A DNA stretch of 24,000 nucleotides. Origin: Candidatus Woesearchaeota archaeon (GTDB lineage Archaea; Nanobdellota; Nanobdellia; Woesearchaeales; GW2011-AR9). A program made the position numbers and the translations under genes. The stretch covers positions 74,128 to 98,127 of the forward strand of contig JABHQW010000002.1 of NCBI GenBank assembly GCA_018696595.1. Direction: 5' to 3'. The notes below the pieces were generated by a model. The model had not been told where the DNA came from. It did no database searches and saw only the letters and a list, made by a program, of their open reading frames with translations. Positions 1 to 24,000 of the stretch are shown piece after piece (the first letter of the stretch is position 1; the number at the start of each line of letters is the position of its first letter).

Positions 1-447
1 GTTGGAACTTTAACTAGAAAACTTTCTCAGAAAGTTTTACCTAAAGGAAGAGTTTATGCTTTTGATTTTATTGAGCATAATGTTAGGGTTGCTTTATCTC
101 ATATGAAGAGACACGGACATGTTAACTTTTACCACCATAAACATTTAGATCATTTTAAAACAACTATCAAATTGCCGAAGATGGATGCTTTAGTTTCTAC
201 TGGTTCTTTGTCTTATATGCAAAAGCCACAAAATGTTTTGAACCATTTAGGTAAGCATGTCAAGAAAGGTGGCCGAGTTGTATTCTTAGATTACGATCAG
301 TTCTTTTTCTTTATTCCTAATGTGCCCTGGATTAGTGATGAGAAAAAACTTAAAAAGATGTTTAAGATTGCTAGTTTTGAAGTTGAAGTTATTAAGAAAC
401 GCGGATTGTTATGGAGACATATCTTTATTCATGGTAAGAAAGTTTAA
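1..447 (+). CDS. SAM-dependent methyltransferase-like domain; 3' part of a gene that starts upstream of the window (probably a third APC-permease/methyltransferase paralog)
   Basis: Frame 1 is open from nt 1 (VGTLTRKLSQKVLPKGRVYAFDF...) and is in frame with tracked ORF 103..447. It aligns along its whole length with the C-terminal 150 aa of 3929..6004: GTLTRKL, SLSYMQKPQNVL vs MLSYMQNPLKVL, GGRVVFLDYDQFFFFIPNV vs GADVVFLDYDKFFYFIPNV, KRGLLW, terminal GKKV vs GKRV. Confidence 0.8.
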   Translation, partial: VGTLTRKLSQKVLPKGRVYAFDFIEHNVRVALSHMKRHGHVNFYHHKHLDHFKTTIKLPKMDALVSTGSLSYMQKPQNVLNHLGKHVKKGGRVVFLDYDQFFFFIPNVPWISDEKKLKKMFKIASFEVEVIKKRGLLWRHIFIHGKKV

Positions 448-490
448 ATACTATTAAACAATAATTATTATTACAAAAAGAGGTAATAAA

Positions 491-2824
491 GTGGTGAGAA
501 ACAAATTAGACAAAATAATACAACTATTAATCCCTCCCTCATTAGTTCTCCTTCTTGTTGTTACTATCATTGAACTTTTTTATGGTGTTGGTAAATCTAT
601 GTCAATATTTATTGATATTTTTGATGTCTATGTGATTATTATTTTTGCTATTGATTTGTATTACCGATGGTTTGAAACTCCACGCTTTTGGCCTTATATT
701 AAAAAACACATTCTTGATATTATTGCTACTATCCCTTTCAACTTAATTTTTTTAGGAATTGAAGCACTCGCTTTAATAAGAGCGTTAAGGGGTGTTCGTA
801 TTATTGCTAGAATTGTTAAGTTTGCACGATTTGCACGTTATGGTCGTTTATTAAGATTATTAAGATTTGGTGCAAGAGCACCGAGATTTATTAGGGTAAG
901 AAAGCAAGTAAAAAAAGGTAAAATTCGTAAAGTTCAACCGCACGAAAAAGAGTTGAAGAAAACATTGAGTTTTAAAGTAATCCTCCTAATCACAATTAAC
1001 TCCATTATGGGTACTGGTATTTGGTTCCTTACTTCTGCAGGAGCTAAACATGCTGGTCCCGCTTCTTTAGTTTCTTGGGGTGTATTGTCTTTAATTTCTG
1101 TTTATATTGCGATGTGTTTTGGAGAATTAGTTTCTATGTTTCCAAAAGCAGGTGGCGTTTATGAGTTTGCTAAACAAGCTTACGGTAGATTTTGGAGTTT
1201 CGTTATTGGTTGGACCACATCTATTGCTGGAAGTGTAACTATTGCTATGCTTCTTTTAGGTGCGTTACAATATCTTATTCCTCTTAAATATTCTTTTACC
1301 TATATCCCTATTGCAATTTTTTTAATTATTGCTTTCAGTTATGTAGCATTTAGGGGGATGCAAACTTCAACCGTTGTTTTGGTGACCTTTGCAATCATTA
1401 CTTTAACTGCGGTTGTTTCAATTATCATTCCTGGATTTATTAATTTTAAACCGGGCAATCTTGATCCTTTCTTTGTTTTCCCAGCAATGAATGTCTTGTT
1501 AGCAATATTCTTTATTGCGGAAACTTTCTTTGGTTGGGAAAGTGCTATTTTTCTTTCTGCTGAAACAAAAAATCCTTCTAAAATAATGCCTAAGGCGTTA
1601 ATTTACGGAACTCTTATTATTGCGGTTTTGTCTTTCTTTTTAGCTCTTACAGCTATGGGTACTATTCCCTGGGCAGAATTTTCAGAATCTGTAGCACCAC
1701 TAAAAGATTTAGGAAGCGTCCATTTTGGAAATATTGGGGGGATAATCTTTGCAATATTGATTTTTATTTCTGTAATTGGTGCTACTGCAGGTTGGATTGT
1801 AACTGCACCAAGATTATTAATGTCTATTGCTGAAGATAAATTATTTTTCACTCAATTTGCAAAAATTCATCCCAAACATAAAAGCCCTTACGTTTCAATA
1901 ATTTTTCAAGTTTTAGTTGTTTCAACTTTAGTTATTGTTGGGGCTGGTTCGTATGAAACTTTATTGCATATGCTAATTCCTTTAATTTTGGTTGTCTATT
2001 CTGCTGTCTTGTTAAGTCTCGTTATTTTACGTTTTAAAAGACCAGAATTAAAACGACCTTACAAAGTTATTTTTGGAAAAGTTGGCCCTCTTATCACGAT
2101 GCTGTTTATGGTTTTTCTATTAATAATGTTTATTAAAGAAACTCATAGTGCTTTTGACATCTTGAGGATTTCTGCTGGTTTAGTTGCTTTTGGTATCCCT
2201 GCTTATTTCGCAATTGAATTATTTTATGATAAGAAATATGTTACTCTTAGAAGAAATTTGATGGCTAAGTTATCACATCATTATAATAAATTTCCTTTAA
2301 CTAAAATGACATTTAATAAAATAATTTCTTTAGTTGGACCATTTAATAAGAAATCTTCTCTTATGGTTTATAATTCTCCAATGGGGGCTTTTACTCAAAA
2401 AATTGTTAAATCTAAAATTCCTTTCCGTAAAATAATTATTGCCAATCAGTCAAAAGAAGAAATTAAAGTTTTCAAAGAAAAAATTTCTTCTGAAAATAGA
2501 AAACATATTGGTGTGCATTTGTTGAGAAAATTAAGTGTCCCTGTAAATGTGGGGAAAGTAAATGCTTTTGTTTCATTTAATAGTTTAGGACATGTTAAAG
2601 ACGTAGCTGGGTTTGTTCACAATGTAAAGAAAGTTCTTAATAAAAAAGGCAAGTTCTGTTTTTATGTTAAAAACAATTTTCTGAATATGACTCCTAATGC
2701 TTTATTAGTTGAAGATAAGAAAAAGATGCTGGCTTTGTTTAAGAAAGAAAAATTAGTGGTAACTTATAACAAAAAAAGAAGATTGTTTAAGACAGAAATA
2801 TTTATTTGTGGTAAAAAAGTTTAA
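491..2824 (+). CDS. Three-domain membrane protein: N-terminal voltage-sensor-like (S1-S4, no pore) domain + APC-superfamily amino-acid/polyamine permease + C-terminal degenerate methyltransferase-like domain
   Basis: 777-codon ORF with a GTG start 6 nt after GAGGT (480-484). The S4-like helix RALRGVRIIARIVKFARFARYGRLLRLLRF has a basic residue at about every third position, and the S3-like segment is KHILDIIATIPFNLIFL. APC motifs are GGVYEFAKQAYG, SAETKNPSKIMPKAL and KIHPKHKSPY. The C-terminal ~160 aa are homologous to the MTase domains at 1..447 and 5534..6001, but the SAM motifs are altered. Confidence 0.85.
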   Translation: MVRNKLDKIIQLLIPPSLVLLLVVTIIELFYGVGKSMSIFIDIFDVYVIIIFAIDLYYRWFETPRFWPYIKKHILDIIATIPFNLIFLGIEALALIRALRGVRIIARIVKFARFARYGRLLRLLRFGARAPRFIRVRKQVKKGKIRKVQPHEKELKKTLSFKVILLITINSIMGTGIWFLTSAGAKHAGPASLVSWGVLSLISVYIAMCFGELVSMFPKAGGVYEFAKQAYGRFWSFVIGWTTSIAGSVTIAMLLLGALQYLIPLKYSFTYIPIAIFLIIAFSYVAFRGMQTSTVVLVTFAIITLTAVVSIIIPGFINFKPGNLDPFFVFPAMNVLLAIFFIAETFFGWESAIFLSAETKNPSKIMPKALIYGTLIIAVLSFFLALTAMGTIPWAEFSESVAPLKDLGSVHFGNIGGIIFAILIFISVIGATAGWIVTAPRLLMSIAEDKLFFTQFAKIHPKHKSPYVSIIFQVLVVSTLVIVGAGSYETLLHMLIPLILVVYSAVLLSLVILRFKRPELKRPYKVIFGKVGPLITMLFMVFLLIMFIKETHSAFDILRISAGLVAFGIPAYFAIELFYDKKYVTLRRNLMAKLSHHYNKFPLTKMTFNKIISLVGPFNKKSSLMVYNSPMGAFTQKIVKSKIPFRKIIIANQSKEEIKVFKEKISSENRKHIGVHLLRKLSVPVNVGKVNAFVSFNSLGHVKDVAGFVHNVKKVLNKKGKFCFYVKNNFLNMTPNALLVEDKKKMLALFKKEKLVVTYNKKRRLFKTEIFICGKKV

Positions 2825-2831
2825 TGAAAGT

Positions 2832-2839
2832 TTTATAAA
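2832..2839 (+). promoter_or_regulatory. Archaeal TATA box (gaaagTTTTATAAAt) for the 2898 gene
   Basis: TTTATAAA preceded by purine-rich BRE-like gaaag. The same 15-mer pattern recurs at 8691-8705. It lies about 60 nt upstream of ATG 2898, which has its own GGAGG (2884-2888). Confidence 0.5.
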
Positions 2840-2897
2840 TAAAATCGTTTTTAAGAAATAAAGAGACTGATTCTGATGTTGGTGGAGGGAAGTAAAA

Positions 2898-3248
2898 ATG
2901 GTAAAATTAACTTATATTGAAAAAAAAGGATTTACTCAGAACAACCGTTATGACGCTGGAGTTCAAGCTATTAAGGCTACTGGTGTATTGGAAGCTTTTT
3001 ATAATTTATTGCCTAGTCATGATCAAAGAGGATTTAATATTTCTTCTGGTATCGTTGATACTCTCCCTTCTTACTTTGCGGTTCCTATCAAACGAAAATT
3101 AGAAAAAAGTTTTAACCCTAATATACATCCGCAGGATCCAGTAATTGCGGTTGCTGATTACAGATTAAATGAAAGAATTAATCTCAATCCAGAAGAAAAC
3201 CAAACTCTTGATAAATTAATGGAAGGAATAAGTATGGTGCCATTGTAA
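2898..3248 (+). CDS. Hypothetical protein (116 aa), embedded in the permease cluster
   Basis: ORF with GGAGG 9 nt upstream and an upstream TATA box. I recognise no motif. Confidence 0.55.
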   Translation: MVKLTYIEKKGFTQNNRYDAGVQAIKATGVLEAFYNLLPSHDQRGFNISSGIVDTLPSYFAVPIKRKLEKSFNPNIHPQDPVIAVADYRLNERINLNPEENQTLDKLMEGISMVPL

Positions 3249-3256
3249 TCTTTCAT

Positions 3257-3835
3257 CTACTTTTTATTTTTGTTTTTCTTCAAATTTCTTTTCTCTAGAA
3301 CTTTTGTATGTTTCTTCTGATACTCTGGTTTGTGTCTATGAACATGATGTGTGACTTTTGTAAACAATCTTGATTTGGTAACAATTCTTAATGATCGAGC
3401 AGCTAATCTAATATACTTAGCAATTTTCTGACTTCTACTTAAGGCAGAGATGCCTTTTCTTGCTTCTAATGACTCATGTAATATTGCTTGACTAATGGTG
3501 TATTTTCCAGCAGTTGCAGCGACTCGCCAAACTCGACTTACAATAGTAAATACAATCACTAGGGGGACAACTGCGACTATATCTAACCAGTAACTTTTGA
3601 AAAAGAATTTCCAGGTTTTAGCTTTGATTGCCAAGAAGATCAAATCAATGACAAAGATGACGATGATAAAGTAATCTAATGCCACAATCGGTGTATGGTA
3701 AAGTTCAACAAAATGATGAACTGATTCGTTAAAGTACCCGATGACTTCTAAAACGATAATTATCAGCAAACCCACAATCGCTGCTGGAATTAACTTGGCA
3801 TTCCAATGTTCAACCTTTTCCCAAAAATTATTCAT
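3257..3835 (-). CDS. Free-standing voltage-sensor-like 4-TM protein (ion-transport S1-S4 module without pore), 192 aa
   Basis: I place the start at the internal ATG (3835, MNNFWEKVEHW...), because the longer tracked ORF would overlap the divergent gene and swallow the promoter. A TATA box on the minus strand sits about 26 nt upstream, giving a leaderless layout. The S3-like segment is SYWLDIVAVVPLVIVF, followed by basic S4-like stretches SRVWRVAATAGK and KYIRLAARSLRIVTKSRLFTK. No GYG/pore region is present. Confidence 0.7.
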   Translation of the reverse strand: MNNFWEKVEHWNAKLIPAAIVGLLIIIVLEVIGYFNESVHHFVELYHTPIVALDYFIIVIFVIDLIFLAIKAKTWKFFFKSYWLDIVAVVPLVIVFTIVSRVWRVAATAGKYTISQAILHESLEARKGISALSRSQKIAKYIRLAARSLRIVTKSRLFTKVTHHVHRHKPEYQKKHTKVLEKRNLKKNKNKK

Positions 3836-3857
3836 AGAAGAAAGTAATTTTTTTAGG

Positions 3858-3865
3858 TATATAAA
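3858..3865 (-). promoter_or_regulatory. TATA box (minus strand TTTATATA) for the 3835 VSD-like gene
   Basis: The minus strand reads aaaaTTTATATAc, centred about 26 nt upstream of ATG 3835. This matches the leaderless spacing seen at other genes in the window. Confidence 0.5.
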
Positions 3866-3882
3866 TTTTGTCCTGTGATAAC

Positions 3883-3891
3883 TTTTATAAA
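3883..3891 (+). promoter_or_regulatory. TATA box (cTTTTATAAAt) for the 3929 permease-methyltransferase gene
   Basis: It lies back-to-back with the minus-strand box in the 93-bp divergent intergenic region. The predicted start site near 3912-3915 leaves a short leader containing AGAGG (3918-3922), 6 nt before ATG 3929. Confidence 0.5.
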
Positions 3892-3928
3892 TGATAGAAC
3901 AATAGTTAACTATGAAAAGAGGCATGAG

Positions 3929-6004
3929 ATGAAACTTAAACAGTTCTGGCAGTATTTAGTTACGGATAGTTCTAAGAAGAAGAAAGTTACAACTCTAACT
4001 TCTAATAAATCTATTTCTACTAAAACTGTAACTGTAAAAAGGCATCAATCTACCGCAAAAAGACTTCTCTCATCACCGGTTGTACTATTTATTTTAATTA
4101 ACTCTATCTTAGGGAGCTCATTATTTTACCTCCCCAGCCTAGGAGTTGTTTCTTCTGGGGCGGCATCACTTATTGCTTGGATTCTATTATTTGCTCTTTC
4201 AACATTTATGATGCTTTACGTTTCTGAATTAATTACTTTACATCCTACCTCAGGTGGAACTTACGAGTTCTGTAAACGAGCTTACGGAAGACAAATCTCT
4301 TTTTTTGCTGGCTGGATTATTTGGATTGCTGGAAATTTCGGAATGGCTCTTAATGTAGTGGCGGCTTCTGAATACTTTATCCCAGATACTTATTCTTACT
4401 ACTTCATTTTACGACTAGTTTTTGCAGCAATCTGGATTCTTGTTCTTAACTTTATGGCTTTTAGAGGAATAGATGCGGGAGCAACAATGTTAGTTGTTTT
4501 CGGAATTTTAACTGTGGTTGTAGTGATTGCAATGATCTTACCTTCTTTCATTGACATTCCTACTTTGTTTCAAGGAAGTTTAACCAGCCCATTTCAATTA
4601 GAAATGATGCAACCTTTCTTCCGTCATACTGGATTAGGAATATTTAGTTTCTTACTTCTCTCGGTTTTCTTAATCGCGGAAGCATTCTTTGGTTTTGAAA
4701 CAGTAAGTTATATGGCTAACGAAGTTAAAGATAAAAAGAATTTACCAAAAATAATGATTTCTGCAATGGTCATTTGTGGTGTTATCATGACGATTTATCT
4801 GTTAAGTTCGTTGGGGACAGTTTCTTATCATGATTATGTTAGTGATGCTCGGCCTTGGGCAGTACAGGCATTAAACAATATGGGCAGTTTAGGACAGAAC
4901 TTTGTTGTTTTTGGTATGTACCTAGTAATTATTGGTGCGGCAGCAGCGTGGCCAATTGCTAGTTCAAGATTGATTAGGGCGATGTCTAGCGATAAATTGT
5001 TTTTGAAACATTTCTCAAAGTTACATCCAAAACACAAATCTCCTTATCGTGCAGTTTATTTTCAAACAATCATAATTTTCTTATTTGCTTGGTTTATTTT
5101 TCGTGGATATATTGTTAAATGGGGTGATCCATATCGGACCATTTACTTAATCTACTTATTACTAAGTTTAATTGTACTATCACTTGTCCTTTTTGCAGTT
5201 CCTATCTTGAGGAAGAAAGAAGCACATTTGAAAAGAACATTTAAGGCGCCATTACCTTGGCTTGGTCCAATATTCTTTGTTGGTCTTTTTGTTTTCATGA
5301 TTATTAATTGGATCAGAATTGAAGGTGGTGTAGCAACGTCTGTAATTTTAATGGCAGGGTCATTTGTTGTTTTAGGAATTCCATTTTATTTCTTAGTGGA
5401 AATGTTTTACAATCCTAAGGCTATCATCTCAGTTAATGAAAGGTTATCTTATTTTGTAGTTATTGGAGAAAAATTATTTTTTCCTTTTACTATTAGAAAC
5501 AGATTGATTAAAGACCTAAAAACTTTGCGAGGGAAGTCTGTTTTAGAGTATGGTTGTTCTTTCGGAACACTAACTCGGAAGTTGGCAAAGAAAGTTACTT
5601 CTACTGGAAAAATTTACGCGACAGATTTATCTTTACACAAAGTTAAGATTGCTGATCAAAGAACAAAACGAATCAAGCATGTTTTTGTTCATCATCATCC
5701 TCATTTGAGTGATTTCAAATTGAAATTGCCTCAGAAGGTTGATAACGTGCTCTCTGTGGGGATGTTATCTTACATGCAGAATCCTTTGAAAGTATTGTCA
5801 AGTTTAGCGAAGCGAGTAAAAAGGGGTGCTGACGTAGTATTCTTGGATTATGATAAATTCTTTTACTTTATTCCTAACGTGAAGTGGATTGAAGAAGATA
5901 AAAAGCTAATTGCTTTATTCAAACGAGCGGGTTACAAAGTCAAAGTAGAAAGAAAACGTGGTTTATTATGGACTTATGTTATTATTAGTGGAAAAAGAGT
6001 TTAA
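3929..6004 (+). CDS. APC-superfamily amino-acid/polyamine permease fused to a C-terminal class-I SAM-dependent methyltransferase domain
   Basis: I place the start at ATG 3929 (MKLKQFWQYL), which has an SD; the tracked 3875 start overlaps the divergent gene. APC motifs are SGGTYEFCKRAYG, FFGFETVSYMANEVKDKKNLPKIM and KLHPKHKSPY. The MTase domain (5534-6001) shows motif I VLEYGCSFGTLT, an acidic beta-2 end IYATDLS, and GADVVFLDYD. Confidence 0.85.
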   Translation: MKLKQFWQYLVTDSSKKKKVTTLTSNKSISTKTVTVKRHQSTAKRLLSSPVVLFILINSILGSSLFYLPSLGVVSSGAASLIAWILLFALSTFMMLYVSELITLHPTSGGTYEFCKRAYGRQISFFAGWIIWIAGNFGMALNVVAASEYFIPDTYSYYFILRLVFAAIWILVLNFMAFRGIDAGATMLVVFGILTVVVVIAMILPSFIDIPTLFQGSLTSPFQLEMMQPFFRHTGLGIFSFLLLSVFLIAEAFFGFETVSYMANEVKDKKNLPKIMISAMVICGVIMTIYLLSSLGTVSYHDYVSDARPWAVQALNNMGSLGQNFVVFGMYLVIIGAAAAWPIASSRLIRAMSSDKLFLKHFSKLHPKHKSPYRAVYFQTIIIFLFAWFIFRGYIVKWGDPYRTIYLIYLLLSLIVLSLVLFAVPILRKKEAHLKRTFKAPLPWLGPIFFVGLFVFMIINWIRIEGGVATSVILMAGSFVVLGIPFYFLVEMFYNPKAIISVNERLSYFVVIGEKLFFPFTIRNRLIKDLKTLRGKSVLEYGCSFGTLTRKLAKKVTSTGKIYATDLSLHKVKIADQRTKRIKHVFVHHHPHLSDFKLKLPQKVDNVLSVGMLSYMQNPLKVLSSLAKRVKRGADVVFLDYDKFFYFIPNVKWIEEDKKLIALFKRAGYKVKVERKRGLLWTYVIISGKRV

Positions 6005-6009
6005 GAAAT

Positions 6010-7074
6010 TTATTTTCTTTTCTTTTTCTTTACTACTTTTTTTTTAATAACTTTCTTGGCAGTTTTCTTTTTGAGAGTTTTCTTCTTTACTGGTTTCTTT
6101 TTAGCAACTTTTTTTACTGTCTTTTTCTTTGTTACTTTCTTTTTAGCTACCTTTTTCTTGACAGGTTTTGTTACAACTTTCTTTTTAGAAGATTCTTTCT
6201 TACTAAAACTTACACTTTTCTTAGCAGCTAAATTTAATTTCTCTAAATCTTCAACAATATCAGAAGCAATGAAACAGTAACCTTTTTTTCTCTTCAATAA
6301 TTGGTCGCCAACCCAGCCATTAACATAACTTGCCGCAACTGCACTTTTAAACAAGTCTCTTGTCTTAGATAAAAATCCCACTGCTAGACCCGCTAAAACA
6401 TCTCCTGTGCCAGCTTTAGTCATTCCTTGATTGCCAGTTCTATTGTAAGCAACTTTATTTCTTGAAATAATTATATCTGTGGCTCCTTTCAGAAGTAGAA
6501 CATTATTGTTTTGTAAAAAGTAACGTAAGTTTCCTTGCAGAATATCTGCTTTTTCTTTAGCATTAGCTGATTTTAGTTTTGGTAACAGAAACTCTTTGCC
6601 ACTGTTAGCTAACATCATTTCTAATTCTGCTTCGTGTGGAGTAATGATAGAATTGTTGAAATCTTTAAATGACATTGATTTTAATGCATCAGCATCAACA
6701 ACTTTTAATCGTGGTGATTTTCTGATAAAATATTGGCTGAACTTGTCTGCTTTTCTGGTAATACCATTGCCTAAACAAATTGCATCAAATAATTCTGCAT
6801 ACTTAACCATTTCTTTTGCGTTTTTAATATTAAAATTACTGCCTTTGATTTTGTGAGTTATTAAATCTGGAGAGTAAGAGTTAATTATCCAAGCAACCTT
6901 TTCTGGGGCTGCAATCGTTACTGAATCACAACCAGCTCTTAGTGCTGCTAATCCTGCAAGGGCTGGAGCACCAACATAATCTTCAGAACCGCCAATAATT
7001 AAGGCATAACCATTTTCTCCTTTAGAAGAATTTTTCTTTCTGTCCATTAACTTTTTCACTTGATTAAGATTCAT
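6010..7074 (-). CDS. nnrD: ADP/ATP-dependent NAD(P)H-hydrate dehydratase-like (YjeF C-terminal / carbohydrate-kinase fold) with a ~70-aa lysine-rich C-terminal tail
   Basis: The N-terminus KGENGYALIIGGSEDYVGAPALAGLAALRAGCD and the motif AGTGDVLAGL are characteristic of the YjeF_C family. GAGGT lies 6 nt upstream of ATG 7074. The tail is KKESSKKKVVTKPVKKKVAKKKVTKKK...KKKKRK. Confidence 0.7.
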   Translation of the reverse strand: MNLNQVKKLMDRKKNSSKGENGYALIIGGSEDYVGAPALAGLAALRAGCDSVTIAAPEKVAWIINSYSPDLITHKIKGSNFNIKNAKEMVKYAELFDAICLGNGITRKADKFSQYFIRKSPRLKVVDADALKSMSFKDFNNSIITPHEAELEMMLANSGKEFLLPKLKSANAKEKADILQGNLRYFLQNNNVLLLKGATDIIISRNKVAYNRTGNQGMTKAGTGDVLAGLAVGFLSKTRDLFKSAVAASYVNGWVGDQLLKRKKGYCFIASDIVEDLEKLNLAAKKSVSFSKKESSKKKVVTKPVKKKVAKKKVTKKKTVKKVAKKKPVKKKTLKKKTAKKVIKKKVVKKKKRK

Positions 7075-7094
7075 TTGCTTACCTCTTTTTTAAA
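7071..7094 (-). repeat. Direct repeat copy 1: SD/start region of the 7074 gene (minus strand TTTAAAAAAGAGGTAAGCAAATGA)
   Basis: Nearly identical to 7128-7150; it contains the real SD and ATG. Confidence 0.8.
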
Positions 7095-7113
7095 CTACGA
7101 TTTAAAAAAAGGT

Positions 7114-7134
7114 CAAAAGGAATTTGTTCCTTTG
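7114..7134 (-). promoter_or_regulatory. Small hairpin between the two leader repeats
   Basis: AAAGGAA (7116-7122) pairs with TTCCTTT (7127-7133) around a 4-nt loop. The 3' arm overlaps repeat copy 2. Confidence 0.4.
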
Positions 7135-7150
7135 CTTACCTCTTTTTAAA
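7128..7150 (-). repeat. Direct repeat copy 2: duplicated SD/leader with the start codon replaced (minus strand TTTAAAAAGAGGTAAGCAAAGGA)
   Basis: It differs from copy 1 only by one T/A in the homopolymer run and ATG->AGG. It lies 57 nt upstream (minus-strand sense) of copy 1. Confidence 0.8.
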
Positions 7151-7291
7151 TACCTTTGATTTTTAATTATGTTATTTATAAAGTAGGCTAGTTTTTGAGG
7201 TTTATTAATCTTTGTAATTATTAAAGGGTAGATAATCTTCTTTTTTATTGTATTTAGGGTTATTATTTGTATTTGTTTGAAGAACGATAAC

Positions 7292-7299
7292 AATATAAA
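7292..7299 (+). promoter_or_regulatory. TATA-like box (AATATAAA) for leaderless gene 7322
   Basis: Centred about 26 nt upstream of ATG 7322, with no SD in between. Confidence 0.4.
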
Positions 7300-7321
7300 C
7301 TTCTTTTAGATTTCTAATAGA

Positions 7322-7825
7322 ATGAAACATACTTTTGTATTTATTGATAAAATTGTGGATTTGCTTAGTGGTGGTCCGCGTCAGACTATAGAAACTCCAG
7401 AAAGGAAAGAAGAAGCTAGAAAAATTTGCACCGAACTTCTGAAGTATATTGGGATTCTTGATACGCTCATTAAGAACCATAAAGAAGAAAAATATTTGAA
7501 AAGATTACACGATGCCCACATTTCTAAGATTAGCGATTGGGCAGATCAAGTAGCTAAATTGTTTGAAAGATTTGATTCTTTCTTAAGGATCTTAGAAGCT
7601 GACATTAAAAAATTACAAGCAATTATAGAGGGTGATAGAGATGAAGAATGGTCAACACGGTTTGGTTCTACTGGTTTTGGTTTATATATGTCTGGATTGC
7701 ATGATAAAGAAAATGAAATGAAAAGGTTCAGAGAGATTGCAGTTTTTGAAATGCATGAACTTAAAGGAACGATTTCAGCCGAACATCTGGCGGAATTGGA
7801 ACAAGTTTTAGATTTATTAGAATGA
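7322..7825 (+). CDS. Hypothetical protein (167 aa), predicted helical/coiled
   Basis: This ORF has more ordinary composition than the overlapping minus-strand ORF 7546..7890, and it has a leaderless-type promoter. No motif recognised. Confidence 0.5.
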   Translation: MKHTFVFIDKIVDLLSGGPRQTIETPERKEEARKICTELLKYIGILDTLIKNHKEEKYLKRLHDAHISKISDWADQVAKLFERFDSFLRILEADIKKLQAIIEGDRDEEWSTRFGSTGFGLYMSGLHDKENEMKRFREIAVFEMHELKGTISAEHLAELEQVLDLLE

Positions 7826-7850
7826 TTTATTTGACTCTTAAAGAAAAACC

Positions 7851-7859
7851 TTTTAAATA
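7851..7859 (+). promoter_or_regulatory. TATA box (aaaaccTTTTAAATA) for tRNA-Ile
   Basis: Centred about 28 nt upstream of the tRNA 5' end at 7883. Confidence 0.55.
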
Positions 7860-7882
7860 AACTAACATATTCTTCTGAGTGT

Positions 7883-8063
7883 GGCCCCATAGCTTACCCT
7901 GGTGGAGCGCCAGTCTTATATGGCAGTGTTCTACACAATCGCAAGACAGCTGGAGGTTCCGGGTTCAAAACAGTTATTTCGCCAACTGGGAGCGAGAGGC
8001 GGCGTAATCTCGCGTTGCTCGCTTAACCCCCTGCGAAAAACTATGAAAGTCCCGGTGGGGCCA
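7883..8063 (+). tRNA. tRNA-Ile (anticodon UAU) with two introns: 27 nt at 37/38 (7921-7947) and 80 nt at 59/60 in the T-loop (7970-8049)
   Basis: Manual fold. Acceptor GGCCCCA (7883-7889) pairs with TGGGGCC (8056-8062), discriminator A. D-stem GCTT/GAGC. Anticodon stem CCAGT (7910-7914) pairs with GCTGG (7949-7953), and the loop is C-U-UAU-A. T-stem CCGGG (7959-7963) pairs with CCCGG (8051-8055). The mature length is 74 nt, with no encoded CCA. Confidence 0.8.
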
Positions 8064-8065
8064 TA

Positions 8066-8080
8066 TTTTTTATTTCTTTT
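8066..8080 (+). terminator. Oligo-T tract after tRNA-Ile
   Basis: TTTTTTATTTCTTTT begins 3 nt after the discriminator. Archaeal RNAP terminates at T-runs. Confidence 0.4.
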
Positions 8081-8088
8081 ACCACAAT

Positions 8089-8098
8089 CTTAATAAAT
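8089..8098 (+). promoter_or_regulatory. TATA-like box (CTTAATAAAT) for tRNA-Gly
   Basis: Centred about 30 nt upstream of 8124. Confidence 0.45.
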
Positions 8099-8123
8099 CA
8101 GTTAAGTTTTTGCAGAACTTAAT

Positions 8124-8216
8124 GCGGGAGTAGTATAGTGGTTAGTATACGGCGTTGCCAATAGCTTTTCGCTAAGTAAAGACGCTGTGACCTGGGTTCA
8201 AGTCCCAGCTCTCGCA
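8124..8216 (+). tRNA. tRNA-Gly (anticodon GCC) with one canonical 21-nt intron at 37/38 (8161-8181)
   Basis: Acceptor GCGGGAG pairs with CTCTCGC, discriminator A. Anticodon stem CGGCG (8150-8154) pairs with CGCTG (8183-8187), and the loop is UU-GCC-A. The BHB-like helix pairs TTGC (8155-8158) with GTAA (8176-8179), and the intron hairpin pairs TAGC with GCTA. T-arm CTGGG-TTCAAGT-CCCAG. Confidence 0.8.
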
Positions 8217-8251
8217 CTTCATTTTCTAATAAATAAAAAAATAAAAAGAAA

Positions 8252-8650
8252 TTATCTTTGGGCGTAAGCAAATGTTGCTTTCAAGGCCACAATTATTGTT
8301 GCTGGCACAAACAATGTTAAGATTCCTGTCAACATATTAGTTATTGACGGAGCAACAGCATCAAAAATTCCCACTTGAATTCCTAAGAACGAGATTAATA
8401 CTAATACTGTTCCACTAGTTAAGAATCCAGAAATCTCTTCAACTGCAATGTTTAGTAATCCTACTATAATCCCTAATAGAAATACTGTCCATAAAATTTC
8501 TTTCTGGTAAGCACCAGTAAAACCCAATCCTAATACTATAGCAAGAAACAGCCCAATTAAGAATGACCAACTGCCAACTAAATTTCTACGGCAATAACTT
8601 CCTTCACATTTGACCTGTTTTGCAACTTTTTTTTTCTTTCTTTTAACCAT
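8252..8650 (-). CDS. Small integral membrane protein (about 132 aa, 3-4 TM), hypothetical
   Basis: The tracked ORF starts at GTG 8659. ATG 8650 (MVKRKKKK...) lies 6 nt after GAGGTG (minus strand, 8662-8657), so I prefer it. A basic N-terminus is followed by hydrophobic segments. Confidence 0.6.
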   Translation of the reverse strand: MVKRKKKKVAKQVKCEGSYCRRNLVGSWSFLIGLFLAIVLGLGFTGAYQKEILWTVFLLGIIVGLLNIAVEEISGFLTSGTVLVLISFLGIQVGIFDAVAPSITNMLTGILTLFVPATIIVALKATFAYAQR

Positions 8651-8696
8651 AAATTTCACCTCTTTTTCTCTAGAATTATTTTATGGTATAAAAAGT

Positions 8697-8704
8697 TTTA
8701 TAAA
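8697..8704. promoter_or_regulatory. Palindromic TATA box TTTATAAA between the divergent membrane-protein gene and tRNA-Tyr
   Basis: aaaagTTTTATAAAt is centred about 29 nt upstream of the tRNA-Tyr 5' end (8730). The box is its own reverse complement and is also suitably placed (about 50 nt) upstream of ATG 8650 on the other strand. Confidence 0.55.
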
Positions 8705-8729
8705 TTAGGTGCGTTTCTGCTAAAAGTAA

Positions 8730-8874
8730 CCCTTCATAGTTTAGTGGCTAGAACGTCCGGCTGTAGAAATCGTTTGATTTTGCCATAATGGCTAGAAATG
8801 AAAAACGATCAGCTGTAGTCACCGGAAGATCCCCGGTTCAAATTGTTTTAAACATGAAAGTCCGGGTGAGGGGA
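8730..8874 (+). tRNA. tRNA-Tyr (anticodon GUA) with two introns: 54 nt at 37/38 (8767-8820) and 18 nt at 59/60 (8843-8860)
   Basis: Acceptor CCCTTCA pairs with TGAGGGG, giving the C1:G72 pair typical of archaeal/eukaryal tRNA-Tyr. D-stem GTTT/GAAC. Anticodon stem TCCGG (8756-8760) pairs with CCGGA (8822-8826), and the loop is C-U-GUA-G. T-stem CCCGG (8832-8836) pairs with CCGGG (8862-8866). The T-loop intron forms a textbook hBHBh': TTCA / AAT bulge / TGTT-tta-AACA / TGAA / AGT bulge. Confidence 0.85.
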
Positions 8875-8878
8875 CTCA

Positions 8879-8910
8879 TTTGGGAAGAATTGCGTTTTAT
8901 TCTTCCCAAA
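8879..8910 (+). terminator. Perfect 12-bp hairpin just downstream of tRNA-Tyr
   Basis: TTTGGGAAGAAT (8879-8890), loop tgcgtttt, ATTCTTCCCAAA (8899-8910), followed by a T-rich stretch. Its function as a terminator or processing signal is inferred. Confidence 0.45.
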
Positions 8911-8986
8911 CTTTTCTCAATGATTTATTGTTATTTTTAACATATATATTGCACAATCTTCTTTTTAACTAGAAATTACCAAAAGC

Positions 8987-8994
8987 TTTATAAA
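8987..8994 (+). promoter_or_regulatory. Consensus TATA box (aaaagcTTTATAAAc), candidate promoter of the tRNA-Asp/tRNA-Lys/rpo transcription unit
   Basis: This is the best match to the window's promoter consensus, but it lies about 90 nt upstream of tRNA-Asp instead of about 28. The predicted start site near 9018-9022 implies a leader of about 65 nt. Confidence 0.5.
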
Positions 8995-9083
8995 CCCCCC
9001 ATTTAACTATCTTTCAAAATGGCTAAAGATCTTTCTATGAGTAACAATCTAAAAATTTTACTTGTAGATAGTGCTATATGAAT

Positions 9084-9231
9084 GCCCTGGTAGTGTAGCC
9101 AGGTTTAGCATGAAGCCCTGTCGGAAACTTTTACGAAAAGAAAAATTCGTGAGGTTTTTAGAAAGGCTTCGACCCGGGTTCAAATGGGTTGTAGATGTTA
9201 TTTACAATCACTGAATGTCCCGGCCAGGGCG
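9084..9231 (+). tRNA. tRNA-Asp (anticodon GUC) with two introns: 40 nt at 37/38 (9124-9163) and 33 nt at 59/60 (9185-9217)
   Basis: Acceptor GCCCTGG pairs with CCAGGGC, discriminator G, as is typical of archaeal tRNA-Asp. Anticodon stem AAGCC (9113-9117) pairs with GGCTT (9165-9169), and the loop is C-U-GUC-G. T-stem CCGGG (9174-9178) pairs with CCCGG (9219-9223). The T-loop intron has TTCA/AAT...TGAA/TGT and an internal helix GTTGTA/TACAATC. Confidence 0.8.
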
Positions 9232-9266
9232 TTTCCTTTACCTTAGGTTAGGGAATTAAACGAAAT

Positions 9267-9340
9267 GGGCCGGTAGCTTAGCTTGGAAGAGCGCCTGACT
9301 TTTAATCAGGCGGTCGAGGGTTCAAATCCCTTCCGGCCCG
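9267..9340 (+). tRNA. tRNA-Lys (anticodon UUU), intron-less
   Basis: Acceptor GGGCCGG pairs with CCGGCCC, discriminator G. D-arm GCTT-AGCTTGGAA-GAGC. Anticodon arm CCTGA-CTTTTAA-TCAGG. T-arm GAGGG-TTCAAAT-CCCTT. Length 74 nt, no CCA. Confidence 0.9.
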
Positions 9341-9371
9341 CTCATATTCAACAAATGGAGAAAAATCAAAA

Positions 9372-9608
9372 ATGACTCTTGATGGAAACAAACACCTACT
9401 AATTCCGAAACATAGTAAATTAAATGAATCAGATAAAAAGAAGCTATTAGAAGAATACAAAATCAATGTTTTCTCTTTACCTAAGATTACTAGTGAAGAT
9501 CCTGCTATTGTTAAATTTAATGCAAAAGTTGGAGACGTAATTAAAATTGAGAGAGACAGTAAAACTGCTGGAACTACATCCTATTATCGTGTTGTAGTGG
9601 AAAGCTAG
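9372..9608 (+). CDS. rpoH: DNA-directed RNA polymerase subunit H (Rpo5)
   Basis: 78 aa. HLLIPKHSKLNESDKKKLLEEYKINVFSLPKI...DPAIVKFNAKVGDVIKIER...YYRVVV matches the RpoH/Rpb5 C-domain pattern, and the gene is first in the rpo operon. Confidence 0.9.
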   Translation: MTLDGNKHLLIPKHSKLNESDKKKLLEEYKINVFSLPKITSEDPAIVKFNAKVGDVIKIERDSKTAGTTSYYRVVVES

Positions 9609-9625
9609 AGGGAGGAAAAAATCAA

Positions 9626-11101
9626 ATGGACCGATCCATCTTAATCAAAAAATATTTCGAAGAAAAACGATTTGTGGACAGTAGTATTCAGTCTTTTAAT
9701 AACTTTATAGATAATGGTTTGCAAGAAGTTGTTGAAGAGAATAAAGAAGCAGAGCCTGCAATTATCCCACATAATATTGAAAAATTTAAAATCAGGTTCG
9801 GAAGAATTACTGTTGGTAAACCTGAAATTACTGAAGCCGATGGAAGTAAGAGGCCAATTTATCCTGCTGAAGCAAGATTAAGAAAAATTTCTTATTATGC
9901 TCCTATCTATTTGGAAGTTAGTACTTATATTAATGATGTTCAAAGAGAAAGTTTTGTTGCAGAAATTGGAAAAATGCCAATCATGCTTAGAAGTAAATAT
10001 TGTCATCTTGACGGGTTAAGCCGAGAAGAACTAATTAAACATGGTGACGACCCAACTGATCCTGGTGGATACTTTATTATTAACGGAACTGAAAGAGTAA
10101 TTGTTAATGTTGAAGATTTGGCAGCTAACAATTTTATTGTTGAAGGTAATCCCATTAAAGGATATAATGGGAGATTCTTTGCAGCAAAAGGATCTTACAA
10201 AATTCCTCATTCTTTTGAAAGGAAGAAAGATGGGATTTATTATATGACATTTACTCGGGTTAAGAATATGCCCATTATAGTTGTATTAAAAGCATTGGGG
10301 CTAACTAAAGACGAAGATATCATGCGAGCAATCTCTGCTAATGAAACTTATGAAGAAGTAATTCTTAACTTGTTTGAATTTGTTGATATCAAAACTCAAG
10401 AAGATGCAGTGGATTACATTTCTAAAAGAATTGGAATCGCTCAAGCTAAAGAAATTAGAATTGAAAGAACTAAAGAAATCTTAGACAAGTTCTTGTTACC
10501 TAATATTGGTATGGATATTGGCTTGAAATCAATAAAAGCAAAAAACATTTGTAAGATGTTAAAGAAATTCATTGATGTTAGAAAAGAAACAAGACCTTCT
10601 GATGATAAGGATCATTACATGAATAAAAGACTGAGACTTAGTGGAGACTTAATGATTGATTTGTTTAGAGTTAATTTTAAAATTCTGGTTGGAGATATTC
10701 TTTACAACTTTCAAAGAATTATCAAACGGGGAAAATTACCTTCAATCCGAGTTATTATTAGAGATAAGTTGTTAACTTCTAGACTTTATTCTTCAATGGC
10801 TACCGGAGAATGGGTTGGTGGGAGACAAGGAGTATCTCAAAGAATGGATCGTTCAAATTTTTTGGCAATGGTATCACATTTACAAAAGGTTGTTAGTCCG
10901 TTATCTTCAAGTCAAGAGAATTTTGACGCAAGAGCATTACATTGTACGCACATTGGTAGGTTGTGTCCAATTGAAACTCCTGAAGGTACAAACATTGGGC
11001 TAAGAAAAAACATGGCAATGTTATGTTCAATCTCACAAGACGTTGGGGAAACTAGCGTTCTTGAGAAAGTTAAAGAATTAGGTTTAAAACCTATCGAATA
11101 A
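9626..11101 (+). CDS. rpoB2: DNA-directed RNA polymerase subunit B'' (N-terminal half of split Rpo2)
   Basis: 491 aa with GGAGG upstream. Motifs include GYFIINGTERVIV, DDKDHYMNKRLRLSGDL and CPIETPEGTNIGL. Confidence 0.95.
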   Translation: MDRSILIKKYFEEKRFVDSSIQSFNNFIDNGLQEVVEENKEAEPAIIPHNIEKFKIRFGRITVGKPEITEADGSKRPIYPAEARLRKISYYAPIYLEVSTYINDVQRESFVAEIGKMPIMLRSKYCHLDGLSREELIKHGDDPTDPGGYFIINGTERVIVNVEDLAANNFIVEGNPIKGYNGRFFAAKGSYKIPHSFERKKDGIYYMTFTRVKNMPIIVVLKALGLTKDEDIMRAISANETYEEVILNLFEFVDIKTQEDAVDYISKRIGIAQAKEIRIERTKEILDKFLLPNIGMDIGLKSIKAKNICKMLKKFIDVRKETRPSDDKDHYMNKRLRLSGDLMIDLFRVNFKILVGDILYNFQRIIKRGKLPSIRVIIRDKLLTSRLYSSMATGEWVGGRQGVSQRMDRSNFLAMVSHLQKVVSPLSSSQENFDARALHCTHIGRLCPIETPEGTNIGLRKNMAMLCSISQDVGETSVLEKVKELGLKPIE

Positions 11102-11110
11102 GGAAATAAA

Positions 11111-12913
11111 ATGGCAGACGTTTATATTAATTCAAGATTTGTAGGAACAGTAGATGACATTAATCTATTTGTTGAGAACATAAAAGATGAAAGAAGAAAA
11201 GGTTCTTTGGCAGAAGATGTTAATGTTTATACTGATATAGAAAACAATGAAGTTCACGTTAATTGTGATGGTGGAAGAGCAAGAAGGCCTTTAATAATTA
11301 TTAAAGAAGGAAAATCTTTGCTAACAGAAAGACACTTGAAACAATTAAAAGATGGCGAAATCACTTGGGCTGATTTAGTGAGACAAGGAGTCGTAGAATA
11401 TTTGGACGCTGGTGAAGAAGAAAATGCATTAGTGGCTTACGACGAAACTCAATTAACCGAGAAACATACGCACATGGAAATTACTCCTGGGTCTATTAGT
11501 GGAATTGCAACTGCATTGGTTCCTTTTGGAAACTTTAACCAATCTTCAAGATTAATTATTGGAAGTAAGAACCAGAAACAATCTTTAGGATTCTATGCTG
11601 CTAATTATCACATTAGATTAGATATGGATACAAACTTATTACATTATCCACAATTTCCTTTAGTTAAAACTAAGTTACACGATGTTACTAATTATGATGA
11701 ACATCCGGCCGGCCAGAATATGGTTGTTGCTATAATGTGTTTCGATGGTTATAACATGGAGGATGGAGTTATATTAAACAAGAGTTCTGTTGAGAGAGGA
11801 TTGGCAAGAAGTACTTATTTCCGTCCAGTATCTGCAGAAGAATTACGTTATTCTGGTGGTTTAATTGATGAAGTTTCTATTCCTGATAAAGAAGTTAAAG
11901 GTTATCGTAGTGAAGCCGATTACAAGTTCCTTGAAGGGGACGGAATTATCTATCCTGAAGCAAAAGTATGTGATGGTGACGTGATTATTGGAAGAACATC
12001 TCCTCCTAGATTCTTGAGTAGTTTGGATGAATACAATTTATCTGCTGCCATTAGAAGAGAAAGTTCTGTTTCTTTGAAACATGGAGAAAAAGGTGTGGCT
12101 GACTTTGTCGTTATTACTGAAAATGAAGAAGGTAACAAACTTGTTCAAGTAAGATTAAGGGAGGAAAGAATTCCAGAGATTGGAGATAAATTCACTTCTC
12201 GTCATGGTCAGAAAGGAGTTACAGGTATTTTAGTTCCTGTGCAAGACATTCCTTTTTCCGCTAATGGAATTACTCCTGACTTAATTTTCACTCCGCACGG
12301 TATTTCTTCTCGGATGACCATTTCTCATTTATTAGAATTAATTGGTGGGAAAGTTGGTGCATTATCTGGAAGATTTGTTGATGGGACTTTATTTGAGGCA
12401 GAATCTGAACTTAATATGCGAGCAGAATTATTAAATCTTGGTTTTAAAGAAGATGGAACCGAAACATTTTATGATGGTCGGACTGGAAAGCAGATGTTAG
12501 CTAAGATTTATGTGGGAAACATGTATTATCTGAGACTAAGACATTTAGTTGCTAACAAAATGCAATCTCGGGCAAGAGGACCAATCCAATTACTAACAAG
12601 ACAACCAACTGAGGGTAAGGCTAAAGAAGGTGGTCTAAGGTTGGGAGAGATGGAGAAGGATGTTTTCATTGCTCACGGTGCTTCATTATTATTGAAGGAA
12701 AGGTTTGATTCTGATAAAACAAACTTACCAGTTTGTGAAAAGTGTGGCCTAGTGGCAGTTGAAGACCAATACAAGAATAGAAAGTACTGTTTGATGTGTG
12801 GCGAAGATGTTAACATTAATTATGTTGAGATGAGTTACGCATTTAAATTACTGTTAGACGAAATAAGAAGCTTAGGTATCTACCCTAAGTTGAATTTAGA
12901 AAATAAGTATTAA
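11111..12913 (+). CDS. rpoB1: DNA-directed RNA polymerase subunit B' (C-terminal half of split Rpo2)
   Basis: 600 aa. Motifs include GDKFTSRHGQKGV, GGLRLGEMEKD and the C-terminal Zn ribbon CEKCG...CLMCG. It starts 9 nt after the B'' stop. Confidence 0.95.
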   Translation: MADVYINSRFVGTVDDINLFVENIKDERRKGSLAEDVNVYTDIENNEVHVNCDGGRARRPLIIIKEGKSLLTERHLKQLKDGEITWADLVRQGVVEYLDAGEEENALVAYDETQLTEKHTHMEITPGSISGIATALVPFGNFNQSSRLIIGSKNQKQSLGFYAANYHIRLDMDTNLLHYPQFPLVKTKLHDVTNYDEHPAGQNMVVAIMCFDGYNMEDGVILNKSSVERGLARSTYFRPVSAEELRYSGGLIDEVSIPDKEVKGYRSEADYKFLEGDGIIYPEAKVCDGDVIIGRTSPPRFLSSLDEYNLSAAIRRESSVSLKHGEKGVADFVVITENEEGNKLVQVRLREERIPEIGDKFTSRHGQKGVTGILVPVQDIPFSANGITPDLIFTPHGISSRMTISHLLELIGGKVGALSGRFVDGTLFEAESELNMRAELLNLGFKEDGTETFYDGRTGKQMLAKIYVGNMYYLRLRHLVANKMQSRARGPIQLLTRQPTEGKAKEGGLRLGEMEKDVFIAHGASLLLKERFDSDKTNLPVCEKCGLVAVEDQYKNRKYCLMCGEDVNINYVEMSYAFKLLLDEIRSLGIYPKLNLENKY

Positions 12914-12933
12914 ACTTATGTTGAGGAAAAAAA

Positions 12934-15504
12934 ATGGATCGACAAGTGCATAAAAAAGTATGTAATATTAACTTTAGTTTGTTTTCTCCAAAACAAATTA
13001 TGGATCTAGCTGCTGCTAAAGTAGTTACTCCTGAATTATATGATCGTGAAGGATATTCTGTTGACGGTGGTTTAATGGATATTCGTTTAGGGGTTATTGA
13101 TCCAGGGTTAAGATGTAAAACCTGTGGTCAAAAGCTTAAAGAATGTCCTGGTCATTTTGGATATATTGAATTAGCAAGACCTGTAATTCATATTAAGTTT
13201 GTTAGACAAGTTCTTGATTTGTTAAAATCTACTTGTAAATATTGTGGTCAGGTTCTTATTCCTGAAAATAACATTAGCAAGTTTACCGATGTTTTTGATA
13301 AAGTGGGTAAGGAAGAAGGTTTTGAAGCAAGAAGAAGAAAAATTAAGGAAGTTGTTAATAAATTTAAAACTAAAGAAAAGTGTCCTCATTGTGAGAAAAA
13401 ACAAGAAAAAATTAAAATTGAAAAACCTTATACTTATTACGAAAGTGATTTACGTCTAAGTCCAATTGAAGTGCGAGCAAGATTAGAAAAAGTACCTTCA
13501 GAAGATCTTAAAATCTTTGGATACGTAGAAGGTTTCCGTCCAGAATGGATGGTTCTAACTGTTTTACAAATTCCTCCAGTTACGATGCGTCCAAGCATTA
13601 CTTTAGAATCTGGAGAACGAAGTGAAGACGACTTAACTCATAAGTTAGGTGATATTGTTAGAATTAATCAGCGTTTATTTGAGAACATTAATGCTGGTGC
13701 TCCTGAAGTTATTATTGAAGATTTATGGGATCTGTTACAATACCATGTTACAACTTTCTTTGACAATGCAGTTTCTCAACTACCTCCTGCAAGACATCGG
13801 GGCGGACAAGTACTAAAAACATTAGCTGCAAGAATTAAAAGTAAAGAAGGTCGGTTAAGACATAATCTTGCTGGTAAGAGAACTGACTTTTCAGCGAGAA
13901 CAGTTATTAGTCCTGACCCTTTTATTGATTTGAACCAAGTTGGTGTTCCATTATCAATGTCAATGAATTTAACAGTTCCAGAAAGAGTTACTGAATGGAA
14001 CAAAGAATACCTGTTAAAGTTTGTTAAGAACGGACCAAAAAAATATCCTGGTGCTAATTATATTATCAAGCCTGATGGAAAAAGAAAATCCATAACTGAA
14101 GATACACAAGAAGAAATCTTAGAAGAGTTAGAAGAAGGTTATCTTGTAGAAAGACATTTACTTGACGGTGATGTTGCTTTATTTAACAGACAACCAAGTT
14201 TGCACAGAATGAGCATGATGTGTCATAAAGTAAAAGTTCTTCCAGGTAAAACATTCCGTTTGAATCCTGCAGTTTGTAATCCTTATAACGCTGATTTTGA
14301 TGGGGATGAAATGAACTTACATATTCCACAGAACGATGAAGCAAGAGCAGAAGCAAAAATTTTAATGTTGGTTGATACTCAAATAATTAGTCCCCGTTAT
14401 GGATTAAGTGTTGTGGGTTGTATCCAAGATGCAATTACTGGTAATTATCTTTTAACTAAAGAATTAGTTTTAAGTAGGGCTGAAGCAACTGACTTATTAT
14501 ATAATTGCGGGGTTACTGATTTGTCCCCTTTACCTAAGAAAGAGAAGGTTGATGGTAGTGAAGTATTCTCTGTTTTATTACCTAACGACTTTAGTTTCAT
14601 TGGTAAAGATAAGAGTGGTAATGACGTTAAGATTGTTAATGGAAAACTAAAATCTGGTTACATGGACAAATCTAACTTAGGTCAAGAAAGTGGACTGATG
14701 TTAAGAAACATTTATGAAAAATATGGTCCTGCTTATACTGCTGAACTTTTAGGTAAGATCTCAAAATTAGGTATTTCTGTATTGGCAAGAAGAGGGTTCT
14801 CGATTGGAATTGGGGATATGGACTTACCATTAGAAACACAAGATGAAATTAGGGCAACTGTAAAGAAATCCGAAGATGAAGCACTAAAAATAATTGATGA
14901 ATTTTATGCTGGAAAATTGGATGCATTGCCTGGAAGAAGTGTTGCTGAAACTCTTGAACTTAATGTTCTTGGTGCACTTAACAAAGCAAGAAATAAGAGC
15001 GGAGATATTGCTATGAAACAAGTACAAAATAGTGCAGCAATTACTATGGCTCGGAGTGGTGCAAGAGGAAATCCTTTAAACATTGCTCAAATGACTGCTG
15101 TTGTTGGTCAGCAAGCTTTAAGAGGTAAAAGAATTGAGTCTGGTTTTAAAAATAGAACCATGTCTTATTTTGGAAATAAAGATCTTAGTCCTAAGGCTAG
15201 GGGTTTTGTTAAAAATAATTTTAAAAGCGGTTTGACCCCTGCAGAGTTCTTTTTTGGAGCGATGACTGGGAGAGACGCATTAATGGATACTGCTTTGAGA
15301 ACACCTAAATCCGGTTATCTTTATCGAAGATTATCTAACGCTTTACAAGATCTTAAAGTTGAATATGATGGCACAGTTAGAGATGCAAGTAGTAGGATTG
15401 TCCAGTTTAGTTATGGAGAAGACGGATTAGATGTTTCCAAAACTAAGAATGGTGTTGTTGATGTAAAAAGTGTCATTCAAAATGTTATAGGTGCAAGCAA
15501 ATGA
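12934..15504 (+). CDS. rpoA1: DNA-directed RNA polymerase subunit A' (Rpo1N)
   Basis: 856 aa. Zn motif [20 protein letters not shown] and catalytic [12 protein letters not shown] are present. Confidence 0.95.
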
Positions 15505-16646
15505 AAGCAGAACACACAAAAATAATTAATAGCTATGCTGATAAATTACCTCCATTAGTATTGAAAACAGTGGAAGAAGAAGTTCCTGGAAATATTAGTG
15601 CTAGCAATCTATCTAAGATTATGGAAGGAGTTATTGCAGCTTACAAATATGCTGAAGTTCATCCTGGTGAAAGTGTTGGTTTAGTTGGCGCTGAAAGTAT
15701 TGGTGAGCCTGGTACACAAATGACTTTGAATACGTTTCACTTGGCTGGGGTTGCTGAAGTACAAGTTACTACTGGTTTGCCAAGGATTATTGAAGTTTTT
15801 GATGCAAGAAAAGAAATCAAAACTCCAATGATGGAGATTTATCTTAAAAGTCCACATAATAAAAATATGGAAAAAGTTCGTAAGTTTGCTGCTAATATTA
15901 AAGAGATGAAATTTGAAGAATTTGTTTCCGAATATTCATTAAGTATCTTTGATCAGACTCTTAAAGTAGTTTTAAATAAAGGTTTGTTAGATGACAATGC
16001 TTTAGTTGCAAAAGACTTAATCAAGTTAATTAAGACTAAAGCAAAGGGATTTAATTTAACAAGTCAAAATGAAGAGATTCTTTTTACTCATAAAGGTAAA
16101 ACTGAGGAAATTAAAGATCTTTATGCAATCAAGGAAAAAATTAAAGATGTTAAAGTTGGCGGAGTCAAGGGTTTGAAACAAGTTCTTCCAGTAAAGCGAA
16201 ATGAAGAATATGTTGTTTTAACTTCTGGAAATAATTTGAAAGATGTTTTGGCTTTACCTGAGGTTGATTCAAATAGAACAACTAGTAACGACATCTATGA
16301 AATTTATAAAGTTCTGGGCATTGAAGCGGCTAGACAAGCAATAATTAATGAGGTTTACAAAGTTGTTGAATCTCAAGGATTGAATGTTAATATTCGTCAT
16401 ATTATGCTTGTAGCAGACGTGATGTGTGCTAGTGGTGTGGTTAAAGGAGTTACTCGTTATGGTGTTGTTAGTGAGAAAGCTAGTGTTTTAGCAAGGGCAT
16501 CTTTTGAAACTCCATTAAAACATTTATTTAATGCTGCATTGGAAGGGGAAGTTGATGACCTGACTTCTGTAGTTGAAAATGTAATGATTAATCAGCCAGT
16601 TCCAATTGGTACTGGGTTACCTGGATTAATAACAAAGATGAAATAA
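15501..16646 (+). CDS. rpoA2: DNA-directed RNA polymerase subunit A'' (Rpo1C)
   Basis: 381 aa. The ATGA start/stop overlap with rpoA1 suggests translational coupling. Motifs [29 protein letters not shown] are present. Confidence 0.95.
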
Positions 16647-16661
16647 TGACGGTGAGTTTAT

Positions 16662-16949
16662 ATGGCAAAGAAAAAAGAAATTAATGAAGAAATTAAATTA
16701 CTGAAAGCTAAAGTTCAAGAGGATAAAGCAATTATTGGGACTGATAGAGTAGTCAAAGAGTTAAGAAAGAAAAGCCTTAGTAAGGTGTTTTTGTCCAGTA
16801 ATTGTCCTGATAACACTAAAAGTGATATTCAACATTACGCTGATTTAGTGAAGGTTCCAGTTGTTCAATTAGATTTGAATAACGAAGAACTAGGAGTTGT
16901 TTGTAAAAAAGAATTCTTCATCTCTGTTTTAGGTATTAGCGGAGAATAA
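16662..16949 (+). CDS. rpl30e: 50S ribosomal protein L30e
   Basis: 95 aa with an L30e/L7Ae-fold pattern (GTDRVVKELRKK...VFLSSNCP...ELGVVCKK) in the canonical position after rpoA''. Confidence 0.85.
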   Translation: MAKKKEINEEIKLLKAKVQEDKAIIGTDRVVKELRKKSLSKVFLSSNCPDNTKSDIQHYADLVKVPVVQLDLNNEELGVVCKKEFFISVLGISGE

Positions 16950-16950
16950 A

Positions 16951-17367
16951 TTGGTAAGGTTAAAACTCGATCAGGAAACTTTGGGGTTATCTTTACTTAT
17001 GGAAAGAATTTCTGGTGTTAGGGTTAAAGATTGTTTTAGGGACGAAGATGTGCTTTATTTTGTTGTTTCTCCTGGTTATTTGGGGAAGGCAATTGGTAAG
17101 GGTGGAGCAAATATTAAAAAGATTCAAACCGAACTTGGTAAGAAAATCAGAATTATTGAGTTTCGGGATAATATGATAGATTTTGTTAAAAATGTCATTT
17201 ATCCTTTAAAGGTGGCGGAAGTTGTTGAGGAAGAAAATATTGTTTATATTAAAGATCCTAATAAAAAAACAAAAAGTTTATTAATAGGACGGGATGGAAA
17301 GAATCTAAAATTAATAAATAGGGCTGTCAAACGCTTTTTTAGTGTTGATGATGTCAAAGTTATATAA
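16951..17367 (+). CDS. nusA: Archaeal NusA-like transcription termination/antitermination factor (two KH domains)
   Basis: 138 aa with a TTG start 1 nt after the L30e stop. KH GXXG motifs GKAIGKGGANIKKI and LIGRDGKNLKLI are present, in the canonical operon position. Confidence 0.85.
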   Translation: MVRLKLDQETLGLSLLMERISGVRVKDCFRDEDVLYFVVSPGYLGKAIGKGGANIKKIQTELGKKIRIIEFRDNMIDFVKNVIYPLKVAEVVEEENIVYIKDPNKKTKSLLIGRDGKNLKLINRAVKRFFSVDDVKVI

Positions 17368-17376
17368 AAATAAAAA

Positions 17377-17796
17377 ATGGCTAACAAATCAAGAGGATTA
17401 GGAGCTGCAAAGAAATTGCAGAAAAGAAGGAAGACTTACAAATTGGCTAGAAGGTCAATCTTAAAAAAGAAATCAGATCCCTTAGCAGGAGCTTCTCAAG
17501 CAAAAGCTATTGTATTAGAAAAAATTCAAATTGAAGCTAAGCAGCCAAACTCAGCTATGCGTAAGTGTGCTAGAGTTCAATTAGTAAAAAATGGTAAACA
17601 AGTAACTGCTTTTATGCCAGGAGATGGCGCTCAGAAGCTAATTAACGAACACGATGAAGTTATTGTTGAGTGTATTGGTGGAAAGATGGGAAGAGCAAAA
17701 GGTGATATCCCAGGAGTTAGATGGCAAGTTCTTAAGGTTAATGATCAAAGTCTAAATGCTTTATTAAAAGGTAAGTTAGAGAAAGCAAGAAGGTAA
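17377..17796 (+). CDS. rps12: 30S ribosomal protein S12 (uS12)
   Basis: 139 aa; [28 protein letters not shown] is diagnostic. Confidence 0.95.
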
Positions 17797-17803
17797 ACAT
17801 AAA

Positions 17804-18406
17804 ATGAGTGACGAAATTAAATTTTTCAATCGATGGACTGCAGAAGGAGTTAAAGTAGAAGATCCTGGTTTGATTAATTACATTACTTTAAGTCCAAGAA
17901 TCATGCCAAAAACAGGTGCAAGATATGCAGGAGCAAGATTTCATAAATCTTATACTTTTATTGTTGAACGGTTAGCTAGTAAGTTAATGGTTTCTGGTCA
18001 TAAAAGTAAGAAACACTTTATGAGTTCTGGCCACAATACGGGTAAGAAAAATAAAGTTCTAAAAGTAATTGAAAACGCATTAGCAAAATGTGAATTACAG
18101 TTGAAGAAAAATCCTTTGGCTATTTTAGTAAAAGCAATTGAAAACGCTGCTCCTCGTGAAGAAGTTATCGCGATTGAGTATGGTGGTGCTCGTTATCCTA
18201 AAGCGGTTGATGTTGCTCCTCAAAGAAGAATTGACATTGCTTTGAGATACATGGCTCAGGGAGCTTACACTAAATCTTTTAATAAGAAAAAGAAAATTGA
18301 AGAAGCTTTAGCTGAAGAGCTTATTGCGGCTTACCAAAGTTCTGGAAAGAGTAATGCAGTTGCTAAGAAACGTGATACTGAAAGACAAGCTGCTAGTAGT
18401 AAGTAG
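17804..18406 (+). CDS. rps7: 30S ribosomal protein S7 (uS7)
   Basis: 200 aa in the canonical position after S12, with the archaeal S7 pattern (LVKAIENAAPREEV...YGGARYPKAVDVAPQRR). Confidence 0.9.
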   Translation: MSDEIKFFNRWTAEGVKVEDPGLINYITLSPRIMPKTGARYAGARFHKSYTFIVERLASKLMVSGHKSKKHFMSSGHNTGKKNKVLKVIENALAKCELQLKKNPLAILVKAIENAAPREEVIAIEYGGARYPKAVDVAPQRRIDIALRYMAQGAYTKSFNKKKKIEEALAEELIAAYQSSGKSNAVAKKRDTERQAASSK

Positions 18407-18419
18407 ATTTACAAAAACT

Positions 18420-18428
18420 TTTTATATT
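18420..18428 (+). promoter_or_regulatory. TATA box (aaaaacTTTTTATAT) for leaderless gene 18448
   Basis: Centred about 24 nt upstream of ATG 18448, with no SD. Confidence 0.5.
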
Positions 18429-18447
18429 TCTTATCTTTTCTTTTATT

Positions 18448-18948
18448 ATGACATACGAACCACATCATTGTTTGAACTTTAGAATTAATGATCATAATGT
18501 TGATTACTTTGTTGAAGCTTTTTCTAAAGAAGAACAACCAACTCAACTTTTAGTTCCTTGCGATTATGATGGAAATGAAATTGTTGTTCCAGCTCCAAGT
18601 AGGCGGGTTGTAGAGGAAGAAATTTTCAAATATGATGTTCGTAAAAGATTGGGTGACGATAGTTTAGATGTTTCTTCAATTAAATGGCCCTTTGCTTGGA
18701 AAACAGGAAAAGTTAATGTTAGTGATCCAAATGATAGAAAACCAACCTTTATGGAATGGCATAAAGTTTATGGAAACTTATCAGAGTTGCGGTTTAGAGC
18801 TCATCCTGAAGAAATGTATCAATTCTCAGCAGAAGATCAAGGCAATTTAAGAAGAATGACTCGGTTAGAAAAACAAGTTATTTCTATTGAGATTGGTGGG
18901 ATTTCAAGAACTCTCGAGAATCCTCTTTTGCAATGTTTGAGATTTTAA
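18448..18948 (+). CDS. Hypothetical protein (166 aa)
   Basis: ORF with its own leaderless-type promoter. No motif recognised. Confidence 0.55.
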   Translation: MTYEPHHCLNFRINDHNVDYFVEAFSKEEQPTQLLVPCDYDGNEIVVPAPSRRVVEEEIFKYDVRKRLGDDSLDVSSIKWPFAWKTGKVNVSDPNDRKPTFMEWHKVYGNLSELRFRAHPEEMYQFSAEDQGNLRRMTRLEKQVISIEIGGISRTLENPLLQCLRF

Positions 18949-18966
18949 TAATTTTATACTAAAATC

Positions 18967-18975
18967 TTTTAAATA
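18967..18975 (+). promoter_or_regulatory. TATA box (aaaatcTTTTAAATA) for leaderless kae1
   Basis: Centred about 26 nt upstream of ATG 18997. Confidence 0.5.
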
Positions 18976-18996
18976 TACATTAGAATTACTTCTTTT

Positions 18997-19944
18997 ATGA
19001 ACATATTAGGTATAGAATCAACTGCACATACATTTGGTGTGGGAATTGTAACAGATGAGGGAAAAGTATTAGCGAATGCTGTTGATAGTTACACTTCTAA
19101 GGACATTGGGATGATTCCGCACGAGATGGCGGAGCATCATAATAAAGTGGCTGAGAAGCTCTTAAAACAGGCCTTGAAGGACGCTAATGTGTCTTGGGGC
19201 GATATTGAATTTATTGCTTATTCTGCTGGTCCTGGTTTAGATCCTGCATTATGGGCTGGGTATCATATTGCTAAGAAATGGGCTGAAGAGAATGGTAAAA
19301 AATTGGTGGGTGTAAATCACTGTGCAGCTCATTTGTCTATTGGAAAAGTGTGGAATAAACTGAAAGATCCTTGCTATCTTTATGTTTCTGGTGTAAATAC
19401 TCAAATTATTGCTTATGAAGCCGGAAAATATCGTGTGTTTGGAGAAACCTTAGATCTTGGTTTAGGAAATATGTTAGACAAGTTTGGTCGTATTTTAGGT
19501 TTGGGATTTCCTGCTGGTCCAAAAGTTGAGGAACTGGCTAAGAATGGGGGGTTTGTTGAATTACCTTACACTGTGAAAGGGATGGATTTTTCTTTTTCAG
19601 GAATTCTGACTAAAGCAGAACAATTATTGAAGAAGGGCATTTCTAAAGAAGATCTTTGTTTCTCTGTACAGGAAACTTGTTTTGCTATTCTTGCCGAAGC
19701 TACTGAAAGAGCAATGGCTTATATTGATAAAAAAGAATTGTTGTTAGTTGGTGGTGTAGGGGCTAATAAACGGTTTTGTGAAATGCTCGACATTATGTGC
19801 AAAGAACGGGGTGCTAAATTCTATAAAGTTCCAATGGATCTTGCTGGTGATCAAGGAGCAATGATTGCTTGGGAAGGTTTTCTTAGAAAAGATGAATCTT
19901 CTGATATAGAAGTTAATCCACATTGGCGGACTGATGAAGTTTAG
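18997..19944 (+). CDS. kae1: tRNA N6-adenosine threonylcarbamoyltransferase Kae1 (KEOPS catalytic subunit)
   Basis: 315 aa. ILGIESTAHTFGVGIV, the metal-binding HCAAHLSIG, and LLLVGGVGANKR are present. There is no fused Bud32 domain. Confidence 0.9.
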   Translation: MNILGIESTAHTFGVGIVTDEGKVLANAVDSYTSKDIGMIPHEMAEHHNKVAEKLLKQALKDANVSWGDIEFIAYSAGPGLDPALWAGYHIAKKWAEENGKKLVGVNHCAAHLSIGKVWNKLKDPCYLYVSGVNTQIIAYEAGKYRVFGETLDLGLGNMLDKFGRILGLGFPAGPKVEELAKNGGFVELPYTVKGMDFSFSGILTKAEQLLKKGISKEDLCFSVQETCFAILAEATERAMAYIDKKELLLVGGVGANKRFCEMLDIMCKERGAKFYKVPMDLAGDQGAMIAWEGFLRKDESSDIEVNPHWRTDEV

Positions 19945-19947
19945 AAA

Positions 19948-21024
19948 ATGGTTTTGTTAAAACCTACAGATTTAAATGATTCTCAAGATTTAGTTAGATT
20001 AATTGGTTTTTTTCTTGCTCGCAAAGGTAAAGCTAAAGATAACCATTTTGGTGCTGCTGCTCGAGAATTAGATGTAGTAGAAAATGCTTTAGCATTGATT
20101 TTAAGAAATTTTGATTGTGATATTTCTATTTCTAGTTATGCGGATAATTTGTTTCGTTTTAGATTTTATAACGATGATTTACAGGAAACTTATAATCATT
20201 ATACCAAAGAAGGAACAAGTTTACCCTGGGAATTGTTTTCTTCAACTGGTGATCAAGAAGAGTTATTTAAATGGTATTTCTCTAGAGTTGGTTCTGTTGC
20301 TGTTGAAGAGCAATCTGCGGGTGCAAATATAAGAACCCGGTTTATTTTTAGGAATAGTCCAAACCTGGGAGAAGATTTTGCTGTCTTGTTATTTAATTTA
20401 GGGATGTTACCTTACCATTCTGTTACAGGAGTAGAGATTTGTGATCATAGTGATTTAATAAAAGCTAAAGAACTTTGTTTTAATGCGAGAAAGAAAGTTT
20501 TTTTAGAAGATTTACTTAAAACGGTTTCCAATAAAACAGAAATGCCCCCTCAAATGGTCTTGTCAGTAATTGATCAAGTAAACTCTGGGATTATTTCGCG
20601 TAAGGAAGGACAAGAAATTCTTAAAGATTACAATGTTCCAGTTACTCGTTTAGATCAATGGCGTTTTATGGGGACGCGTCCTAATAATGTTAAAAGATAT
20701 CTTCACTTAAAAGAATTAAAAGAAACGGTCTATGAAAGAAATGAGGTTATTAAACTAAGAGGATACGTGCCAATAACACAGATTTTTAATATGTATCTTT
20801 CCGAAAGATATCTATCTGATGACTCAGTTGTAAAAGCCTGTCATTCACAATACCTCGTGGCTGTTCGCAATGCTTCAATTGATATTATTGAAATTGGTTC
20901 CAGTTCTTATGTTGCTAAAGAAGTGCAGAGAGATATTGGGGAGATTCTAGAAAAAAAATTATTTTGTCATAAAGAAAGAACATTTGATGAAGCTAAGGAA
21001 CTAACTGAAAAGCTTGGTTCTTAA
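19948..21024 (+). CDS. Hypothetical protein (358 aa) with two degenerate LAGLIDADG-like motifs and a C-terminal HTH-like region
   Basis: It starts 3 nt after the kae1 stop. Motif-like segments VRLIGFFLARKG (aa 16-27) and ELFKWYFSRVGSV (aa 105-117) are about 90 aa apart, each followed by a hydrophobic L..LG-type helix (ALALILRNF, FAVLLFNLGML). The catalytic acidic positions are replaced. This assignment rests on pattern resemblance only. Confidence 0.6.
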   Translation: MVLLKPTDLNDSQDLVRLIGFFLARKGKAKDNHFGAAARELDVVENALALILRNFDCDISISSYADNLFRFRFYNDDLQETYNHYTKEGTSLPWELFSSTGDQEELFKWYFSRVGSVAVEEQSAGANIRTRFIFRNSPNLGEDFAVLLFNLGMLPYHSVTGVEICDHSDLIKAKELCFNARKKVFLEDLLKTVSNKTEMPPQMVLSVIDQVNSGIISRKEGQEILKDYNVPVTRLDQWRFMGTRPNNVKRYLHLKELKETVYERNEVIKLRGYVPITQIFNMYLSERYLSDDSVVKACHSQYLVAVRNASIDIIEIGSSSYVAKEVQRDIGEILEKKLFCHKERTFDEAKELTEKLGS

Positions 21025-21052
21025 AATAAACTTCTACTCTAAAACCGATATG

Positions 21053-21060
21053 TTTATAAA
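21053..21060 (+). promoter_or_regulatory. TATA box (TTTATAAA) upstream of gyrB
   Basis: Consensus box. The predicted start site is near 21085, and the first ATG downstream is 21137. Confidence 0.45.
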
Positions 21061-21127
21061 GCCTCCCTTCCTAATAATATTATCAATTTATCGACGTTAA
21101 AAGAGGATTAAAAAAGCTTATTTTTAA

Positions 21128-23164
<2,037 letters not shown>

Positions 23165-23187
23165 ATTGTTAATTTTCTTCCGAAAGC

Positions 23188-23197
23188 TTTTAATATA
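23188..23197 (+). promoter_or_regulatory. TATA box (gaaagcTTTTAATATA) upstream of 23259
   Basis: BRE-like gaaagc plus an A/T box. GAGGGG (23241-23246) precedes the ATG. Confidence 0.4.
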
Positions 23198-23258
23198 ATT
23201 GTGCTATATAATAATAAAATAATATTATAAACATAAATTTGAGGGGTTCAATGAAAAA

Positions 23259-23495
23259 ATGGCTGGATATGACAAGGAATTAGATAAAGAATTATTTTCA
23301 GAAGTGGTTGAGTTCGAAAGGTGCAGAATCAATGTTGCAGTTTTCGCTTATAACGAAGGGGTAGCTAAGTTACAAATTACTCGAGAAAATAAGAATGCTG
23401 CAGGTGAGTTCTCTTTTGCTAAGTTAGGTAGAATGACAAAAGAAGAAGTTGAAGCAGTAATGCCTTTAATGGAAAAAGCTAAAGCAAGTCTTTAG
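23259..23495 (+). CDS. Small protein (78 aa), possibly a PC4/YdbC-like single-stranded-DNA-binding fold
   Basis: The pattern INVAVFAYNEGVAKLQITRE...FSFAKLGRMTKEEVEAVMPLMEKA resembles YdbC/PC4-type proteins (beta strands, then ...G.GitLt.EE...L helix). This is a weak call made from memory. Confidence 0.55.
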   Translation: MAGYDKELDKELFSEVVEFERCRINVAVFAYNEGVAKLQITRENKNAAGEFSFAKLGRMTKEEVEAVMPLMEKAKASL

Positions 23496-23529
23496 ATTTT
23501 TTAATTTTGTTTTTTTCTTATTTATTTTT

Positions 23530-24000
23530 CTAACTTTCTTCCCATTCTCTTTTGATCCAAGCATGTAAACAATGAATACATTTTTTATATCCTATTGTTT
23601 GTGCTTGTAATCCACTACTTTTGTAGTAAGTGTTACAATAAAAACTATAATCCACTAATATGTTACCATGAATCACATTTTCTTTACTTACTTTAACTTG
23701 TGCAAAAGTTAATAACTTTCTTTTAAAGCTTAAAGAATCATCTTTTTTATTTAGTAATATTCTTATTTCCACTCCTCTTTTCTTAGCTTTAGTTAATTCA
23801 ATCATTAGTTTTTCTAACCATTTCTTGTTCAAATAATGTATTGAAATGTTTTTTTCTGCTAAAGAAATTGTTCTACTCAGTAAATTTAATGTTCTTTTTG
23901 TTTCTACAAATAAATCTGATCCTATCTCAGAAGAAAGCTCATTCTCATTTTTGATTTTTGAAGCTAATTCTTCAATCACAAACTCACTTGCTTTTTTCAT
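23530..24000 (-). CDS. Hypothetical protein with a PLD-like/TrmB-C-like region; the N-terminus may extend beyond the window
   Basis: The 156-aa ORF has its ATG on the last three bases of the window, so the frame could continue upstream. AKKRGVEIRILLNKKD...VIHGNILVD resembles a phospholipase-D-fold repeat, but the HxK(x)4D spacing is not satisfied. Confidence 0.55.
   Translation of the reverse strand: MKKASEFVIEELASKIKNENELSSEIGSDLFVETKRTLNLLSRTISLAEKNISIHYLNKKWLEKLMIELTKAKKRGVEIRILLNKKDDSLSFKRKLLTFAQVKVSKENVIHGNILVDYSFYCNTYYKSSGLQAQTIGYKKCIHCLHAWIKREWEES

What the first reader, a model, noticed from the sequence alone, without database searches (positions are those of the whole stretch)
491..2824. 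Pore-less voltage-sensor-like domain covalently fused to an APC secondary transporter and a methyltransferase-like domain
Seen in sequence: one uninterrupted 777-codon frame. Residues 1-135 contain four hydrophobic segments arranged like S1-S4 of the voltage-gated ion-channel superfamily. The S2-like segment is IFDVYVIIIFAIDLYYRWF and the S3-like segment is KHILDIIATIPFNLIFL. The S4-like helix carries Arg/Lys at nearly every third position (RALRGVRIIARIVKFARFARYGRLLRLLRF, nt ~770-868). There is no S5-P-S6 pore module and no T-x-G-Y/F-G filter anywhere. Instead a basic linker leads directly into an APC permease core (GGVYEFAKQAYG, SAETKNPSKIMPKAL, KIHPKHKSPY), followed by a ~160-aa cytoplasmic domain homologous to the neighbouring methyltransferase domains. 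Established knowledge: pore-less VSDs are known coupled to a phosphatase (VSP) or acting as a proton channel (Hv1). I know of no characterised secondary transporter with an attached VSD. Inference: uptake gated or tuned by membrane potential. The topology is self-consistent, since a 4-TM VSD ends in the cytoplasm where the APC N-terminus begins.
Basis: partly seen in the sequence, partly recalled or inferred. Interest (0 to 1): 0.8.

Follow-up and report, generated by a model that had tools for sequence, protein, structure and literature searches.

The report
Voltage-sensor domain fused to archaeal amino-acid transporter
A tiny symbiotic-type (DPANN) archaeon encodes an amino-acid transporter with the voltage-sensing module of nerve-type ion channels attached to its front end but no channel pore; this would be the first such case outside animals, where one sperm Na+/H+ exchanger is the only known example.

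Summary
ORF 491-2824 (+) is one 777-codon gene. Residues 1-140 are a KvAP-like S1-S4 voltage-sensor domain (VSD). The S2/S3 charge-transfer residues are invariant. Arg/Lys sits at every third position over about 40 residues. A conserved linker runs straight into TM1 of a complete APC (LeuT-fold) permease, followed by a class-I methyltransferase-like domain whose SAM motifs are degenerate in this clade. There is no pore module.

The fusion is not an artefact. More than 120 full-length 90%-identity clusters and at least 38 species-level genomes carry it, all named DPANN/unclassified archaea or mislabelled. All domains are under purifying selection. Public annotation calls these proteins "APC permease", and the VSD is unannotated.

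The VSD was added to an older APC-methyltransferase architecture; two VSD-less paralogues flank the gene. It belongs to a large family of stand-alone, pore-less VSD proteins, one of which lies next door.

This case is an independent fusion with a different fold, a different domain order and an archaeal host.

Voltage control of transport is inferred, not shown.

The parts
491..2824 (+). Whole gene: VSD-APC-methyltransferase-like fusion protein, 777 aa plus stop codon
   Evidence: The identical protein P0018 and more than 120 full-length homologue clusters were found.
518..583 (+). S1 (aa ~10-31), containing the near-invariant E28
   Evidence: AF2 helices 2-31 and 5-31, hydropathy, conservation.
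593..676 (+). S2 (aa 35-62) with charge-transfer-centre residues D45, F52, D55 and R59
   Evidence: D45, D55 and R59 are invariant and F52 is kept in 82 of 83 homologues. The segment aligns with KvAP S2.
686..766 (+). S3a/S3b (aa 66-92): YIKKHILDIIATIP, then FNLIFLGIEAL, with D76
   Evidence: D76 is D or E in 82 of 83 homologues and P82 is invariant. The segment aligns with KvAP YVKKTLYEIPALVP.
767..910 (+). S4 plus its basic extension (aa 93-140): 13 Arg/Lys, mostly every third residue. Which ~22 residues cross the membrane is not resolved.
   Evidence: AF2 breaks the stretch into helices 83-100, 104-114 and 118-146. pLDDT is low here in the full-length model.
911..970 (+). Conserved linker K-x-x-x-I-R-K-V-Q-P-H-E-K...L-S-F leading into permease TM1 (aa 141-160)
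   Evidence: P150 and H151 are invariant. Mean column conservation is 0.82, close to the 0.84 of the permease core. The motif is absent from the VSD-less paralogue.
971..2281 (+). APC-superfamily (LeuT-fold) permease core, aa 161-597
   Evidence: Pfam PF13520 E 1.6e-44. PDB BasC 6f2g E 1.4e-29. Foldseek BasC TM 0.81, also GkApcT, AdiC and LAT1. TM1 G-T-G and TM6 ETFFGWES are invariant.
2282..2821 (+). Class-I methyltransferase-like (Rossmann-type) domain with degenerate SAM motifs (VYNSPMG instead of D-x-G-x-G; N652 instead of Asp)
3257..3835 (-). Neighbouring stand-alone, pore-less VSD-like gene. It is 192 aa from Met31 of the 222-aa ORF and is a paralogue of the fused VSD.
   Evidence: BLASTP E 1e-11 against the fused VSD. 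Ion_trans E 1.4e-4. The exact 192-aa product was called on at least 24 contigs. Family search.
3929..6004 (+). VSD-less paralogue: APC permease plus intact methyltransferase domain (691 aa)
   Evidence: It is colinear with target aa 144-777 at 30% identity, E 3e-92.
1..447 (+). 3' end of a second VSD-less APC-methyltransferase paralogue (626 aa on full contigs), directly upstream on the same strand

Best explanation
The gene encodes an amino-acid-type APC secondary transporter. A KvAP-like four-helix voltage-sensor domain has been added to its N-terminus; this much is shown. The proposed mechanism is inferred. S4 carries a conserved ladder of Arg/Lys facing an intact charge-transfer centre (D45, F52, D55, D76) and shifts with membrane potential. 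The shift passes through the long basic helical extension of S4 and the invariant ...IRKVQPHEK... linker into TM1a, the intracellular-gate helix of LeuT-fold transporters. This biases the alternating-access cycle, so that transport depends on the energisation state of the cell. The most likely outcome is that transport is permitted when the membrane is polarised and locked when it is not, which would prevent back-leak of scarce amino acids in a host-dependent archaeon. The C-terminal methyltransferase-like domain is a second, cytoplasmic module inherited from the older APC-methyltransferase architecture. In this clade it has lost its SAM-binding residues and probably serves a structural or regulatory role.
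For: VSD identity:
- A profile of the N-terminal domain hits the KvAP VSD at E 5e-6, and 47 of its 48 PDB hits at E<=1 are Kv/HCN channels. The single sequence gives KvAP at E 8e-4.
- 32 of 52 family members hit Pfam Ion_trans, the best at 1e-8.
- The AF2 model of the domain (pLDDT 84.9) finds the isolated KvAP VSD first in Foldseek (prob 1.0, TM 0.53-0.59). All but one of the top 50 hits are voltage-sensor-containing channels (Kv/KCNQ/Nav/Cav/CNG).
- D45, D55 and R59 are invariant. F52 and D/E76 are kept in 82 of 83 homologues.
- The R/K ladder is 84-100% conserved at 12 of 13 positions (69% at K110). Length variants are mostly multiples of 3 residues, which keeps the register.
- The periodicity is far beyond chance.

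Real, selected fusion:
- More than 120 full-length clusters at 60-100% identity.
- At least 38 species genomes, including a single-cell genome.
- The same locus occurs on at least 24 contigs.
- dN/dS is 0.04-0.11 for the VSD and 0.02-0.065 for the permease.

Coupling:
- The linker is as conserved as the permease core and absent from the VSD-less paralogues.
- Only about 20 residues separate the basic helix from TM1.

Precedent:
- SLC9C1 uses a very long, basic, extramembranous S4 extension to gate a transporter (PMC10620092).

The permease looks functional: TM1 GTG and TM6 motifs are invariant, and the fold matches BasC, GkApcT and AdiC.
Against: - No functional data exist: no gating charge and no transport assay.
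- The single-sequence Pfam Ion_trans score is below the curated threshold.
- Foldseek E-values are weak (0.01-0.04) and TM is only about 0.55.
- AF2 confidence in the S4 region is low in the full-length model (pLDDT 44-55). I could not inspect coordinates or PAE, so the VSD-permease interface is unknown.
- Thirteen charges over about 40 residues is longer than any single TM helix.
- Profile-profile alignment places the stand-alone family's R-rich helix opposite the second half of this stretch. It is therefore unresolved which part is the membrane-spanning S4.
- The sign of voltage dependence and the substrate are unknown.
Confidence: 0.6

Rival explanations
1. The N-terminal domain is a genuine VSD homologue that has lost voltage-dependent regulation. 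It would then serve as a structural module, for example in oligomerisation, membrane targeting or stability, or as a scaffold for the C-terminal domain.
For: Non-sensing VSD relatives exist; TMEM266 has no known function (PMC13095418). The S4 region is the least confidently modelled part and is somewhat less conserved than the permease, 0.72 against 0.84. Most stand-alone family members have no transporter nearby: 37 of 47 loci.
Against: The residues that matter only for charge transfer are invariant or nearly so across 83 homologues: the D45-x6-F52-x2-D55 pattern, D76 and the Arg ladder. Indels mostly preserve the 3-residue register. A purely structural role would not demand either feature.
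Confidence: 0.2
2. The VSD is itself a conduction path, like Hv1 or an omega-pore. It would pass protons or another ion to supply or dissipate the coupling gradient next to the permease.
For: Hv1 shows that a pore-less VSD can conduct protons (PMC13095418). S1 carries a near-invariant acidic residue, E28. The large stand-alone VSD family could be channels of this kind.
Against: Hv channels are reported absent from bacteria and archaea and have a short S4 with 3 Arg (PMC13095418). Here a full Arg ladder and an intact hydrophobic plug residue (F52) argue for an occluded, non-conducting sensor. The closest relatives by sequence and fold are KvAP-type sensors.
Confidence: 0.07
3. The long basic R-x-x stretch is mainly a cytoplasmic or interfacial element. 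It could be an autoinhibitory plug or an anionic-lipid-binding helix, regulated by the C-terminal methyltransferase-like domain rather than by voltage.
For: The stretch has about 40 residues and 13 charges, too long for one TM helix. AF2 splits it into three helices. The most invariant charges (R116-R135) lie in the second half, next to an invariant P131-R132.
Against: Topology needs one membrane crossing between S3 (which ends outside) and permease TM1 (which starts inside), and this stretch is the only candidate. Its first half aligns with the KvAP S4 arginines. In SLC9C1 a similar extension coexists with true voltage sensing.
Confidence: 0.08
4. The fusion is an assembly, frameshift or gene-calling artefact that joins a VSD gene to a permease gene.
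For: The window comes from a metagenome-type assembly. A separate VSD gene lies nearby.
Against: The junction is conserved at 60-100% identity in more than 120 protein clusters from JGI, ENA, NCBI, Tara and Logan assemblies. It occurs in at least 38 species-level genomes, including a single-cell genome, and on at least 24 contigs of this same locus. The linker is under purifying selection.
Confidence: 0.01

Closest known systems
[quoted passage not shown]
   Same: It is a secondary transporter covalently joined to a pore-less S1-S4 VSD. Its S4 continues as a very long, positively charged extramembranous helix that couples to the transporter. It was described in 2023 as the only known VSD-regulated transporter (PMC10620092, PMC13095418).
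   Different: SLC9C1 has an NhaA-fold (CPA) elevator transporter, not a LeuT-fold APC. Its VSD is C-terminal to the transporter, is followed by a CNBD, and is most like Nav VSD-IV. It is metazoan. Here the VSD is N-terminal and KvAP-like, S4 feeds directly into TM1, the extra domain is methyltransferase-like, and the host is a DPANN archaeon. The two are independent fusions, not homologous architectures.
KvAP voltage-sensor domain (Aeropyrum pernix Kv channel; PDB 1ORS, 2KYH)
   Same: It is the best match by sequence and by fold. The S2 D...D...R pattern, the S3a Y-[VI]-K-K-x-[IL]-x-[DE]-I-x-A-x-[IV]-P motif and the S4 R-x-x-R ladder are shared.
   Different: KvAP continues into an S5-P-S6 K+ pore. 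Here there is no pore and no selectivity filter. S4 carries about twice as many charges.
Ci-VSP/TPTE and Hv1 (other pore-less VSD proteins)
   Same: In these proteins a VSD is used without a channel pore, coupled to a non-channel effector or acting alone.
   Different: The effector is a cytosolic phosphatase (VSP) or the VSD itself (Hv1). Both are eukaryotic, and Hv1 is reported absent from archaea and bacteria.
APC/SLC7-type transporters BasC, GkApcT, AdiC and LAT1
   Same: The permease core is homologous: PDB E 1e-29 to 1e-17 and Foldseek TM up to 0.81. The TM1 G-[ST]-G motif is present.
   Different: None of these has an N-terminal VSD or a C-terminal methyltransferase-like domain. No NCBIfam subfamily threshold is reached; the best is TIGR00909 at 177 bits against a cut-off of 557, so substrate and coupling mode are unassigned.
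Stand-alone 150-240-aa VSD-like proteins of DPANN archaea (unnamed, 'hypothetical protein')
   Same: They are the nearest relatives of the fused VSD: hhalign probability 99.96% (the A1 profile includes one stand-alone member, which inflates this) and HMM E down to 1e-28. One is encoded 430 bp downstream on the opposite strand.
   Different: They are not fused to anything. They carry a conserved G-Q-x-x-x-H-E-x-L-E segment where the fused proteins have the first half of the Arg ladder.

Membership tests
Voltage-sensor domain (S1-S4) of the voltage-gated ion-channel superfamily | Four transmembrane helices, N-in and C-in | tested here: met
   AF2 gives helices at 2-31, 35-62, 66-80/83-100 and 104-146. 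Hydropathy supports this. Charge distribution follows the positive-inside rule (sequence). The exact span of the fourth crossing is unresolved.
Voltage-sensor domain (S1-S4) of the voltage-gated ion-channel superfamily | S4 with Arg/Lys at every third position | tested here: met
   13 basic residues and 11 i/i+3 pairs, against 0 of 100,000 shuffles. They are conserved in 83 homologues.
Voltage-sensor domain (S1-S4) of the voltage-gated ion-channel superfamily | Charge-transfer centre: acidic-x6-aromatic-x2-acidic in S2 plus an acidic residue in S3 | tested here: met
   D45-x6-F52-x2-D55 and D76. They are invariant, or kept in 82 of 83 sequences. The spacing equals that of Kv1.2 E226/F233/E236/D259 (own knowledge) and matches the description in PMC13095418.
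Voltage-sensor domain (S1-S4) of the voltage-gated ion-channel superfamily | Significant sequence similarity to known VSDs (Pfam PF00520) | tested here: inconclusive
   The single sequence scores 18.9-19.1 bits against a 25-bit cut-off. The profile against PDB gives KvAP at E 5e-6, and 47 of its 48 hits are voltage-gated channels. 32 of 52 family members hit Ion_trans, the best at 1e-8.
Voltage-sensor domain (S1-S4) of the voltage-gated ion-channel superfamily | VSD fold in three dimensions | tested here: met
Voltage-sensor domain (S1-S4) of the voltage-gated ion-channel superfamily | Voltage-dependent S4 charge movement (gating current) | not testable with these tools
   Needs electrophysiology or voltage-clamp fluorometry.
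Voltage-gated cation channel (Kv/Nav/Cav) | S5-P-S6 pore module with a selectivity filter | tested here: not met
   S4 leads into the APC permease. No T-x-G-Y/F-G occurs in the protein or the window. Pfam Ion_trans covers only profile positions 15-110 of 241.
APC superfamily permease (PF13520/PF00324, LeuT fold) | Full-length match to the family profile and fold | tested here: met
   E 1.6e-44, profile positions 1-407 of 427. Foldseek BasC TM 0.81. PDB phmmer 1.4e-29.
Class I SAM-dependent methyltransferase | Rossmann-like alpha/beta fold homologous to the Methyltransf_11/12/23 families | tested here: met
   Pfam E 6e-4, just below the cut-off. BLASTP E 1e-13 to the neighbour's clear methyltransferase domain. 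AF2 shows a beta-alpha-beta pattern with pLDDT 80-90.
Class I SAM-dependent methyltransferase | Motif I (D/E-x-G-x-G-x-G) and the acidic residue after beta-2 that bind SAM | tested here: not met
   The target has V-Y-N-S-P-M-G and N652. More divergent VSD-fused homologues keep D-Y-D-C-G-x-G and Asp.
SLC9C1-type voltage-gated transporter | Homologous architecture: NhaA-fold exchanger, then VSD, then CNBD | tested here: not met
   The transporter fold differs, the domain order is reversed and there is no CNBD. The resemblance is functional and analogous only.

The most novel reading that the evidence does not exclude
This would be the first prokaryotic voltage-gated secondary transporter, and the first with a LeuT fold. 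It would also be the visible tip of a system in DPANN archaea in which pore-less VSDs act as free-standing, portable membrane-potential sensors. They occur alone (several hundred 50%-identity clusters), fused to APC permeases, and fused to HPP-family membrane domains. That would imply that voltage sensing as a general regulator of transport arose independently of ion channels, and possibly before them.
Probability: 0.4. Interest if true: 0.9.

Novelty: new variant of a known kind. Interest (0 to 1): 0.8.

Why it matters
VSDs are almost synonymous with ion channels. The review literature lists only a phosphatase (VSP), Hv1 and one animal transporter (SLC9C1) as exceptions.

A conserved, selected VSD-APC fusion in archaea would show that electromechanical control of an alternating-access transporter evolved at least twice. 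Here it uses a much more direct linkage, S4 to TM1a of the LeuT fold.

It would offer a small prokaryotic model, with no CNBD and no 13-TM elevator, for asking how S4 motion can gate a carrier.

It would also point to membrane-potential-dependent nutrient uptake in host-dependent DPANN archaea. The associated stand-alone VSD family is a large, unannotated set of candidate voltage sensors or proton channels in a domain of life where Hv-type proteins are reported absent.

Tried and rejected
- Whole-protein Pfam and NCBIfam scans do not report the VSD. It appears only when the N-terminus is scanned alone, and then below threshold.
- The first homologue search, using aa 1-189, returned only fragments. 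The full-length query was needed.
- The full-length AF2 model has moderate confidence (pLDDT 71) and is poor in S4.
- Gene context of distant full-length homologues shows no conserved partner genes.
- Rosetta-stone test: stand-alone VSD genes lie within 4 kb of an APC-methyltransferase gene in 10 of 47 loci of at least 5 kb. This is enriched over a rough, uncomputed expectation of a few per cent, but it is confounded by shared synteny (Carb_kinase appears in 11 of 47). I treat it as weak support only.
- dS is near saturation, so dN/dS values are approximate.
- Literature searches for a VSD combined with an APC permease, archaea or DPANN found nothing. The library lacks most subscription papers, so absence is not proof.
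- The Woesearchaeota MmtN paper concerns a separate soluble enzyme and was dismissed as irrelevant.
- Assembly artefact was rejected.
Full report
**Observation.** The window contains an uninterrupted 777-codon ORF at 491..2824 on the + strand. It has a GTG start and a GAGGT Shine-Dalgarno-like site 8 nt upstream. Residues 93-140 carry 13 Arg/Lys, at 97, 100, 103, 107, 110, 113, 116, 119, 122, 125, 129, 132 and 135. This gives 11 i/i+3 basic pairs, a count never reached in 100,000 shuffles of the same residues. No K+-filter motif exists in the protein or in any frame of the window. Pfam assigns aa 159-547 to AA_permease_2 (E 1.6e-44) and aa 646-724 weakly to Methyltransf_11 (E 6e-4).

**Host.** The host is an archaeon with 33% GC. 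It has split RpoB and RpoA genes, Kae1 and GyrB. Homologues are named Woesearchaeota, Nanoarchaeota or Nanoarchaeia, that is, DPANN.

**Is the N-terminus a voltage-sensor domain?**
- The single sequence scores below Pfam's threshold for Ion_trans: 18.9 bits against 25, matching profile positions 15-110, the S1-S4 half.
- Its best PDB matches are the KvAP voltage sensor (E 8e-4), followed by Kv and HCN channels, with unrelated momordin-type proteins appearing only at E > 0.6.
- A 9-sequence profile raises KvAP to E 5e-6. Of its 48 hits at E<=1, 47 are voltage-gated channels.
- In the wider family recovered by an exhaustive HMM search, 32 of 52 members hit Ion_trans, the best at 1e-8.
- An AF2 model of aa 1-147 built on that family (pLDDT 84.9, pTM 0.69) retrieves the isolated KvAP VSD as ranks 1 and 2 in Foldseek (prob 1.0, TM 0.53-0.59). 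All but one of the top 50 hits are voltage-sensor-containing channels (Kv, KCNQ, Nav, Cav, CNG).
- The charge-handling residues are fixed across 83 full-length homologues of 60-92% identity. D45 and D55 (S2) and R59 are invariant. F52 is kept in 82 of 83. D76 (S3) is D or E in 82 of 83.
- The pattern D45-x6-F52-x2-D55 plus an S3 acid has the spacing of the gating-charge-transfer centre (Kv1.2 E226/F233/E236/D259, from my own knowledge; general description in PMC13095418).
- The Arg ladder is 84-100% conserved at all positions but K110. Length variants of the stretch are 48, 45, 39 or 51 residues in most sequences, so indels mostly come in units of one R-x-x turn.

I conclude that aa 1-140 are a bona fide VSD homologue of the KvAP type without any pore module.

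**An unresolved detail in S4.** The basic stretch is about twice the length of one TM helix. AF2 divides it into helices 83-100, 104-114 and 118-146 and models it poorly in the full-length protein (pLDDT 44-55). The KvAP alignments place R97/R100/R103 on the first S4 arginines. The profile-profile alignment with the stand-alone relatives places their R-rich helix opposite R116-R135. Either half could be the membrane-spanning part. Topological parity is the same in both cases: one crossing, ending in the cytoplasm where APC TM1 begins.

**Is the fusion real?**
- A search with aa 1-189 found independent fragments that span the junction.
- The full-length query found the identical protein and more than 120 clusters of about 770-790 aa with 97-100% coverage in JGI, ENA, NCBI, Tara and Logan data.
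- A scan of species-representative genomes found the VSD in 44 loci. At least 38 are the fused type, including a single-cell amplified genome.
- The very same locus occurs on at least 24 contigs.
- Rough dN/dS values (dS is near saturation) are 0.04-0.11 for S1-S3, 0.06-0.25 for S4, 0.02-0.065 for the permease and 0.11-0.36 for the C-terminal domain.

None of these proteins carries an Ion_trans annotation. They are named "APC family permease" or "basic amino acid/polyamine antiporter".

**How the architecture arose.**
- The locus reads: RimK-like ATP-grasp, APC-MTase (626 aa), VSD-APC-MTase-like (777 aa), a 116-aa ORF, a stand-alone VSD (192 aa, opposite strand), APC-MTase (691 aa), then Carb_kinase.
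- Target aa 144-777 are colinear with aa 32-691 of the 691-aa paralogue (30% identity, E 3e-92). The VSD is therefore an N-terminal addition to a pre-existing APC-methyltransferase protein.
- The closest relatives of the fused VSD are not channels. They form a large family of 150-240-aa stand-alone proteins: 451 50%-identity representatives at E<=1e-3 and 199 at E<=1e-10. Where named, they are annotated "hypothetical protein [Nanoarchaeia]".
- A few members are fused to other modules, notably the HPP transmembrane domain (P0280, P0234). One representative (P0138) is VSD-APC without the C-terminal domain.
- Stand-alone VSD genes lie within 4 kb of an APC-MTase gene in 10 of 47 adequately long loci. 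In L050 they are divergently adjacent to a 626-aa APC that starts exactly at the post-linker motif. This is suggestive, but it is confounded by conserved synteny.

**C-terminal domain.** The domain is homologous to the neighbour's clear class-I methyltransferase domain (E 1e-13) and is modelled as a Rossmann-like fold with pLDDT 80-90. More divergent VSD-fused homologues keep the SAM motif D-Y-D-C-G-x-G and the Asp after beta-2. The target's clade has V-Y-N-S-P-M-G and Asn652. It is also the fastest-evolving region. I read it as a pseudo-enzyme in this clade.

**Permease.** The core is closest to BasC, GkApcT, AdiC and LAT1. It keeps the TM1 G-T-G and TM6 ETFFGWES motifs invariant. It reaches no NCBIfam equivalog threshold. 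The substrate is probably an amino acid, and the coupling mode is unknown.

**Mechanism (inferred).** S4 moves in the field. Its basic extension and the invariant IRKVQPHEK linker connect within about 20 residues to TM1a. The linker's conservation is 0.82 against 0.84 for the permease core, and it is absent from the VSD-less paralogues. TM1a is the helix whose tilt opens the intracellular gate in LeuT-fold carriers (established knowledge). Membrane potential would therefore bias alternating access. SLC9C1 provides the precedent. Its S4 continues for about 60 A as a positively charged extramembranous helix that restrains the transporter until hyperpolarisation pulls it down (PMC10620092). By analogy with the long S4 of HCN and SLC9C1, I favour activation by a polarised (inside-negative) membrane. 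This is speculation.

**Comparison and novelty.** As of 2023-2024 it was described as the only one. The present protein differs from it in transporter fold, domain order, accessory domain, VSD subtype and domain of life. It is an independent invention, not a homologue. My literature searches found no description of it, within the limits of an open-access library. I rate it a new variant of a known kind, with high interest. The architecture is firmly established and the voltage-gating function is unproven.

Noticed in passing
window 3257-3835 (-); family P0139-P0285: The 222-aa ORF is really a 192-aa gene starting at Met31 ('MNNFWEK...'). It encodes a stand-alone, pore-less VSD-like protein. 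It belongs to a large unannotated family in DPANN archaea, with 451 50%-identity representatives, mostly 150-240 aa. The family has a conserved G-Q-x-x-x-H-E-x-L-E segment between S3 and the R-rich helix. Its function is unknown; it could be a sensor subunit acting in trans or an Hv-like conductor.
   Followed up: partly
window 1-447, 491-2824, 3929-6004 (+): Three paralogous APC permease-methyltransferase fusion genes lie in one locus, and only the middle one has the VSD. The APC-MTase fusion itself appears uncharacterised. On full contigs a RimK-like ATP-grasp gene and a RimB-like protease gene lie just upstream (L004 11336-12579).
   Followed up: partly
window 2354-2460 (aa 622-657 of the target): The SAM-binding motif I and the beta-2 acidic residue are lost in the target's clade (VYNSPMG, N652). 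They are intact (DYDCGxG, Asp) in more divergent VSD-fused homologues such as P0066, P0070, P0088 and P0094. This is a recent switch to a pseudo-methyltransferase.
   Followed up: yes
window 779-895 (aa 97-135) and alignment A2: Length variation in the S4 Arg ladder among homologues is mostly in multiples of three residues (48, 45, 39 and 51 aa variants). Whole R-x-x units are gained or lost and the register is preserved.
   Followed up: yes
P0280 (307 aa), P0234 (305 aa): The same VSD family also occurs fused C-terminally to an HPP-family four-TM domain (PF04982, E 1.9e-15 and 1.5e-10). This is a second, different membrane-module partner for the pore-less VSD.
   Followed up: partly
window 2898-3248 (+): A 116-aa ORF lies between the fusion gene and the stand-alone VSD gene. 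It is called as a gene on every copy of the locus but matches no NCBIfam family; Pfam was not run on it.
   Followed up: partly
window 3875-3928 / 3836-3925: The mechanical ORF starts overlap: 3875 for the + gene and 3925 for the - gene. Most gene calls on other contigs use 3929 and 3835, giving a divergent gene pair with a shared intergenic region of about 93 bp. That region is presumably a bidirectional promoter.
   Followed up: partly
L008, L009, L013, L015 and others: Many genome records that carry this DPANN-type fusion are titled 'uncultured Methanosarcinales archaeon'. The protein is otherwise found only in records named Woesearchaeota/Nanoarchaeota or unclassified archaeon, so these titles look like taxonomic mislabels from a bulk MAG submission.
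   Followed up: no
window 9626-16646 (+), 18997-19944, 21137-23164: An archaeal RNA-polymerase operon with split B''/B' and A'/A'' subunits is followed by small ORFs not scanned here, then Kae1/TsaD and a bacterial-type DNA gyrase B gene.
   Followed up: no

What the first reader, a model, noticed from the sequence alone, without database searches (positions are those of the whole stretch)
491..2824. Pore-less voltage-sensor-like domain covalently fused to an APC secondary transporter and a methyltransferase-like domain
Seen in sequence: one uninterrupted 777-codon frame. Residues 1-135 contain four hydrophobic segments arranged like S1-S4 of the voltage-gated ion-channel superfamily. The S2-like segment is IFDVYVIIIFAIDLYYRWF and the S3-like segment is KHILDIIATIPFNLIFL. 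The S4-like helix carries Arg/Lys at nearly every third position (RALRGVRIIARIVKFARFARYGRLLRLLRF, nt ~770-868). There is no S5-P-S6 pore module and no T-x-G-Y/F-G filter anywhere. Instead a basic linker leads directly into an APC permease core (GGVYEFAKQAYG, SAETKNPSKIMPKAL, KIHPKHKSPY), followed by a ~160-aa cytoplasmic domain homologous to the neighbouring methyltransferase domains. Established knowledge: pore-less VSDs are known coupled to a phosphatase (VSP) or acting as a proton channel (Hv1). I know of no characterised secondary transporter with an attached VSD. Inference: uptake gated or tuned by membrane potential. The topology is self-consistent, since a 4-TM VSD ends in the cytoplasm where the APC N-terminus begins.
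Basis: partly seen in the sequence, partly recalled or inferred. Interest (0 to 1): 0.8.

Follow-up and report, generated by a model that had tools for sequence, protein, structure and literature searches.

The report
Voltage sensor fused to amino-acid transporter
A small archaeon encodes, as one conserved protein, a channel-type voltage-sensor domain without any pore joined to an amino-acid transporter; the only transporter known so far to be controlled by such a sensor is the animal sperm exchanger SLC9C1.

Summary
Window 491-2824 (+) is one 777-codon gene with a GAGGT ribosome-binding site. It encodes an N-terminal S1-S4 voltage-sensor domain (VSD, aa 1-139), a conserved basic linker, a 12-helix APC amino-acid permease (aa 158-600) and a C-terminal methyltransferase-like domain.

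VSD homology rests on sequence profiles. A profile of 112 orthologous N-termini hits only voltage-gated channels in the PDB, with KvAP best at E 2.8e-6. The S2 and S3 countercharges, the S2 Phe and about 13 basic residues at every third position are nearly invariant. There is no pore or selectivity filter.

The fusion is not an artefact. More than 120 protein clusters and 21 of 301 genomes of the phylum (Woesearchaeota/Nanoarchaeota, DPANN) carry it, and it appears to have arisen once.

That protein is eukaryotic, has a different transporter fold, and carries the VSD at the C-terminal side.

The most likely function is voltage control of amino-acid transport through the long S4 helix that leads into permease TM1. 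This is inferred, not shown. The methyltransferase domain has lost its SAM-binding motifs in this protein.

I rate it a new variant of a known kind, and of high interest.

The parts
480..484 (+). Shine-Dalgarno-like GAGGT, 6 nt upstream of the GTG start
   Evidence: Read directly from the sequence.
491..2824 (+). Whole gene: VSD - linker - APC permease - methyltransferase-like domain (777 aa, P0001)
   Evidence: Orthologues of 735-860 aa with the same order are found in more than 120 clusters.
491..766 (+). S1-S3 of the voltage-sensor domain (aa 1-92). It carries S1 E28, S2 D42/D45, F52, D55 and R59, and S3 D76 and P82.
   Evidence: These residues are 96-100% conserved in 112 orthologues. The region aligns without gaps to KvAP S1-S3. 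AF2 models helices 5-31, 35-60 and 66-79/83-97 at pLDDT 65-86.
767..907 (+). S4 and its extension (aa 93-139). Basic residues sit at 97, 100, 103, 107, 110, 113, 116, 119, 122, 125, 129, 132, 135, 137 and 138. The exact membrane-embedded part is uncertain.
   Evidence: Basic-residue frequency is 91-100% at most ladder positions; aa 106-114 vary in length. The region aligns to KvAP S4 and to HCN S3-S4. AF2 confidence is low here.
908..961 (+). Conserved basic linker (aa 140-157) with the near-invariant motif I145-R-K-x-Q-P-H-E-K153, directly before permease TM1
   Evidence: Searches list H151 as invariant and I145, R146, K147, Q149, P150, E152 and K153 as at least 90% conserved. The VSD-less paralogue aligns only from aa 154 onward.
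962..2290 (+). APC-superfamily amino-acid permease core (aa 158-600), 12 predicted helices
   Evidence: PF13520 E 1.6e-44 and PF00324 E 5e-33. TIGR00909 E 6e-52. Nearest solved structures are BasC 6f2g (E 1.5e-29), xCT, GkApcT and LAT1. Helix pattern.
2318..2824 (+). C-terminal methyltransferase-like alpha/beta domain (aa 610-777), degenerate SAM motifs
   Evidence: Methyltransf_11 at 24.3 bits when scanned alone. It aligns to the methyltransferase domains of P0123 and P0279. Motif I reads V-Y-N-S-P-M-G here versus D-Y-D-C-G-x-G-G in deeper orthologues. AF2 strand/helix pattern has pLDDT about 80-90.
1..447 (+). 3' end of the upstream paralogue: a 636-aa APC + methyltransferase protein without a VSD (P0279), 45% identical to aa 154-777 of P0001
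3257..3925 (-). Stand-alone VSD-like gene (P0122). It probably starts at Met31, nt 3835. It is divergent from the next permease gene.
   Evidence: Ion_trans E 1.4e-4. hhalign against the fused-VSD profile gives probability 97.6%, E 3.6e-12. It is the second hit in the organism's own genome.
3875..6004 (+). Third paralogue: APC permease + methyltransferase domain without a VSD (P0123). It probably starts at Met18, nt 3926. It is 30% identical to P0001.
2898..3248 (+). 116-aa ORF of unknown function between the fused gene and the stand-alone VSD gene
   Evidence: ORF list; no Pfam hit. Its membership of the system is not shown.

Best explanation
The gene encodes one polypeptide in which a pore-less, Kv-type voltage-sensor domain (S1-S4) sits at the N-terminus of a LeuT-fold APC amino-acid transporter. 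The transporter also carries a C-terminal methyltransferase-like domain, which here is probably non-catalytic.

Shown:
- The domain order.
- VSD homology.
- Retention of all residues that define a working sensor.
- Absence of a pore.
- A single origin and purifying selection.

Inferred:
- Membrane potential moves the arginine-rich S4.
- S4 continues as an unusually long basic helix (about 40 residues, roughly 60 A if helical) and, through a roughly 20-residue invariant linker, runs straight into permease TM1. TM1 is the helix whose cytoplasmic half opens and closes the inner gate in LeuT-fold carriers.
- S4 displacement would therefore bias the transporter between locked and transport-competent states, much as the long S4 of SLC9C1 releases an inhibitory cytoplasmic helix.

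My guess for polarity is that transport is allowed when the membrane is energised (inside negative) and locked on depolarisation, which would prevent loss of amino acids by reverse transport. Sequence cannot decide this.
For: Architecture:
- One open frame with a ribosome-binding site.
- AA_permease_2 E 1.6e-44.

VSD homology:
- phmmer of aa 1-150 against the PDB gives KvAP VSD 1ors E 8e-4 as best hit, followed only by Kv4, Kv2, Kv1.2, hERG and HCN.
- A profile of 112 orthologous N-termini gives KvAP E 2.8e-6, aligned without gaps over positions 15-134. All 38 hits at E<=1 are voltage-gated channels.
- 48 of 112 fused N-termini individually hit PF00520 (best 1.6e-6), with no competing family.
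- 68 of 107 members of the wider family hit PF00520 (best 2.5e-9).
- Fold: Foldseek's top hits are KvAP VSD 1ors and 2kyh (prob 1.00 and 0.99, TM 0.46-0.51, E 0.03-0.07). KvAP 6uwm ranks first of 48,161 chains in VIA-align (Z 8.5, 99 residues, rmsd 3.8, 22% identity).

Sensor residues:
- D45, F52, D55, L56 and R59 are invariant. Their spacing D-x6-F-x2-D-x3-R equals Shaker E283-F290-E293-R297 (established knowledge: the gating-charge transfer centre).
- S3 D76 is 99% acidic and S1 E28 is 100% acidic.
- Basic residues at 97, 100, 103, 116, 119, 122, 125, 129, 132 and 135 are 91-100% conserved.

Selection and reality of the fusion:
- VSD pairwise identity is 0.64-0.66, against 0.77 for the permease and 0.43 for the methyltransferase domain.
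- More than 120 clusters carry the fusion.
- 21 of 301 genomes of the phylum carry it, in uninterrupted frames of 760-867 aa (one frame of 607 aa lies near a contig end).
- All 24 sampled fused VSDs form one clade with SH support 97. The only nested 'stand-alone' comes from a 1.4-kb contig.

Coupling:
- The linker motif is near-invariant.
- Two-chain prediction of VSD (aa 1-140) against permease (aa 141-610) gave weak support only. The score was 0.38 and the best of 3 controls 0.00.
- That mark was reached by 58 of 80 solved complexes and 2 of 110 mismatched pairs. At 0.60 or under it was reached by only 7 of those 80 solved complexes and by both mismatches that passed.
- The runs agree in at least 76% of contacts, and the partner's pLDDT is at least 57.

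Precedent: SLC9C1 is gated by a VSD whose S4 is about 60 A long and has no S4-S5 linker (PMC10620092).
Against: - No functional data exist for any member.
- The Pfam Ion_trans score is below the curated cut-off (19.1 vs 25 bits).
- AF2 models S3b-S4-linker with pLDDT below 50 in the full-length model, and as one unbroken helix 83-129 in the isolated domain. The four-helix bundle and its docking are therefore not structurally confirmed.
- The fold-search Z of 8.5 is within the background for helical bundles.
- Which part of the 40-residue ladder spans the membrane is ambiguous. The KvAP alignment puts S4 at about 97-116, while comparison with stand-alone relatives suggests about 113-135. Residues 106-114 are deleted in some orthologues.
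- The genome shows no ATP-synthase catalytic subunit with PF00006 at 97% completeness, so how this cell sets its membrane potential is unclear.
Confidence: 0.6

Rival explanations
1. The N-terminal domain is a true VSD homologue but no longer senses voltage. It would instead serve as a structural, oligomerisation, lipid-sensing or partner-binding module of the transporter.
For: The same lineage holds hundreds of small pore-less relatives whose function is unknown. Many of them have a long acidic S3-S4 insert, so the module may have a lineage-specific, non-electrical role. AF2 does not confidently fold S4 into the bundle.
Against: Every residue class needed for charge translocation is 91-100% conserved across 112 orthologues: the S4 ladder, the outer and inner acidic clusters, and the Phe plug. 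That conservation is hard to explain for a passive scaffold.
Confidence: 0.2
2. The VSD itself conducts protons or ions, in the manner of Hv1 or an omega pore. It would supply or dissipate the coupling-ion gradient next to the carrier rather than gating it.
For: Pore-less VSDs can conduct (Hv1; omega currents in Ci-VSP countercharge mutants, PMC10686229). The domain has conserved acidic residues in S1 and S2.
Against: The hydrophobic-plug Phe (F52) is invariant and the arginine ladder is complete and very long; in Kv-type sensors these features seal the pathway (established knowledge). S1 E28 aligns to the ordinary S1 Glu of KvAP, not to a mid-S1 Hv1-type selectivity Asp. No Hv1 sequence appears among the PDB hits.
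Confidence: 0.07
3. The N-terminal 140 aa are merely extra permease helices with a chance basic stretch, unrelated to VSDs.
For: The Pfam hit is below the gathering threshold. Fold-search scores are modest.
Against: The family profile hits only VSD-bearing channels in the PDB, with a 120-residue gapless KvAP alignment at E 2.8e-6. 48 of 112 orthologues hit Ion_trans with no competing family. The charge-transfer-centre spacing matches exactly. The closest paralogue lacks the region altogether and aligns only from aa 154.
Confidence: 0.03
4. The fusion is an assembly or frameshift artefact that joins two genes.
For: None found. A stand-alone VSD gene does exist nearby.
Against: Uninterrupted frames of 760-867 aa occur in 20 other genomes (a further one, 607 aa, lies near a contig end). 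More than 120 independent protein clusters from NCBI, JGI, ENA, Logan and Tara assemblies carry the same architecture. The junction motif is conserved.
Confidence: 0.01

Closest known systems
[quoted passage not shown]
   Same: A secondary transporter covalently joined to a pore-less S1-S4 VSD. It has a very long S4 (about 60 A), no S4-S5 linker, and an extra cytoplasmic regulatory domain (PMC10620092, PMC6052114).
   Different: SLC9C1 is metazoan. Its carrier is an NhaA/CPA-fold elevator exchanger, its VSD lies C-terminal to the carrier, and its third domain is a CNBD. Here the organism is a DPANN archaeon, the carrier is a LeuT-fold APC permease, the VSD is N-terminal and feeds directly into TM1, and the third domain is methyltransferase-like. 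No sequence relationship between the two fusions was seen, so the origin is independent.
KvAP and other 6-TM voltage-gated channels (Pfam Ion_trans PF00520)
   Same: KvAP is the best sequence and fold match for S1-S4. The S2/S3 countercharges, the Phe plug and the S4 ladder are the same.
   Different: There is no S5-P-S6 pore and no selectivity filter. The S3-S4 loop is very short and S4 is about twice the usual length.
HCN channels
   Same: The profile matches HCN1, HCN3 and HCN4 over S3-S4 (E 3e-4 to 4e-3). HCN has an unusually long S4 that extends into the cytoplasm (PMC10620092).
   Different: There is no pore and no CNBD. Hyperpolarisation-activated polarity is only a conjecture here.
Ci-VSP / Hv1 (pore-less VSD proteins)
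   Same: A VSD used without a channel pore, coupled to or acting as a different effector.
   Different: The effector here is a 12-TM carrier, not a phosphatase, and nothing indicates Hv1-like conduction. Neither protein appears among the sequence hits.
BasC / GkApcT / LAT-type APC amino-acid transporters
   Same: The permease core aligns over about 415 residues (E 1.5e-29 to 1e-23) and shows the typical TM1 G-T-G and TM6 G-W-E motifs.
   Different: None of the solved relatives has an N-terminal VSD or a C-terminal methyltransferase domain.

Membership tests
Voltage-sensor domain (S1-S4 module of Ion_trans, PF00520) | Significant sequence-profile match restricted to the S1-S4 part | tested here: met
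   - Single sequence: E 8e-4, 19.1 bits, below Pfam's 25-bit cut-off, over profile positions 15-110.
- Family profile against the PDB: KvAP E 2.8e-6, and all 38 hits are VSD channels.
- 48 of 112 orthologues hit PF00520, best 1.6e-6.
Voltage-sensor domain (S1-S4 module of Ion_trans, PF00520) | S4 with Arg/Lys at every third position | tested here: met
   There are 13-15 basic residues between aa 97 and 138, and most are 91-100% conserved.
Voltage-sensor domain (S1-S4 module of Ion_trans, PF00520) | Gating-charge transfer centre: aromatic plug plus acid in S2, acid in S3, and an outer acidic cluster | tested here: met
   F52, D55 and D45 are invariant. D76 is 99% acidic and E28 100% acidic. The spacing equals that of Shaker and Kv1.2 (established knowledge).
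Voltage-sensor domain (S1-S4 module of Ion_trans, PF00520) | Four-helix antiparallel bundle fold | tested here: inconclusive
   S1-S3 are modelled well and KvAP is the top hit in both searches. S4 has pLDDT below 50-60 and Z 8.5 is within the helical-bundle background.
Voltage-sensor domain (S1-S4 module of Ion_trans, PF00520) | Voltage-driven charge displacement (gating current) | not testable with these tools
   This needs electrophysiology or voltage-clamp fluorometry.
Voltage-gated ion channel (6-TM) | S5-P-S6 pore with a selectivity filter | tested here: not met
   Ion_trans matches only profile positions 15-110 of 241. There is no TxGYG or GYG motif. The residues after S4 belong to AA_permease.
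APC superfamily amino-acid permease (PF13520 / PF00324) | Profile match above the curated cut-off over the whole core | tested here: met
   152.9 bits against a cut-off of 27, over aa 159-547 and profile positions 1-407 of 427. PDB relatives are BasC, xCT, GkApcT and LAT1.
APC superfamily amino-acid permease (PF13520 / PF00324) | 12 transmembrane helices (5+5 inverted repeat plus 2) | tested here: met
   AF2 gives 12 long helices between aa 161 and 578. The hydropathy segments agree. The inverted-repeat geometry itself was not examined.
APC superfamily amino-acid permease (PF13520 / PF00324) | Specific equivalog or defined substrate | tested here: not met
   The best NCBIfam hit is TIGR00909 at 177 bits, far below its 556.8-bit cut-off, and no equivalog was reached. 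The substrate is unknown.
Class I SAM-dependent methyltransferase | Profile match | tested here: inconclusive
   Methyltransf_11 scores 24.3 bits (cut-off 21.2) for the isolated domain but 20.8 bits in the whole protein. The paralogues P0123 and P0279 and the deeper orthologues match strongly.
Class I SAM-dependent methyltransferase | Motif I (acidic-x-G-x-G-x-G) and an acidic residue at the end of strand 2 for SAM binding | tested here: not met
   P0001 has V-Y-N-S-P-M-G and A-N-Q. Deeper orthologues have D-Y-D-C-G-x-G-G and A-V/I-D. This protein is probably a pseudo-enzyme domain.
SLC9C1-type voltage-gated transporter | VSD and secondary carrier in one polypeptide | tested here: met
SLC9C1-type voltage-gated transporter | CPA/NHE carrier and a CNBD, with common descent | tested here: not met
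   The carrier is an APC permease. No Na_H_Exchanger or cNMP-binding hit was found. The resemblance is an analogy, not membership.
SLC9C1-type voltage-gated transporter | Transport activated by voltage | not testable with these tools
   This needs transport assays under a controlled membrane potential.

The most novel reading that the evidence does not exclude
This is the first prokaryotic voltage-gated secondary transporter, and the first on the LeuT/APC fold. It arose independently of SLC9C1, and its S4 is mechanically wired to TM1.

It would also be one use of a wider, undescribed toolkit of pore-less VSD modules in DPANN archaea:
- stand-alone 150-230-aa VSD proteins, present in about half of the sampled genomes;
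- HPP-domain-VSD fusions in metagenomes.

Such modules would let tiny, ATP-synthase-poor cells tie membrane transport to their electrical state.
Probability: 0.5. Interest if true: 0.9.

Novelty: new variant of a known kind. Interest (0 to 1): 0.78.

Why it matters
Until now exactly one transporter, SLC9C1, has been known to be controlled by a voltage-sensor domain (PMC10620092). The general question of whether and how a VSD can drive a carrier rather than a pore therefore rests on a single, hard-to-handle eukaryotic protein.

An independent, compact, prokaryotic example would show that VSD-to-carrier coupling evolved more than once. This one sits on the best-understood carrier fold (LeuT/APC, which includes the LAT and CAT transporters of medical interest).

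It also comes with natural controls in the same gene cluster: a 45%-identical VSD-less paralogue and a stand-alone VSD.

It would further bear on how DPANN archaea with minimal bioenergetics regulate nutrient uptake, and on the pre-channel evolutionary history of the VSD module. Databases currently label these proteins only as 'APC family permease' or 'basic amino acid/polyamine antiporter'.

Tried and rejected
1. Full-length AF2 and N-terminus-only AF2, run to see S4 packing. The S3b-S4-linker region came out at pLDDT below 50-60, so no conclusion was drawn. Coordinates and PAE were not available.

2. Foldseek against the PDB found no match at E<=0.001, although KvAP ranked first. The VIA-align wide search gave Z 8.5, which is not clearly above helical background. 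I treat the fold evidence as supportive only.

3. Hypothesis that stand-alone VSD genes are habitual neighbours of APC genes, i.e. a split form of the fusion. Of 40 stand-alone loci across the phylum, only 2 had an APC-methyltransferase neighbour, and both were in the window's own family. Similar adjacency also occurs in G260 and G137. I rejected this as a general rule and kept it as a family-specific cluster.

4. Hypothesis that the genome has a pore-only K+ channel that could pair with the VSDs. The weak Ion_trans pore-half hit on contig 7 is a 117-aa ORF without a filter motif, so it was rejected.

5. HPP-VSD fusions were not found as fusions in the 301 sampled genomes of the phylum. Only their VSD half matched the stand-alone genes.

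6. Literature searches for any VSD-APC, DPANN voltage-sensor or prokaryotic VSD-only report returned nothing relevant. The library lacks most subscription journals, so absence is not proven.

7. The second profile, built mainly from stand-alone members (A4), matched KvAP only over S1-S3. It did not improve on A3.
Full report
**1. The observation**

Window 491-2824 (+) is a single 777-codon frame. A GAGGT sits at 480-484, six bases before the GTG start. Orthologues begin with Met at the same aligned position. The next in-frame Met is residue 36, which would cut into S1.

The Arg/Lys ladder is aa 97-126 (nt 779-868) and actually continues to aa 138. No K+-filter-like motif occurs anywhere in the protein.

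**2. Domain composition**

- **Permease.** Pfam finds AA_permease_2 over aa 159-547 (E 1.6e-44). NCBIfam places it nearest TIGR00909, without reaching any equivalog cut-off. The nearest solved structures are BasC, xCT, GkApcT and LAT1.
- **Methyltransferase-like domain.** The match over aa 646-724 is weak.
- **N-terminus.** Ion_trans appears only when the N-terminus is scanned alone: E 8e-4, 19.1 bits against a cut-off of 25. The match covers profile positions 15-110, which is the S1-S4 half.
- **Helix pattern.** The AF2 secondary structure gives four N-terminal helices, twelve permease helices (aa 161-578), and then an alpha/beta domain. A four-helix sensor that starts and ends in the cytoplasm fits the cytoplasmic N-terminus of APC carriers.

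**3. Is the N-terminus a real VSD?**

*Sequence searches.*
- Single-sequence phmmer against all PDB chains ranks the isolated KvAP sensor first (1ors, E 8e-4). Only Kv4, Kv2, Kv1.2, hERG and HCN follow it.
- I collected 112 full-length orthologues (alignments A2 and A3). The N-terminal profile hits KvAP at E 2.8e-6 in a gapless alignment of positions 15-134. All 38 PDB hits up to E=1 are voltage-gated channels, and the HCN hits cover S3-S4.
- 48 of the 112 N-termini hit PF00520 on their own (best 1.6e-6), with no competing family.

*Signature residues.* Column statistics show the canonical sensor signature under strong constraint.
- S1 E28 is 100% acidic.
- S2 D42 is 96% acidic, and D45, F52, D55, L56 and R59 are invariant.
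- S3 D76 is 99% acidic and P82 is invariant.
- Basic residues lie at 97, 100, 103, (107, 110, 113), 116, 119, 122, 125, 129, 132 and 135, and most are 91-100% conserved.
- The spacing D45-F52-D55-R59 equals Shaker E283-F290-E293-R297, the gating-charge transfer centre (established knowledge).

*Fold.* The structural evidence is only supportive.
- The isolated-domain model (pLDDT 72.8) has KvAP VSD as its top Foldseek hits (prob 1.00, E 0.03, TM about 0.5).
- KvAP also ranks first of 48,161 chains by VIA-align (Z 8.5, 99 residues, rmsd 3.8). That Z is within helical-bundle background.
- S4 is poorly modelled in both predictions.

I conclude that VSD homology is established by sequence and the fold is not independently confirmed.

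**4. Is the fusion real?**

- More than 120 clusters at 90% identity, with proteins of about 735-860 aa, share the N-terminus and the permease. They come from NCBI, JGI, ENA, Logan and Tara assemblies and sit on contigs up to 922 kb. Source names are Woesearchaeota or Nanoarchaeota.
- In a sample of 301 genomes of the window's phylum, 21 carry the fused frame with no internal stop. Fifteen are in the window's family and six are in other families of the same order.
- On a FastTree of 24 fused and 79 stand-alone VSDs, all fused ones fall in one clade (SH 97). The single nested short protein comes from a 1.4-kb contig and is probably a truncated fused gene.
- Domain-wise pairwise identity is 0.64-0.66 for the VSD, 0.77 for the permease and 0.43 for the methyltransferase domain.

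An assembly or frameshift artefact is excluded. The fusion arose once and has been kept under purifying selection.

**5. Context**

The window's genome is 1.19 Mb in 8 contigs and 97% complete. The rest of the window holds archaeal core genes: split rpoB, rpoA, NusA-KH, S12, S7, Kae1, gyrB and tRNA-Lys.

The gene lies in a cluster that holds all three strong APC genes of the genome, in this order:
1. A 636-aa APC-methyltransferase paralogue without a VSD. It ends at window 447 and is 45% identical to aa 154-777 of the fused protein.
2. The fused gene.
3. A 116-aa ORF.
4. A stand-alone VSD-like gene on the minus strand (3257-3925), with hhalign probability 97.6% and E 3.6e-12 against the fused-VSD profile.
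5. A 709-aa APC-methyltransferase paralogue, divergent from the stand-alone gene and 30% identical to the fused protein.

Comparable arrangements occur in relatives of the same family. Across the phylum, however, only 2 of 40 stand-alone VSD loci have an APC neighbour.

**6. The wider VSD family**

- The fused-VSD profile finds 539 representatives among 1.84 billion proteins. Nearly all of the best 150 are 150-230-aa proteins with no room for a pore and no filter motif.
- 139 of 301 genomes of the phylum have a match.
- 68 of 107 members of the mixed alignment hit PF00520 individually.
- After S3, the stand-alone proteins carry a 30-40-residue acidic insert. A shorter basic ladder follows, ending in the same R-x-P-R-F motif as the fused proteins.
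- A further architecture, HPP domain (PF04982) followed by this VSD, occurs in metagenome proteins of about 305-313 aa. It sits next to a GluR0-like channel gene and was not found as a fusion in the sampled phylum genomes.

**7. The methyltransferase-like domain**

In deeper-branching fused orthologues, motif I (D-Y-D-C-G-x-G-G) and the strand-2 Asp are intact. The same holds broadly for both VSD-less paralogues. In the subclade of the window protein they read V-Y-N-S-P-M-G and A-N-Q. The domain is well folded in the model (pLDDT 80-90). I infer a non-catalytic, possibly regulatory or structural role in this protein.

**8. Mechanism**

*Shown:* a complete sensor signature, no pore, a covalent link to the carrier, and an invariant linker (I145-R-K-x-Q-P-H-E-K153) that ends a few residues before TM1. 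TM1 starts at about aa 160.

*Inferred:*
- S4 moves with membrane potential. The ladder spans about 40 residues, roughly 60 A if helical.
- Because the ladder continues without an S4-S5 linker into the segment preceding TM1, S4 displacement is transmitted to TM1a or to a cytoplasmic latch.
- This would shift the equilibrium between inward-open and locked states of the LeuT-fold carrier. The role of TM1a in inner-gate opening is established knowledge for LeuT-fold carriers.
- The closest mechanistic precedent is SLC9C1. There a roughly 60-A S4 without an S4-S5 linker moves down on hyperpolarisation and releases an inhibitory helix (PMC10620092).

A two-chain prediction of the VSD against the permease gave weak support only.
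- The score was 0.38 and the best of 3 controls 0.00.
- The mark was reached by 58 of 80 solved complexes and 2 of 110 mismatched pairs. At 0.60 or under it was reached by only 7 of the 80 and by both passing mismatches.
- The runs agree in at least 76% of contacts, and the partner's pLDDT is at least 57.

Polarity is unknown. My guess of activation by an energised membrane, as a check valve against reverse transport, is conjecture. No ATP-synthase catalytic subunit was found with PF00006 in the 97%-complete genome, so the source of the potential is itself an open point.

**9. Comparison and novelty**

The protein works like SLC9C1 but is not a member of that family. The carrier fold differs, the domain order differs, there is no CNBD, and the organism is prokaryotic.

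- It meets the sequence-level defining features of a VSD.
- It fails the defining feature of a voltage-gated channel, which is the pore.
- It is a member of the APC superfamily, with unknown substrate.

Seven literature searches found no report of a VSD joined to an APC carrier, of DPANN voltage sensors, or of natural prokaryotic VSD-only proteins. Public annotations call these proteins plain APC permeases.

**Verdict.** This is a new variant of a known kind and is of high interest. The architecture is secure. The voltage-gating function is plausible, at about 0.6, but untested.

Noticed in passing
window 3257-3925 (-); related loci L016-L055: A stand-alone, pore-less VSD-like gene (P0122) belongs to a large family of 150-230-aa proteins. 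The family is found in 139 of 301 genomes of the phylum and in 539 representatives overall. Members have a long acidic S3-S4 insert and a basic ladder ending in R-x-P-R-F. Sources annotate them as hypothetical proteins and their function is unknown.
   Followed up: partly
window 1-6004 plus L056 8665-10572: All three strong APC permease genes of this 1.19-Mb genome sit in one cluster, and each carries a C-terminal methyltransferase domain. One has the VSD fused, and one lies divergently next to the stand-alone VSD gene.
   Followed up: partly
P0168, P0201, P0221, P0230; L062 1225-2148: Another fusion of the same VSD type exists: an HPP membrane domain (PF04982) followed by a C-terminal VSD, about 305-313 aa. 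It lies on metagenome contigs next to a gene with SBP_bac_3 + Ion_trans_2 (GluR0-like channel). It was not seen as a fusion in the 301 sampled genomes of the phylum.
   Followed up: partly
whole genome G000: No match to the ATP-synthase alpha/beta family PF00006 was found in a genome estimated 97% complete, while all 14 control genomes matched. How this cell builds a membrane potential is unclear.
   Followed up: no
window 2318-2824 (aa 610-777): The methyltransferase-like domain has lost SAM-binding motif I and the strand-2 acidic residue in this subclade. Deeper fused orthologues and both VSD-less paralogues keep them.
   Followed up: partly
L004 1492-1845 (G000 contig 7): A weak Ion_trans pore-half match (E 0.006) falls on a 117-aa ORF with two hydrophobic segments and no K+ filter. 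It is probably a chance hit.
   Followed up: yes
window 2898-3248, 7322-7825, 8252-8659, 18448-18948, 19948-21024: These ORFs of 116-358 aa have no Pfam match.
   Followed up: no
window 9267-23164: A typical archaeal core block follows: tRNA-Lys(UUU), split rpoB (491 + 600 aa), rpoA' and rpoA'', NusA-like KH protein, S12, S7, Kae1/TsaD and gyrB. A Carb_kinase (NAD(P)HX dehydratase) gene lies at 6010-7074 (-).
   Followed up: no

What the first reader, a model, noticed from the sequence alone, without database searches (positions are those of the whole stretch)
491..2824. Pore-less voltage-sensor-like domain covalently fused to an APC secondary transporter and a methyltransferase-like domain
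Seen in sequence: one uninterrupted 777-codon frame. Residues 1-135 contain four hydrophobic segments arranged like S1-S4 of the voltage-gated ion-channel superfamily. The S2-like segment is IFDVYVIIIFAIDLYYRWF and the S3-like segment is KHILDIIATIPFNLIFL. The S4-like helix carries Arg/Lys at nearly every third position (RALRGVRIIARIVKFARFARYGRLLRLLRF, nt ~770-868). There is no S5-P-S6 pore module and no T-x-G-Y/F-G filter anywhere. Instead a basic linker leads directly into an APC permease core (GGVYEFAKQAYG, SAETKNPSKIMPKAL, KIHPKHKSPY), followed by a ~160-aa cytoplasmic domain homologous to the neighbouring methyltransferase domains. Established knowledge: pore-less VSDs are known coupled to a phosphatase (VSP) or acting as a proton channel (Hv1). 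I know of no characterised secondary transporter with an attached VSD. Inference: uptake gated or tuned by membrane potential. The topology is self-consistent, since a 4-TM VSD ends in the cytoplasm where the APC N-terminus begins.
Basis: partly seen in the sequence, partly recalled or inferred. Interest (0 to 1): 0.8.

Follow-up and report, generated by a model that had tools for sequence, protein, structure and literature searches.

The report
Voltage sensor fused to archaeal amino-acid transporter
A tiny marine DPANN archaeon encodes one protein that joins a pore-less, ion-channel-type voltage sensor to an amino-acid transporter, a design characterised so far only in an animal sperm Na+/H+ exchanger, so nutrient transport in these archaea may be switched by membrane voltage.

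Summary
Window 491-2824 (+) is one 777-codon gene. Residues 1-135 are a real homologue of S1-S4 voltage-sensor domains (VSDs): a family profile hits only VSDs in the PDB, with KvAP best at E 4e-6. The S2 and S3 countercharges, the S2 Phe and a basic residue at every third S4 position are conserved. There is no pore module in the protein, and no K+-channel pore domain in the 97%-complete genome. An APC (SLC7-like) permease core follows at residues 159-600, then a class-I methyltransferase fold at 615-777 whose SAM-binding motifs are lost in this copy.

The fusion is not an artefact. More than 120 protein clusters from Woesearchaeota/Nanoarchaeota share the architecture. Contigs from four marine runs bridge the junction without indels. 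VSD-bearing members form one well-supported clade.

The new features here are the transporter superfamily, the domain order and the domain of life. The fusion also belongs to a DPANN-restricted group of pore-less VSDs (standalone, HPP-fused, APC-fused).

Voltage gating of transport is my best inference (about 0.55) and is untested. I found no prior description in the literature I could search.

The parts
491..2824 (+). Whole gene: VSD - APC permease - methyltransferase-fold domain, 777 aa (P0001), GTG start, stop included
   Evidence: Homologues begin at the same place (M-x-x-N-K-L-D).
515..583 (+). S1 of the voltage-sensor domain (aa 9-31). E28 is acidic in 27 of 27 fused homologues.
   Evidence: Hydropathy. 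AF2 helix 5-31 with pLDDT about 90. Aligned to KvAP S1..
593..676 (+). S2 (aa 35-62), carrying D45 (outer acidic), F52 (hydrophobic plug position), D55 (inner acidic) and R59
   Evidence: All four residues are invariant in 27 fused homologues. They are kept across about 300 carrier genera. They align to KvAP D62, L69, D72 and R76.
698..760 (+). S3 (aa about 70-90), with D76 and the invariant I77-x-A79-T80-I81-P82 motif
   Evidence: D76 aligns to KvAP E93 and P82 to P99.
764..895 (+). S4 and its long cytoplasmic continuation (aa 92-135), with 13 R/K at every third or fourth position and ending in the invariant A-P131-R132-F motif
   Evidence: Positions 100, 103, 116, 119, 122, 125, 129, 132 and 135 are basic in 26-27 of 27 homologues. 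R97, R100 and R103 align to KvAP R120, R123 and R126. HCN channels are the second-best PDB hits over S3-S4.
896..964 (+). Basic linker (aa 136-158) with the P150-H151-E152 motif just before permease TM1. H151 and E152 are invariant and P150 is nearly invariant (90% or more) in the 30 fused proteins of alignment A1. The motif is absent from the VSD-less paralogues.
   Evidence: (H151 and E152 invariant, P150 nearly invariant).
965..2290 (+). APC-superfamily (SLC7-like, LeuT-fold) permease core, aa 159-600, 12 predicted TMs
   Evidence: PF13520 E 1.6e-44. TIGR00909 E 6e-52. Best solved relatives are BasC 6f2g (1.4e-29), GkApcT and LAT1.
2333..2821 (+). C-terminal class-I methyltransferase-fold domain (aa 615-777) with degenerate SAM-binding motifs (VYNSPMG in place of the paralogues' GCS-x-G, or the DCGVGG of other fused members; ANQS in place of A-x-D)
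   Evidence: Pfam Methyltransf_11, 24.3 bits. Alternating beta/alpha pattern with pLDDT 72-89. Motif comparison.
1..447 (+). 3' end of the upstream tandem paralogue P0124 (626 aa, APC-MT, no VSD, intact motif I). The full gene is L001:6695-8575.
   Evidence: It is 45% identical to P0001 residues 154-777.
3257..3925 (-). Standalone pore-less VSD paralogue P0002 (222 aa as listed; the likely true start is M31)
   Evidence: PF00520 E 1.4e-4. VSD-family HMM E 8e-13 and 4.7e-51 against the A3 HMM.
3875..6004 (+). Third APC-MT paralogue P0003 (709 aa, no VSD, intact motif I), divergent from P0002

Best explanation
The gene encodes a three-module membrane protein. An N-terminal four-helix voltage-sensor domain is homologous to S1-S4 of voltage-gated channels and has an intact charge-transfer centre. 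Its S4 is unusually long and highly basic. S4 runs straight into a basic linker and then into TM1 of an SLC7-like APC amino-acid permease. The protein ends in a methyltransferase-fold domain that has lost its SAM-binding signature in this copy. Shown here: the homology, the architecture, its conservation and single origin, and the absence of any pore. Inferred: membrane potential moves S4, and that movement passes through the rigid S4 extension and the conserved PHE-containing linker to the permease's TM1 and cytoplasmic gate. Amino-acid transport would then be switched by voltage. The most plausible logic is that transport is allowed when the cell is energised and blocked when the potential collapses, which would stop amino acids leaking out of an auxotrophic episymbiont. 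This is the same working principle as the sperm Na+/H+ exchanger SLC9C1, reached independently. The degenerate methyltransferase fold most likely serves as a cytoplasmic regulatory or assembly domain rather than as an enzyme.
For: VSD homology. A profile of 27 N-termini hits only VSDs in the PDB: 35 of 35 hits at E<=1, with KvAP at 4.3e-6 and HCN1 at 2.8e-4. The single sequence gives KvAP at 9e-4. In the wider family, 89 of 146 members match PF00520, best 2.6e-10. An AF2 model of residues 1-160 has pLDDT 82, with S1-S3 at 90 or above. All of the top 50 Foldseek hits are VSDs, KvAP with prob 1.00. The independent VIA-align search is headed by VSDs and includes SLC9C1 (Z 8.2, rmsd 3.8 over 123 residues).

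Functional residues. D45, F52, D55 and R59 are invariant and D76 is acidic in 26 of 27. Across carrier genera, F52 is kept in 249 of 267, position 55 is D/E in 282 of 288, position 76 is D/E in 276 of 294 and R132 is kept in 165 of 180. Nine S4 positions are basic in 26-27 of 27 sequences.

Reality of the fusion. 121 clusters of about 775 aa share the architecture, down to 52% identity. Contigs of four runs bridge the junction with no gaps. 33 of 40 strain variants fall at third codon positions.

Origin and context. VSD-bearing proteins sit on one side of a branch with support 100 in a tree built without the VSD. The genome is 97% complete and has no PF07885 pore. An APC permease lies within 5 kb of the VSD in 36 of 300 carriers, against 0 at random places. 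By band this is 0/102, 6/81, 27/105 and 0/9. The same VSD clade is also fused to the HPP membrane module.

Predicted docking. VSD against permease core gave weak support: ipSAE 0.46 against a best control of 0.00. The mark was reached by 58 of 80 solved complexes and 2 of 110 mismatched pairs, but a score of 0.60 or under was seen in only 7 of those 80 solved complexes and in both mismatches that passed. Run agreement was at least 59% and partner pLDDT at least 56.

Precedent. SLC9C1 has a charge-transfer centre and an S4 about 60 A long that couples to the transporter without an S4-S5 linker (PMC10620092).
Against: No functional data of any kind exist. This sequence scores below Pfam's cut-off for PF00520 (19.2 against 25 bits). 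Structural Z-scores of 8-9.6 are in the range that unrelated four-helix bundles also reach. The S4 segment has low model confidence, with pLDDT 55-61 at residues 100-120. The full-length model is poor (pLDDT 62), so no VSD-permease interface is established, and the complex prediction gives only weak support. Most standalone VSD genes of the clade are not next to a permease. Gene neighbourhoods of the fused gene are not conserved. The polarity of gating is a guess.
Confidence: 0.55

Rival explanations
1. The S1-S4 module is a VSD by descent but no longer a voltage switch for transport. It would serve as a structural, oligomerisation, lipid-interaction or membrane-targeting domain, as the S1-S4 domains of many TRP-type channels do (that comparison is from general knowledge).
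For: No interface or coupling is demonstrated. The VSD-less paralogues P0124 and P0003 in the same genome presumably transport without it. The S4 region is variable in length within the family.
Against: A purely structural domain would not be expected to keep the whole charge-transfer centre (D45, F52, D55, D76) and nine or more periodic S4 charges across more than 120 clusters and about 300 genera.
Confidence: 0.2
2. The VSD itself conducts ions. This could be an Hv1-like proton path or an omega-type leak. It would supply or dissipate the coupling ion or charge beside the permease, rather than gating it allosterically.
For: The VSD is pore-less and the genome has no cation-channel pore. Hv1 shows that a lone VSD can conduct. 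The permease lacks the TM5 lysine (T304 aligns with BasC K154 and GkApcT K191). That lysine is implicated in proton coupling in relatives, a point taken from memory of the ApcT, GkApcT and BasC papers.
Against: The Hv1 signature RxWRxxR (PMC4621752) is absent, since S4 reads R-A-L-R-G-V-R. S1 has no mid-membrane Asp; its only acidic residue is E28 near the outer end. The conserved F52 plug and the complete arginine ladder argue for a sealed sensor.
Confidence: 0.1
3. The voltage sensor's target is the C-terminal methyltransferase-fold domain, following the logic of voltage-sensing phosphatases. Alternatively the whole protein is a non-transporting sensor (a transceptor), with the permease acting as ligand sensor or scaffold.
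For: Some members of the fused family keep intact SAM motifs (DYDCGVGG, A-V-D). All APC proteins of this lineage carry the MT domain. VSDs coupled to enzymes exist (VSP).
Against: The VSD is separated from the MT domain by 12 TMs and is joined directly to permease TM1. In P0001 and many other members the SAM motifs are lost while the VSD stays fully conserved. The permease substrate-site motifs (GTG in TM1, the F-G-W-E region in TM6) are invariant.
Confidence: 0.08
4. The finding is an artefact: a mis-assembly or frameshift joins two genes, or the N-terminus is just extra permease helices.
For: One related contig (L002) shows the gene in three frames.
Against: L002 comes from a polished long-read assembly. 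It carries the same domain order, merely broken by two frame changes. 121 independent clusters are full length. Contigs from four runs cross the junction with no gaps. Every sequence and fold hit of residues 1-150 is a VSD and none is a permease.
Confidence: 0.02

Closest known systems
SLC9C1 (sperm-specific Na+/H+ exchanger, sNHE). In 2023 it was described as the only known transporter regulated by a VSD (PMC10620092, PMC6052114, PMC10620091).
   Same: A secondary transporter is covalently joined to a pore-less S4-type VSD. The charge-transfer centre is conserved. A very long S4 continues into the cytoplasm, and there is no S4-S5 linker or pore. The VSD model aligns to the SpSLC9C1 VSD (8pcz residues 672-841, Z 8.2, rmsd 3.8 over 123 residues).
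   Different: The transporter is LeuT-fold APC/SLC7-like rather than CPA/NHE elevator-type. The VSD is N-terminal and feeds directly into TM1, not C-terminal. There is no CNBD; a methyltransferase fold takes that place. The host is archaeal (Nanobdellota), not metazoan. The fusion event is independent. Function is untested.
KvAP and other voltage-gated cation channels (Pfam PF00520 Ion_trans)
   Same: These are the best sequence and fold matches of residues 1-135. The equivalent residues are D45/D62, F52/L69, D55/D72, R59/R76, D76/E93, P82/P99 and the S4 arginines.
   Different: There is no S5-P-S6 pore and no selectivity filter. S4 is followed by a permease. The S3-S4 connection is very short, with no paddle-like loop.
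Pore-less VSD proteins: Hv1 proton channel, voltage-sensing phosphatase (VSP), TMEM266
   Same: A VSD that works without a channel pore.
   Different: The Hv1 RxWRxxR signature is absent. No phosphatase domain is present. These are eukaryotic families, whereas this one is DPANN-archaeal.
Bacterial and archaeal SLC7-like APC transporters: BasC (6f2g), GkApcT (6f34), and TIGR00909
   Same: The permease core is homologous over 12 TMs (E 1e-29 to 1e-23).
   Different: These lack both the N-terminal VSD and the C-terminal methyltransferase domain. The TM5 lysine (BasC K154, GkApcT K191) is an invariant Thr here.
VSD-less APC-methyltransferase fusions of Nanoarchaeota/Woesearchaeota (P0124 family, 626 aa)
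   Same: The permease and MT architecture are the same. They are tandem neighbours in this genome and 45% identical.
   Different: No VSD. The SAM motifs are intact. They form the sister group of the VSD-bearing clade.

Membership tests
Voltage-sensor domain (S1-S4 of the VGIC superfamily; N-terminal half of Pfam PF00520) | Significant sequence similarity to established VSDs | tested here: met
   Family profile against the PDB: KvAP 4.3e-6, and all 35 hits are VSDs. 89 of 146 clade members hit PF00520, best 2.6e-10. Caveat: P0001 alone scores 19.2 bits, below the cut-off of 25.
Voltage-sensor domain (S1-S4 of the VGIC superfamily; N-terminal half of Pfam PF00520) | Four-helix transmembrane bundle, S1-S4 | tested here: met
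   Hydropathy. AF2 model with pLDDT 82. The Foldseek top 50 are all VSDs. VIA-align Z up to 9.6, although unrelated helical bundles reach Z of about 8 too.
Voltage-sensor domain (S1-S4 of the VGIC superfamily; N-terminal half of Pfam PF00520) | Charge-transfer centre: a hydrophobic or aromatic S2 residue, an acidic residue three positions later, and an acidic S3 residue, plus an outer S2 acidic residue | tested here: met
   F52-x-x-D55, D45 and D76. The first three are invariant and D76 is acidic in 26 of 27. They are kept in 85-98% of carrier genera.
Voltage-sensor domain (S1-S4 of the VGIC superfamily; N-terminal half of Pfam PF00520) | S4 with Arg/Lys at every third position | tested here: met
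   13 R/K between residues 97 and 135. Nine positions are basic in 26-27 of 27 homologues.
Voltage-sensor domain (S1-S4 of the VGIC superfamily; N-terminal half of Pfam PF00520) | Gating-charge displacement in response to membrane potential | not testable with these tools
   Needs electrophysiology or voltage-clamp fluorometry.
Voltage-gated cation channel (6TM) | S5-P-S6 pore module with a selectivity filter | tested here: not met
   No TxG[YFL]G or G[YF]G motif. The PF00520 match stops at profile position 110 of 241. Residues 159 onward are APC permease. The genome has no PF07885 pore.
APC superfamily amino-acid permease (PF13520 / PF00324; SLC7-like) | Full-length match to the permease profile and to solved members | tested here: met
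   PF13520 152.9 bits against a cut-off of 27. TIGR00909 E 6e-52, below its equivalog-type cut-off. BasC 1.4e-29.
APC superfamily amino-acid permease (PF13520 / PF00324; SLC7-like) | Substrate identity and coupling mode | not testable with these tools
   No NCBIfam equivalog cut-off is reached.
Class I SAM-dependent methyltransferase | Rossmann-like alpha/beta fold matching the Methyltransf_11/12/23 profiles | tested here: met
   24.3 bits against a cut-off of 21.2 on residues 600-777. The model shows an alternating strand/helix pattern with pLDDT 72-89.
Class I SAM-dependent methyltransferase | Motif I glycine-rich SAM loop (E/D-x-G-x-G-x-G type) and the acidic residue ending strand 2 | tested here: not met
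   P0001 has V-Y-N-S-P-M-G and A-N-Q-S. The paralogues have E-F/Y-G-C-S-x-G with F/T-D, and other fused members have D-Y-D-C-G-V-G-G with A-V-D.
Hv1 voltage-gated proton channel | S4 signature RxWRxxR | tested here: not met
   S4 reads R97-A-L-R100-G-V-R103 with no Trp. The signature is as stated in PMC4621752.
Voltage-sensing phosphatase | PTEN-like phosphatase domain after S4 | tested here: not met
   Pfam finds only permease and methyltransferase families after S4.
SLC9C1-type voltage-gated exchanger | NHE (CPA) transport module and a CNBD | tested here: not met
   No Na_H_Exchanger or cNMP-binding match. The protein works like SLC9C1 at most by analogy and is not a member.

The most novel reading that the evidence does not exclude
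This would be the first prokaryotic voltage-gated secondary transporter. It would be an amino-acid permease whose cytoplasmic gate (TM1) is driven directly by a long S4 helix, evolved independently of SLC9C1. It would also be the visible tip of a DPANN-specific toolkit of pore-less voltage sensors (standalone, HPP-fused, APC-fused). These ultra-small, channel-pore-free archaea would use that toolkit to couple transport to their own membrane potential, or to one that depends on their host.
Probability: 0.5. Interest if true: 0.9.

Novelty: new variant of a known kind. Interest (0 to 1): 0.8.

Why it matters
As of 2023 SLC9C1 was described as the only transporter known to be regulated by a VSD (PMC10620092). 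A second, independent solution would change that. It uses a different transporter fold (LeuT/APC, the fold of the SLC6 and SLC7 drug targets). It attaches S4 to TM1 in a different way, and it comes from archaea. That would show that voltage gating of carriers is a recurrent design rather than a sperm oddity.

It would also offer a small, prokaryotic and probably tractable protein for structural work on electromechanical coupling to an alternating-access transporter.

The finding bears on VSD evolution as well. It shows a large lineage-restricted clade of VSDs in genomes without any channel pore.

Finally it bears on DPANN physiology. These organisms cannot make their own amino acids, so a voltage check on uptake or leak would be central to their symbiotic lifestyle.

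Public databases currently label these proteins only as 'APC family permease' or 'basic amino acid/polyamine antiporter', so the sensor is invisible to annotation.

Tried and rejected
1. The full-length AF2 model built from a 30-sequence alignment had mean pLDDT 62, with residues 82-196 below 50. It cannot show how the VSD packs on the permease.

2. Shorter homologues as possible split forms: nearly all are contig-end fragments. The apparent split VSD-plus-permease pair in L002 is the fused gene broken by two frame changes in a polished long-read contig.

3. Conserved gene neighbourhood of the fused gene: none in L003 or L004. The context of P0331 had no DNA available, and L005 holds no VSD.

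4. A pore partner encoded elsewhere in the genome: PF07885 gave no match. The only PF00520 'pore-half' hit (G000:C7:50422-50754, 14.8 bits, E 0.006) is a 117-aa two-TM protein without a filter motif, which I judge a chance hydrophobic match. The TxGYG-like strings in the genome lie in non-channel contexts.

5. Expression: no RNA holder is listed among the sequencing runs.

6. Literature: six full-text searches combined VSD terms with transporter, permease, prokaryote, archaea, DPANN, Woesearchaeota, standalone and Foldseek terms. None found a description of a VSD-APC fusion or of DPANN pore-less VSDs. The library is incomplete, so this is not proof of novelty.

The S4 N-terminal charges were therefore assessed only within the fused family.

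8. NCBIfam gave no useful match for the N- or C-terminal pieces.
Full report
OBSERVATION. Window 491-2824 (+) is one open frame of 777 codons with a GTG start. Homologues start at the same place.

Pfam places AA_permease_2 at residues 159-547 (E 1.6e-44). It gives a weak Methyltransf_11 match at 646-724, which passes the family cut-off when the C-terminal piece is scanned alone (24.3 against 21.2 bits). When residues 1-160 are scanned alone, it gives PF00520 Ion_trans over profile positions 15-110 of 241. That is the S1-S4 half only. The E-value is 7.5e-4 and the score is 19.2 bits, below the cut-off of 25. No TxG[YFL]G or G[YF]G motif exists in the protein.

ORGANISM AND LOCUS. The window carries split archaeal RNA polymerase B subunits and A'. 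GC content is about 33%. It lies in a 1.19-Mb genome of 8 contigs that is 97% complete. Homologues are named Woesearchaeota or Nanoarchaeota. The census places the VSD family in GTDB Nanobdellota. The DNA recurs in marine metagenomes from many studies.

The gene is the middle one of three tandem APC-methyltransferase paralogues. P0124 has 626 aa and its 3' end is window 1-447. P0001 is the gene under study. P0003 is at window 3875-6004. A standalone VSD gene, P0002 (3257-3925, minus strand), sits divergently in front of P0003.

IS THE N-TERMINUS A VOLTAGE SENSOR? Five lines of evidence agree.

(a) Sequence. The single sequence finds the KvAP VSD first in the PDB (E 9e-4), and the matches with E below about 0.6 are all VSDs; a few weak non-VSD rows appear only above that. 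A profile of 27 orthologous N-termini raises KvAP to 4.3e-6 and HCN1 to 2.8e-4, and all 35 hits with E<=1 are VSDs.

(b) Transitivity. A profile search of 1.84 billion representatives found 553 relatives. Of the 146 aligned here, 89 match PF00520 on their own, best 2.6e-10. One HPP-fused member passes Pfam's cut-off.

(c) Signature residues. In the KvAP alignment D45, F52, D55, R59, D76 and P82 fall on KvAP D62, L69, D72, R76, E93 and P99. F52-x-x-D55 together with D76 has the spacing of the charge-transfer centre. That centre is described for SLC9C1 as Y743, E746 and D767. D45, F52, D55, R59 and P82 are invariant in the fused family. They are kept in 83-99% of about 300 carrier genera.

(d) S4. 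Thirteen R/K lie between residues 97 and 135 at spacings of 3 or 4. Nine of those positions are basic in 26-27 of 27 orthologues.

(e) Fold. An AF2 model from the 146-sequence alignment has pLDDT 82, with S1-S3 at 90 or above and residues 100-120 at only 55-61. The top 50 Foldseek hits are all VSDs (KvAP E 3e-3, prob 1.00, TM 0.49/0.52). A Foldseek-independent search is led by Kv4, CatSper, Nav, HCN and SLC9C1 VSDs at Z 8-9.6. Designed four-helix bundles also reach Z of about 8 there, so the fold alone would not be decisive.

Taken together I put VSD homology at about 0.93. The alternative of extra permease helices is excluded, because nothing in residues 1-150 matches a permease.

IS THE FUSION REAL? 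Yes.
- 121 protein clusters of about 770-790 aa carry the same N-terminus in front of the APC (+MT) domains, down to 52% identity. They come from many assemblies and sources.
- Contigs of four marine runs cross the VSD-permease junction with no differences and no gaps: X2 covers 400-2463, X3 400-1557, X7 400-1291 and X8 814-1148. Three of these runs may be the source sample; X8 is not flagged as such.
- Strain variants in the permease part fall at third codon positions in 33 of 40 cases.
- In a tree built from the permease and MT parts only, the 30 VSD-bearing proteins form one side of a branch with support 100 against 33 VSD-less ones. That fits a single acquisition (FastTree, midpoint rooting for drawing only).

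ANATOMY BEYOND THE SENSOR. In the fused family the stretch from S3 to the end of S4 is short and almost purely basic, with a median of 12 basic and 1 acidic residues. In standalone relatives the same stretch is longer, with about 7 acidic residues.

S4 and its continuation cover about 44 residues. That is too long for one membrane span, so the lower half must project into the cytoplasm. This recalls HCN channels and above all SLC9C1, whose S4 runs about 60 A and couples without an S4-S5 linker.

S4 ends in an invariant A-P-R-F motif. A basic linker follows, and a P-H-E motif (H151 and E152 invariant, P150 nearly so) lies just before permease TM1. That motif is missing from the VSD-less paralogues.

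The permease is SLC7-like; BasC, GkApcT and LAT1 are the nearest solved structures. The TM5 lysine of BasC (K154) and GkApcT (K191) aligns with an invariant Thr304.

The C-terminal domain is a class-I methyltransferase fold. In P0001 and many relatives the glycine-rich motif I and the motif II acidic residue are replaced (V-Y-N-S-P-M-G and A-N-Q-S). The tandem paralogues and one subclade of fused proteins keep them. The replacement N-S-P-x-G is itself conserved, which suggests a changed role rather than decay.

WIDER FAMILY. The same VSD clade consists mostly of 140-230-aa standalone proteins. One is annotated 'ion transporter' and another 'hypothetical'. About a dozen 258-313-aa proteins carry the VSD at their C-terminus. 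Four of the eight of these that were scanned match the HPP membrane domain in their N-terminal part.

The clade is concentrated in Nanobdellota, in about 200 of 788 genera, with a few carriers in other DPANN phyla. Bacteria appear only in the lowest score band.

An APC permease lies within 5 kb in 36 of 300 carriers, against 0 at random places. By band the counts are 0/102, 6/81, 27/105 and 0/9. These figures include the fusions themselves, so linkage of standalone sensors to permeases is partial.

Two local examples exist. P0002 lies beside P0003 in this window. A 332-aa VSD gene overlaps the start of the fused gene by 4 nt in L003.

The genome has no K+-channel pore domain.

MECHANISM. Shown: an intact-looking sensor is hard-wired to TM1 of a LeuT-fold permease. 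Inferred: S4 displacement passes through the rigid S4 extension and linker to TM1a and the cytoplasmic gate. General knowledge of LeuT-fold carriers is that TM1a swings during inward opening.

Splitting the protein into a VSD chain and a permease chain gave weak support for docking. The score was 0.46 against a best control of 0.00. The mark was reached by 58 of 80 solved complexes and 2 of 110 mismatched pairs, but scores of 0.60 or under are more often wrong than right unless the pairing was likely beforehand. Run agreement was at least 59% and partner pLDDT at least 56.

The physiological logic (open when energised, shut on depolarisation to prevent amino-acid loss) and the polarity of gating are guesses.

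COMPARISON AND NOVELTY. However, SLC9C1 was called the only such transporter in 2023. This family differs in transporter fold, domain order, accessory domain and domain of life. My full-text searches found no description of it or of DPANN pore-less VSDs. I therefore rate it a new variant of a known kind, of high interest, with function unproven.

Noticed in passing
window 3257-3925 (-): P0002 is a standalone pore-less VSD protein of 222 aa as listed; its likely true start is M31. It is a paralogue of the fused sensor. It has a longer, acidic S3-S4 region and is divergently paired with the VSD-less APC-MT gene P0003. It may act in trans on that permease.
   Followed up: partly
window 1-447 (+), 3875-6004 (+); L001:6695-8575: Three tandem APC permease-methyltransferase fusion genes lie in one locus. 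The VSD-less 626-aa form is itself a conserved family of Nanoarchaeota/Woesearchaeota. Its permease-methyltransferase pairing is unexplained.
   Followed up: partly
proteins P0185, P0216, P0245, P0253 (metagenomic): The same VSD clade also occurs C-terminally fused to the TM_HPP membrane domain (PF04982). This is a second VSD-membrane-module fusion.
   Followed up: partly
L003:6006-7004 and 7001-9358: In another Woesearchaeota contig a 332-aa VSD-family gene overlaps the start of the VSD-APC-MT gene by 4 nt. The arrangement looks like an operon.
   Followed up: partly
window 1400-1402 (codon of T304): The TM5 lysine of BasC (K154) and GkApcT (K191) is an invariant threonine in the fused family. 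The paralogue P0124 reads F-I-T-L at what looks like the same place by eye (not formally aligned). This may bear on the ion-coupling mode.
   Followed up: no
window 2360-2383 and 2432-2452: The degenerate methyltransferase motif I reads N-S-P-x-G in most members that lost the glycine loop. The substitution is conserved rather than random, which hints at a new ligand or role.
   Followed up: no
window 2898-3248 (+): A 116-aa ORF (P0297) lies between the fused gene and the standalone VSD gene. It has no Pfam match.
   Followed up: no
L002:5001-7266: A related fused gene appears in three reading frames in a 'pilon'-polished contig. This is probably long-read indel error, though it could be a pseudogene.
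   Followed up: partly
L001:5181-6628: A retropepsin-like or Zn-protease-like gene followed by a RimK-type ATP-grasp ligase lies directly upstream of the transporter cluster.
   Followed up: no
window 9267-9341, 9626-15504: A tRNA-Lys(UUU) gene is followed by the split rpoB''/rpoB' genes and rpoA', which marks the window as archaeal.
   Followed up: no

What the first reader, a model, noticed from the sequence alone, without database searches (positions are those of the whole stretch)
3257..6004. Same voltage-sensor-like module as a free-standing gene divergently paired with a VSD-less permease-methyltransferase (fusion/fission evidence for a two-component system)
Seen in sequence: the 192-aa gene 3257..3835 (-) has the same S1-S4-like layout as the N-terminus of 491..2824. 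Shared features are the S2-like segment ALDYFIIVIFVIDLIFLAI, the S3-like segment SYWLDIVAVVPLVIVF, and basic S4-like stretches, with no pore. It is transcribed divergently from 3929..6004 (+), an APC-MTase paralog that lacks the VSD. The 93-bp gap holds two back-to-back TATA boxes (3858-3865 minus, 3883-3891 plus). Inference: a module fused in one paralog and split but adjacent in the other is the classic Rosetta-stone signature of physical or functional interaction. The VSD-like protein is probably a dedicated partner of this permease family rather than a remnant ion channel.
Basis: partly seen in the sequence, partly recalled or inferred. Interest (0 to 1): 0.75.

Follow-up and report, generated by a model that had tools for sequence, protein, structure and literature searches.

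The report
Free-standing archaeal voltage-sensor-like protein beside transporters
A small archaeal membrane protein resembles the voltage sensor of ion channels, and a related sensor is built into a neighbouring amino-acid transporter, but the small protein sits beside such transporters only in some lineages, so a dedicated sensor-transporter partnership is not shown.

Summary
Gene 3257..3835(-) (192 aa, NCBI "hypothetical", Candidatus Woesearchaeota) is an intact S1-S4-like protein. It is homologous to the N-terminus of 491..2824(+) (BLASTP E 3e-9; HHalign 98.7 %, E 3.6e-16). Gene 3929..6004(+) is a sensor-less APC-methyltransferase paralog of 491..2824. It is transcribed divergently across 93 bp that carry two TATA-like boxes, conserved in three related genomes.

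The small protein is not a channel remnant. It belongs to a family of at least 158 clusters, all about 160-215 aa. The acidic and aromatic S1-S3 residues of voltage sensors are invariant or nearly so, and four basic S4 positions are conserved.

The fused sensor-APC-methyltransferase form is common (at least 120 clusters) and is annotated only as "APC permease". The literature searched describes SLC9C1 as the only known sensor-regulated transporter.

The "dedicated partner" reading is only partly supported:
- Only 13 of 67 species-level loci have an APC-methyltransferase gene next to the small gene, mostly in one clade.
- The commonest neighbours are housekeeping genes.
- Six loci have a true Kv channel immediately downstream.
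- Only 7 of 20 sensor-less paralog loci have the small gene within 5 kb.
- The two sensor modules are distant paralogs.

Structure predictions of the sensor parts were low-confidence.

The parts
3257..3835 (-). Gene B: 192-aa free-standing voltage-sensor-like (S1-S4) membrane protein, with no pore domain and a basic C-terminal tail
   Evidence: ORF and exact match to NCBI MBT3814681.1. Pfam Ion_trans S1-S4 half, E 1.1e-4; 21 of 34 family members hit Ion_trans at E<=0.01. At least 158 homologous clusters of 160-215 aa.
3734..3796 (-). B S1 (aa 14-34), with conserved E30
   Evidence: Hydropathy peak. E30 is conserved in at least 90 % of family members. It aligns to E28 of A's S1.
3620..3688 (-). 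B S2 (aa 50-72), with D54 and the F61-x-x-D64 charge-transfer-centre-like motif
   Evidence: F61 and D64 are invariant and D54 is at least 90 % conserved. They align to D45 and F52-x-x-D55 of A. D45 and D55 of A align in turn to S2 Asp residues of the KvAP sensor.
3533..3598 (-). B S3 (aa 80-101), with YWLD85 and P91
   Evidence: Y82, W83, L84, D85 and P91 are invariant. They align to L75, D76 and P82 of A.
3458..3502 (-). Conserved polar helix between S3 and S4 (aa 112-126; Q116, H120, E121, E124), specific to the free-standing subfamily
   Evidence: Q116, H120 and E124 are invariant and E121 is at least 90 % conserved. The motif recurs in distant sensor-only relatives P0144-P0171 and is absent from A-type sensors.
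3362..3421 (-). B S4-like basic helix (aa 139-158; R143, R147, R150, K154)
   Evidence: R147, R150 and K154 are invariant and R143 is at least 90 % conserved. The helix aligns to A's RYGRLLRLLRF segment. Hydrophobicity is weak, as is typical of S4. AF2 confidence here is low.
3836..3928 (.). 93-bp divergent intergenic region with two TATA-like boxes (3858-3865 for B, 3884-3891 for C) and AGAGG upstream of C's ATG
   Evidence: Direct reading, pattern scan, and conservation in L002-L004.
3929..6004 (+). Gene C: sensor-less APC permease (aa 52-473) fused to a C-terminal class-I methyltransferase-like domain (aa ~524-660)
   Evidence: Pfam AA_permease_2 4.6e-43; Methyltransf_23, _12, _31, _25 and _11 above cut-off. 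30 % identical to A over APC plus methyltransferase.
491..2824 (+). Gene A: voltage-sensor domain (aa 1-~135), basic linker, APC permease (aa 159-547) and degenerate methyltransferase-like domain (aa ~600-777)
   Evidence: Pfam. N-terminus against PDB: KvAP sensor 1ors/2kyh, E ~1e-3. Pfam Ion_trans positions 15-110, E 1e-3. At least 120 full-length orthologous clusters.
491..895 (+). A's fused sensor module (S1-S4) with RxxR repeats: R97, R100, R103 ... R116, R119, R122, R125
   Evidence: Direct reading and conservation in alignment A2.
1..447 (+). C-terminal end of a third, sensor-less APC-methyltransferase paralog (D-type), cut by the window edge
   Evidence: Pfam methyltransferase hits. 78 % identical to the C-terminus of the 626-aa D-type gene of L003.
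6010..7074 (-). NAD(P)H-hydrate dehydratase gene (context). It directly precedes B-family genes in other genomes.
   Evidence: Pfam Carb_kinase 1.8e-43. Found upstream of B on the same strand in L008, L011, L012, L023, L028, L033 and L038.

Best explanation
Gene 3257..3835(-) encodes an intact, free-standing four-helix voltage-sensor-type membrane protein. It belongs to a large, unannotated family in Woesearchaeota and Nanoarchaeota.

Shown:
- It keeps the parts a voltage sensor needs: S1 Glu (E30), S2 Asp (D54), the S2 Phe-x-x-Asp plug (F61, D64), S3 Asp (D85), and a basic S4 (R143, R147, R150, K154).
- It has a subfamily-specific polar helix, QAILHESLE, between S3 and S4.
- It is a distant paralog of the sensor fused to the N-terminus of the neighbouring APC-methyltransferase transporter (gene A).
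- In gene A, S4 is joined by a conserved basic linker of about 30 residues to the first helix of the transporter core.

Inferred:
- In A the sensor most likely makes transport depend on membrane voltage, as in SLC9C1.
- The free-standing protein most likely moves its S4 with membrane potential and passes this on to other membrane proteins without being covalently attached.
- Its partner is not fixed. In the window's lineage it shares a conserved divergent promoter region with a sensor-less APC-methyltransferase gene. In other lineages it sits in operon-like spacing with a Kv channel. In most genomes it stands among housekeeping genes.

The adjacency in this window is best read as one lineage's transporter island (D-A-B-C) built at the old B locus. 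It is not a family-wide two-component system.
For: - Homology of B and A's N-terminus.
- Voltage-sensor affinity: Ion_trans S1-S4 half for B, for 21 of 34 family members, and for A-type and related sensor-only proteins. A's N-terminus matches the KvAP sensor domain. The B profile matches NavMs S1-S3 at E 0.02.
- Conserved acidic, aromatic and basic positions.
- Intact family of uniform length. No pore remnant.
- B and A's sensor are closer to each other than either is to the local Kv channel's sensor (E 3e-9 against 4e-3 and 2e-4).
- The fused form is widespread.
- Island synteny in relatives.
- Conserved divergent promoter.
- Proximity to APC-methyltransferase genes persists through different partners (A, C or D type) and orientations (divergent, convergent, tandem), including two loci outside the main clade (L034, L062) and L069.
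- Operon-like B-to-Kv spacing in six loci.
- Precedents for sensors acting in trans: split hERG channels (PMC6013512) and Kir2.1 with a phosphatase sensor domain (bioRxiv 10.64898/2026.08.07.743441), abstracts listed.
Against: - No direct evidence for voltage sensing or for any protein-protein contact.
- AF2 gave no compact sensor bundle for B: the S4 region has pLDDT 51-75 and residues 75-132 form one long helix. Foldseek against PDB was not significant; the best hit was Kv4.2 at E 2.7.
- In the AF2 model of A the sensor part is unreliable, with pLDDT 33-74.
- B's S4 charges are spaced 4-3-4, not strictly every third residue. The segment aligned to A's first RxxRxxR run carries His and Glu instead.
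- B scores below Pfam's cut-off.
- Most B genes (about 50 of 67) have no transporter or channel within 5-8 kb. This fits an autonomous role equally well.
Confidence: 0.45

Rival explanations
1. First reader's reading. B is the dedicated, non-covalent voltage-sensor subunit of the sensor-less APC-methyltransferase permeases (C and D types). A is the same two-component system fused into one chain.
For: - B and A's sensor are homologous.
- B and C are divergent neighbours with a conserved promoter region.
- The island recurs in relatives.
- B lies next to C-type or D-type genes in varied orientations in L031, L041, L052, L055, L062, L082, L087 and L102.
Against: - Only 13 of 67 B loci have an APC-methyltransferase gene nearby, 11 of them in one clade.
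- 13 of 20 C-type loci and about 38 of 40 D-type or other loci lack B within 5 kb.
- The commonest B neighbours are housekeeping genes.
- B's operon-like neighbours (Kv, and A in L069) already carry their own sensor.
- B and A's sensor belong to different subfamilies at about 22-25 % identity.
Confidence: 0.17
2. B works on its own, for example as a sensor-only ion or proton pathway or a membrane-potential sensor with its own output. Its neighbours are incidental. Sensor-bearing and transporter genes accumulate at this locus through local duplication and insertion.
For: - B is conserved across the whole clade in a housekeeping context: Zn-ribbon | B | CCA-adding-like gene in about 35 loci.
- Tandem B duplicates occur in L023, L033 and L038.
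- A-type genes sit exactly between the Zn-ribbon gene and B in L007, L009, L024 and L034, as expected for insertion or birth at the B locus.
- Hv1 and TMEM266 are precedents for sensor-only proteins (PMC13095418).
Against: - B has no mid-S1 Asp like Hv1's selectivity filter and no conserved RxWRxxR motif.
- Proximity to transport genes recurs more often than about 0.3 chance cases expected outside the main clade. That expectation is my estimate, assuming about 3 such genes per about 1000 genes, against 2 observed plus L069.
- The B|C promoter region is conserved.
Confidence: 0.28
3. B is an accessory subunit of the 6TM Kv channel. The APC-methyltransferase neighbours in this window replaced the Kv gene secondarily.
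For: - A Kv gene lies 3-139 bp downstream of B on the same strand in L007, L008, L011, L029, L034 and L041, and within 2.7-4 kb in L003 and L005.
- The Kv protein is a bona fide channel: Ion_trans 4e-23 plus Ion_trans_2.
Against: - Only 6-8 of 67 loci show it.
- The window has no Kv homolog at all.
- The Kv channel already has its own sensor.
Confidence: 0.08
4. B is the N-terminal fragment of a disrupted full-length voltage-gated channel gene.
For: It matches only the S1-S4 half of the Ion_trans profile.
Against: - At least 158 homologous clusters all have about 160-215 aa.
- 67 species-level loci encode it.
- The start, the stop and the basic tail are conserved.
- There is no pore-like ORF downstream.
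Confidence: 0.01

Closest known systems
SLC9C1 (sperm Na+/H+ exchanger with an S4-type voltage sensor)
   Same: A secondary transporter carrying a voltage-sensor domain in the same polypeptide, as in gene A. Voltage rather than substrate alone would gate transport. [quoted passage not shown] See also the review PMC13095418.
   Different: - SLC9C1 is eukaryotic, has a CPA/NHE-fold transporter, and has its sensor C-terminal to the transporter plus a cyclic-nucleotide-binding domain.
- Gene A is archaeal, has an APC (LeuT-fold) transporter, an N-terminal sensor about 30 residues upstream of TM1, and a C-terminal methyltransferase-like domain.
- No sequence relationship beyond the generic sensor fold was found.
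- Voltage dependence of A is untested.
Sensor-only proteins Hv1 and TMEM266
   Same: Free-standing S1-S4 proteins without a pore domain, like B. TMEM266 is a functional sensor of unknown output (PMC13095418).
   Different: - The review states that Hv channels are not found in bacteria or archaea.
- B lacks a conserved RxWRxxR S4 motif and a mid-S1 Asp.
- B has a conserved QAILHESLE helix between S3 and S4 and a low-complexity basic tail instead of a coiled coil.
- No significant sequence hit to either protein in the PDB searches.
Sensor domains of prokaryotic 6TM channels (KvAP, NavMs/NavAb; Pfam PF00520)
   Same: These are the best sequence matches with solved structures: the KvAP sensor for A's N-terminus (E ~1e-3) and NavMs S1-S3 for the B profile (E 0.02). 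The S1-S3 countercharge positions align.
   Different: - B and A have no S5-P-S6 pore.
- B is below the Pfam cut-off.
- B's S4 is atypical.
- B and A are closer to each other than to the Kv channel encoded next to B in related genomes.
Sensors acting in trans on a separate module (split hERG channels; Kir2.1 with a phosphatase sensor domain)
   Same: A precedent that a non-covalently attached sensor can control another membrane protein (PMC6013512; bioRxiv 10.64898/2026.08.07.743441; abstracts). This is the kind of mechanism proposed for B.
   Different: Those are engineered or heterologous pairs involving ion-channel pores. No natural sensor-plus-transporter pair is described in the papers found.
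APC-superfamily amino-acid transporters (BasC, AdiC, LAT1/2, GkApcT)
   Same: The cores of A and C match AA_permease_2 strongly. They also match BasC 6f2g (1e-26), AdiC, LAT1/2 and GkApcT in the PDB.
   Different: None of the matched solved transporters is described with a voltage sensor or a methyltransferase-like domain. NCBIfam assigns no equivalog, and all scores are far below cut-offs. The substrate is therefore unknown.

Membership tests
Voltage-sensor domain (S1-S4; N-terminal half of Pfam PF00520 Ion_trans) | Sequence match to the family profile above the curated cut-off | tested here: inconclusive
   B scores 21.9 bits, E 1.1e-4, against a cut-off of 25. 21 of 34 family members match at E<=0.01, best 2.5e-6. 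A's N-terminus scores 18.7 bits. All matches cover profile positions ~9-124 only.
Voltage-sensor domain (S1-S4; N-terminal half of Pfam PF00520 Ion_trans) | Four transmembrane helices, N- and C-termini cytoplasmic | tested here: inconclusive
   Three clear hydrophobic helices and a weakly hydrophobic basic fourth. The basic tail fits a cytoplasmic C-terminus. AF2 gives confident S1-S3 (pLDDT ~88) but an uncertain S4 (51-75).
Voltage-sensor domain (S1-S4; N-terminal half of Pfam PF00520 Ion_trans) | Charge-transfer centre and countercharges: S2 aromatic-x-x-acidic, S3 Asp, and outer acidic residues in S1 and S2 | tested here: met
   F61, D64 and D85 are invariant; E30 and D54 are at least 90 % conserved. 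They align with F52, D55, D76, E28 and D45 of A. D45, D55 and D76 align with the S2 Asp residues and the S3 Glu of KvAP.
Voltage-sensor domain (S1-S4; N-terminal half of Pfam PF00520 Ion_trans) | S4 with basic residues at every third position | tested here: inconclusive
   B has R143, R147, R150 and K154 conserved, but spaced 4-3-4. A has canonical RxxR runs: R97, R100, R103 and R116, R119, R122, R125.
Voltage-sensor domain (S1-S4; N-terminal half of Pfam PF00520 Ion_trans) | Four-helix-bundle fold similar to solved sensors | tested here: inconclusive
Voltage-sensor domain (S1-S4; N-terminal half of Pfam PF00520 Ion_trans) | S4 charge movement in response to membrane potential | not testable with these tools
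   Needs gating-current measurement or voltage-clamp fluorometry.
Voltage-gated cation channel (6TM) | S5-P-loop-S6 pore domain | tested here: not met
   B ends after S4 and a basic tail. Only the S1-S4 half of Ion_trans is matched. There is no pore ORF downstream. The whole family is 160-215 aa. The true Kv neighbour in other genomes does have TVGYGD and Ion_trans_2.
Hv1-type voltage-gated proton channel | S4 signature RxWRxxR and an Asp in mid-S1 (selectivity filter). These features are recalled from my own knowledge of Hv1. | tested here: not met
   The window's B has R101-V-W-R104-V-A-A just after S3, but it lacks the third Arg and the string is not conserved (family consensus x-x-Y-R-x-x-x-A). 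The only conserved S1 acidic residue, E30, is near the outer end of the helix.
Sensor-regulated secondary transporter (SLC9C1-like), for gene A | Transporter core and S4-type sensor in one polypeptide | tested here: met
   A has Ion_trans-like S1-S4 plus AA_permease_2 at 1.6e-44. The architecture is conserved in at least 120 clusters at 100 % coverage.
Sensor-regulated secondary transporter (SLC9C1-like), for gene A | Homology to SLC9C1 (CPA/NHE fold, cyclic-nucleotide-binding domain) | tested here: not met
   The core is APC, not NHE, and no cyclic-nucleotide-binding domain is found. The resemblance is in mechanism, not in family membership.
Sensor-regulated secondary transporter (SLC9C1-like), for gene A | Voltage dependence of transport | not testable with these tools
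   Needs transport assays under imposed membrane potential.
Rosetta-stone (fusion/fission) pair implying interaction | The same two modules fused in one protein and separate in another | tested here: met
   A is sensor plus APC plus methyltransferase. B is a sensor alone. C is APC plus methyltransferase alone.
Rosetta-stone (fusion/fission) pair implying interaction | The separate module is the ortholog or closest relative of the fused one | tested here: not met
   B is about 22-25 % identical to A's sensor and belongs to a subfamily with a conserved insert. Sensor-only proteins much closer to A's sensor exist: P0142 at 55 % and P0143 at 47 %. The one apparent natural split (L001) is a frameshift.
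Rosetta-stone (fusion/fission) pair implying interaction | Adjacency of the separate genes conserved across related genomes | tested here: inconclusive
   13 of 67 B loci, 11 of them in one clade. 7 of 20 C-type loci and about 2 of 40 D-type or other loci. Arrangements vary.
Class I SAM-dependent methyltransferase (C-terminal domains of C and A) | Profile match above cut-off and an intact glycine-rich motif I | tested here: inconclusive
   C: Methyltransf_23 at 43.6 bits against a cut-off of 27, and four other families above cut-off. Its motif I reads VLEYGCSFG, with G-C-S-x-G conserved in C and D types. A: 20.8 bits against 21.2, and the motif is replaced by LMVYNSPMG. More distant A-type orthologs keep full methyltransferase hits.

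The most novel reading that the evidence does not exclude
Woesearchaeal APC-methyltransferase permeases are voltage-gated solute carriers built in two ways. In one, the sensor is fused to helix 1 of the transporter (gene A). In the other, a separate sensor-only subunit (gene B) docks onto sensor-less paralogs (genes C and D). This would be the first prokaryotic voltage-gated secondary transporter and the first natural two-component sensor-transporter pair.
Probability: 0.15. Interest if true: 0.85.

Novelty: new variant of a known kind. Interest (0 to 1): 0.6.

Why it matters
Voltage-sensor domains are known almost only as parts of ion channels. The exceptions are a phosphatase, the proton channel Hv1, TMEM266 and one eukaryotic transporter, SLC9C1. 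The literature found here calls SLC9C1 the only sensor-regulated transporter (PMC10620092).

This locus shows two things in DPANN archaea that public annotation hides behind "hypothetical protein" and "APC family permease":
- A widespread sensor-APC-methyltransferase fusion.
- A large family of free-standing sensor-like proteins.

If either truly senses voltage, membrane-potential control of nutrient uptake would extend to archaea with tiny genomes. It would also give small, simple proteins for studying how a sensor couples to a LeuT-fold transporter. The specific claim of a dedicated two-component system is weaker than it looked from one genome.

Tried and rejected
1. AF2 of B with a 34-sequence alignment. 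S1-S3 were confident, but the S4 region was poor and residues 75-132 formed one long helix. Foldseek against PDB was not significant. The structural route to "it is a sensor" therefore failed, and the case rests on sequence profiles and conserved residues.
2. AF2 of full-length A with 41 sequences. The APC and methyltransferase parts were acceptable, but the sensor part had pLDDT 33-74. Nothing can be said about how the sensor packs on the transporter.
4. A word-index search with A's N-terminus alone returned only 19, mostly truncated, hits and suggested the fusion was rare. The full-length search showed at least 120 full-length clusters, so the first impression was rejected.
5. P0136 in L001 looked like a natural split of sensor and APC genes. 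Translation shows that one reading frame runs from the sensor into APC helix 1 and then shifts, in a long-read contig full of fragmented genes. It was rejected as an assembly or frameshift artefact.
6. Hv1-like reading of the RVWRVAA string in B: not conserved in the family.
7. Origin of B or of A's sensor from the neighbouring Kv channel: rejected, because they are much closer to each other than to that channel.
8. TATA-box enrichment statistics: the octamers are not over-represented in the window. Only their position and conservation support them.
9. NCBIfam and Pfam gave no family for B or for orf116.
10. Literature searches found no description of archaeal sensor-only proteins or sensor-APC fusions. 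The absence applies to that library only.

Full report
**Source and gene calls.** The window is from a Candidatus Woesearchaeota (DPANN) archaeon. The three proteins match public entries residue for residue:
- B = 3257..3835(-), 192 aa, "hypothetical protein".
- A = 491..2824(+), 777 aa, "APC family permease".
- C = 3929..6004(+), 691 aa, "amino acid permease".

The rest of the window is ordinary archaeal housekeeping: tRNA-Lys, split RNA polymerase subunits, S7, Kae1 and GyrB. GC content is about 33 %.

**Observation check.**
- B aligns with aa 13-157 of A (22 % identity, E 3e-9).
- The B-family profile against the A-type N-terminal profile gives 98.7 % probability, E 3.6e-16, over 120 columns.
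- C is 30 % identical to A (E 4e-96) over the whole APC plus methyltransferase region and has no N-terminal module.
- Positions 1..447 are the end of a third, sensor-less paralog (D-type, 78 % identical to the L003 gene).
- The 93-bp B|C gap holds TTTATATA (3858-3865, B's strand, 23-30 nt before its ATG) and TTTATAAA (3884-3891).
- Both boxes, and an AGAGG before C's ATG, are conserved in L002-L004.
- Such octamers are not over-represented in this AT-rich window (27 against 34.9 expected).

**Anatomy of B.**
- Hydropathy shows three strong helices and a weak basic fourth.
- In a 34-member alignment the invariant or near-invariant residues include those a voltage sensor needs: E30 (S1), D54 and F61-x-x-D64 (S2), YWLD85 and P91 (S3), and R143, R147, R150 and K154 (S4).
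- They align with E28, D45, F52-x-x-D55, D76 and P82 of A. In the phmmer alignment of A to the KvAP sensor domain, D45, D55 and D76 align with the S2 Asp residues and the S3 Glu of KvAP, and P82 with its S3 Pro.
- B matches only the S1-S4 half of Pfam Ion_trans (E 1.1e-4, below cut-off). 21 of 34 relatives match it too.
- The B profile finds NavMs S1-S3 at E 0.02.
- Between S3 and S4, B carries a conserved polar helix (Q116, H120, E121, E124). It recurs in remote sensor-only proteins but not in A-type sensors.
- B's S4 charge spacing is 4-3-4. A's S4 region has canonical RxxR runs.

**Not a broken channel.**
- The family has at least 158 clusters, all about 160-215 aa, almost all from Woesearchaeota or Nanoarchaeota.
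- It is present in 67 species-level genomes.
- Nothing pore-like lies downstream.

**The fused form.**
- A full-length search found at least 120 clusters at 60-100 % identity and about 100 % coverage. They are annotated only as APC or "APA family" permeases.
- An exhaustive search of 1.84 billion representatives with A's N-terminus found only 153 relatives. These are the fused form (P0140, P0141) and mostly 140-230-aa sensor-only proteins, some much closer to A (P0142 at 55 %, P0143 at 47 %) than B is.
- A's linker motif (QPHEKE) resembles the His-rich C-terminal tails of sensor-only proteins. This is consistent with a whole sensor-only gene having been fused to the APC gene (inference).
- A's methyltransferase-like domain is degenerate here but intact in distant orthologs.

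**Is the adjacency conserved?**

*Forward test, 67 loci found with the B family.*
- An APC-methyltransferase gene lies within about 1 kb of B in 13 loci.
- C-type divergent: L002-L004.
- A-type divergent: L005, L007, L009, L024.
- A-type tandem: L034.
- D-type divergent: L031, L041, L052.
- C-type convergent: L055, L062.
- On a neighbour-joining tree of B, 11 of the 13, plus the window, fall in one clade of 19 (18 loci plus the window). Only L034 and L062 lie outside it.

*Neighbour clustering.*
- The commonest neighbours are a roughly 135-aa zinc-ribbon protein (divergent, adjacent in 27 loci) and a roughly 419-aa protein. I read the latter as a CCA-adding-enzyme-like nucleotidyltransferase from its sequence motif, without a profile test (convergent, present in 34-35 loci).
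- A second context is NnrD followed by B.
- In L007, L009, L024 and L034 the A-type gene sits exactly between the zinc-ribbon gene and B.
- A bona fide Kv channel (TVGYGD; Ion_trans 4e-23) lies 3-139 bp downstream of B in six loci. The window has none.
- In L069 a 332-aa B-like protein overlaps the start of an A-type gene.
- Two other A-type genes, seen at four places (L070-L073), have no B nearby.

*Reverse test, 76 metagenome loci found with C-type and D-type proteins.*
- 7 of 20 distinct C-type loci with usable flanks have B within 5 kb. Four of these are in the window's arrangement.
- About 2 of 40 D-type or other loci have B nearby.

Taken together, the adjacency is real and recurrent. 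It is lineage-limited and variable in partner and orientation, and it is not a property of either family as a whole.

**Structure.**
- AF2 of B: mean pLDDT 75.7, with S1-S3 at about 88 and the S4 region at 51-75. Foldseek against PDB was not significant, although Kv4, NavAb and SLC9C1 head the list.
- AF2 of A: the APC and methyltransferase parts are acceptable, but the sensor part has pLDDT 33-74.
- No statement about sensor-transporter packing is possible.

**Mechanism (inferred).**
- In A, four sensor helices (N-terminus in, C-terminus in) end about 30 residues before TM1 of a LeuT-fold core. S4 movement could bias the TM1-dependent gating of the transporter, making transport voltage-dependent as in SLC9C1.
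- B most likely also moves its S4 with membrane potential and acts through contacts in the membrane. Its conserved extracellular-side polar helix and basic tail are candidate output or ligand sites.
- B's partner is not fixed. The candidates are the APC-methyltransferase proteins in this lineage and Kv elsewhere. An autonomous role is nearly as likely.

**Comparison with what is known.**
- SLC9C1 is described as the only sensor-regulated transporter (PMC10620092; PMC13095418). A resembles it in logic but not in family.
- Hv1 and TMEM266 are the known sensor-only proteins. The review states that Hv channels are absent from bacteria and archaea, and B lacks Hv1 signatures.
- Engineered sensors can act in trans.
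- I found no paper on archaeal sensor-only proteins or sensor-APC fusions.

**Verdict.** The finding is a new variant of known kinds, and its interest is moderate to high. That interest comes mainly from the unannotated sensor-transporter fusion and the archaeal sensor-only family, less from the proposed two-component system.

Noticed in passing
L007:8658-9614, L008:8549-8888, L011:8556-9428, L029:8529-9419, L034:5062-5931, L041:8539-9519: A genuine 6TM voltage-gated K+ channel lies 3-139 bp downstream of the B-family gene on the same strand in six genomes. It has a TVGYGD filter and a C-terminal CxxC...CxxC zinc ribbon. The window has no homolog.
   Followed up: partly
L023:7498-8477, L033:7433-8477, L038:1521-2565: Tandem duplicates of the B-family gene directly after the NnrD gene.
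   Followed up: no
L022:7983-9458; L069:6006-7004: B-family sensor modules inside longer proteins. One is a 491-aa protein with a C-terminal extension of about 300 aa and no Pfam hit. The other is a 332-aa protein whose stop overlaps the start of a fused A-type gene.
   Followed up: partly
window 3524-3535 (B aa 101-104 and following): The window's B reads R-V-W-R-V-A-A just after S3, reminiscent of the Hv1 S4 motif RLWRVAR. It is not conserved across the family.
   Followed up: yes
window 2288-2824 (A aa ~600-777) versus 5498-5908 (C): The methyltransferase-like domain of A is degenerate: Methyltransf_11 is just below cut-off, and motif I VLEYGCSFG of C reads LMVYNSPMG in A. More distant A-type orthologs keep strong methyltransferase hits. 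The role of a methyltransferase-like domain on an APC permease is unknown.
   Followed up: partly
window 2898-3248 (+): A 116-aa ORF between A and B has no Pfam or NCBIfam hit and no tblastn hit in the 67 related loci. The NCBI accession numbers of B (MBT3814681.1) and A (MBT3814683.1) leave one number between them, which may correspond to this ORF. It may be a lineage-specific orphan.
   Followed up: partly
L001:8001-9823: An apparent split of sensor (179 aa) and APC (411 aa) genes is a frameshift inside APC helix 1, in a polished long-read contig with many fragmented genes. It is not a natural fission.
   Followed up: yes
window 6010-7074 (-): The NAD(P)H-hydrate dehydratase (NnrD) has a very basic low-complexity C-terminal tail of about 70 aa rich in K, V and T. 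NnrD directly precedes B-family genes in at least seven other genomes.
   Followed up: partly
window 9626-16646 (+): RNA polymerase subunit B is split into two genes (Rpb2 domains 1-3, then 4-7). Subunit A is split into A' and A''. This is the usual archaeal arrangement.
   Followed up: no
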